From assembly GCA_965224465.1 (NCBI GenBank), contig OZ245049.1:2970001-3002000 (forward strand): a stretch of DNA of 32,000 nt, read 5' to 3'. The translations under genes were made by a program, and so were the position numbers. Shown in pieces: positions 1 through 32,000 of this stretch. Each line of letters begins with the position of its first letter. Within the stretch, counting starts at the first letter, position 1. The DNA is from Flavobacteriaceae bacterium (GTDB lineage: Bacteria; Bacteroidota; Bacteroidia; Flavobacteriales; Flavobacteriaceae). The notes beneath the pieces are model-generated. The model did no database searches, was not told the origin of the DNA, and saw only the letters and a list, made by a program, of their open reading frames with translations.

Positions 1-314
1 CTGCTATCCCTAACGCGGTGATCTTAGTTAAAAACTATATAATCAATTAACTATCAACTAATTATATTTTATAGGTGTTTTTTTTACATGCAATTCAATC
101 TAAGTACAGGCTACCTTTCTCCAATACTTGTGCTTGTTTAGAGGTTAAATACGGGGTATCTTTTTATAAGAAGTCGTTTTTAATGAGTTTATACAATACA
201 AAGCTACATAGATGTTAAAATTTTATAAAAAAACAAAATGCTAGTATGCTTTAGGGGTATCTTTTATACATTTGAATAGTATTGTGAGCTACATAGTTTG
301 TAATAAGACTGTTT

Positions 315-405
315 ATACCAAAATTCTTTTCCAAGTTTCGCTTTAGAAATAGAATTATATTTTGTTTTAACAAGGCTAAAAATGGAAGGATAGCCTTAGT
401 TAACG
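315..405 (+). repeat. MITE-like dispersed element, 5' partial copy
   Basis: ataccaaaattcttttccaag...aatggaaggatagccttagtt aligns with the 5' two thirds of the ~160-bp unit at 17452-17611, 20737-21057 and (reverse) 31168-31321. Homology stops at ~405, exactly where an amidase-domain reading frame starts. Confidence 0.7.
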
Positions 406-727
406 TCCTGGGTGTTCATATTTTGTAAACTGGGTAATAGAAAAATCAAATAATAAAGGAACCAAAAGCGCAAGGTCTTTAGATTGGTTAATTTGAGGCA
501 AAAAGATATCTGAGCCAGTATACGGTGCAATTGCTGTTAAAACTAGAAAAGGAGGAGGTTATGTTGGATTTGTTTTTGCTAAAAAGGGAAATAATGGGAT
601 TATAATTTTGGGAGGAAACCAAACGGATGAACTAAAAAAATCTTCATATAAAAATAAATCAATATTCACTTATTTTGTACCTCTTAATTACAATATTGAT
701 AACACCAATCAAAAAAAAGATAAATAA
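404..727 (+). pseudogene. Cassette 0: 5'-truncated TIGR02594-like (NlpC/P60 superfamily) peptidoglycan amidase domain with in-frame TGA
   Basis: Hand translation gives RPGCSYFVNWVIEKSNNKGTKSARSLDWLI*GKKISEPVYGAIAVKTRKGGGYVGFVFAKKGNNGIIILGGNQTDELKK...NYNIDNTNQKKDK*. The Cys motif (C..FVNW), the SA.S..W motif and the GGNQ motif are typical of the family. TGA lies at 494-496. The expected catalytic His in GGGHVGF reads Y here. Confidence 0.7.
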
Positions 728-1421
728 GATACTAAAAACAGGTGAAATTCAAAACAAAAAAATTGAACTTTCCAAAATTGACTATGAAGATTTACCTGCT
801 AAAATTAAACCTAGTAAAAATTTTATAAGTGCTTTAAAATGGAAAGATTTAAATGGTGAGAATTATCTTATTATTTATAGAGTTGGTCCAACTGTTGAAA
901 CTGATATTATTGACACGGACGATGAAAAGTATGCTGAGCTTCATGTTAAACAATACGTTTTTCAAAATAAAAATTATACTAAGATATGGGAAGTAATTGA
1001 TTTTGTTCGGAATTGTGCTTATGATTTATGGATTGGACCCGCTTCAAAGGATGCTTTTTATGTCACAGATTTAAATAATAATGGAATAACAGAAACTAGT
1101 TTTATTTATTATTTATCATGTAGAAGCGACGCATCTCCTTCTATAATGAAATTAATAATGAGAGAAGGAAATCAAAAATTTGCTTTGCGAGGAACTTCTA
1201 TTTTAAATAGATATTTAATCGATATAGACTTAGAAAATTTCAATCCCAAATTAAATAAAAATTTGGTAGGGAATAATAATGGTTCGACTTCATTTTTATT
1301 AAAAACTATGGGTAAATATGAAAATGATGAAGATTTTTGTAAGAATCCTAAATTGTTAGAGTTTGCTAAAGAAAAATGGATTGAAAATATGATAGAAAAA
1401 GAGATGAAACAATTTAAATAA
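675..1421 (+). CDS. Hypothetical protein, positional immunity candidate for cassette 0 (start codon uncertain)
   Basis: 248-codon ORF from the track. It has no in-frame ATG or GTG near the 5' end, only TTG at 675 and 696. It overlaps the end of the amidase fragment and stops at 1419-1421. I recognise no domain with certainty. Confidence 0.5.
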   Translation: MYLLITILITPIKKKINKILKTGEIQNKKIELSKIDYEDLPAKIKPSKNFISALKWKDLNGENYLIIYRVGPTVETDIIDTDDEKYAELHVKQYVFQNKNYTKIWEVIDFVRNCAYDLWIGPASKDAFYVTDLNNNGITETSFIYYLSCRSDASPSIMKLIMREGNQKFALRGTSILNRYLIDIDLENFNPKLNKNLVGNNNGSTSFLLKTMGKYENDEDFCKNPKLLEFAKEKWIENMIEKEMKQFK

Positions 1422-2139
1422 AAAAGGTCTGTTTTTGGGATAAAATCCATTCAGGAGATTTAGTAGCAGCATCCAAACGCAGACAATCGTATGTTGATAC
1501 CAACCGAAAATATACACCTATTTTCAGATTTACAGATATCAAAACCGATGAAGAAATAGCATTAGGAAAAAAGATTGATGCCGCAGAAGTAAAACGAATT
1601 AAAAGGAAGTTCCCCAAAGATTCTAATGTATATCATTTTTATCCGATTTTATTTTTAGAACAGATGAAGATGATATGTGGTAATGGTCGTGCTCCTTGGA
1701 TGTAAACAGCTATTGAGGAGTCTAAAAAAGTAAAAGGTTGTGTAGAAAGTTTAGAGCCTATGTATTCAATGGTAAAAAAATATTTAAGATTTGTAGGAAA
1801 TAAATCTGAGCCAACGGATGGAATTTATGGTCCGTGGTGTGCTTCTTTTATGAATTGGTGTCTAAATGAAAGTGGATATAAATATACGAAAAGCGCAAGT
1901 TCTTTAGTACCTGTTTATCAGAATTACAAAGCTCTGTTTAAAAAAATATTGAACCTATTTATGGTTGTATTGTTGTTTATAAGCATAAAACTAAATGGAA
2001 AGGACAGACTGGTTTTCTATACGGGTTAGATAAAGATGGAAATTATTTATTACTTGTAGGAAATCAAGGAAATACGATAAATATTGAAAAGTAAGGTGAA
2101 TATACTAGTAGGTCTAAAAGTTCTACCAAAACCACGTAA
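1416..2139 (+). pseudogene. Cassette 1: 5'-truncated linker plus TIGR02594-like amidase domain (stop, frameshift, stop)
   Basis: Same sequence as cassette 2 (2764-3487). Disruptions are TAA at 1703-1705, the A7 tract at 1940-1946 and TAA at 2092-2094. The linker is cut at 1416, directly after the stop of the upstream ORF. Confidence 0.7.
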
Positions 2140-2141
2140 AT

Positions 2142-2448
2142 ATGAAAAAAATAATTCTATATATATATCTATTTATTACATTAGGTTGTAAAAATGTTTC
2201 AAACTCTAATATTCAACGTATAATTACAGAAACAAAAGGAATTGAGAAAACAAATGTAAATTGTTTAACTGAATCTGATAAAATAGAAGTAGAAAAGGTA
2301 ATTGCGAATATTATAAATAGTATAGAAAATGATGACGAAGATTCGATATCTTCTATTTTAAATTTTCCTATATCAATTTTTAACTTTTCTTTTGATAATC
2401 AAGCTGGTTTTATTACTGAGTGGAATAAAAGCGAAGAATTAAAAAATT
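2142..2448 (+). pseudogene. Lipoprotein immunity candidate, 3'-truncated by an ISL3 remnant
   Basis: Identical to the first ~102 codons of 3490-3996 (MKKIILYIYLFITLGC lipobox). Identity ends at 2448, where an IS terminal repeat begins. The tail of track ORF 2142-2534 is IS-derived read-through. Confidence 0.75.
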
Positions 2449-2669
2449 GGTTCTACCACGATTTGTGTGGGTATAAATCTAAACCTCCATTAAAAAACAG
2501 TATTGCACTTCTAAAATTCACGAAAGTCCTGTAGCCTTTACCAATAGATTTTATTTCTTGTATTTTACCATTTAGTCTTTCTGCCATTGCATTAGAAGCA
2601 GTCTCAACCATTGCATTACACACCCCTTCTATATGGTTATTAAACATCCTAGCAACCTTTATAATTTCT
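2449..2669 (-). mobile_element. ISL3-family IS remnant (terminal inverted repeat plus C-terminal ~64 codons of the transposase)
   Basis: Minus ORF 2453-2647 reads ...SNAMAERLNGKIQEIKSIGKGYRTFVNFRSAILFFNGGLDLYPHKSW*. This resembles the conserved C-terminus of ISL3 transposases (N.KIK..KR...G.R.F.NFR.RIL). The terminal sequence ggttctaccacgatttgtgtggg contains the stop codon. Confidence 0.6.
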
Positions 2670-2675
2670 TTAATT

Positions 2676-3487
2676 CTAAATTGGATAAAGGAAGAGGAAG
2701 ATCCAGATCAACAGCAAGAATTAGAAGCTCAACGAGACGATAAAGTGGAAGTTTTAAAAGATAAAATAAAAAAGGTCTGTTTTTGGGATAAAATCCATTC
2801 AGGAGATTTAGTAGCAGCATCCAAACGCAGACAATCGTATGTTGATACCAACCGAAAATATACACCTATTTTCAGATTTACAGATATCAAAACCGATGAA
2901 GAAATAGCATTAGGAAAAAAGATTGATGCCGCAGAAGTAAAACGAATTAAAAGGAAGTTCCCCAAAGATTCTAATGTATATCATTTTTATCCGATTTTAT
3001 TTTTAGAACAGATGAAGATGATATGTGGTAATGGTCGTGCTCCTTGGATGTAAACAGCTATTGAGGAGTCTAAAAAAGTAAAAGGTTGTGTAGAAAGTTT
3101 AGAGCCTATGTATTCAATGGTAAAAAAATATTTAAGATTTGTAGGAAATAAATCTGAGCCAACGGATGGAATTTATGGTCCGTGGTGTGCTTCTTTTATG
3201 AATTGGTGTCTAAATGAAAGTGGATATAAATATACGAAAAGCGCAAGTTCTTTAGTACCTGTTTATCAGAATTACAAAGCTCTGTTTAAAAAAATATTGA
3301 ACCTATTTATGGTTGTATTGTTGTTTATAAGCATAAAACTAAATGGAAAGGACAGACTGGTTTTCTATACGGGTTAGATAAAGATGGAAATTATTTATTA
3401 CTTGTAGGAAATCAAGGAAATACGATAAATATTGAAAAGTAAGGTGAATATACTAGTAGGTCTAAAAGTTCTACCAAAACCACGTAA
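2676..3487 (+). pseudogene. Cassette 2: conserved linker plus TIGR02594-like amidase domain (stop, frameshift, stop)
   Basis: Reads LNWIKEEEDPDQQQELEAQRDDKVEVLKDKIKKVCFWDKIHSGDLVAASKRRQSYVDTNRKYTPIFRFTDIKTDEEIALGKKIDAAEVKRIKRKFPKDSNVYHFYPILFLEQMKMICGNGRAPWM*TAIEESKKVKGCVESLEPMYSMVKKYLRFVGNKSEPTDGIYGPWCASFMNWCLNESGYKYTKSASSL...KK. After a frameshift at A7 (3288-3294) it continues NIEPIYGCIVVYKHKTKWKGQTGFLYGLDKDGNYLLLVGNQGNTINIEK*GEYTSRSKSSTKTT*. There is no start codon at the 5' end. Confidence 0.75.
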
Positions 3488-3796
3488 ATATGAAAAAAAT
3501 AATTCTATATATATATCTATTTATTACATTAGGTTGTAAAAATGTTTCAAACTCTAATATTCAACGTATAATTACAGAAACAAAAGGAATTGAGAAAACA
3601 AATGTAAATTGTTTAACTGAATCTGATAAAATAGAAGTAGAAAAGGTAATTGCGAATATTATAAATAGTATAGAAAATGATGACGAAGATTCGATATCTT
3701 CTATTTTAAATTTTCCTATATCAATTTTTAACTTTTCTTTTGATAATCAAGCTGGTTTTATTACTGAGTGGAATAAAAGCGAAGAATTAAAAAATT
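2764..3796. repeat. Direct duplication, copy B
   Basis: See copy A (1416-2448). Confidence 0.9.
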
Positions 3797-3996
3797 ATAT
3801 ATCTCTTGATATTTATAATGAAAATGATGAATATATAGGGAAGACAAATAGCGATTCTGTTAAAATTATATTCTTTCCTTCTGAAAAAACGGATAATTGT
3901 TTAAAAGTACAATTTGGTATTGGTAGTGGATTGATTTTTACTTTAGATAAAATTGATGAGAAAATAAAAATAGTAAAATTTGATATAGCGGGTTAA
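3490..3996 (+). CDS. Lipoprotein, immunity candidate for the cassette 1/2 amidase
   Basis: 168-aa ORF. Its ATG lies 2 nt after the amidase stop. Signal peptide with lipobox LFITLGC. It has no similarity to the ORFs following the other cassettes. Confidence 0.7.
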   Translation: MKKIILYIYLFITLGCKNVSNSNIQRIITETKGIEKTNVNCLTESDKIEVEKVIANIINSIENDDEDSISSILNFPISIFNFSFDNQAGFITEWNKSEELKNYISLDIYNENDEYIGKTNSDSVKIIFFPSEKTDNCLKVQFGIGSGLIFTLDKIDEKIKIVKFDIAG

Positions 3997-4038
3997 ATTA
4001 TTTGTAAAAAACATGTCAACTTTAGATTAATTTAATAA

Positions 4039-4563
4039 CTAAATTGGATAAAGGAAGAGGAAGATCCAGATCAACAGCAAGAATTAGAAGCTCAACGAGA
4101 CGATAAAGTGGAAGTTTTAAAAGATAAAATAAAAAATGTATGTTTTTGGGATAAAATCCATTCAGGAGATTTAGTACCAGCATCCAAACGCAGACAAACG
4201 TATGTTGATACCAACCGAAAATATACACCAGCAGCAAGATCATGGAGTCCAAAAGGAAACTATGAATTTTATTGGGGAAATGGTAAAAAAAGTGAATTTC
4301 CATTCTTCCGAGCAATAGCTATGATAAATTGGAAAGGTGGCGGGCAACATACAGCTTTTGTTATTGGAGAAACTAAACAAGGTCGTATAGCAATTTTAGG
4401 AGGTAATTAAGGTAAGCATGCTGGTGGTATAACTCAATCGAGTGCCTCTAAAAGTAAAGTCCAGTTTTACATGTATCCTAAAGGATATAAAATACCAAAT
4501 TCTTTTTATGAATTACCTGTTAGAGATATAAAAAACAAATTAACATATACAAACACTCATTAA
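4039..4563 (+). pseudogene. Cassette 3: linker fused by internal deletion to the C-terminal half of a divergent TIGR02594-like amidase; in-frame TAA
   Basis: The linker is nearly identical to 2676-2870 up to TNRKYTP. It then jumps to AARSWSPKGNYEFYWGNGKKSEFPFFRAIAMINWKGGGQHTAFVIGETKQGRIAILGGN*GKHAGG...VQFYMYPKGYKIPNSFYELPV...*. TAA at 4408-4410 sits where Q of the GGNQ motif is expected. The Cys-containing half is absent. Confidence 0.75.
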
Positions 4564-4565
4564 TT

Positions 4566-4889
4566 ATGAAACTTATTAGACTGGTATCTATTATTTTAGT
4601 TATTTTTTTTTATTCTTGTAAAAAAACAAGGAATACTAAACAAGACTCTACTATTCAAAATAGTTATCAAAAAAAAGAAGTGAATAATGATAATATAGAT
4701 ACGAAGAAAGATTGTGTGATTTATAGCGATAGTATTAAAATAAAAAAATTTATTTCAATTGTCAAAATAGATTTATTTCAAATGGATATAATCAATTTTG
4801 GAAAGAAATATAATTTAAAAAGAAATATACACAAGAAAGATAAAATTACTTTATTAAACGCTAAGCCCGAGTTATATTTCGAAAAATAA
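4566..4889 (+). CDS. Small lipoprotein, immunity candidate for cassette 3 (possibly truncated by a nonsense codon)
   Basis: ATG lies 2 nt after the cassette 3 stop. Signal peptide with lipobox VIFFYSC. After TAA at 4887-4889 the same frame stays open for 49 more codons, to 5037-5039. Confidence 0.65.
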   Translation: MKLIRLVSIILVIFFYSCKKTRNTKQDSTIQNSYQKKEVNNDNIDTKKDCVIYSDSIKIKKFISIVKIDLFQMDIINFGKKYNLKRNIHKKDKITLLNAKPELYFEK

Positions 4890-5065
4890 AAAGGTGGCTG
4901 TCTAACAACATTTATATATTTCAATTATAATTTTTATAAGAATAAAAGTAAAGATAGTTGGAAAGGAGAACATCAAACAATAATGATGATAGATAAAATA
5001 GGGGATGATTTTAGAATTAAAGATATTAATCATTTTTAAAAGTTGTACTACCAAAAGGTACAAGA

Positions 5066-5431
5066 GTAGAAGTAAAACGAATCAAAAGGAAGTTCCCCAA
5101 AGATTCTAATGTGTATCATTCTCACCCGATTTCATTTGTGGAACAGATGAAGATGATATGTGGAGGAAAAGAGGATAGTAATATTTAAATCACAAGGAAA
5201 AGGTCCAAGTTGTAACACTTACTGTAGATATATTCTAAAACAATTAAATTTAACACCACATGGAGGAAACAGTACTTTTTTACTAATTGAACAGTTGGTA
5301 GTTTTTTACAACAAAACTAAGTGGCACTGTTTGACCATAATCGGTGGCACAAATAGAACCGTGGTAGCCAGTGACCGAGCGAAGTTCTCGTGTGTACGAT
5401 GGTGTGAGAGGCGCCTGCCAGCTAAGCTAGT
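5066..5431 (+). pseudogene. Cassette 4: partial linker plus the start of a different toxin domain; frameshifted and 3'-truncated at the IS256 boundary
   Basis: VEVKRIKRKFPKDSNVYHSHPISFVEQMKMICGG matches the cassette 1/2 linker end. That frame stops at 5186-5188. The next frame (track ORF 5160-5441) continues as EEKRIVIFKSQGKGPSCNTYCRYILKQLNLTPHGG... and runs into the IS256 terminal repeat. Confidence 0.5.
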
Positions 5432-5472
5432 GGTTGTGTAATTTAAACTCTGTCTGCTTGTTTTTTTCTACG

Positions 5473-5532
5473 TTTTAAAATAGTTCGATTTTCTCTTCAT
5501 AAGGCTGCTTTAAAAATCGAACTATTTTAAAA
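5473..5532 (-). terminator. 19-bp-stem hairpin just downstream of the IS256 transposase stop
   Basis: ttttaaaatagttcgattt (5473-5491) pairs perfectly with aaatcgaactattttaaaa (5514-5532), with a 22-nt loop. There is no separate U-tract, so the terminator role is an inference. Confidence 0.4.
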
Positions 5533-5551
5533 TGAGCCCCAGCGGCTAGCG

Positions 5552-6784
5552 TCACGAACTGCTTCCGTTTTTATGTAAATCCAACGTTATTCGATCTTCA
5601 AATTTAATATATAATTGTTGAATTGTCAAGCACCAATTATGTAAAGGGTTTGTCCATTTTTTTTCGATATTTTTTGTTGCTAAGTAAACAAGCTTCAATA
5701 GTGCCATATCACTGGTAAAAGCCCCTTTTGTTTTAGTTACTTTTCTTACCTGTCTATGAAAACCTTCTACTGCATTTGTTGTGTAAATTATTTTTCTGAT
5801 AGGTTCTGTATACTGAAAAAACTGAGATAACTCTTCCCAATTACGGTTCCAGCTTTCTAAAACTACAGGGTATTTTTCTCCCCATTTTTCTTCTAATTTC
5901 AATAACTCCAACTCAGCAATATCTTTATTAACTGCCTTGTAAACAAGCTTTAAATCTCGAATAAATTCTTTTTGATCTTTGGAAGCTATATACTTTAAAG
6001 AATTACGAATTTGATGAACAATACACTTTTGAATTTGTGTTTTAGGAAATACACTCAAGATAGCTTCTGAAAATCCTTTTAAGTTGTCTGTACAGGCAAT
6101 TAGGATATCCTTAAGCCCTCTGTTATTAAGGTCTGTCAATACTTGAAGCCAAAAATTTGCGCCTTCACTTTCTGAAATATACATTCCTAAAACCTCTTTT
6201 ATCCCTTCTTTATTTACTCCTAAAACATTGTAAAGTGCTTTGTGTTGTATTTTACCGTCTACTTTTACCTTGTAATGCATAGCGTCAAGCCAAACAATGC
6301 AGTACATCTGTTCTACTGGACGACTTTGCCATTGTTTTATATCGGGTATGATCTTATCTGTAATTTGACTTAAAACAGTGTGTGATATATCTGTATCATA
6401 CATCTCTTTTATATGACCAGAAATATCGCGTAAGCTCATTCCTAAGCCATATAATCCAATGATCTTATCTGATAAATTATCTGCTAAAATGGTTTGACGC
6501 TTTTTTATCAGAACAGGCTCGAAACTACTATTTCTATCCGCTGGCGTACTTATTTCAAAACTACCAATACTAGTTTTAACAGTCTTTTTGCCCTTTCCGT
6601 TACGTTTATTCCCTTTAGAACGTTCCTCTTCACTAAGGTGTGATTCCATTTCTGCTTCCAATGCTTTCTCAAGAAATTGTTTCATTAAAGGAGCAAAGGC
6701 ACCTTCTTTTCCGAATAAACTTTTTCCTGATAATAATTGATCCAATGCCTTTTTTTCAATGTTGGCTAACTCGTCTTTTGTCAT
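5552..6784 (-). CDS. IS256-family (mutator-type) transposase
   Basis: 410-aa ORF with typical IS256/Transposase_mut features: ...IVWLDAMHYKV..., ...ACTDNLKGF..., ...CIVHQIRNSLKY..., ...TTNAVEGFHRQVRKVTK... Confidence 0.9.
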   Translation of the reverse strand: MTKDELANIEKKALDQLLSGKSLFGKEGAFAPLMKQFLEKALEAEMESHLSEEERSKGNKRNGKGKKTVKTSIGSFEISTPADRNSSFEPVLIKKRQTILADNLSDKIIGLYGLGMSLRDISGHIKEMYDTDISHTVLSQITDKIIPDIKQWQSRPVEQMYCIVWLDAMHYKVKVDGKIQHKALYNVLGVNKEGIKEVLGMYISESEGANFWLQVLTDLNNRGLKDILIACTDNLKGFSEAILSVFPKTQIQKCIVHQIRNSLKYIASKDQKEFIRDLKLVYKAVNKDIAELELLKLEEKWGEKYPVVLESWNRNWEELSQFFQYTEPIRKIIYTTNAVEGFHRQVRKVTKTKGAFTSDMALLKLVYLATKNIEKKWTNPLHNWCLTIQQLYIKFEDRITLDLHKNGSSS

Positions 6785-6860
6785 GTTTTCTGTTTGAATA
6801 AAGTTAATACTTTTTTTTATTCAGACAGAGTTGAGTTTACAGTCCCTTATGAGTGTATGC

Positions 6861-7096
6861 TTTTTAATTTTAAGGAACTCTAAAATGTTTAGATGTGCCT
6901 GTAAGTATTCAGTACTAAGCTAAATCTTATTAAATTTTCCTTTTATCTCTTGAATTATTGAAATATATTCGTTTCTTAGCATGTTTTGTACTTTCTTGTT
7001 TGCACTTAAAAGTACAATAAAACCAAGGGGTTACCTTGGTTTTCATGCTATTTATTTTTACTTAAACACCTGTAAATGATGGGTGCGAAACTTGAG
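6861..7096 (-). mobile_element. Truncated second copy of the IS4-like element (left end and first ~40 codons only)
   Basis: The reverse complement of 6861-7096 aligns with 18956-19190. The terminal repeat ctcaagtttcgcac and ~110 nt of leader are nearly identical. The transposase start then follows as MLRNEYISIIQEIKGKFNKI*LSTEYLQAHLNILEF. Homology ends at ~6861, 14 nt from the IS256 end. Confidence 0.8.
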
Positions 7097-7105
7097 TGAT
7101 TAAAT

Positions 7106-7624
7106 TCATATAGTAGAAACTCCAGGAAAGTAACCGCGTTTCATCTTATATCTTTTTTTTGAATCGTATTTTTTACTTGGAATAAATTGATAATCAAAAG
7201 CATAGCATTTATTAGACTCTAAATATTTTATTTTCAGAAGCATATCTATATTTAACGAGTTCAGGTTTTCGTAATTTCTAAACTGATGTTCAATACCTGA
7301 ATCACTAATGTGAACTTCTTTTTTGTGCGATAAACTTTTCAAAACCCTACCAATAGTATCTGGTGAATAAACTTTTAAATTTGGAATTTGAAGAAAGTGT
7401 AATTTTAAATGCTTTCCGATATCCTCTGCAGAATCTCCACCAGCTAAAAATAGCATCCAAATTTTTTTTATAATATCAGAATAACTAAATTCAGAATGTA
7501 AAGCTCTCTGACCAAGCTGTTTCTTAACCAAATAAACGAATTCAATATTGTTAAATATTTCGACTATATAATTTATTTCGACGTATGCACTTATGTTTTC
7601 TGTAGTTGTTGTAGTTTTGGACGG
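7106..7624 (-). pseudogene. IS1380-family transposase, N-terminal fragment
   Basis: ...SEFSYSDIIKKIWMLFLAGGDSAEDIGKHLK...YSPDTIGRVLKSL...KRGYFPGVSTI matches my recollection of the IS1380 N-terminal region (YSysD...GGd.lEDi...SpdTi.R.l..L...GY.P). There is no ATG. The frame is open from 7624. The ORF ends 9 nt before the IS4-like end at 7096. Confidence 0.5.
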
Positions 7625-7759
7625 TCAGGGTTTTTACCAAATTTGGTAAAAATAATTAAAAAAGAAAAGTCTTGTAGCTATTGTTTTTACAGGAATTTCC
7701 GATTCTTTTAAAATTAGACCTGCGGAGTTATGGTAATAATTAATAAAAAAACAAAAAGT

Positions 7760-8098
7760 ATGGAACAAAGTAAAATAGACATTTTTGTAGCAACAATGAA
7801 TGATAAATTCCCATCAACAAATATGATGTCAGTTCGTTCACAATTGGAAAAATTAGATGACAGTAAATTTGGATTACTACAATCTTTAAATTACAAAAAT
7901 CCGACAACATTATTAATTGTATCTCTTTTCTTGGGAGGTTTTGGTGTTGACAGGTTTATGCTTGGTCAAACAGGATTAGGTGTTTTTAAATTATTGACTT
8001 GTGGAGGTCTTGGTATTTGGACAATAGTAGATTGGTTTACAATTATGGAAAAGACAAAAGAAATGAATTTCAAACTATTTATGGAAAATGCACATTAA
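7760..8098 (+). CDS. TM2 domain-containing membrane protein
   Basis: [18 protein letters not shown]...[38 protein letters not shown] is the TM2 domain signature. I chose the internal ATG at 7760 rather than 7730 because family members usually start this way. Confidence 0.8.
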
Positions 8099-8480
8099 TT
8101 ATAAATTGAAATACCTTGGCGTCATCTTGTTGTTGATTTCGGGGTATTTCTTTCTTTATAATTTTTCAGGGGTAATAAAAGGAATTCCTATTTGTATTTT
8201 TAAAAGTGTGACTGGTATTCCTTGTCCTGCTTGTGGCTCGACAAGGGCAACTTTACAGTTATTTCAAGGTAATTTTTGGACTTCAATTTTAATCAATCCT
8301 TTTGGAATTTTGACAAATATATTGATAATTGTTTCTGTTTTTTGGATGATAATTGATGTTATAAAAAAGAAAGAGACATTTTTGCCGTTTTTACATAAAA
8401 ATTGGCATATTAGGATTAAGACTTTTATCCTGTTAATTGTATTAGCTAATTGGTTTTGGAATATACAAAAAGGGCTATAA
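8088..8480 (+). CDS. DUF2752 domain-containing membrane protein
   Basis: The CPACGSTRA motif followed by hydrophobic helices. It overlaps the TM2 gene by 11 nt, and this pair is commonly co-located. Confidence 0.8.
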
Positions 8481-8531
8481 CGCTAGAACGTAAAATAAAC
8501 TATTTATATCGGTTCTTTTGGATTGTAATTG
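8479..8531 (+). repeat. MITE-like element, 3' partial copy
   Basis: aacgctagaacgtaaaataaactatttatatcggttcttttggattgtaattg matches the 3' third of the unit. It starts within the stop codon of the DUF2752 gene. Confidence 0.7.
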
Positions 8532-8709
8532 AAGAGTAAATGTATACTTTATTTCTTTAAAAAACGATGATGCCATGCTTCACAGAATGCCGAATAATTC
8601 AATAAATAAAGGGACAATAGGGACTAAAAGCTGTATAGATCCTAATTTAAAAAAGGGATATAGCGTTTTTAACAATAAAGAGGAGTGGATTAAAAAAAGT
8701 GACAGCTAT

Positions 8710-8868
8710 TTAAAACAACTGAGAAGCCTTATTTAATAGTTTTGGAGGTAGTTCTACTGTTTCAATGGTATCCTTTTCAAAAGCATCATGAATGCTGTCT
8801 ACAGCCACAACCACACCAATGGCAAAGATGACTAGAAATAAAATAATTATTTTAAACAAGCGTTTCAT
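8710..8868 (-). CDS. Small membrane-anchored hypothetical protein
   Basis: MKRLFKIIILFLVIFAIGVVVAV... has one N-terminal TM helix. It lies 64 nt downstream of the lipid kinase gene on the same strand. It is short, so uncertain. Confidence 0.4.
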   Translation of the reverse strand: MKRLFKIIILFLVIFAIGVVVAVDSIHDAFEKDTIETVELPPKLLNKASQLF

Positions 8869-8932
8869 AAAGTAGACGTTTATATAAAAGACGCTCAATT
8901 TTAACAAATGTTACATAAAAATTAAGATTTCT

Positions 8933-9856
8933 TTAACTTTTTACAAAAGGAACTATAAATTGAAGGGCTTTTGGACGTATTTCAATGTTAAAACTACCCG
9001 TACCTATCAATTCTCCATCTGCTTGTATATAGGCAATTGACCGATCTAAAACAGTTATTTTTAAGCGGTCAGTTTTATAGTTTTCAACAAAGTCTTTTTC
9101 TACTATTTTTCCGTTAAATAAGTTGGAAAGGTTACTTAATAATTGAAAAAATGTAATATTCTCTACGCTCGATACATCAAATAAACCATCTGTAGGGTTA
9201 GCATGTTGCGTCAGTTGCATTCCACCTGCCGAATATTTACACAATCCTATCAAAAACAACAGCGATGTTTTATAGATGGTTTTTCCGTTAAATTCAATAG
9301 CTAATTTACTTTTTTTATAGCCAACCAAACTCACAATAGCACCCGCTAAATAGGCTAAAAAACCCAGTTTTTTAAATGCATTTACCTTATTCACCACATG
9401 ACCATCCAATCCAATGCCAGCAATGTTGTTAAAGTACACTTCTTGTTGGCTGTTTTCTAATGTAATAAAACCAATATCTTGTAAAATACTATGGCAGTTT
9501 TTTAATACTTGAATTGCATTTTTATACTCCTTTTCTATGCCGTAGGTTTTTATCCAATCGTTCCCTGTTCCGAGGGGAATAATTCCTAATTTTACTTGAG
9601 AAATAGGATATGTACTCGTCATTAAACCGTTTACTACATTATGTAAAGTACCATCTCCTCCTACACAAATAATATGAGTATAGCCAGTTGCAATGGCTTC
9701 TTTTACTAGGATGCTTTCGTGTGATTTATATTCAGAAAATGTAACTTTAAAATCAAATTTTTGATGCTTGAGTTCTTTTTCTATTTCATGCCATTTCTGA
9801 GCAGTTTTACCGTTACCAGCAACAGGGTTTACAATTACAAACCATTGAATCTCCAT
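8933..9856 (-). CDS. Diacylglycerol/lipid kinase family protein (YegS/BmrU type)
   Basis: VNPVAGNGK..., GGDGTLHNVVNGL and PLGTGNDW motifs of the DAGK catalytic domain. Confidence 0.85.
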   Translation of the reverse strand: MEIQWFVIVNPVAGNGKTAQKWHEIEKELKHQKFDFKVTFSEYKSHESILVKEAIATGYTHIICVGGDGTLHNVVNGLMTSTYPISQVKLGIIPLGTGNDWIKTYGIEKEYKNAIQVLKNCHSILQDIGFITLENSQQEVYFNNIAGIGLDGHVVNKVNAFKKLGFLAYLAGAIVSLVGYKKSKLAIEFNGKTIYKTSLLFLIGLCKYSAGGMQLTQHANPTDGLFDVSSVENITFFQLLSNLSNLFNGKIVEKDFVENYKTDRLKITVLDRSIAYIQADGELIGTGSFNIEIRPKALQFIVPFVKS

Positions 9857-10074
9857 TTACATTTTTTTTATGAGCGTCGCAAAATACAATTACTAACTTT
9901 AGATTAACGTATGTTTAAACATTTATTTACAAATGTTACAAAATATGTAAAATGGATACTTTTTATAATTGCCTGATTATATGTTTATTGACTAGTTCTT
10001 GTTTGTAATAAAAAGCACGAAGTATTTATATAAAATTTTAAATGCGTATTTTTACTGTGAATAAGTAAAAAATT

Positions 10075-12291
10075 ATGTCAAGAAAAAATAAAGTATTCAA
10101 GAAAAAAGGAAAAGTAATTAAAGATTTAACAAGAAAAATACTCCGTATATTCAATAATAATCCATCAACATTATATAACTATAAGCAAATTGCTTCAAAA
10201 ATAAAAGTGACGGATACAGACGGCCGCAATCAAATTATTAAAAAACTAGCTGCTTTAAAAAAAGAGGAGAAACTCGAAGAAGCAGATCGTGGTAAGTTTA
10301 AATTAATAGCAGCCACTAAACATGTAATAGGTACTATAGATTTAACCTCTAATGGAAACGCCTATTTGATAAGTGATGAAACAGAAAATGATGTGTACAT
10401 ACCATCTCGTAATTTGAATCATGCATTGGATGGAGATACCGTAAAAGTATATACATATAGCCGTAGAAAAAACAAAAAATTAGAAGGGGATGTGGTAGAA
10501 ATCATAGAACGTTCTAAAGATAAATTTGTAGGAGTTTTACAACTAAATAAAAAGTTTGGTTTTGTAGTCCCAGCAAACTTTAAAATGTATACTGATATAT
10601 TTATCCCAGAAAATAAGCTTTCGACCGCTCAAGATGGAGATAAAGTATTAGTACATATGACAGATTGGCCTCAGAATTCTAAAAATCCGTTTGGTGAAAT
10701 TATAGAAGTTTTAGGAAAACCAGGAGATCATAATACAGAAATTCATTCTATATTGGTTGAATACGATTTACCGTATAAATTTTCAGAAGAAGTAGAAGCG
10801 TTTGCGAATTCCATCTCTTTAGAAATTACCGAAGAAGAAATAGCAAAACGTAGGGATATGCGTAAAGATTTAACCTTTACCATAGATCCAAAAGATGCCA
10901 AGGATTTTGATGATGCCTTGTCGTTTACAGAATTAGAAAATGGAAACTACGAAATAGGAATTCACATTGCAGATGTATCGCATTATGTACAAGAAAACAC
11001 CATTTTAGAAGAAGAGGCTTATGAAAGAGCTACTTCTGTTTATTTGGTGGATAGAGTGGTGCCTATGTTGCCAGAAATGCTCTCCAATGGTGCATGTTCT
11101 TTAAGACCAAACGAAGAAAAATTAACTTTTTCTGCGGTGTTTGAAATAGATAAAAAAGCCCATGTTATCAACCAATGGTTTGGACGTACAGTTACCTATT
11201 CGGATCAGCGTTTTGCCTACGAAGAAGCACAAGCAATTATAGAAAAAAACGAAGAAGGTGCATTTGAAATGCCAGAAGATATTTCTATCACAGATGGCGC
11301 ATATACCGTTTCTCCAGGAATAGTGAAAGCCACCTTAACGCTAGATGTGTTGGCAAAAAAAATGAGAGAACGCCGCCTAAAACAAGGAGCTATTACTTTT
11401 GATAGAGTAGAAGTGAAGTTTAACCTAGATGAAGAAGCAAATCCAATAGGTGTATTCTTTAAAGAAAGCAAGGATGCAAATAAACTGATTGAAGAGTTTA
11501 TGCTATTGGCAAATAAGAAAGTAGCAGAATTTATTGGACGTAAAAAAGGAGGAACACCTACAAAAGACACCTTTATATACCGTGTGCATGATGAGCCAAA
11601 TATAGAAAAATTACAATCTCTACAAACCATTGTAAGTAAATTTGGATACAGTATAAACACTCAGGATAAACAATCTATTTCACAATCTTTGAACAAATTA
11701 TTGAGCGATGTTCATGGAAAAGGAGAAGCCAATATGATTGAAACGTTGGCTGTACGTACCATGAGTAAAGCGGTATATACAACAGAAAATATTGGACATT
11801 ACGGATTGGCATTTGATTATTACAGTCATTTTACATCGCCTATTCGTAGGTATCCAGATGTGATGACGCATCGTTTGTTACAGCATTATTTGGAAGGTGG
11901 AAAATCGCCTAACCCAGCCATTTATGAAGAAAAATGTAAGCATGCATCGGAACGTGAATATTTAGCATCCAGAGCAGAACGTGACTCTATCAAATACATG
12001 CAAATTAAATACATGCAAGATCAAGAAGATAAAGAATTTGAAGGGGTGGTTTCTGGAGTAACTGAGTGGGGTATTTATGTAGAAATTATAGAAAATAAAT
12101 GTGAAGGAATGATCAGAACACGTGATTTAAAAGATGATTTTTATATTTATGATGAGAGCCAGTACGCCATGGTAGGACAATCTACAAAAAAGGTGATTCA
12201 ATTAGGAGACACTATTATTGTAACCGTGAAAAAAACAGATTTAGAACGCAAGCATTTAGATTTTAATATGATTAAAAATTTAGGTAAATAA
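10075..12291 (+). CDS. rnr: Ribonuclease R
   Basis: 738 aa. N-terminal HTH/cold-shock-like region, RNB domain (TIDPKDAKDFDDAL, HYGL...YSHFTSPIRRYPD) and a C-terminal S1 domain (FEGVVSGVTEWGIYVEI). Confidence 0.92.
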   Translation: MSRKNKVFKKKGKVIKDLTRKILRIFNNNPSTLYNYKQIASKIKVTDTDGRNQIIKKLAALKKEEKLEEADRGKFKLIAATKHVIGTIDLTSNGNAYLISDETENDVYIPSRNLNHALDGDTVKVYTYSRRKNKKLEGDVVEIIERSKDKFVGVLQLNKKFGFVVPANFKMYTDIFIPENKLSTAQDGDKVLVHMTDWPQNSKNPFGEIIEVLGKPGDHNTEIHSILVEYDLPYKFSEEVEAFANSISLEITEEEIAKRRDMRKDLTFTIDPKDAKDFDDALSFTELENGNYEIGIHIADVSHYVQENTILEEEAYERATSVYLVDRVVPMLPEMLSNGACSLRPNEEKLTFSAVFEIDKKAHVINQWFGRTVTYSDQRFAYEEAQAIIEKNEEGAFEMPEDISITDGAYTVSPGIVKATLTLDVLAKKMRERRLKQGAITFDRVEVKFNLDEEANPIGVFFKESKDANKLIEEFMLLANKKVAEFIGRKKGGTPTKDTFIYRVHDEPNIEKLQSLQTIVSKFGYSINTQDKQSISQSLNKLLSDVHGKGEANMIETLAVRTMSKAVYTTENIGHYGLAFDYYSHFTSPIRRYPDVMTHRLLQHYLEGGKSPNPAIYEEKCKHASEREYLASRAERDSIKYMQIKYMQDQEDKEFEGVVSGVTEWGIYVEIIENKCEGMIRTRDLKDDFYIYDESQYAMVGQSTKKVIQLGDTIIVTVKKTDLERKHLDFNMIKNLGK

Positions 12292-12324
12292 ATAGTGGAA
12301 TAGTTATTGTAAACTAGCTAATCA

Positions 12325-12354
12325 TTCTGTTTTTTATTTTAATAAAAAACAGAA
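12325..12354 (+). terminator. AT-rich hairpin after rnr
   Basis: ttctgtttttt (12325-12335) pairs with aaaaaacagaa (12344-12354), with an 8-nt loop. Confidence 0.4.
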
Positions 12355-12387
12355 ATAGAAGCTAAAATAATCAATAAATAAAATCAA

Positions 12388-13062
12388 ATGAAAAAACTTA
12401 CTTTTTTATTCTTGTTCGTCAGTACGGTATTGTTTGCACAAGAACCAACGATAAAAAAAATAGGAGATTTTAATACACTTAAAGTGTTTAATGGACTCAC
12501 TATTAATTTAATAGAAGCTGAAAACCCTAGTATTCAATTGTTTGGAGAAAAAGCAGGGAATGTGGTGTATAAAAATGTGAATGGTCTGCTAAAAATTTCT
12601 TTGGATTTTTCTGAAAGCTTTAGTGCAAAAGATGTTTCTGTAACCGTTTATTACACCAATAAATTACATACAATAGATGCCAATGAAGCTTGTTTAGTAC
12701 AATCTTCCGATGTTTTAGAAAGACAAAACATTGAGCTGAGAGTGCAGGAAGGTGCTCATATAGCATTGGAAGTTAAAGCGAAATACTTAACATTAAAAGC
12801 TGTTTCTGGTGGCGTGTTAGAAATTACCGGTACAACAGTTAACCAAAGTGTAGAAGTAACTACGGGAGGTGTTTATGAAGGACTTAATTTAATATCTGTT
12901 CATACCGATGTTACTTGTGGAACAGGTGGACAAGTAGGAATTTATGTTTCTGAAGACCTGGATGCAAAGGTGCGATTTGGCGGCGTTGTAAAATACAAAG
13001 GAAATCCTACGACACTAAAAAAGAATAAATTTTTAGGTGGTAAAATTAAGGTCTATGAATAA
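12388..13062 (+). CDS. DUF2807 / head GIN domain-containing protein (secreted)
   Basis: Signal peptide MKKLTFLFLFVSTVLFAQ. Repetitive beta-rich body: FNTLKVFNGLTINL..., GGVLEITG..., VRFGGVVKYKGNP. Confidence 0.7.
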   Translation: MKKLTFLFLFVSTVLFAQEPTIKKIGDFNTLKVFNGLTINLIEAENPSIQLFGEKAGNVVYKNVNGLLKISLDFSESFSAKDVSVTVYYTNKLHTIDANEACLVQSSDVLERQNIELRVQEGAHIALEVKAKYLTLKAVSGGVLEITGTTVNQSVEVTTGGVYEGLNLISVHTDVTCGTGGQVGIYVSEDLDAKVRFGGVVKYKGNPTTLKKNKFLGGKIKVYE

Positions 13063-13558
13063 TAATTTTAGGACTCTTAACCCTACGATTTTAAAGATAG
13101 AAGATAAAAAACTAATAGGACAGACGCTTAAAATGAGTTTGTTACATAATAAAACCACTGCCTTATGGCGTGGTTTTATGCCTATTAGCCATCTGATAGA
13201 GTATTCTCTTAGCACCGATTTGTTTTCTTTGCAGGTATATCCTTTGGATTATTTCTCTGATTTTTCTCCTAAAAAAGAATTTGTAAAATGGGCGGCCTTG
13301 GAGGTTTCACAAATTGATAATATACCATCAAATATGCAGTCTTTTATACTCGTTGGAGGGATGTATGCTGTATTTGACTATAAAGGGTCTAGTGAAAATA
13401 ATGCAATTTTTGAAGCTATTTTTAGCGATTGGCTTCCAAACTCCGATTATCAATTAGATCATAGACCTCATTTTGAACGGTTAGGTAAAAACTATAAAAA
13501 TAAGGATGAAAATTCTCAAGAACAGATTTGGATTCCAATAAAAAAAACTAAAAATTAA
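13055..13558 (+). CDS. GyrI-like small-molecule-binding domain protein
   Basis: ...KKLIGQTLKMSL...ALWRGFMP...VYP...WAALEV...GGMYAVFDYKG...IF..WLPNSDYQLDHRPHFERLG. ATG at 13055 overlaps the upstream stop and is preferred over GTG at 13037. Confidence 0.7.
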   Translation: MNNNFRTLNPTILKIEDKKLIGQTLKMSLLHNKTTALWRGFMPISHLIEYSLSTDLFSLQVYPLDYFSDFSPKKEFVKWAALEVSQIDNIPSNMQSFILVGGMYAVFDYKGSSENNAIFEAIFSDWLPNSDYQLDHRPHFERLGKNYKNKDENSQEQIWIPIKKTKN

Positions 13559-13566
13559 AAGACCTC

Positions 13567-15240
13567 ATGCGAAACCTCTTTCAGCTATTCCTCTTATTGT
13601 TTACGGTACTATTAACTGCCCAACAGGAACAAAAAGTATATAAAGTTACCTACGATTCTTATGCTAATGGTAAAAAAAAGGACCGTCAGGTTCATTTTTA
13701 TTTTCATAAAGGTATTGTCTATAACTCAAAAAAAACCGATAAAATAAAACAATATACTGATGTAAATAGGCAACAAAATATAAGTACCATCACCTATCAA
13801 AATAAATTGTACAAGAGTGTTGTTGATTTTAAAGATTTGCCAAAACCTACGTTTTCTACAACATCGGATACTATTTTAGGATACCCTTGTAAATATGCTT
13901 CATTCTTTTATTTTTCCAACACCATAGAAGTTTGGTATACCGAAAAAACAATTGCAAAAGGAGCACCCTATAGTGGGTATTTACCAACTGCAGATGCATT
14001 GGTACTGCGAATTTTAATTAATGGCAATAGAGAGTTAAAAGTAAATGCGATAAAAGAAGTTGCGTCTATTAAACCGCTTGAGTTTGTAGACTCAAAGGCT
14101 ATTTCTGTGGATAAAGCAGCTTTTGAAGCACTTAAAATTAACTCAAGATATCATAAAATGATAGTTTTTGATAACGAGCAAATTAATTTTGACCCGTCTA
14201 TCCCTGTTGCAAAAGAGGCTGAATTAGCTATAAATAAAACCTATCATTTTGCAAATGGAACGGTACTTATGAAAAAGATAAAGCTAAGCGATGCTCTTAA
14301 AAACAGTACCGTATTTGTGAAATTATACAGTAGGTCTAATGGAGATGCTTATGATAGAACAGGCTCTGTTTTTATAATTCCAGGAAGTCAGGAACGTTCT
14401 ATTTTAAATGGATTTCAGTACGGATTGGACAAGTTGCCTGTGTACACGGATGCTAAAGAAAACAAGTATCAAGGGATTTTGAAAACGGATAATTACGCGC
14501 CTTCTATAGAATTAATGCGATTTTTCACTGCCTTTGGGACGCATTATTTCAATGATAAAAGACAAATTAAAAACTACGATTGGGCAGAAAATGTGTTGTA
14601 CGAACAAGAGGTTACTAAATTAATTCCATCCGATGAAAAAGAAATTTGGATCGGTGTTTTTATTGGTAATTATGATAAGGGAGGTCACAAAGTGAGTTTG
14701 GAATTGAATTTTTATCCAAGCATGTCTGTAGATAAAAAGCCAGTTCATAAATACATCAATTCGTTGTTTTCTACAGTGAATAGGATGGAAGCAAATGGAC
14801 AAAATTATGGACGCTTATTTAAAAATGATACACTGAGAGTAGATTTTGAAATCACAAAAAGCATCCGAGATTTACAATTAATTTATACCACTACAGGTCA
14901 TGGTGGCTGGGATGATGGAGATGAATATATGCCGAGGATGAATCGTGTACGAGTAGATGGAAAACAAGTATTTTCTATTGTGCCTTGGCGATCGGACTGT
15001 GCTACGTATCGTTTGTCGAACCCTGCTTCTGGGAATTTCGGAAACGGATTGTCTTCCAGTGATTATAGCCGATCTAACTGGTGTCCAGGAACTTTAACCA
15101 CGCCGTATTATATTCCTTTAGATAAACTGAAAATAGGAAAACACACCATGGAAATTATTATAGAGCAAGGAAATGATGGAGGAACAAGTTTTAGTCATTG
15201 GGGAGTTACAGGTGTTTTAACAGGTTCTATAATAGAGTAA
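13567..15240 (+). CDS. Secreted GLPGLI-like N-terminal domain fused to a PNGase F-like domain
   Basis: Signal peptide. The N-terminal ~170 aa resemble the GLPGLI family (ILGYPCKYA...VWYTEKI..GAPY). The C-terminus TGHGGWDDGDEY...DCATYRLSNPASGNFG...SNWCPGT resembles the PNGase F C-terminal domain (GWGH...C..NP...GNW...GWCPG). Confidence 0.65.
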   Translation: MRNLFQLFLLLFTVLLTAQQEQKVYKVTYDSYANGKKKDRQVHFYFHKGIVYNSKKTDKIKQYTDVNRQQNISTITYQNKLYKSVVDFKDLPKPTFSTTSDTILGYPCKYASFFYFSNTIEVWYTEKTIAKGAPYSGYLPTADALVLRILINGNRELKVNAIKEVASIKPLEFVDSKAISVDKAAFEALKINSRYHKMIVFDNEQINFDPSIPVAKEAELAINKTYHFANGTVLMKKIKLSDALKNSTVFVKLYSRSNGDAYDRTGSVFIIPGSQERSILNGFQYGLDKLPVYTDAKENKYQGILKTDNYAPSIELMRFFTAFGTHYFNDKRQIKNYDWAENVLYEQEVTKLIPSDEKEIWIGVFIGNYDKGGHKVSLELNFYPSMSVDKKPVHKYINSLFSTVNRMEANGQNYGRLFKNDTLRVDFEITKSIRDLQLIYTTTGHGGWDDGDEYMPRMNRVRVDGKQVFSIVPWRSDCATYRLSNPASGNFGNGLSSSDYSRSNWCPGTLTTPYYIPLDKLKIGKHTMEIIIEQGNDGGTSFSHWGVTGVLTGSIIE

Positions 15241-15321
15241 ATTACCTATAATCAAAGAAATATTACTGGTAATCTTATGTTAAGGAGGCTATTATTATTA
15301 GTGACATATTGATTTTATTAC

Positions 15322-15329
15322 TATCTTTG
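15322..15329 (+). promoter_or_regulatory. Bacteroidota -7 box (TAnnTTTG) upstream of tatA
   Basis: tatctttg lies 21 nt upstream of the ATG at 15351. No well-spaced -33 TTG was seen. Confidence 0.4.
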
Positions 15330-15350
15330 TTGCCTAAATAAGAAATAAAA

Positions 15351-15554
15351 ATGAATACACTTACTATATTTTTAGCATTACCAGGACCTTTATCAATGGC
15401 ATTAATTGCTGGTGCTATAATTTTATTATTTGGAGGAAGAAAAATTCCGGAACTAATGAAAGGAATTGGTGGGGGTATTAAGGAGTTCAAAAAAGCAACT
15501 CAGGACGATGATGAAGAGCAAAAGGAAGATGTTAAAAAAGTAGATAAAAAATAA
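15351..15554 (+). CDS. tatA: Twin-arginine translocase subunit TatA/E
   Basis: ...ALIAGAIILLFGGRKIPELMKGIGGGIKEFKKA followed by an acidic tail. Confidence 0.9.
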   Translation: MNTLTIFLALPGPLSMALIAGAIILLFGGRKIPELMKGIGGGIKEFKKATQDDDEEQKEDVKKVDKK

Positions 15555-15571
15555 GAATTTTTCAATCATAT

Positions 15572-15607
15572 AAAAAAGCCTATTTCAATTTAGAAATAGG
15601 CTTTTCT
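15572..15607 (+). terminator. Intrinsic terminator of tatA
   Basis: aagcctatttc / gaaataggctt form an 11-bp stem with a 6-nt loop, followed by ttc tta t. Confidence 0.7.
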
Positions 15608-15613
15608 TATGTA

Positions 15614-15659
15614 ATACCAAGTACATTTCCAAGTGATGGTTTAGAAATGCATTTGGTAT
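15614..15659 (+). repeat. MITE-like element, miniature copy (5' arm plus opposing terminal repeat)
   Basis: ataccaagtacatttccaagtgatggtttagaaatgcatttggtat. Termini ataccaagtacat and atgcatttggtat are inverted repeats. Confidence 0.65.
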
Positions 15660-15671
15660 TTAAAGCTTCCT

Positions 15672-15992
15672 TTATAGTTTTACAGTGGTTCCTCAAGCAG
15701 CTACCATCAGCATAGTTCCTCCGTTTGGACCTACGGTTTCTTAGTCTAAATCTATACCAATAATGGCATCAGCTCCCATGCGTTGGGCTTGTTCTTCCAT
15801 TTCTTTTAATGCGGTATCTTTTGCTTCTCGCAATACTTTTTCATAAGATCCATAGCTACCTCGTACGATATCGCGAATACCTGCAAAAAAATCTTTAATA
15901 AAATTGGCCCCTATAATGGTTTCTCCAGTTACAATCCCCATGTATTGAGTCACTTTTTGATTGTCTAGACTTGATGTGGTGGATAAAATCAG
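15672..15992 (-). pseudogene. YbjQ/UPF0145-family protein with two in-frame stops and no ATG
   Basis: Minus-strand frame reads (L)ILSTTSSLDNQKVTQYMGIVTGETIIGANFIKDFFAGIRDIVRGSYGSYEKVLREAKDTALKEMEEQAQRMGADAIIGIDLD*ETVGPNGGTMLMVAA*GTTVKL*. TAA is at 15741-15743 and TGA at 15693-15695. Family members normally read ...DYE..G...MLMV.A.GTAV. Confidence 0.7.
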
Positions 15993-15998
15993 TAGTAC

Positions 15999-16901
15999 TT
16001 AGTTTTTTTCAGGAGGAGTTCCAGCTTCGTTTATTTTATTGGCAGCTACCAAGCTTGTCACCATATCATTTAACATACTACTTGCTGCATTTGGATTGTT
16101 TGGTAACAGGATTAAGTTACTATTAGTACTTGCCCCTATACTTTGTAAAGTATCGTAATGTTGGGTAATTACAATTAGTGCAGAAGCCTCTTGACTGTTT
16201 ATTCCTGATCTATTTAATACATCCACACTTTCTTCCAAACCACGTGCTATTTCTCTACGTTGATCTGCTATACCCATCCCTTGTAAGCGTTTGCTTTCTG
16301 CTTCAGCTTTGGCACGTTCTACAATTAGAATACGTTGGGCGTCTCCTTCAAATTGAGCTGCTACTTTTTCGCGTTCGGCAGCATTAATACGGTTCATAGC
16401 TTCCTTTACTTGTGAGTCTGGATCTATGTCTGTTACCAATGCTTTTACAATATCGTACCCGTAGTTTAACATGGCATCTTTTAATTCACGTTGGATGGCA
16501 TGTGCAATATCATTTTTTTTAATAAAAACGTCATCGAGCCTCATTTTTGGAACTTCAGCACGCACGGTATCAAATATAAAAGCGGTGATTTGCTCACTTG
16601 GATTTTGTAATTTATAAAAAGCATCATATACTTTTTCTCTTAAAATTTGGAATTGCACCGATATTTTAAGGTGTACAAATACATCGTCAGATGTTTTAGT
16701 TTCAACAATTACATCCAATTGTTGAATTTTTAAACTTACACGTCCAGCAACCCTGTCTACGAGTGGTATTTTAAAGTTTAGTCCTGCTTGGGCTGTTTTT
16801 ATGTATTTTCCAAAACGTTCTACAATTGCTGTAGTTTGTTGTTTGACAATAAAGAATCCTGTAAATAAAATAATTATAACAGGAATAAGAAGATAAATCA
16901 T
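15999..16901 (-). CDS. SPFH/band 7 (stomatin-prohibitin-like) membrane protein
   Basis: N-terminal TM helix, then IVERFGKY...GLNFKIPLVDRV... and a coiled C-terminal region (AEREKVAAQFEGDAQRILIVERAKAEAES). Confidence 0.9.
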   Translation of the reverse strand: MIYLLIPVIIILFTGFFIVKQQTTAIVERFGKYIKTAQAGLNFKIPLVDRVAGRVSLKIQQLDVIVETKTSDDVFVHLKISVQFQILREKVYDAFYKLQNPSEQITAFIFDTVRAEVPKMRLDDVFIKKNDIAHAIQRELKDAMLNYGYDIVKALVTDIDPDSQVKEAMNRINAAEREKVAAQFEGDAQRILIVERAKAEAESKRLQGMGIADQRREIARGLEESVDVLNRSGINSQEASALIVITQHYDTLQSIGASTNSNLILLPNNPNAASSMLNDMVTSLVAANKINEAGTPPEKN

Positions 16902-17015
16902 AGTAATGTATTTAGGTTTATTTAAAAATAATTGAATAAATATACGATTTTTGCTTAACGAGCAATCGATACTTTATAATTATATGTATATTTATCCGAA
17001 CTAATTGTTACAAGA

Positions 17016-17363
17016 ATGCGCAAATTTATTTTTACAAGTGTACTGGTCTTTGTTTTAGGACTGGTTGGATATTTTTTAGTGATTTATTATGTTCCTTATA
17101 GTGAAGGTTTTAGATCAGGGGAGTTGGTAAAAATCACCCATAAGGGATTTTTATTTAAAACATGGGAAGGTGAAATTAGCCAAGGCGTTTCCGAAGCTCA
17201 ACGTTTTAAATTTTCTGTAGAAGATAATCAAAAAAAAGTATTAGAAGACCTTAAGGAATACCAAGGAAAAAATATTAAACTATCATATATAGAACGTTTA
17301 GGTACTTTTTTCTGGTTGGGTGATACCAAATATTTTGTTACTAAAGTGGAGAAAACAGACTAG
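17016..17363 (+). CDS. Conserved hypothetical membrane-anchored protein
   Basis: 115 aa with one N-terminal TM helix. I can assign no function. Confidence 0.6.
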   Translation: MRKFIFTSVLVFVLGLVGYFLVIYYVPYSEGFRSGELVKITHKGFLFKTWEGEISQGVSEAQRFKFSVEDNQKKVLEDLKEYQGKNIKLSYIERLGTFFWLGDTKYFVTKVEKTD

Positions 17364-17404
17364 TTTTTTAGTTTTGAGTAATTGATTCTTGCTGTTTGTT
17401 TGTA

Positions 17405-17450
17405 CATAAATAAACTATTTATATCGGTTATTTTGGATTGTAGTTGGTAT
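17405..17450 (+). repeat. MITE-like element, 3' partial copy abutting a full copy
   Basis: ataaataaactatttatatcggttattttggattgtagttggtat equals the 3' end of the following full unit. Confidence 0.7.
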
Positions 17451-17451
17451 C

Positions 17452-17611
17452 ATACCAAATACATTTCCAAGTGACGGTTTAGAAATTGAATTGTTTTTTG
17501 TTTTAGTTAGGCGAAAAATAGAAGGATAGCTTAGTTATCGTTTTGTTTTTTAACAACGCTAGAACGTAAAATAAACTATTTATATCGGTTATTTTGGATT
17601 GTAGTTGGTAT
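17452..17611 (+). repeat. MITE-like element, full copy (160 bp)
   Basis: Bounded by ataccaaataca and tgtagttggtat, which are inverted with one mismatch. The internal sequence is colinear with 20737-20895. Confidence 0.8.
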
Positions 17612-17670
17612 AAACGATTAGGGAGTTTAAAACTATAATTTTTCAACTAGAAAACGGGATCATATAATTT

Positions 17671-17716
17671 AAAAAATCCGAAGAGGCATCATAAATGATT
17701 TCTCTTCGGATTTTTT
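17671..17716 (-). terminator. Hairpin terminator immediately after the MATE stop (probably bidirectional)
   Basis: aaaaaatccgaagag (17671-17685) pairs with ctcttcggatttttt (17702-17716). A/T runs lie on both sides. Confidence 0.7.
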
Positions 17717-17717
17717 A

Positions 17718-18948
17718 TTAAAATTTTTGGAGTAGGTATTTGTACCGTAATTGAAAAAGAATGGAACAAATAGCCAGGCCTACTGGGAAACCAAACCAGA
17801 TGCCTACAGGGCCAAAACCCCAAATAAATGTACATGCATAACTAAATGGGAGTGAGATTATAAAATAAGATATAAAGGTAATTACTGCTGGAATCTTGGC
17901 ATCAGCTAAACCTCTTAAAGTACCAGATAGTATTATTTGAATACCATCTAGCACTTGCATTAGACCACATACTATTAACATTTGACCTGCTAATTTTATG
18001 ACTACAGGATCTGTGGTAAATAGGTGAGGAAGCATGGTACGTCCACCTAAATATAGGATCACAGAAAAGGTACAATAGATATACATTAGATGCATGGACG
18101 TTTTGGTGATTCTAATAATTCCATTTTTATCATTTACTCCTTTATAATGGCTCACACGGATGGTTGTACCTGCTCCCAATCCCTGATAAATCATAAACCC
18201 TAAGGTAGAGAGTGAAATGGCTATTTGGTGAGCTGCCATTCCTGTTTCGTTTACCCATCCCATCATGATAGCACACAATCCAAAAGCAGATGCTTCCATT
18301 ACAATTTGCCCTCCTAATGACATTCCTAATTTTACAACTTGCATGAATTTAAGCCAACAAAATTCACTTTTTTGAACTAGTTTTTTATATAAATTATATT
18401 TTTTGTTATTATAAAATAAGAATATAAAAGCAGCCGCCATAAATATTCTTGCAAGTAACGTTCCAATTCCAGCTCCAGAAAGTCCCATTGCAGGTATGCC
18501 TATTTTACCATACATAAACAGGTAATTACCTATAATATTTATCAGATTTGCCCAAAGCATAATTTTCATAGCTGTTTTTGTATCCCCAATTCCTTCTGCA
18601 AATTGTTTATAGGCATAAAAAACCATCATTGGAAATACGGAAGTGATAAGGATTGCTAAATAGTCTTGTGAAGGTTTTAGTACAGCTATTGGTTGCCTCA
18701 TATAAGGGGTTAGTAAGTACAAACCGATTAATACCAATACTAAGATAAGTCCCATAAAGATATTTGCTAGTAGTCCATTTTTAATCCAAGATCCAATTGC
18801 ATAATTGTCTTTTTCTCCCCAGCTTTTACCTATTAAAGGTGTAAGTGCAAATGAATACCCCATTCCAAAAATTAAAATAAGATTAAAAATGGTATTGCTA
18901 AAAGAGGCTGCTGCAAAATTGGTGGTCCCCAGTTGTCCAATCATTATA
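17718..18948 (-). pseudogene. MATE family efflux transporter, C-terminal 410 codons (gene split by IS insertion)
   Basis: A 12-TM-like hydrophobic protein. Removing the IS and one TSD copy joins it in frame to 20528-20637, giving a 446-aa protein: MTNFWNKNSSEYKKTLSLSIPVIIAQAGQITVGLIDNIMIGQLGTTNFAAASF... Confidence 0.85.
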
Positions 18949-18955
18949 TTATCTA
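18949..18955. repeat. Target site duplication (left) ttatcta
   Basis: An identical 7-mer occurs at 20528-20534, directly outside the two IS terminal repeats. Confidence 0.85.
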
Positions 18956-20527
18956 CTCAAGTTTCGCACCCATCATTTACAGGTGTTTAAGTAAAAATAA
19001 ATAGCATGAAAACCAAGGTAATCCCCTGGTTTTATTGTACTTTTAAGTACGAACAAGAAAGTACAAAACATGCTAGAACACGAAGATATCACAAAAACAC
19101 AGGAGATAAAAGGAAAATTTAATAAGATTTGGCTTAGTTCAGAATACCTACAAGCACATCTAAATATTTTAGGATTCAATAAAATTAAAAACAAGTTTAG
19201 TTGGTGTAAGAAATCGGGGATTTCATTCGGTAATTTAATCTCTACACTTTTAATTTTACCTATTATCGGATTTGATTCTATTCATGGACTTACAAGTAGT
19301 AAAGACAAGGGATTAGGTCAGTCGGGTAAAGATTCATACTATCGAATCCTAGCAAATCAAAAGATAAATTGGAGGGTTTTTCTAGCTCAGTTTGTGAAGC
19401 AATATCTATTAAAAGAAGAGTTCTTTACTCCATCTCAAGACGCTACAAAGTGCTTGATCTTTGACGATACTGATCTTTCTAAAACAGGAAAGACAATTGA
19501 AGGTGTTTCAAAAATATACAACCATGTGTCAAAAACGTATTACCTAGGCTTTAAGCTACTTGTAGCTGGTTATTGGAATGGAAGTGTATTTATCCCTGTT
19601 GACTTTAGTTTGCATCGTGAAAGTAAAACATCAAAATTAAAATACGGTCTAACGGCGAAGCAACGTAGGCTTCAAAAGAAAACTCCAAGATGTAGTAAAA
19701 CAATTGCAGCAAAGAGGTATCAGGAACTCAATAAAAAGAAAACAGACCTGCTAGTTCAAATGTTCTCAAGGCTTGTAAAACGTAAAATCCCCATAGATTA
19801 CATCTTAATAGACACCTGGTTTACAAGTGTTAAATTACTTAGAAAGCTACGGAACATTAGTAGTTCAACTCATATTATTGGGATGTATAAATACAACAGT
19901 AAGATTGAAGTTCGATCAAAGATAAAAACGTTGTCACAACTCAAAAAACAGAAAATAAAACCAAAACGATGCCGTAAATTCAATTATTACTACCATCATT
20001 ACATAACTGAAATTGATGGTCTTAAGGTTGCTGTATTTATTTCAAAACGTGGAAAGAATGGCAAATGGCACACGTTAATATCAACGGATACAACACTGAA
20101 ATTTGTAAAGGCTATTGAAATATACAGTATCAGATGGTCCATAGAAGTGTTTTTTAAAGAAGCTAAGCAGTTGTTTGGTCTTGGAAAATGTCAGTCTACT
20201 AATTTCGATATTCAAATCGCACAAATAAGCATTATAATGGTTCAATATTTACTCACCAGTATTCGATATAGAATGGAAGCCTACGAAACTATAGGAGGCT
20301 TGTTTAAAGATTTAAAACAAGATTATATAGAGAATAAGCTAAACATCAGGATATTAGCAGTTATCAGCTTGGTGATTGACATTTTGGAAAAGATGATTGA
20401 ATCTATTGATGTTGAAATGGTTACACGTAAAATAATAGCGAATATTGAAGATTTTGGATTCCTAGTGAATATCCACAAGCTTAACTATCAAGAGGTTGCG
20501 TAAATCTATCTAAGTGCGAAACTTGAG
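18956..20527 (+). mobile_element. IS4-family-like insertion sequence, full copy (1572 bp)
   Basis: Perfect 14-bp terminal inverted repeats: ctcaagtttcgcac at 18956-18969 and gtgcgaaacttgag at 20514-20527. Flanked by the 7-bp direct repeat ttatcta. Contains a single DDE transposase ORF. Confidence 0.9.
19070..20503 (+). CDS. IS4-family DDE transposase
   Basis: 477 aa. Candidate catalytic residues lie in LIFDDTDL, ILIDTWF and YSIRWSIEVFFKEAK, the last being the Y-2-R-3-E-6-K motif characteristic of IS4-type transposases. Confidence 0.8.
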   Translation: MLEHEDITKTQEIKGKFNKIWLSSEYLQAHLNILGFNKIKNKFSWCKKSGISFGNLISTLLILPIIGFDSIHGLTSSKDKGLGQSGKDSYYRILANQKINWRVFLAQFVKQYLLKEEFFTPSQDATKCLIFDDTDLSKTGKTIEGVSKIYNHVSKTYYLGFKLLVAGYWNGSVFIPVDFSLHRESKTSKLKYGLTAKQRRLQKKTPRCSKTIAAKRYQELNKKKTDLLVQMFSRLVKRKIPIDYILIDTWFTSVKLLRKLRNISSSTHIIGMYKYNSKIEVRSKIKTLSQLKKQKIKPKRCRKFNYYYHHYITEIDGLKVAVFISKRGKNGKWHTLISTDTTLKFVKAIEIYSIRWSIEVFFKEAKQLFGLGKCQSTNFDIQIAQISIIMVQYLLTSIRYRMEAYETIGGLFKDLKQDYIENKLNIRILAVISLVIDILEKMIESIDVEMVTRKIIANIEDFGFLVNIHKLNYQEVA

Positions 20528-20534
20528 TTATCTA
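20528..20534. repeat. Target site duplication (right) ttatcta
   Basis: See 18949-18955. Confidence 0.85.
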
Positions 20535-20637
20535 TTAACCCAACAGTAATTTGGCCTGCCTGGGCTATAATTACAGGGATGCTTAGTGACAGTGTTTTTT
20601 TGTATTCACTGCTGTTTTTATTCCAAAAATTAGTCAT
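20528..20637 (-). pseudogene. MATE family efflux transporter, N-terminal 36 codons
   Basis: ATG at 20637-20635. Reads MTNFWNKNSSEYKKTLSLSIPVIIAQAGQITVGLID-, continuing in frame at 18948. Confidence 0.8.
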
Positions 20638-20651
20638 TTTTTATTTTTTAT

Positions 20652-20683
20652 AATAACTGTATACAAGGCTGTACACAGTTATT
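20652..20683. promoter_or_regulatory. 14-4-14 palindrome 15 nt upstream of the MATE start; candidate operator
   Basis: aataactgtataca aggc tgtacacagttatt, with one mismatch between the arms. Confidence 0.35.
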
Positions 20684-20736
20684 TAGTCGTACTTTAAAAA
20701 GTTGAAAATTGATACATGTGTTTGTACCAATAGTTA

Positions 20737-20895
20737 CACCAATTACATTTCCAAGTGAAGGTTTAGAAATAGAATTATTTTTTGTTTTAGCTAGGCGGAA
20801 AATCTAAGGATAACCTTAGCTATCGTTCTATTTTTCAACAACGCTAGAACATAAAATAAACTATTTATATCGGTCATTTTGGATTGTAATTGGTG
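20737..20895 (+). repeat. MITE-like element, full copy, first of a tandem pair
   Basis: Perfect 11-bp terminal inverted repeats caccaattaca / tgtaattggtg. 159 bp long. Separated from the next copy by tta. Confidence 0.85.
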
Positions 20896-20898
20896 TTA

Positions 20899-21057
20899 CA
20901 CCAATTACATTTCCAAGTGAAGGTTTAAAAATAGAATTATTTTTTGTTTTAGCTAGGCGGAAAATCTAAGGATAGCCTTAGTTATCGTTCTATTTTTCAA
21001 CAACGCTAGAACATAAAACAAACTATTTATATCGGTCATTTTGGATTGTAATTGGTG
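20899..21057 (+). repeat. MITE-like element, full copy, second of a tandem pair
   Basis: Same termini as the first copy, with only a few substitutions relative to 20737-20895 (period 162 bp). Confidence 0.85.
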
Positions 21058-21304
21058 TTATTTATGTAAGGCGCTAATTGCCCTCATAGCATGGCTTAAA
21101 ATTCCATCTTAAATTTATACATTATGAATAAAGAAGCAGGGGAAATATTTTTTTGAAGATATTGTTAAGGTTATAGTATTTAAATTAGTATTGTTTTTTT
21201 AAAAGGTGTTTTTAAAAAATAGAGGGTATATTTCTATAAGAAATGGCATCTTATCTAAGCGTGGGGTATCCATAAAGAAAACAGCAAATAAATTAATAAA
21301 AAAC

Positions 21305-21348
21305 ATAAACCAAGTATAAAACACAGCTGTATTTTATACTTGGTTTAT
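21305..21348. terminator. 44-bp near-perfect palindrome downstream of gltX (candidate bidirectional terminator)
   Basis: ataaaccaagtataaaacacag | ctgtattttatacttggtttat. Arms are 22 nt with one mismatch. Confidence 0.4.
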
Positions 21349-21478
21349 ATTATGTAATTATTTTTAGCGAAAAAAAAGTAAGTAATTATACTTGTCTCTA
21401 ACAGTTCTAAGTTCTATTTTTAAGAATAATGCTAGTTTTTTCAGGCTTAAGGTGACAGTATGTATTAATTACGCACTA

Positions 21479-22996
21479 CTAGCTCAAGTTGTCAATTGCA
21501 AACTGCAACCTAGTTAGGGTTTCTTTTTTTCCTATCATGGCAGCAATATCGAATAAATGTGGTCCTTTTAGAGCACCAACAAGGCTCAGTCGGAAGGGTT
21601 GCATAACTTTTCCAAAACCAATTTCTTTACTGGTAATCCAAGCTTTTACGTCTGTTTCTATGTTTTCAGAAGAGAAATCATCTATTTTATTAATTTCTGA
21701 AATCAATTCTTGCATCAAAGCAGGTGTTCCTTCTTTCCATTGTTTTTTACTTGCTTTGGCATCAAACTGGGATGGATTGGCAAAAAAGAAATCACTTAAC
21801 CCCCAAAAATCGTGTACAAATACGGCACGTTCTTTAATAAGTCCAACAACTTTTTCTATATAGTCAGCATTGGTAGTAATTCCTTTCGCTGTAAGAATTG
21901 GAGTGTATAAAGCTGCTAAATCAGCATTTGATTTTTGCTGCATATACTGTTGGTTAAACCATTCCGTTTTTTCTTTATTAAATTTAGCACCACTTTTACT
22001 CACACGTTCTAAGCTAAAGTCTGCAATTAATTCTTCCAAATTAAAGAGTTCTTGTTCTGTACCAGGATTCCATCCTAAAAATGCCAACATATTGATAAAA
22101 GCATCGTTAAAATATCCGTCTTCTCGGTAACCTTTGCTTACAATTCCAGTAGTTTCGTTTGTGTATTCTAATGGGAATACAGGGAAGCCTAATTTATCAC
22201 CGTCTCGTTTGCTTAATTTTCCTTTACCTACAGGTTTTAAAATTAATGGTAAATGTGCAAATTCTGGAGATTCCCATCCAAATGCTTCGTATAATAAAAT
22301 ATGTAATGGCATAGATGGTAACCATTCTTCTCCACGAATTACGTGGCTTATTTCCATCAAGTGATCATCAACAATGTTTGCTAAATGATAGGTAGGCATC
22401 CCATCACTTTTAAATAATATTTTATCGTCTAAAACATTTGTATCAATTTTAATCTCCCCACGAATCATGTCTTTCATTTGCAAAATTCGATCGGTAGGTG
22501 ATTTAAAACGCACCACAAATTTAGCTCCATTTTCTAAGCGTTTACTTACTTCATCAGCTGATAAAGTTAATGAATTGTCTAGTTTTAAACGGTTGTGATG
22601 GTTGTAGATAAACGTTTTACCTTTTTCTTCATGATCTTTTCTATGAGCATCAAGGGCTTCGGTCGTATCAAATGCATAATAAGCATTTCCAGAATTGATT
22701 AAATCGTGGATGTGTTTTTTGTAAATTTCCTTACGTTCAGATTGACGGTAAGGACCAAATTTTTCGTTGCGGTTTATACCTTCATCAAAAGGAATTCCAC
22801 ACCAATCTAGCGCATCTACAATATACTGCTCGGCATTGGCAACATAGCGTGTTTGATCCGTGTCTTCGATGCGTAATACAAAGGTTCCGTTGTGCTTTTT
22901 AGCAAATAAATAATTGAATAATGCGGTGCGAACCCCACCTATATGTAAAGGTCCTGTTGGGCTTGGTGCAAAACGAACACGAACATTTGATGCCAT
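21479..22996 (-). CDS. gltX: Glutamate--tRNA ligase
   Basis: MASNVRVRFAPSPTGPLHIGGVRTALFNYLFA... (HIGH region) and ...GKLSKRDG (KMSKS-like). The start at 22996 is preferred because a -7 box sits inside the longer track ORF. Confidence 0.93.
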   Translation of the reverse strand: MASNVRVRFAPSPTGPLHIGGVRTALFNYLFAKKHNGTFVLRIEDTDQTRYVANAEQYIVDALDWCGIPFDEGINRNEKFGPYRQSERKEIYKKHIHDLINSGNAYYAFDTTEALDAHRKDHEEKGKTFIYNHHNRLKLDNSLTLSADEVSKRLENGAKFVVRFKSPTDRILQMKDMIRGEIKIDTNVLDDKILFKSDGMPTYHLANIVDDHLMEISHVIRGEEWLPSMPLHILLYEAFGWESPEFAHLPLILKPVGKGKLSKRDGDKLGFPVFPLEYTNETTGIVSKGYREDGYFNDAFINMLAFLGWNPGTEQELFNLEELIADFSLERVSKSGAKFNKEKTEWFNQQYMQQKSNADLAALYTPILTAKGITTNADYIEKVVGLIKERAVFVHDFWGLSDFFFANPSQFDAKASKKQWKEGTPALMQELISEINKIDDFSSENIETDVKAWITSKEIGFGKVMQPFRLSLVGALKGPHLFDIAAMIGKKETLTRLQFAIDNLS

Positions 22997-23015
22997 AATT
23001 GTATATTTTTTTTTG

Positions 23016-23023
23016 CAAATATA
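23016..23023 (-). promoter_or_regulatory. Bacteroidota -7 box (TAnnTTTG) for gltX
   Basis: The reverse complement reads tatatttg, 19 nt upstream of the ATG at 22996. Confidence 0.4.
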
Positions 23024-23276
23024 AATGTTCAAACTCAGAAAAATGCACTAGAATAAAATATTGTCCGAATTAATAGTTAAGAGTTGTTCTAAAAGGATCT
23101 ATTTAAGATAGTTTTATAAAAATAGAAATGGTTGTTTTTATAAAAAAAACAACCATTCTCTCAATCAATCAAACAATTTAACTTATAAATAAGTACGCCT
23201 CTGAAGACCGGAAATCCGCAGCGTAAATACTATTTATAATCGGGTGCAAATGAAACAAATACTAACCGCTTGTAGA

Positions 23277-23297
23277 CGGGGAAATACCCCCTTTTTT
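23277..23297 (+). terminator. Small GC hairpin plus T6 in the gltX-divergent intergenic region
   Basis: cgggg aaata ccccc tttttt. No annotated plus-strand gene lies upstream. Confidence 0.35.
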
Positions 23298-23349
23298 ACC
23301 CCGTAAATCCCCTGTTTTAAAAACTAAACTACAGTGAGTTAGTTGTTTG

Positions 23350-23382
23350 TTGATTAAAGAATATCGTCTAATTTTATTTTTG
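23350..23382 (+). promoter_or_regulatory. Candidate promoter (TTG, 22-nt spacer, TAttTTTG) of the four-gene sensor operon
   Basis: ttg at 23350-23352 and tatttttg at 23375-23382, 55 nt upstream of the ATG at 23437. Confidence 0.35.
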
Positions 23383-23436
23383 TTGCTTGTCTTGTAATAA
23401 TTACTAATTTTAACATATTTTTTTTAAATATTATTA

Positions 23437-23652
23437 ATGGAAATAAACATAGCAAATGGGTTGATAAGTTCTTTTCAAGAAACAGCAATGATTGAGGAAT
23501 TTAGAGAAACACGTTCTAAAAAGCGCCACAATATTATGATGAGATTGACATATAATAGAGAGGGAAAAGATGCTTGTTGTACTGGGTTTGCTATTGGAGA
23601 AATAGAATCGTTGCATGCTAGTGTTCTAGCTTGTACACCAAAACCATATTAA
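23437..23652 (+). CDS. Small hypothetical protein (71 aa, Cys-containing C-terminus)
   Basis: The ORF stops 4 nt before the next ATG, suggesting translationally coupled operon architecture. I recognise no domain. Confidence 0.35.
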   Translation: MEINIANGLISSFQETAMIEEFRETRSKKRHNIMMRLTYNREGKDACCTGFAIGEIESLHASVLACTPKPY

Positions 23653-23656
23653 AAAG

Positions 23657-24283
23657 ATGTTTCATTTTTTGTCTCCCATATTAATTTTTTCGACATTGAT
23701 TGTAGGAATTATTAATATTGAAAAAATTAGAGGGAAAAAGATTTTTCCTTTATTGTATTTTTTAGCTTTTAGTGGTATGGTAGAAATTGTGGGGGCGTTA
23801 ATTTTGAAATTTTCAGGACTAAAACCTTTTTTTGTATAGAACACTTATTTTTTGGTCAGTATTCTTTTTTATAATTATTTATTTAGAAACTATTTGAATT
23901 CAGAGAAGAAAAAAAAAACACTCCATATATTGACTACAGGTTTTGTAGTGTTTGTAATAGGAAATCATTTTTTGAAACAAGATTATTATGAAACGTTTCA
24001 ATCATATAATATTATATACATCGGTTTTTTTGTGATTATTTCCGTTGTTTCATATTATATCGAAAGTCTAAATTCTGATAAAGTTTTGTATGCACAAGAG
24101 AGTTTGTTATTTTGGGTTAGTTTGGGCTTGTTACTTTTTCAGGTAGGAATTATTCCTATTTTTATCTTTTTAAATTTCCTAAATTTTTCAGGCTTATATG
24201 ATTATATATTACTTACTTTAAACTTTGTATTATATGGATGTATGATTACGGGGTTTATAATAAGTAAAAGAGCACATAATTAA
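23657..24283 (+). pseudogene. Multi-pass membrane protein upstream of the histidine kinase, with in-frame TAG
   Basis: Track ORFs 23657-23839 and 23852-24283 are in the same frame and are separated only by TAG at 23837-23839 (...LKPFFV*NTYFLVSILFYNYLF...). Hydrophobic helices occur throughout. Confidence 0.6.
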
Positions 24284-24286
24284 GCG

Positions 24287-25096
24287 ATGCGAAACGAAAA
24301 AGAAGTAGAATTATTAGTATTGGTAACTACAGTTATTGTCTTATTACTAGGTGTTATAGTAGTGGTATTGTTTTCTTTTTTTCAAAAGAAGAAGGCAAGA
24401 TATATAACGAGTCAACTAATTATGAAACAGCAGTTTGAAGAAGAATTAACGAAATCTAAAATTGAAATTAGAGAACAGGCTCTGCAAAATATAAGTTGGG
24501 AAATTCATGATAATGTAGGGCAATTATTATCAGTTGCAAGGATGCAATTGAATATTGTAGAGGCTAGTTTACCAGAAAAGCAACAAGAAAAAATTGCAGA
24601 AACCAATGCGTTGATAGGAAATAGTTTACAAGAGTTACGCAGCTTGGCAAAGACATTAAACCCACAAGTTATAAGAAATTTGGGATTGGTGGAGTCTATA
24701 TATTTAGAAATGGCGCGTTTTAATAAATTAAATTTTATAAAAGCGGGTGTGACAGTTATAAACAAACCTTTGGTTATTCAGATAAACCATGAAATTATAC
24801 TTTTTAGAATAATTCAGGAGTTTTGTAATAACTCGCTAAAATATTCTAAAGGAAGTAATTTGAATGTTGAATTGTTGTATTCAAAAGATTCACTTCAAAT
24901 TACAGCCCAAGATGATGGTATAGGCTTTGACGTCAAAGGCAAAAAGGAACAATTAGGAATAGGATTAATAAATATGAAAAGTCGTTCTGAATTAATTCAC
25001 GCTGATTTAGAATTAACTTCAGAATTAGGAAAAGGAACAATGTTAAATATAAAATACAAGTTACCAAGATTTGTATTGGAAAATTTTAATAGTTAA
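24287..25096 (+). CDS. Sensor histidine kinase (HisKA_3 / NarL-partner type)
   Basis: One N-terminal TM helix, an H-box ISWEIHDNVGQLLS, and an HATPase region DDGIGF...GIGLINMKSR...GKGTML. Confidence 0.88.
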   Translation: MRNEKEVELLVLVTTVIVLLLGVIVVVLFSFFQKKKARYITSQLIMKQQFEEELTKSKIEIREQALQNISWEIHDNVGQLLSVARMQLNIVEASLPEKQQEKIAETNALIGNSLQELRSLAKTLNPQVIRNLGLVESIYLEMARFNKLNFIKAGVTVINKPLVIQINHEIILFRIIQEFCNNSLKYSKGSNLNVELLYSKDSLQITAQDDGIGFDVKGKKEQLGIGLINMKSRSELIHADLELTSELGKGTMLNIKYKLPRFVLENFNS

Positions 25097-25105
25097 AATA
25101 TAAAA

Positions 25106-25750
25106 ATGAAAAAGCAAAACTTAATTATAGTAGACGATCATGTATTGTTCTCCCAGGCATTGAAAGGATTGATAGAAAATTTTGAAGAATATAATATACA
25201 AGCTGTACTTGGAAATGGCAAAGAATTGATGACTTGGTTTAGCGAAAACGAAGAGCATCCAGCCGTGATATTGATGGATATTAACATGCCTATTATGGAC
25301 GGGGTTGAAGCGACAAGATGGTTGAGTGAAAATTACCCAAAAGTAAAAGTGTTAGCACTTTCTATGGACGATCACGAAGCTACCATTATTACCATGCTGC
25401 GCGCTGGGGCAAAAGGCTATTTACTAAAAGACATTCATCCAAAAATTTTAAGACAAGGAATTAACGAGGTTATAGTAAACGGTGTGTTCTATACAGAAAA
25501 GGTAACAAACACTATTTTAAGTACCTACCAACCTAATAATTCTGGTTCTTCGGTGATGCTAAAACCTCGTGAATTGGAGTTTTTAAAATTAGCCTGTACG
25601 GATAAAACGTATAGAGAAATAGCCAGTGATATGTGCCTAAGTCCTAAAACAGTTGATGGGTATAGGGAGGTTCTATTTGCAAAATTGGAAGTTAAAAACC
25701 GAGTGGGATTGGTGTTGTATGGTATAAAAGAAAAATTGGTAGTGTTGTGA
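25106..25750 (+). CDS. Response regulator, NarL/LuxR family
   Basis: Receiver domain (IIVDDH...LMDINMPIMDG...ALSM...KGYLLKD) plus a LuxR-type HTH (LKPRELEFLKLACTDKTYREIASDMCLSPKTVDGYR). Confidence 0.9.
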   Translation: MKKQNLIIVDDHVLFSQALKGLIENFEEYNIQAVLGNGKELMTWFSENEEHPAVILMDINMPIMDGVEATRWLSENYPKVKVLALSMDDHEATIITMLRAGAKGYLLKDIHPKILRQGINEVIVNGVFYTEKVTNTILSTYQPNNSGSSVMLKPRELEFLKLACTDKTYREIASDMCLSPKTVDGYREVLFAKLEVKNRVGLVLYGIKEKLVVL

Positions 25751-25865
25751 TGCTGTTAATTGTTATTGGTTGAGCAATGGGGTTCAAACAAGCCAATCGC
25801 CAATTTATATAACAATAATATAGGGTCTCCTTTCAAATCCTTATCTTTACCAAAAATAGATCACA

Positions 25866-26225
25866 TTGGGGAAAATTACAGTAAGCAATATTAAAGTGTA
25901 CGCCTATCATGGATGTTTGGATGAAGAAGGCAAAATTGGGTCAGATTACCGAGTAGATGTTACTATTAAAGCAAATTTACGTAAGTCTGCAGTTTCGGAT
26001 CACTTAGAAGACACCGTAGATTATGTGCATTTGAATAAAATTGTGAAAGAAGAAATGTCCATCAGATCTAAATTATTAGAAGAAGTGGTAGAACGTATTT
26101 TGATACGTATTATGCAGGAAATTAAATTAGTAGATAAGGCTAGGGTAGCAGTTTCTAAATTAAACCCACCAATAGGAGGCAATGTAGAAATGGTAACCGT
26201 GGAAAGTAGTAAGAAAAGAAAGTAA
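25866..26225 (+). CDS. folB: Dihydroneopterin aldolase
   Basis: ITVSNIKVYAYHGCLDEEGKIGSDYRVDVTI...LEDTVDYVHL...LLEEVVERI is a typical FolB pattern. The start is TTG per the track and remains uncertain. Confidence 0.8.
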   Translation: MGKITVSNIKVYAYHGCLDEEGKIGSDYRVDVTIKANLRKSAVSDHLEDTVDYVHLNKIVKEEMSIRSKLLEEVVERILIRIMQEIKLVDKARVAVSKLNPPIGGNVEMVTVESSKKRK

Positions 26226-26232
26226 AAATACC

Positions 26233-26263
26233 TTGTAGGTTTCTTAAAAACTACCTAGATTTG
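26233..26263 (+). promoter_or_regulatory. Promoter of tRNA-Cys (TTG, 20-nt spacer, TAgaTTTG)
   Basis: ttg at 26233-26235 and tagatttg at 26256-26263, 12 nt upstream of the tRNA 5' end. Confidence 0.5.
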
Positions 26264-26275
26264 CTCACCGATAAT

Positions 26276-26349
26276 GGCGTCGTGGCCGAGTGGCTAGGCA
26301 GCGGTCTGCAAAACCGTCTACAGCGGTTCGAATCCGCTCGTCGCCTCCA
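26276..26349 (+). tRNA. tRNA-Cys (anticodon GCA)
   Basis: Cloverleaf folded by hand. Acceptor stem ggcgtcg/cgtcgcc (one T-T mismatch). Anticodon stem gcggt/accgt with loop ctGCAaa. T arm agcgg-ttcgaat-ccgct. Encoded CCA at 26347-26349. Confidence 0.85.
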
Positions 26350-26350
26350 T

Positions 26351-26380
26351 AAAACCGTATCATTCCGATACGGTTTTTTT
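26351..26380 (+). terminator. Intrinsic terminator after tRNA-Cys
   Basis: aaaccgtatc attcc gatacggttt followed by a T run. Confidence 0.8.
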
Positions 26381-26441
26381 GTTTTCTTTAACATTTATTT
26401 AATATAAAATTTATCACCTTTGTACCTAAAGAGAGGCTAAA

Positions 26442-27302
26442 ATGAAGATATATTCAATCGAAACAGGTAATTTTAAATTGGACGGAGGAGCCATGTTTGG
26501 TGTCGTACCTAAAGTCCTATGGCAGCGTACAAACCCTGCCGATGCTAATAATTTAATAGATATGGCATTGCGCTGTATGTTGATAGAAGATGGAGACAGA
26601 TTGATCCTTATTGATACTGGAGTCGGTAACAAACAATCAGAAAAGTTTTTTAGTTATTATTACATGTTTGGAGACCATAGCTTAGATGTTTCTTTAGCAA
26701 AACATGGGTTTCATAGGAATCAAATTACAGATGTGTTTTTAACACATTTACATTTTGATCATGTAGGAGGCTGTATTCAATGGAATAAAGACCATACGGG
26801 GTATGAACCTGCGTTTAAAAACGCGAAATTCTGGTCAAATAAAAAGCATTGGCATTGGGCTGATGTTCCGAATGTTCGTGAAAAAGCTTCTTTTTTAAAA
26901 GAAAATATAAACCCAATAGAAAAGAGTGGTCAATTAAATTTTGTAGACATCCCATCGGGGAATTATTTAAAAAACTCTCCTTTAGGTTTTGATATCTTAT
27001 TTGCGGACGGACATACCGAAAAACAAATGTTGCCTACCTTAAAATACCAAGATAAAACAATCATATATGCAGCAGATTTATTACCTACAGTTGGTCATAT
27101 TCCGCTACCGTATGTTATGGGATATGATACACGTCCATTATTAACTATGGATGAGAAAGCTGTGTTTTTGAAAAAGGCAGCAGACGAAAATCACTATATA
27201 TTCCTTGAACACGATGCACATAATGAAGTATGTACTGTGCAACATACCGAAAAAGGAGTACGATTAAAAAATACGTATACGTTTAACGAAATATTCAATT
27301 AA
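26442..27302 (+). CDS. MBL-fold metallo-hydrolase
   Basis: THLHFDHVGG motif and downstream His/Asp ligands (ADGHTE, HD). Confidence 0.85.
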   Translation: MKIYSIETGNFKLDGGAMFGVVPKVLWQRTNPADANNLIDMALRCMLIEDGDRLILIDTGVGNKQSEKFFSYYYMFGDHSLDVSLAKHGFHRNQITDVFLTHLHFDHVGGCIQWNKDHTGYEPAFKNAKFWSNKKHWHWADVPNVREKASFLKENINPIEKSGQLNFVDIPSGNYLKNSPLGFDILFADGHTEKQMLPTLKYQDKTIIYAADLLPTVGHIPLPYVMGYDTRPLLTMDEKAVFLKKAADENHYIFLEHDAHNEVCTVQHTEKGVRLKNTYTFNEIFN

Positions 27303-27313
27303 AAAGAGATTCG

Positions 27314-29011
27314 ATGAAAATTAATAAATTAGTTTTAGGCTTAGGACTTGTTTCTATTGCCTTTACAGGATGTAAAACTACCCAGGTAGCTACAACAAAA
27401 TCAAAAACAACGGTTACGATACCTTCTGTTTTAACTGCAACGGATGCCGTAGTTGCTAAAAAAGGGGTGATGACTCCAGAAGAAATAAAAGCATGGCCAC
27501 ATATGGATATCTTTAAAGATTCTGTTCCAGGAATAAGTTTAGAGAAAGCCTATGACTTTGTAAAAAATAAGAAAGGAAAAATTGTGATTGTTGGTATTAT
27601 TGACTCAGGGGTGGATATTGAGCATGAAGATTTAAAAGATGTAGTTTGGACCAATCCTAAAGAAATTGCAGGAAATGGTATAGATGATGACAAAAACGGT
27701 TATATAGATGATATGCATGGGTGGAACTTTTTAGGAGGTAAAAAAGGAACCAAAGCTCCAGAGCAATTAGAAGTAACACGTATGTATAAAGCTGCCAAAG
27801 CTCGTTTTGACGGGAAGACAGCTGTAACTATTGCTGCTGCTGATAAAGCAGACTTCGAAATGTATCAAAAACTAAAAGAGATTTACACCAAAAAATCTGA
27901 AGGAGGGATACGTACTTTAGAGCGTATGAATTTCTTAATGGATGCAATTAATAGTATAAAAAAACATTTAGGAAAAGATGATTTTACCTTGAGTGATGTA
28001 ACTGCTATTAAAACCGATGATCCAGGTTTAGGACAAAAAGTAGCTGCGATTACTGCAATTTATGGCCGTGGTGCTTCTGAAAAAGACATTGCAGATTACC
28101 GTAATAATTTACTTTCAAATAAATCGTATGATTTGGATTTTAACGGAAGAGTTACAGGTGATGACGCCGATGACTGGAGTACGAAATCATATGGAAATAA
28201 CATCGTATTAGGTGGTGGAGCTGATGAATTACACGGGACACACGTATCAGGAATTGTTGCTGCTTCTAGAAACAACGGTATTGGAATGAATGGGGTTGCA
28301 AAAAATGTTCAAATTATGACCGTTAGAGCAGTGCCAGATGGTGATGAATATGATAAAGATGTTGCTTTGGCAATCCGTTACGTTGTAGACAATGGAGCAA
28401 AAGTGGTGAATATGAGTTTTGGTAAAGCATTTTCACCTCACAGTAAATGGGTGTATGATGCTATGAAATATGCAGAAAAACATGATGTTTTATTAGTAAA
28501 AGCAGCAGGAAACAACGGTGAAGATATCGATTTACCTTCGTATGTGCATTTCCCTACAGACTCTCCTATAAATGGATCAGAAGAAATTGTAGATAATATA
28601 TTAACCGTTGGTGCTATGACACGTCATTTTGATGAGAATTTATGTGCTACTTTTTCTAACTATGGAAAAACTAGAGTTGATATTTTTGCGCCTGGATTGG
28701 AAATTTATTCTACCATCCCTAAGGACAATGCGTATTTATCTATCCAAGGAACTTCTATGGCATCCCCAGAAGTGGCTGGTGTAGCCGCGTTGGTTAGATC
28801 ATACTATCCATCATTAACTGCTTCTCAAGTAAAATACATTATTATTAATTCTGGAATAGAATTTAATAGAGAAGTGATTGTTCCTGGATCTAGATCTCAA
28901 CTTAATCCTAAAGGAATACTTAAAAATTTCAATGATTTATCAGTAAATGGAAGAATTTTAAATGCTTACAATGCACTTGTAATGGCTGATAAAATGGTTA
29001 ACGAAAAATAA
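27314..29011 (+). CDS. S8-family (subtilisin-like) serine peptidase, lipoprotein
   Basis: Lipobox AFTGC. Catalytic triad motifs IIDSGVD, HGTHVSGIV and GTSMASPEVAG. Confidence 0.9.
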   Translation: MKINKLVLGLGLVSIAFTGCKTTQVATTKSKTTVTIPSVLTATDAVVAKKGVMTPEEIKAWPHMDIFKDSVPGISLEKAYDFVKNKKGKIVIVGIIDSGVDIEHEDLKDVVWTNPKEIAGNGIDDDKNGYIDDMHGWNFLGGKKGTKAPEQLEVTRMYKAAKARFDGKTAVTIAAADKADFEMYQKLKEIYTKKSEGGIRTLERMNFLMDAINSIKKHLGKDDFTLSDVTAIKTDDPGLGQKVAAITAIYGRGASEKDIADYRNNLLSNKSYDLDFNGRVTGDDADDWSTKSYGNNIVLGGGADELHGTHVSGIVAASRNNGIGMNGVAKNVQIMTVRAVPDGDEYDKDVALAIRYVVDNGAKVVNMSFGKAFSPHSKWVYDAMKYAEKHDVLLVKAAGNNGEDIDLPSYVHFPTDSPINGSEEIVDNILTVGAMTRHFDENLCATFSNYGKTRVDIFAPGLEIYSTIPKDNAYLSIQGTSMASPEVAGVAALVRSYYPSLTASQVKYIIINSGIEFNREVIVPGSRSQLNPKGILKNFNDLSVNGRILNAYNALVMADKMVNEK

Positions 29012-29036
29012 AAGAGTACTATTTTTTTACACATAT

Positions 29037-29075
29037 AAAAGAGCATTTCCCTTATGTAGAGAAATGCTCTTTTTG
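29037..29075 (+). terminator. Intrinsic terminator after the S8 peptidase gene
   Basis: agagcatttc (29040-29049) pairs with gaaatgctct (29061-29070), followed by tttt. Confidence 0.7.
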
Positions 29076-29080
29076 ATTTT

Positions 29081-29155
29081 ATACCAATTACAACCCAAAA
29101 TGACTGATATAAATAATTCCATTTCTAAACCGCCACTTTGAAATGTATTTGATAT
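29081..29155 (-). repeat. MITE-like element, internally deleted copy (75 bp)
   Basis: ataccaattacaacccaaaatgactgatataaata is the reverse of the 3' arm. It is joined directly to attccatttctaaaccgccactttgaaatgtatttgatat, the reverse of the 5' arm. Confidence 0.7.
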
Positions 29156-29286
29156 TAATGATTGCTGTAAAGCTAATTGATGTCAAATGGTATTATTTTT
29201 GATGAAACAGAAACGATATAAAAAACAATTGTATTTCCAAAACAGTTGTTTAGAAACACAATTGATGACTACTAAATAACAACCGA

Positions 29287-31155
29287 ATGAATTTAAGAAA
29301 ACAACACCTATTTTTAGTTCTTTTAATCGCTTTTTCAGGCTTAAAAGCACAACAAAACATAGGAAAACAACGAACAAACCCAGGGTATTGGCAACAACGA
29401 GTAAACTACACGATGGAGGTAGATATGGATGTGAAAAACTTCCAGTATAAAGGAACTCAAAAACTAGTCTATACCAATAACTCTCCTGACAATTTGCACC
29501 AAGTGTTTTATCATTTGTATTTCAATGCTTTTCAGCCAGGCAGTGAAATGGACATGCGTTTGCAAACCATCAAAGATCCTGATGGAAGGATGGTAAACAA
29601 CATAGGAACTGTAGAAAGTCCCATATATCAAAGTAGAATTTCCATTCTAAAGCCAAACGAGATTGGATATCTAAAAGTAGTAAGTTTGTTGCAAGATGGA
29701 AAAAAAGTAGCTTTTAAAGTGGAAGGAACCATCTTACAAGTGACTTTAAATACCCCTATTTTATCGGGTACATCTGTGATTTTTGAAATGGAATTTGAAG
29801 GACAGGTTCCAGTTCAAATTAGGAGATCGGGGCGTAATAATAAAGGAGGAGTTGCATTGACCATGACACAGTGGTATCCAAAAATAGCTGAATATGATTA
29901 TCAAGGATGGCAAGCACATCCTTATATTGCTAGGGAGTTTCAAGGTGTTTGGGGTGATTTTGATCTTAGGTTACACATCGATAAAAAATATACCGTTGCG
30001 GCATCTGGTTATATTCAAAATCCGCAAGAAGTAGGCCATGGTTATGAAGACCCATCTAAGAAATTAAAAAAATCAAAATCTAAAAAAATAACATGGCATT
30101 TTAAAGCGCCCAATGTACACGATTTTAGTTGGGCTGCAGATCCTGATTATATCCATGATAAACTAGCGGTAGATAAGGAAAGAACGTTGCACTTTTTCTA
30201 TAAAAAATCACTTGCTAAAAAATACAGAAAAAACTGGAAACAATTTCAACCTAAGGCTGTGGAAATCATGCAGTATTTTAACAAATACATAGGAGAATAC
30301 CCTTACAAACAATATTCTATTATCCAAGGAGGTGACGGAGGTATGGAGTACGCTATGTTAACCATGATAACTGGAAAAAGAAGTCAAGGAAGCTTGGCAG
30401 GGATCACGGCACATGAAATGGCACATATGTGGTTCCAGCATATATTGGCAACTAACGAGAGTACACATCCGTGGATGGATGAAGGATTTACGAGTTATAT
30501 TTCTGATAAATGTATGGATGCTATTTTTGATAGAAATAGTAAAGAAATTTTTAAAGGTTCTTATGATTCATATAACTATTTAGTGAATTCGGGGAAGCAA
30601 GAACCATTAACTACTCATGGAGATCGTTTTAATTTGAATATGGCTTATGGCATCGCAAGTTATAGTATGGGTACTATATTTTTAAACCAACTGGAATATA
30701 TTATTGGGAAAGAAAATTTAGCCAGCACACTTAAAAAGTACTTTGATGATTTCAAGTTTACGCATCCTACACCCAACGATTTTAAACGTGTTGCAGAACG
30801 TGTTTCAGGGATCCAACTTGAATGGTATTTGAATGAGTGGATACAAACTACGCATACGATAGATTATGGAGTAACCAAAGTGATGGAGAATCAAATCACA
30901 TTAACAAGACTTGGGGCAATGCCGATGCCTATTGATTTAACAGTCCAATATACCGATGGGACCTCAGAGAATTATTACATCCCATTACGTATGATGCGTG
31001 GTCAAAAACCAAGCGTTGCAATCTTATTAAAAAGTTGGGCTTGGGCAGTACCTAATTATACGTTTAAAGCAAGTAAAACAATTAAATCTGTAACGATAGA
31101 CCCTTCCAATCGCATGGCAGATGTAAATAAAGCAAACAATGTATTTACTTTTTAG
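29287..31155 (+). CDS. M1-family zinc metallopeptidase (secreted)
   Basis: Signal peptide. HEMAHMWF followed by WMDEGFTSY (HEXXH-18-E). Confidence 0.9.
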   Translation: MNLRKQHLFLVLLIAFSGLKAQQNIGKQRTNPGYWQQRVNYTMEVDMDVKNFQYKGTQKLVYTNNSPDNLHQVFYHLYFNAFQPGSEMDMRLQTIKDPDGRMVNNIGTVESPIYQSRISILKPNEIGYLKVVSLLQDGKKVAFKVEGTILQVTLNTPILSGTSVIFEMEFEGQVPVQIRRSGRNNKGGVALTMTQWYPKIAEYDYQGWQAHPYIAREFQGVWGDFDLRLHIDKKYTVAASGYIQNPQEVGHGYEDPSKKLKKSKSKKITWHFKAPNVHDFSWAADPDYIHDKLAVDKERTLHFFYKKSLAKKYRKNWKQFQPKAVEIMQYFNKYIGEYPYKQYSIIQGGDGGMEYAMLTMITGKRSQGSLAGITAHEMAHMWFQHILATNESTHPWMDEGFTSYISDKCMDAIFDRNSKEIFKGSYDSYNYLVNSGKQEPLTTHGDRFNLNMAYGIASYSMGTIFLNQLEYIIGKENLASTLKKYFDDFKFTHPTPNDFKRVAERVSGIQLEWYLNEWIQTTHTIDYGVTKVMENQITLTRLGAMPMPIDLTVQYTDGTSENYYIPLRMMRGQKPSVAILLKSWAWAVPNYTFKASKTIKSVTIDPSNRMADVNKANNVFTF

Positions 31156-31167
31156 TGACAGGACTTG

Positions 31168-31321
31168 TACCAACTAAAATCCGAAATAACCGATATAAAT
31201 AGTTTATGTTGCATTTTAGTTTTATTGAAAAACAGAACGATAGCTATCCTTCCATTTTTCGTCTAGCTAAAACAAAAAATAATTTCATTTCTAAACCGTC
31301 ACTTGGAAATGCATTTGGTAT
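31168..31321 (-). repeat. MITE-like element, full copy in reverse orientation (154 bp)
   Basis: The reverse complement reads ataccaaatgcatttccaagtgacggtttagaaatgaaatt...ctatttatatcggttatttcggattttagttggta. It lies between the M1 peptidase stop and the terminator at 31359-31400. Confidence 0.8.
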
Positions 31322-31358
31322 ATAGGACATAAGGGAGCCAGAAATAAAGATTAAATAG

Positions 31359-31400
31359 AGAGCAATTGTAAGTAGTAATACGGCAATTGCTCTTTTTTTT
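31359..31400 (+). terminator. Intrinsic terminator (stem agagcaattg / caattgctct plus T8)
   Basis: Hairpin at 31359-31393 followed by tttttttt. Confidence 0.7.
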
Positions 31401-31484
31401 GAGGGCTAAAATCAAGACGATATCCCATTTATAAAGTTGCTCAATTTTCCGATTTGTGAGCTTTAAAACTATGCGTTTTTAACA

Positions 31485-31937
31485 CTAAGAAACCGCTAAT
31501 ATTTCCATCAGTTTCCCTTGGAACTGAATGCGATCTCCTTGTTTTTTACCCAACAGCAATTTTCCAATTGGAGCATGGGTGGAGATTCCAAAGTACAATT
31601 GCTTATTCAATGTTATTTGTCCAGTAGCAATGCCCATATAATAAGTGCCAATTTCTAAGTGAACCAAGCTTCCTAGGCAGACTAAATTTGACGTATTTTC
31701 TGGATTAATCTTGGAGAGTACCCGTTGCATGTGTTGTACGTTTTCTAATTGTTGCCCTGCTTTTTCCATTTCTAACTGAATCATGGCCCTCCCTGTTTCG
31801 TGTTTGTCTCCAGCGGAGCTTTTTGTTTCGCTATTCAAGTCGTTTTTGCAAGATTTAATGGTGTGTTCTATGGTTTCTAGACGTTCTTGTACGTATTGTT
31901 TGCAAAAGGCATGTAATTGCTGTTTTAGAAGTTGCAT
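31485..31937 (-). CDS. GreA/GreB C-terminal-domain-like hypothetical protein
   Basis: 150 aa with an N-terminal coiled region. The C-terminus (...VCLGSLVHLE...APIGKLLLGKKQGDRIQFQG...) resembles the GreA/B FKBP-like domain. The function is uncertain. Confidence 0.6.
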   Translation of the reverse strand: MQLLKQQLHAFCKQYVQERLETIEHTIKSCKNDLNSETKSSAGDKHETGRAMIQLEMEKAGQQLENVQHMQRVLSKINPENTSNLVCLGSLVHLEIGTYYMGIATGQITLNKQLYFGISTHAPIGKLLLGKKQGDRIQFQGKLMEILAVS

Positions 31938-32000
31938 ATATAGAAATAATTAACAGGATTAAACGTCAAATATAAAGGAATAATACGGATCGGTATTTAA

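Follow-up and report, generated by a model that had tools for sequence, protein, structure and literature searches.

A stranded, decaying array of amidase-toxin and immunity cassettes in a Flavobacteriaceae genome, likely derived from the 3' end of a WHIX-class T6SS effector locus

Nucleases and other toxins with cytoplasmic action make up most of the Rhs and CDI repertoire, and the orphan copies of these systems carry the junction motifs VENN or PxxxxDPxGL. Orphan toxin-immunity arrays of Rhs and CDI (CdiA-CT/CdiI) were reportedly described by Poole et al. in 2011 and by Koskiniemi et al. in 2014. Auxiliary T6SS clusters of Vibrio cholerae are reported to undergo effector displacement and to hold arrays of immunity genes (PMC5361080), and in gut Bacteroidales protection from the toxins of non-kin cells can come from orphan immunity genes (PMC12247911, PMC10470768). 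WHIX effectors (Fridman et al., PLoS Biol 2025, PMC12135965; preprint 10.1101/2024.08.21.608442) are defined by the motif WHxxxH and carry peptidoglycan-targeting C-terminal domains (PMC12135965). Enterobacterales, Burkholderiales, Pseudomonadales, Aeromonadales and Vibrionales are named in that paper, and no Bacteroidota genus appears in its text or in part of its supplements (PMC12135965).

We analysed a window, meaning the whole stretch of 32,000 nt, from a Flavobacteriaceae bacterium (GCA_965224465.1, OZ245049.1, positions 2,970,001-3,002,000, forward strand), in which the plus-strand modules of an array span 404 to about 5290. This region is likely a stranded, decaying orphan array that derives from the 3' end of a WHIX-class T6SS effector locus. 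It is a known kind of structure, mostly decayed, and the evidence supports its reading as leftover toxin/immunity cassettes of a polymorphic toxin. The amidase payload and the assignment to Flavobacteriaceae, both pointed out in the initial annotation, hold; the genome is from a marine member of the family. The five cassettes counted there do form an array, but cassettes 1 and 2 are not independent of each other; since they are an exact 1035-bp duplicate, the array contains only four different cassettes of head plus immunity gene, with one present twice. The features are as follows.

314-406, no strand: left boundary, a dispersed repeat unit of ~90 bp directly adjoining the truncated 5' end of cassette 0
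404-727, plus: cassette 0 toxin A, C-terminal two-thirds of a TIGR02594 amidase, pseudogene (TIGR02594, 82.9 bits)
675-1421, plus: I0, immunity-family ORF after toxin A (NF046077, 138.7 bits)
1416-1681, plus: cassette 1 linker fragment, ends EQMKMICG (profile positions 65-145, E = 4.8e-26; 100% identical to 2764-3029)
1682-2139, plus: cassette 1 toxin B pseudogene, exact copy of 3030-3487
2142-2450, plus: immunity gene B, truncated copy (first 103 codons), identical to 3490-3798 and then interrupted
2451-2656, minus: ISL3-family transposase remnant, C-terminal 64 codons (DDE_Tnp_ISL3, E = 1.5e-9; NF033550, E = 4e-9)
2657-3029, plus: cassette 2 linker, longest copy (profile positions 33-145, E = 1.8e-38)
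3030-3487, plus: cassette 2 toxin B, TIGR02594 amidase pseudogene (65.8 bits), which shares 71% identity with the C-terminal part of the intact effector of locus L050
3490-3996, plus: immunity gene B (I2), intact 168-aa lipoprotein ORF, 61% identical to the L050 partner
4020-4230, plus: cassette 3 linker, lacking its second half (profile positions 37-98, E = 1.5e-18)
4231-4563, plus: cassette 3 toxin C, the third TIGR02594 amidase, preserved only in its C-terminal half (26.8 bits, profile positions 72-130)
4566-4889, plus: I3, intact 107-aa lipoprotein-like ORF with an FFYSC signal, 2 nt after the toxin C stop
5009-5164, plus: cassette 4 linker, last part, ends HSHPISFVEQMKMICG (profile positions 114-145, E = 3.9e-13)
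5165-5290, plus: cassette 4 toxin D, beginning of another type of C-terminal domain (KED...FKSQGKG.xC) that aligns with P0025
5437-6841, minus: right boundary, intact IS256-family element (transposase 5552-6784, NF033543, 395.9 bits)

A linker profile found four copies in the window (1418-1675, 2670-3023, 4045-4230 and 5063-5158; E = 4e-13 to 2e-38), and linker homologues correspond to residues ~670-790 of full-length proteins. The linker, which had been called unassignable to any delivery family, is by profile homology the stretch of ~110 residues that closes the carrier region of WHIX-class T6SS effectors at its C-terminal side, just ahead of the toxin. The full-length effectors that contain it are ~950-1400 aa long and come from marine Bacteroidota. 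We compared 46 non-redundant related loci, 36 of which have a full N-terminus. In all 36 full-length loci a PAAR gene lies directly upstream, VgrG is present in 21, and the ORFs upstream of related loci include TssN (4) and TssC (2). Relatives show the gene order VgrG, PAAR, effector, lipoprotein. The full-length genes which the initial annotation proposed to search for do exist, downstream lipoproteins recur behind them and the amidase fragments match TIGR02594. T6SS delivery of the Bacteroidota family members is suggested by this gene neighbourhood together with homology to WHIX.

The carrier comprises a bipartite WHIX domain (WHGGIH motif), SH3-like and EF-hand-like stretches and a pre-toxin stretch ending FP..VYHFHPIAFVE(Q/H)MK(L/M)I. 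With the carrier-family profile, we obtained matches to proteobacterial proteins (E = 1e-27 to 1e-37) whose accession numbers appear in the WHIX tree of PMC12135965. The match between carrier and WHIX is bipartite (profile positions ~20-180 and ~300-360); at the level of sequence, the carrier of the full-length effectors is WHIX. The swappable heads that come after the carrier in relatives are TIGR02594/CHAP, M23, PG_binding_1 with M15, YkuD, DUF5675, muramidase and GH19, and the heads of the effector family are predicted to target the cell wall.

Like the effectors of PMC12135965, the parents of the cassettes combine a bipartite N-terminal domain bearing WHxxxH with polymorphic peptidoglycan-targeting heads (NlpC/P60, GH19, muramidase, lysozyme), a signal-peptide gene downstream, and VgrG and PAAR genes nearby. 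However, the Bacteroidota proteins are longer, with insertions, the SH3-like/EF-hand-like stretches and a junction motif of their own, HFHPIAFVE; they adjoin T6SSiii-type genes such as TssN, and PAAR is always their immediate upstream neighbour. PMC12135965 does not describe arrays of heads truncated at the 5' end, and the window itself lacks the WHIX domain and has just the final 32-113 residues ahead of the toxin. The same amidase family occurs as a VgrG-linked T6SS payload in Stenotrophomonas; in the portions of those reports considered here (PMC13055248, PMC13340143), the N-terminal parts are LysM repeats or others rather than a WHIX carrier, and orphan arrays are not reported.

Among the 46 related loci, 22 contain orphan junction copies (39 in total; 5'-truncated and downstream), in which the linker start varies. 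The orphan toxin-immunity layout recognised in the initial annotation is the one that follows full-length genes elsewhere. As in Rhs/CDI arrays, the 5'-truncated toxin fragments keep a conserved piece upstream of a sharp junction (HFHPIAFVEQMKxI in the WHIX-linked family), an immunity gene comes after each fragment, and the fragments lie one after another on the same strand, 3' of a full-length gene. In contrast to those systems, the WHIX-linked carrier is unrelated, without YD/Rhs repeats or filamentous haemagglutinin repeats, the payloads would act on the cell wall in the periplasm, and in the window the parent is missing and the toxins are dead. In the mechanism we propose, the carrier would load the effector onto the spike, the head would cut the target cell wall, and the lipoprotein would protect the producer's periplasm. 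Homologous recombination via the retained pre-toxin stretch would let heads enter and leave the expressed gene. In the relatives, old heads are kept downstream as 5'-truncated copies in which part of that stretch is still present.

All three variable domains read as TIGR02594-like amidases in the initial annotation matched this family with the scores listed above (cassettes 0, 1/2 and 3). Cassette 0 is truncated inside the amidase and has neither a linker nor the N-terminal part. The match of toxin A covers profile positions 41-131 and exceeds the cutoff of 70.55 bits; an in-frame TGA occurs at 494-496, and the conserved His of GHV.F is replaced by Tyr (GYVGF). In the window, I0 lacks both an ATG and the lipobox Cys, and its N-terminus is probably degraded. 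Its homologues are lipoproteins encoded directly 3' of WHIX effectors (L030, 11460-12506; L033, 12416-13429), and the effector with the head closest to toxins A and C is trailed by an I0-like lipoprotein.

The duplicate copies of cassettes 1 and 2 (1416-2450 and 2764-3798, 100% identical) are split by a 206-bp ISL3 transposase remnant. The cassette 2 linker proper (2676-3029, LNWIKEEED...EQMKMICG) shows 53% identity to the full-length effector P0003 (residues 668-779), and its junction motif has decayed to HFYPILFLE from the near-invariant HFHPIAFVE. Relative to L050, toxin B carries two TAA stops, one in place of Glu (3051-3053) and one in place of Tyr (3440-3442), a frameshift near 3292-3298 and a deletion of ~43 residues near the end; the catalytic His is changed to Gln (WKGQTGF versus WKGHTGF). 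In L050, the counterpart of I2 is a lipoprotein gene 4 nt 3' of the toxin, and by their identity to this adjacent pair (71% and 61%) toxin B and I2 are assigned as a toxin/immunity pair. The L050 protein (1008 aa) is a DUF4280 (PAAR-like) fused effector of Bacteroidota that retains the last nine junction residues, AFVEHMKLL; its N-terminal scaffold differs entirely, and upstream of these residues the WHIX and linker profiles found no match.

The cassette 3 linker shares 94-96% nucleotide identity with 2657-2866, and half a linker is fused to half an amidase where NRKYTP meets AARSW. The half of toxin C bearing the catalytic Cys is absent, and the Gln codon of GGNQ has become TAA (4408-4410). 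From its position and FFYSC signal, I3 is presumed to be the immunity gene to toxin C; no I3 homologue was found in the related loci compared. Cassette 4 keeps only the final ~32 linker residues (78-92% nucleotide identity with 2870-3028). That it opens a different domain, as had been proposed, agrees with the alignment of toxin D to the C-terminal domain of P0025 beyond the junction (E = 2e-16; support to about 5249). Toxin D has a frameshift near 5186, is truncated, and gave no match in Pfam or NCBIfam.

The view that a linker heads each module fits cassettes 1 and 2; cassette 0 has none, cassette 3 the first half and cassette 4 the last residues only. The downstream ATG 2 nt after the toxin stop was found at all three sites claimed (2137-2139/2142, 3485-3487/3490 and 4561-4563/4566), and two downstream ORF types are indeed lipoprotein-like, as seen in the N-termini of the ORFs at 3490 and 4566 and likewise in the homologues found elsewhere. 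The modules had been described as lacking start codons; however, GTG inside the linker (2745, 4108) gives callable ORFs, which are annotated publicly as P0001 and P0002. Sigma-70-like matches were below chance (26 versus 32.5 expected), and the plus strand of the array has a single Bacteroidetes -7 motif, TAnnTTTG, at 603.

The array is bordered by the dispersed repeat on the left, with further copies at 17452-17541, 20741-20826, 20903-20988 and 31243-31322 (81-84% identical), and by insertion sequences on the right, where the IS256-family element has 20-nt inverted repeats at 5437-5456 and 6822-6841. A profile search for WHIX, PAAR and VgrG gave no match anywhere in the window, in agreement with the earlier statement that the parent is absent from it. 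A parent gene may sit just outside, beyond the 90-bp repeat.

Each toxin copy in the window has been disabled by one or more lesions (premature stops, a frameshift, deletions, a missing catalytic His/Cys), and we infer that the array no longer donates toxins. The initial annotation expected such cassettes to recombine into a full-length parent. A live reservoir, in which cassettes swap into an expressed parent and change the toxin/immunity type of the strain, would fit the layout seen behind intact parents in the 22 related loci, the 93-94% nucleotide identity that parent and orphans of L001 share over ~470-500 nt of pre-toxin stretch up to the junction, the 94-100% identity of the window's linker copies to one another, and the use of the effector family by the same genome (P0060, P0129, P0028). 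Yet each head has at least one lesion and several have more, the catalytic His being lost in A and B and the Cys in C, so that a swap would install a dead toxin. The sole full-length family member found in the genome shows 25% protein identity in the linker, too low for homologous recombination to be feasible, and among called proteins the linker subtype was found in no other protein of a 5.8-billion-protein collection, GTDB representative genomes (one per species) or JGI metagenomes. Since all toxin copies are inactivated and a compatible parent was not found in these searches, a working recombination reservoir is unlikely. An origin of the amidase fragments as phage or prophage lysis-gene remnants rather than secretion-system toxins is extremely improbable: TIGR02594 annotations exist for phage genomes of Aeromonas and Pseudomonas, and mobile-element scars surround the region, but the stretch fused to the fragments is otherwise confined to the end of effectors linked to PAAR/VgrG, the lipoprotein genes after the fragments pair with the same toxin elsewhere, and phage structural, holin and integrase genes were not found in the window.

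It is possible, if tentative, that the region persists chiefly as an islet of orphan immunity genes, comparable to the acquired interbacterial defence clusters of gut Bacteroidales; the lipoprotein genes would be what selection acts on, and the toxin fragments would be hitch-hiking debris. This reading overlaps that of a decaying orphan array. Among the array's ORFs, I2 and I3 alone are intact, in contrast to the toxins, all of which are broken; homologues of I2 (48-61% identity) adjoin T6SS genes in two other contexts, including L049 (a gene in the lipoprotein run behind TssD, 49% identical), and in L033 the effector is trailed by several lipoprotein genes in a row that have no toxins with them. 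Orphan immunity genes have precedents (PMC12247911, PMC10470768); in V. cholerae (PMC5361080) and gut Bacteroidales, old immunity genes and sometimes effector remnants pile up downstream of the current T6SS effector, though effector families and hosts are different. On the other hand, one copy of the I2 gene is truncated by the IS remnant, I0 has lost start codon and lipobox, a search for promoter-like motifs ahead of I2 and I3 gave none, and frames of 107 and 168 codons can stay intact for a while without selection. Judged by their intact reading frames, I2 and I3 might, at most, still protect against neighbours firing matching amidases. Finally, a collapsed or mis-joined repeat can resemble 1035 bp at 100% identity, in which case three and a half cassettes would remain. 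Such an assembly artefact is very unlikely given the distinct specific junctions of the two copies (the I0 end versus the ISL3 remnant and a longer linker) and a source sequence that is a single 5.24-Mb contig, and it would leave the identity of the region unchanged.

The initial annotation had described a plus-strand array of orphan toxin/immunity cassettes, each with a linker (the stretch preceding the toxin), a toxin domain or head, and a downstream ORF. This observation was essentially right, and its interpretation is supported by the present analysis. The array and the elements adjoining it are composed as follows (toxins are lettered A to D; I0, I2 and I3 are downstream ORFs).

Features of the cassette array and its right border
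404-727, plus strand: cassette 0 (toxin A), an amidase domain reduced to its C-terminal two-thirds and interrupted by an in-frame TGA (494-496)
675-1421, plus strand: I0, the ORF after cassette 0, which overlaps that cassette and has no ATG
1416-2450, plus strand: cassette 1 (toxin B), beginning mid-linker at the stop of I0; an amidase pseudogene, then the first 103 codons of a lipoprotein gene
2451-2656, minus strand: remnant (206 bp) of an ISL3-family transposase gene (Pfam, E = 1.5e-9), splitting the lipoprotein gene of cassette 1
2657-3996, plus strand: cassette 2 (toxin B), with the longest linker (2676-3029), the same amidase pseudogene as cassette 1 and a complete 168-codon lipoprotein gene at 3490-3996 (I2)
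4020-4889, plus strand: cassette 3 (toxin C), first half of the linker, fused between NRKYTP and AARSW to what remains of a third amidase, its C-terminal half; then a 107-codon lipoprotein-like ORF (I3)
5009 to ~5290, plus strand: cassette 4 (toxin D), last ~32 residues of the linker and the frameshifted start of another domain
5437-6841: intact IS256 element with inverted repeats; further insertion-sequence fragments lie beyond

Cassettes 1 and 2 duplicate each other exactly, with 100% identity between 1416-2450 and 2764-3798 over 1035 bp; reading this duplicate as an assembly artefact was considered and rejected. The linker half of cassette 3 shares 94-96% nucleotide identity with the linker of cassette 2. 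Linker copies begin at profile positions 65, 33, 37 and 114 and end at EQMKMICG, after which three unrelated heads follow; the fragments are 5'-truncated, conserved up to a sharp junction and divergent beyond it, as in an orphan array. The previously noted 2-nt gap between the toxin stop and the downstream ATG is exact in cassettes 1, 2 and 3. Scans of the array for sigma-70 and TAnnTTTG promoters gave matches at or below chance, and Rfam matched neither the array nor the G+C-rich stretch 5291-5436. A tblastn extension of the full-length effector P0003 into 2592-2675 was judged spurious because the sequence there is the ISL3 remnant read on its antisense strand.

Three of the variable domains had been described as divergent amidases of the TIGR02594-like NlpC/P60 type, and their motifs indeed match TIGR02594. 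Against the curated NCBIfam cutoff of 70.55 bits, toxin A scored above threshold with 82.9 bits, toxin B reached 65.8 bits with its stops masked, and the half-domain of toxin C reached 26.8 bits. An intact homologue of toxin B with 71% identity, encoded at the related locus L050, has a full TIGR02594 domain, and Pfam CHAP gave weak supporting matches to the amidase cassettes. The catalytic Cys (WCxxF) and His (GHVxF) do not occur together in one open frame in toxin A, B or C. Comparison with intact homologues showed that toxin A carries a TGA, is without its N-terminal part and has a Tyr in place of the conserved His. In toxin B, TAA codons replace Glu at 3051-3053 and Tyr at 3440-3442, a frameshift lies near 3292-3298, ~43 residues are deleted, and the conserved His has become Gln (WKGQTGF vs WKGHTGF). 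Toxin C is missing the half with the catalytic Cys and has a TAA inside GGNQ, and toxin D is a frameshifted stub. The array toxins thus carry inactivating lesions, and A, B and C are, as judged from their sequences, TIGR02594 homologues none of which would be a functional member of the family. The toxin D domain had no Pfam or NCBIfam family match; cassette 4 aligns past the junction with the C-terminal domain of the related protein P0025 (E = 2e-16). An origin of the amidase fragments from a phage lysin was considered and rejected. The main outcome for this genome is a corrected annotation: P0001 and P0002, called in the window as small proteins, are fragments left from dead toxin genes.

A word-indexed protein search with the linker returned only these two fragments, and single-linker scans of GTDB representative genome contigs and JGI metagenome contigs gave no match, so that the window linker represents a subtype without a close relative in those collections. 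Exhaustive HMMER searching with the linker found 33 proteins. The full-length relatives are 960-1400 residues long; their linker occupies residues ~670-790, and behind it comes a head of 170-460 residues. Their linker ends in a near-invariant joint, FP..(V/I)(Y/W)HFHPIAFVE(Q/H)MK(L/M)I, beyond which divergence is complete; the joints in the window have drifted from this form to HFYPILFLE and HSHPISFVE. At three full-length members the gene order is VgrG, PAAR, effector, an overlapping small lipoprotein gene, and then truncated copies, each with a lipoprotein gene. Scanning one genome per species yielded 44 further loci, all in marine Bacteroidota: Flavobacteriaceae (Tamlana, Aquimarina, Tenacibaculum, Olleya, Cellulophaga), Marinilabiliales (Saccharicrinis, Labilibaculum, Marinifilum, Geofilum), Cytophagales (Fulvivirga, Xanthovirga) and Saprospiraceae.

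Counted with local profiles over 46 non-redundant loci, a complete N-terminal region is present in 36, in every one of which PAAR lies directly upstream, joined by VgrG in 21. ORFs upstream of the family loci also include TssN (4) and TssC (2), both of them type VI secretion system (T6SS) genes. Orphan arrays recur across the related loci: 22 loci hold 39 extra copies of the junction without an N-terminal region, downstream of a full-length parent, on the same strand and with variable linker starts, and the layout of the copies in the window is the same. At locus L001, nucleotide identity between the parent and both of its orphans is 93-94% over the 470-500 nt that lead up to the joint. Heads of the family and its orphans comprise TIGR02594/CHAP, M23 peptidase, PG_binding_1 with M15, YkuD, DUF5675, N-acetylmuramidase and GH19-like domains, all of them predicted cell-wall enzymes. 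Heads would be swapped by recombination at the joint. On the carrier region, Pfam and NCBIfam gave only sub-threshold matches (M23, SH3_3, EF-hand), and it therefore has no curated model in either collection.

According to Fridman et al. (PMC12135965), WHIX is a bipartite T6SS secretion domain named after its WHxxxH motif; it occurs in polymorphic effectors with peptidoglycan-targeting heads (GH19, endolysin, NlpC/P60, muramidase), the genes downstream of them code for proteins with signal peptides, and VgrG or PAAR genes are close by. In our alignment of full-length relatives, WHGGIH was invariant in the N-terminal region. The full-length profile matched proteobacterial proteins of 750-900 residues (E = 1e-27 to 1e-37) from Cupriavidus, Caballeronia, Paraburkholderia, Ralstonia, Cronobacter, Enterobacter and Pseudomonas, and all six of six accession numbers of such matches are present in the WHIX tree file of PMC12135965. 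The Bacteroidota profile aligned with the proteobacterial proteins in two blocks, at positions ~20-180 and ~300-360, with weaker matches at the linker start and the joint. The full-length relatives therefore have a bipartite N-terminal domain with WHxxxH that is homologous to published WHIX, and the alignments establish homology of the carrier at the sequence level. The initial annotation could not assign the linker to any delivery family; the bipartite match to published WHIX proteins, together with the weaker linker and joint matches, now places it where the carrier region of WHIX-class effectors ends. The N-terminal (WHIX) profile had no match in the whole 32-kb window, where linker fragments alone matched, and the cassettes are 3' fragments of WHIX-class genes, not WHIX effectors. 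From their homology and gene neighbours, the Bacteroidota members would be delivered by a T6SS. PMC12135965 reports WHIX-mediated, T6SS-dependent secretion as shown experimentally for Aeromonas and Vibrio proteins only, and neither its text nor the available parts of its supplements mention Bacteroidota genera, although such proteins may already be counted there.

In full-length relatives (residues ~40-115 and ~330), the first WHIX block gave weak matches to Pfam Peptidase_M23 (E ~0.005), and the motifs WHGGIH and xxH(L/I)EVF resemble degenerate M23 HxxxD and HxH sites; WHIX may therefore derive from an M23/LytM fold. The architecture of the Salmonella arizonae effector SARI_02625 (EF-hand, M23-like, endolysin; PMC12992299) looks similar, a likeness drawn from its description only.

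The downstream ORFs had been proposed to be immunity genes. In agreement with this, homologues of I0 and I2 pair with the same toxins or with WHIX effectors and are not unrelated conserved genes: the B/I2 pair is conserved at L050, an A-type head is paired with an I0-like lipoprotein at locus L030, and I3 is assigned to toxin C by position only. Intact immunity-type ORFs of the array are limited to I2 (3490-3996) and I3 (4566-4889), the other I2 copy being cut by the ISL3 remnant. Judged by eye, I2 (LFITLGC) and I3 (FFYSC) have lipoprotein-like N-termini, as do homologues at the related loci L001, L003, L030, L033, L049 and L050. These two small lipoprotein ORFs are candidate immunity genes; I3, for which no homologue was detected in the fetched loci, is presumed from position and signal sequence to confer immunity to toxin C. 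I0 lacks both a start Met and a lipobox Cys and matches NCBIfam NF046077, named "surface polysaccharide biosynthesis protein". However, I0 homologues at L030 (11460-12506) and L033 (12416-13429) are lipoproteins directly behind WHIX effectors with amidase heads, and the family name therefore looks doubtful. Among the fetched loci, toxin C found its best match in the head of the L030 effector, a head that matched toxin A less well. Cassette 4 has no partner ORF because it is truncated.

The pairing of toxin B with I2 is clear from L050 (4181-7732). Here, an intact protein of 1008 residues is 71% identical to toxin B over its last ~195 residues, and a lipoprotein gene 4 nt downstream encodes a product 61% identical to I2. 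The N-terminus of this protein is a DUF4280 (PAAR-like) scaffold, not WHIX, and of the WHIX joint only AFVEHMKLL is retained, pointing to a transfer of this head and its immunity gene between scaffolds at that joint. This suggests that heads are also exchanged at the joint between unrelated T6SS delivery scaffolds. A second I2 homologue (49%) is encoded at L049, behind TssD, among several small lipoprotein genes in a row. At this locus (4493-11635 and 12309-15737), a TssD (Hcp) gene and a gene for a LysM protein precede the lipoprotein run that includes the I2 homologue; a Cas9-like gene (HNH_4, RuvC_III) adjoins these genes on the opposite strand.

The window's housekeeping proteins, P0001 and P0002 all lie on one contig of 5,241,564 bp, whose closest named relatives are Flavobacteriaceae MAGs. 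This contig also encodes a full-length family member, P0060 (1047 residues, GH19-like head), and two N-terminally truncated relatives, P0129 and P0028; the organism therefore uses the effector family. The P0060 linker is 25% identical to that of the window, and no other protein with the window's subtype was found in the protein collection, GTDB representative genomes or JGI metagenomes. P0060, P0129 and P0028, whose linker subtype differs, point to a second, probably active locus of the family. PAAR, VgrG, TssN and TssC genes are absent from the window, and the 400 nt upstream of the array consist of a dispersed repeat and non-coding sequence. The homology of the array fragments to the toxin/effector family is evident from the alignments, and the array itself appears to be a stranded remnant whose only possible residual function would be orphan immunity.

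Following the linker led to a coherent family of ~100 peptidoglycan-hydrolase effectors of marine Bacteroidota, unmodelled in Pfam or NCBIfam, which often retain orphan head/immunity cassettes, and tied this family to the recently defined WHIX secretion domain. We tentatively propose, giving the reading as a whole slightly less than even credence, that the T6SSiii of marine Bacteroidota (Flavobacteriaceae, Marinilabiliales, Cytophagales, Saprospiraceae) is also armed with WHIX-class effectors, which have so far been described in Proteobacteria. In these hosts the effectors would always have PAAR directly 5', and their diversity would come from stacked orphan head/immunity cassettes recombining at the fixed joint HFHPIAFVE(Q/H)MKxI, where heads would also cross delivery scaffolds; the window would be one decayed example of an undescribed system. 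Current ideas are not overturned, and the Bacteroidota branch of WHIX effectors with orphan arrays is a moderately interesting by-product. With the HFHPIAFVE joint as a sequence handle, cell-wall toxins and their immunity genes can be sought in marine Flavobacteriia and the exchange of T6SS payloads can be studied.

Several further elements were observed around the array. A dispersed repeat of ~90 bp occurs in five copies (314-406, 17452-17541, 20741-20826, 20903-20988 and 31243-31322; 81-84% identity, one reversed) and may be a MITE-like or REP-like element; the copy at 314-406 lies exactly at the truncation that forms the left edge of cassette 0. To the right, the G+C-rich stretch 5291-5436, which separates the cassette 4 stub from the inverted repeat of IS256, had no Rfam or protein-family match and no further copy in the window or in the fetched related loci. 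Insertion sequences cluster at 5437-7531 and 18951-20503. The inverted repeats of the intact IS256 measure 20 nt, a perfect hairpin of 20 bp lies at 5473-5532, and an IS1380-like fragment is located at 7106-7531. The segment 6861-7100 is 90% identical, in reversed orientation, to 18951-19191, which flanks a gene for a 477-aa transposase at 19070-20503. The sole RNA gene detected in the window is a tRNA-Cys (GCA) at 26276-26349.

Follow-up and report, generated by a model that had tools for sequence, protein, structure and literature searches.

A dispersed non-coding element with inverted termini in a Flavobacteriaceae genome is probably a new MITE family

Introduction

A short non-coding unit with inverted termini recurs in the 32 000 nt stretch of marine Flavobacteriaceae DNA analysed here (the window), and the question is what kind of element it is. 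A preliminary description, made from the sequence of the window, had suggested either a non-autonomous transposable element or a structured element of the REP/BIME type. We put the probability that the unit represents a new MITE family at roughly 0.75. It is apparently undescribed, yet an ordinary kind of miniature transposon. For this purpose, a MITE is a non-coding, non-autonomous derivative of a DDE insertion sequence, of approximately 50-800 bp, with inverted termini of at least 10 bp, a target duplication, and dispersed copies that differ in presence or absence between genomes. The size and non-coding nature of the unit, its inverted termini, its duplicated flanks and its dispersed copies all agree with this definition.

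Copies in the window

A profile built with nhmmer from the four full copies was run on the window and, together with a pattern search, identified 10 copies, namely four full (154-160 bp), three truncated, one internally deleted (73 bp) and two mini hairpins (approximately 40 bp). The copies listed previously, said to number at least nine in the 32 kb, are all real and lie where they had been placed or 1-3 nt away, as judged by nhmmer and by reading the sequence; the tenth is a diverged mini hairpin at 29226-29264. An element motif of 17 nt has 7 occurrences and another of 25 nt has 6, compared to 0.39 and 0.00 in dinucleotide shuffles, and the pattern ATTTCNAA-N6-9-TTTAGAAA has 6 matches where 0 are expected. 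For the full copies, E, F, G and I, nhmmer E values were 1e-45 to 1e-51.

Copy A, 316-413 (start approximately 315), + strand: left ~95 nt, right side truncated (nhmmer E = 1.9e-17, profile positions 4-97)
Copy B, 8477-8531, + strand: right ~55 nt (nhmmer E = 5.2e-13, profile positions 102-156)
Copy C, 15615-15658, strand unassigned: 44-nt mini hairpin (nhmmer E = 4.3e-8; CM matches on both strands)
Copy D, about 17406-17449, + strand: right ~45 nt, ending TTGGTA (nhmmer E = 1.2e-8)
Copy E, 17452-17611, + strand: full (nhmmer E = 8.8e-50; CM 164 bits)
Copy F, 20737-20895, + strand: full (nhmmer, CM and alignment)
Copy G, 20899-21057, + strand: full, in tandem with F (nhmmer, CM and alignment)
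Copy H, about 29082-29154, - strand: 73 nt, internally deleted (nhmmer at both ends; CM 60.6 bits)
Copy M2, 29226-29264, strand unassigned: diverged mini hairpin (pattern match at 29233-29256)
Copy I, 31168-31321, - strand: full, the most diverged (nhmmer E = 3e-45)

Copy A spans the left terminus TACCAAAATTC to the core hairpin, with TTA at 313-315 as its left flank. Copy B has a terminus without the last 3-4 nt, and at its start it runs over the TAA (8478-8480) that ends a DUF2752 gene (8088-8480). Copy C consists of the left terminus followed by its own inverted complement (TACCAAGTACATTTC-CAAGTGATGGTTTA-GAAATGCATTTGGTA), and lies 9 nt beyond a terminator-like hairpin at 15574-15605. A 3-nt spacer, TCA (17450-17452), separates copies D and E, and a leftward extension of copy D into the 3' end of the gene at 17016-17363 lacks significance, as its score was reached in 31 of 500 shuffles. 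Copy E, in which the inverted repeats TACCAAATACA...TGTAGTTGGTA cover 17453-17610, has that gene (+) on one side and the terminator of the MatE gene (-) on the other.

Copies F and G are 97 % identical. Copy F has TTA at 20734-20736 and 20896-20898, the second of which is common to both copies, and a further TTA follows copy G (21058-21060); the junction reads TGTAATTGGTG-TTA-CACCAATTACA, as had been described. Copy H retains both termini, with its deletion junction at a TATTT microhomology, and lies approximately 10 nt past the conserved terminator of an S8 peptidase gene. Copy M2 has the layout CAATTGTATTTCC-AAAACAGTTG-TTTAGAAACACAATTG, forms a hairpin of 16 pairs and is not significant by nhmmer alone (E = 1.4). 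Copy I, which is 78-85 % identical to other copies and has a 6-nt deletion in the core, follows the stop codon (31153-31155) of the M1 peptidase gene and precedes a conserved terminator hairpin near 31380-31420, and therefore lies inside the 3' UTR of that gene. Most copies are at gene 3' ends, as the preliminary description had stated for all of them, but M2 separates the ATG of the M1 peptidase gene from a conserved promoter-like box, the F/G pair is downstream of gltX but also upstream of the MatE gene, and copy B abuts or overlaps a stop codon.

Structure and coding capacity

The two forms of the termini given earlier, CACCAATTACA/TGTAATTGGTG and TACCAAAT.CA/TG.A.TTGGTA, can both be read in the sequence. 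The inverted termini of copies F and G are 11 bp and perfect, and those of copies E and I and of two copies from other genomes (L001 and L002, described below) are inverted repeats of 11-12 bp with 0-3 mismatches. The outermost terminal pair covaries (C-G vs T-A). It had been proposed that the family would fall if the termini were not conserved once more copies were aligned; they were kept when copies from other genomes were added. The core hairpin CTAAGG-ATAR-CCTTAG is intact in the copies at 20737 and 20899, but is degenerate or deleted in those at 17452 and 31168. Inverted symmetry is not limited to approximately 35 nt of sub-terminal sequence, as had been thought. Instead, the consensus structure is a 61-pair rod hairpin over the entire element, with folding z-scores of -7.2 on both strands, and the right arm, read from the alignment, has no hairpin of its own.

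The element encodes no protein, in agreement with the preliminary description, as all six frames are interrupted by stops, and the longest open run, which lacks a conserved start, is approximately 34 codons. In the alignment of six full copies from three genomes (E, F, G, I, L001 and L002), 110 columns are invariant, and conservation is as high in the interior as at the termini.

The two strands differ in how well they fold. On one strand, stem mismatches are G·T in 22 pair columns and A·C in 6, and in one example the fold energies of the two strands are -48.3 vs -20.0 kcal/mol. In each of the seven long copies, the fold of one strand is much better than that of the other, regardless of genomic strand. 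A double-stranded DDE mechanism would not lead one to expect such an asymmetry.

Flanking trinucleotides

Identical 3-nt flanks were found for five of the eight complete copies. Copies F, G, L001 and L002 each have TTA to the left and to the right, and copy H has TTA on the + strand at 29079-29081 and 29155-29157, which is TAA...TAA in the orientation of the element. The trinucleotide thus does not travel with element orientation, as target duplication predicts. Flanks of the other three are not identical (TCA/TAA for E, TAA/TTT for C and ATA/CAA for I). TTA also adjoins the partial copies A, L003, L007 and L032. As read from the sequence, the flanks fit a 3-bp T-W-A target-site duplication, with no further target consensus visible in them, and we infer that the trinucleotide is a true duplication. 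However, as the target is apparently specific for T-W-A, it would take strain-level empty sites to distinguish a duplication from a TTA carried by the element. In element orientation, TTA and TAA account for roughly 8 vs 1-3 insertion events, and this excess of TTA is not predicted by a symmetric T-W-A target.

Empty sites and copies in related genomes

Syntenic regions were compared in four related MAGs or metagenome strains (L003, L006, L008 and L011) with approximately 73-81 % protein identity. The window site CAATAG-TTA[F]TTA[G]TTA-TTTATGTAAGG corresponds in L006 and L008 to CAATAG-GTA-TTTATGTAAGG, a clean empty site whose two sides are homologous to the window; as the trinucleotide there is GTA and not TTA, one additional substitution is required, and at this protein identity the comparison is between species, not between strains. 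None of the window copies was found in a profile scan of approximately 90 kb of syntenic DNA from relatives. In all four relatives, the conserved terminator and promoter-like blocks are present without copies H, M2 and I between them, and L008 has neither copy D nor copy E downstream of MatE. At the copy H site, L003 has a 14-nt match to the left end of the element, so the element may have been present there anciently and later lost.

Relatives carry copies at other, non-orthologous loci, and those found elsewhere are in two MAGs and two metagenome contigs. In L001, from MAG NORP129, the TTA on the right also serves as a gene's stop codon, and L002, from MAG NORP167, lies between ahpC and ahpF. 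Both share 84-92 % identity with copies E, F and G and 78-82 % with copy I, and are as similar to the window copies as those are to each other. Elsewhere on the 5.24-Mb source contig, outside the window, six spurious small ORFs contain peptides derived from the element, representing at least six more loci. Two of the six cross tandem junctions (..WIVIG-I-IP..), consistent with GGTA-TTA-TACC.

Searches for a parent element

The preliminary description referred to four IS types in the window, but only two were found, an IS4-family element (18955-20530) and an IS256-family element (about 5443-6845). It was right that the termini of the element cannot be matched to them; the ends of both ISs are unrelated to those of the element. 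No autonomous element or transposase with matching termini was found in the window, and pattern scans of genome, metagenome, viral and plasmid collections gave only MITE copies or no matches. Among the 29 window ORFs, no Y1 transposase domain was found with Pfam, and the window showed no RAYT gene. At gathering thresholds, the sole Rfam match in the window is a tRNA, and at E values up to 10 the region 20700-21100 matched nothing but generic models of hairpins (plant miRNA precursors, for example), all far below threshold. No match for the element was found among plasmids, phages or in the literature. An identity with a known IS end or Rfam family, which the preliminary description had named as grounds for abandoning its reading, was therefore not seen among the window ISs or in Rfam.

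Proposed mechanism

The reading as a non-autonomous transposable element, put forward earlier, is supported by the flanks, the empty sites, the non-orthologous copies, the deletion derivatives and the tandem dimers. A transposase would recognize the 11-bp inverted repeats (C/T)ACCAATTACA, and probably also the conserved sub-terminal arms, and would insert the element at T-W-A trinucleotides to generate a 3-bp target-site duplication. We propose that the accumulation of copies at gene ends reflects both the frequency of TAA and TTA at or after stop codons and the tolerance of insertions there, the tolerated zones probably being those between stop codons, terminators and convergent genes. The tandem arrangement TTA[copy]TTA[copy]TTA may have arisen by re-insertion into a TTA adjoining a copy or by movement of a dimer. 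Decay would then give rise to the half copies, the internally deleted copy with its TATTT junction and the mini hairpins. The transposase would presumably be of the DDE class, and the element would seem to have no host role beyond putting a stable hairpin into read-through transcripts.

Alternative explanations

If an HUH/Y1 enzyme moved the element as single-stranded DNA, making it REPIN-like or an IS200/IS605-derived palindromic element, the enzyme would act on the hairpin of one particular strand, and TTA would be a fixed motif for targeting or cleavage instead of a duplication. Such a mechanism would accommodate the strong strand asymmetry of the long copies, the resemblance of the ~40-44-nt mini hairpins to REP units and the over-representation of TTA, and TTA[copy]TTA can equally be read as a target TTA and an element ending in TTA. 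We nevertheless consider it quite unlikely. The terminal inverted repeats are perfect and the two arms are inverted copies of each other, whereas at IS200/IS605 ends the similar sub-terminal hairpins are directly oriented. Other points against it are the right arm without its own hairpin, the TAA...TAA of copy H, the flanks with no consensus beyond T-W-A and the lack of a Y1 domain among the 29 window ORFs scanned. In a broader form, a mobile hairpin would be active or selected as one single strand, either as a Bacteroidota counterpart of REPIN/RAYT-type single-stranded-DNA transposition acting at T-W-A or as a mobile structured RNA of ~160 nt borne by a MITE, with its fold under selection. 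This form is also unlikely; in its favour, the excess of G·T over A·C is consistent on both genomic strands and in three genomes.

Retention by selection is the basis of a further explanation, in which the unit is mainly a functional structured RNA or regulatory module that spread by recombination or duplication (for example a stabilizer of mRNA 3' ends, a small RNA gene or a terminator working in both directions), or else a domesticated MITE with its RNA fold under selection. The fold is very stable with wobble-rich, strand-specific pairing, the interior is conserved like the termini, and some copies are certain to be transcribed, namely copy I, between stop codon and terminator, and L002, in the ahpC-ahpF intergenic region. 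Against this, orientation is mixed, with copies B, D and E along the upstream gene and copies I, H, the F/G pair and L002 opposite to it, so that it is often the strand with the poor fold that enters host transcripts. In addition, reading of the alignment revealed no conserved Bacteroidetes-type promoter (TTTG or TAnnTTTG) in or beside the element, Rfam offered only the generic hairpin models, and the orthologous genes of relatives manage without the element. In the covariation check suggested earlier, too, compensatory change is seen in only 4 of 61 pairs (6 sequences). Overall, we regard selection for an RNA as very unlikely.

Leftover ends of a larger IS or transposon, as solo fragments or as fused left and right ends after repeated deletion, would explain the half copies and fragments (A, B, D, L007 and L032) in a window where ISs are abundant. 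However, the six full copies in three genomes have the same ~159-bp interior and boundaries, which independent deletions would not yield; the termini match neither window IS, and the tandem dimer partners have one flank trinucleotide in common. This origin is highly improbable.

Comparison with known systems

REP/REPIN sequences are palindromes of 20-40 nt that share a conserved head motif, have no duplicated flanks and are accompanied by a RAYT (Y1) gene. Like REP/BIME and REPINs, the element forms intergenic palindromes at gene ends, with inverted doublets giving a larger hairpin and a structure on one strand. In contrast, it measures 159 bp in full and has true terminal inverted repeats, duplicated flanks and no conserved GTAG-like head, and membership of the RAYT-mobilized group was rejected for the size, the flanks and the lack of a Y1 domain among the scanned window ORFs. 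The REP/BIME reading is less likely because of the size, terminal inverted repeats and flank duplication, but may hold for the mini hairpins, which at ~40-44 nt are the only REP-sized copies. An IS200/IS605-derived PATE lacks terminal inverted repeats, has sub-terminal hairpins on the same strand at both ends and inserts in a single orientation on the 3' side of a fixed tetra- or pentanucleotide; the terminal inverted repeats, the right arm and copy H do not conform. Integron attC sites are imperfect palindromes at the 3' end of gene cassettes, bounded by the core sites R'' (RYYYAAC) and R' (GTTRRRY). Here, the right end plus flank, GTTACAC or GTTATTT, misfits GTTRRRY, and there is no ORF between tandem copies. 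No Rfam RNA family at gathering threshold claims the element.

MITEs have been catalogued in large numbers in Bacteroidota (PMC11602168). Those described include BrickBuilt, MITEPgRS, MITE239 and MITE700 of P. gingivalis, with IS5-family termini, and MITECca01 of Cardinium, derived from IS982, which, like this element, are short and non-coding, with inverted termini and presence/absence differences, in the same phylum (PMC4596501; PMC9769881). They differ in having an identified parent IS and variable duplications, and in not being rod-like over the full length. The termini are also unrelated, as those in P. gingivalis are GAGACC... and ACGTCAGTTCGA, compared to (C/T)ACCAATTACA in this element.

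The 3-bp TTA/TAA target duplication and short inverted termini of Tourist-type MITEs of the PIF/Harbinger superfamily (PMC2213677) are features shared with this element. Related bacterial IS5-family subgroups likewise make 3-bp duplications. However, IS5-family ends typically begin with GA or GG and those of this element with CACC or TACC, and no IS5-type transposase linked to it was found here.

Correia elements (NEMIS/CREE) of Neisseria and the ERIC/IRU of enterobacteria are non-coding intergenic repeats of 100-160 bp with inverted termini and a long imperfect hairpin. They occur at gene ends in full and internally deleted size classes, and are co-transcribed with adjoining genes in either orientation. 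There is no sequence relationship to the element described here, which is flanked by T-W-A rather than TA, has a host in Bacteroidota and, in contrast to them, has no identified promoter or IHF site. In size, inverted termini, a hairpin over the whole length, size classes and location at gene ends, the element resembles them.

Identity of the element

We consider it about 75 % probable that the element, a non-coding hairpin-forming repeat of approximately 160 bp, represents a previously undescribed family of bacterial MITEs, elements of a well-known type. It has expanded in one marine Flavobacteriaceae lineage. The preliminary description had already read it as a MITE, an interpretation supported by the inverted termini, a probable T-W-A (TTA or TAA) target duplication, deletion derivatives and tandem dimers. 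The element works in the same way as the Correia and ERIC elements. It resembles the Tourist/IS5-type MITEs in its target duplication; no parent transposase was found in the window or in the collections scanned. The termini of Bacteroidota MITEs in published papers differ from those found here, and neither the element nor its sequence is described in the searchable literature, including the main text of a large MITE census. The Rfam check proposed earlier returned no relevant family, either for the window at gathering thresholds or for positions 20700-21100 at E values up to 10. An integron attC site was also considered, but the core motifs are missing.

The element was absent from the plasmid and phage records searched. 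In the plasmid collection, blastn (E = 1e-5 and E = 10) matched nothing but stretches of 25-45 nt attributable to chance. In viral contigs, the left-arm pattern had no matches, and the 19 matches to a 17-mer were all due to chance, none of them matching the element profile.

Copies in the window

A profile built from the four full copies listed in the preliminary description regained all four (E values of 1e-45 to 1e-51), and each of the partial copies listed there. The pattern ATTTCNAA-N6-9-TTTAGAAA, with 6 matches in the window versus 0 expected, revealed a tenth copy, mini M2. The window contains 7 instances of a conserved 17-nt motif and 6 of a conserved 25-nt motif, compared to 0.39 and 0.00, respectively, in dinucleotide-preserving shuffles. 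When the window was searched with a covariance model and unfiltered, the additional matches were only generic hairpins and terminators, not copies. The 10 copies in 32 kb together make up approximately 3 % of the window.

Copies of the element in the window (profile matches, except M2)
A: 315-413, left part
B: 8477-8531, right part
C: 15615-15658, mini
D: 17406-17448, right part
E: 17452-17611, plus strand, full
F: 20737-20895, plus strand, full
G: 20899-21057, plus strand, full
H: 29083-29155, internally deleted
M2: 29226-29264, diverged mini hairpin of 16 pairs (pattern match)
I: 31168-31321, minus strand, full

The last approximately 13 codons of the gene at 17016-17363 (window 17323-17363) start with ATACCAAATA, which matches the left terminus of the element over 10 nt, and are at approximately the correct distance from fragment D. 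This hints at a C-terminus running into a decayed copy, but the similarity is non-significant, its score being matched by 31 of 500 shuffles, and an element-derived C-terminus was rejected.

Structure and boundaries

The consensus for the boundaries is (C/T)ACCAATTACA...TGTAATTGG(T/C)(G/A). The terminal inverted repeats, CACCAATTACA/TGTAATTGGTG, are 11 bp and perfect in F and G. Copies E, I and L001 (the copy in MAG NORP129) have a TACC...GGTA variant of these termini, and the outermost terminal pair therefore covaries. Inverted arms of about 35 nt had been described. The inverted symmetry is present, but it is not confined to this length and spans the whole element as a 61-pair rod, with fold energies of -52 and -46 kcal/mol for the two strands (z-score -7.2 for each). 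As stated earlier, no protein is encoded; there are stops in all six frames, and open runs lack a conserved start. In copy H, the left and right arms are fused at a TATTT microhomology, and in mini C the left terminus is joined to the inverted complement of the same terminus.

Target site

The trinucleotides flanking the copies are as follows.

Trinucleotides flanking copies of the element (left, right)
F: TTA, TTA
G: TTA, TTA
L001 (NORP129): TTA, TTA
L002 (MAG NORP167): TTA, TTA
H, in its own orientation: TAA, TAA
E: TCA, TAA
C: TAA, TTT
I: ATA, CAA

TTA also adjoins the partial copies A, L003, L007 and L032 (the last three outside the window), and neighbouring tandem copies have one trinucleotide in common (TTA[F]TTA[G]TTA). 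Read on the plus strand of the window, the trinucleotides on both sides of copy H are TTA (29079-29081 and 29155-29157). Because H, in its own orientation, has the complementary trinucleotide, the flank is independent of the orientation of the element, as predicted for a 3-bp target duplication. A 3-bp T-W-A target-site duplication is thus probable, with the caveats that the empty sites have GTA and that TTA is commoner than TAA in element orientation. Such a duplication would implicate a Bacteroidota transposase that is IS5/PIF-like or of another type duplicating 3 bp. The TA duplication of IS630/mariner-type elements was rejected, as one end would then have an extra base without a partner, and as the covarying outermost C-G/T-A pair belongs to the inverted repeat. 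Guided insertion of the IS110 type was also rejected, as there is no flank consensus past T-W-A.

Copies elsewhere in the source genome and in relatives

The source genome is from a member of the Flavobacteriaceae with 32 % G+C, and the genes in the window include those for PNGase F, RNase R, GltX and other housekeeping functions. A protein recorded on the 5.24-Mb source contig shares 100 % identity with the M1 peptidase in the window; the next relatives are from uncultured Flavobacteriaceae (73-81 % identity), followed by Tenacibaculum and Polaribacter (approximately 65 %).

A protein query made from translated copies of the element, in the form of a chimeric 56-aa alignment, matched 7 small spurious ORFs in a public protein collection. 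Six are on the source contig, none of them in the window. Two of the spurious ORFs span tandem junctions (..WIVIG-I-IP..), consistent with GGTA-TTA-TACC, and one reflects a core-deleted copy. Through the seventh ORF, a left-part copy flanked by TTA was found in another assembly (L032). For the source genome, the ORF copies outside the window bring the family to no fewer than about 18 members, and the true number is probably much higher.

A two-anchor pattern scan of 185,579 species genomes, which do not include the source genome, found full copies in only two, the MAGs NORP129 (L001) and NORP167 (L002). In the metagenome collection, the right-arm pattern had one match, the right half copy L007, and the left-arm pattern had none. 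The L001 and L002 copies are at loci unrelated to those of the window copies, and are 84-92 % identical to E, F and G and 78-82 % identical to I, which is the range of similarity among the window copies.

DNA syntenic with window positions approximately 16000-32000 (L003-L006 and L008-L012, approximately 90 kb) was available from NORP129, NORP167, a third MAG and several metagenome contigs. A profile scan of this DNA found none of the window's copies. The sole profile match, to a degenerate fragment of the left end, is in L003 at another intergenic site; a pattern match at L003 6163-6185 lies inside a response-regulator coding sequence and was dismissed as chance. In alignments of orthologous spacers, H, M2 and I are additional blocks amid conserved terminator and promoter-like blocks, and D and E are absent downstream of MatE in L008. 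The clearest empty-site case is the F/G pair. The empty site in L006 and L008 reads ...GATTGATACGCTAA..CAATAG-GTA-TTTATGTAAGG... and the filled site in the window reads ...AATTGATACATGTGTTTGTACCAATAG-TTA[F]TTA[G]TTA-TTTATGTAAGG..., with both sides homologous to L006/L008. As copies are absent from orthologous sites and present at unrelated loci, we infer independent insertion in several lineages, and expansion in the lineage of the window. The element thus marks a lineage-specific burst, with 10 copies in 32 kb of the window versus none of these in the syntenic relatives.

Genomic context of the copies

All copies had been placed between genes, at 3′ ends or between convergent genes. This holds for most, which lie between convergent genes, in the interval between stop codon and terminator, or just past a terminator, but M2 is in the 5′ UTR of the M1 peptidase gene, with a conserved promoter-like box on one side and the ATG on the other. 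Copy I is in a 3′ UTR, with the M1 peptidase stop codon on one side and a terminator hairpin conserved in relatives on the other, and copies H and C begin approximately 10 nt past terminator hairpins. Fragment B overlaps the TAA stop (8478-8480) of a DUF2752 gene, and the right-hand TTA of L001 (5540-5542) is the TAA stop of a 632-aa amidotransferase-like gene on the minus strand. TAA stop codons may serve as insertion targets; the stop would be regenerated, and this may help to explain copies at gene ends. In L002 (1471-1792, NORP167), a full copy in the ahpC-ahpF intergenic region ends approximately 15 nt before the ahpF start codon, in an orientation such that transcripts of the ahpC-ahpF operon would contain the strand that folds poorly.

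The element produces spurious small ORF calls and occurs in 3′ UTRs, one 5′ UTR and the ahpC-ahpF spacer of a relative. Masking it would improve annotation and assembly in a little-studied marine Flavobacteriaceae clade.

The positions of the terminator hairpins after the S8 peptidase (29038-29072), M1 peptidase (31380-31420) and gltX (21305-21348) genes are kept in relatives. For the S8 and M1 peptidase genes, the stem sequence also hardly differs between relatives. For gltX, the stem is AAAAAGGAGT...ACTCCTTTTTT in L006 versus ACCAAGTATAAAA...TTTTATACTTGGT in the window, and at this kept position the hairpin has therefore been retained and its sequence replaced.

Strand asymmetry of the hairpin

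In all seven long copies, folding is much more favourable for the strand with CATTTCCAAGTG...AAACTATTTATATCGG than for the complementary strand.

Fold energies in kcal/mol (element strand, complement)
E: -48.3, -20.0
F: -49.9, -43.5
H: -19.2, -4.1
L002: -45.2, -27.0

When stem pairs were defined by aligning the consensus as a palindrome, in a strand-neutral manner, G·T was found in at least one copy at 22 pair columns, compared to 6 for A·C (p approximately 0.004, our own binomial estimate). Stem events private to one copy were approximately 13 for G·T versus 4-5 for A·C. Replication-strand mutation bias does not account for the excess, as H and I, on the opposite genomic strand, are biased likewise. 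Nor does selection on host read-through transcripts readily account for it, as orientation relative to neighbouring genes is mixed. The seven related sequences are compatible both with inheritance of the bias from a master copy and with selection on a single-stranded form, either RNA or DNA. Were it confirmed in hundreds of copies, the asymmetry would provide a tractable test of whether such selection shapes bacterial MITEs. Strand asymmetry aside, the element is an ordinary selfish repeat.

ISs and other repeats nearby

The termini had been reported to match none of the ISs in the window, and the ends of the IS256-family and IS4-family elements are indeed unrelated to those of the element.

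ISs in the window
About 5443-6845: IS256-family element, ends TTAAACTCTGTCTG...
6861-7097: second IS4-family copy, truncated and inverted (237 nt, 90 % complementary), adjoining the IS256-family element
18955-20530: IS4-family element, inverted ends ACTCAAGTTTCGCAC, 477-aa transposase

The IS4-family element at 18955-20530 is just upstream of the MatE start codon, with an apparent 5-bp duplication (TATCT). Its transposase falls in one 90 %-identity cluster with IS4 transposases, including plasmid copies, of the fish pathogens Tenacibaculum dicentrarchi and Tenacibaculum finnmarkense; the genome that experienced the burst also carries ISs common to these pathogens. A composite transposon, with pairs of the element around MatE and the IS, was rejected, as MatE and gltX are also neighbours, with their order unchanged, in relatives without the element.

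At 1309-5441, a unit of approximately 1348 bp is present three times in tandem, including 300 nt (1416-1715) that recur with 100 % identity at 2764-3063. The units contain small ORFs (89-168 aa) with no Pfam match over curated cut-offs. The arrangement resembles a gene-cassette array that was duplicated recently, not an IS, and may have been part of the earlier count of IS types. A tRNA gene is at 26276-26346 (Rfam tRNA model, 59 bits), with the folB gene on one side and a metallo-beta-lactamase-fold gene on the other; its anticodon loop, read by eye, is GCA (Cys). In NORP129 (L003 6280-6660, and also L004), the response-regulator/folB spacer, only approximately 115 nt in the window, contains approximately four tandem copies of a different repeat of approximately 120 bp (TCACCAGTCACCAATCAACAATGACTAATGACTAG...).
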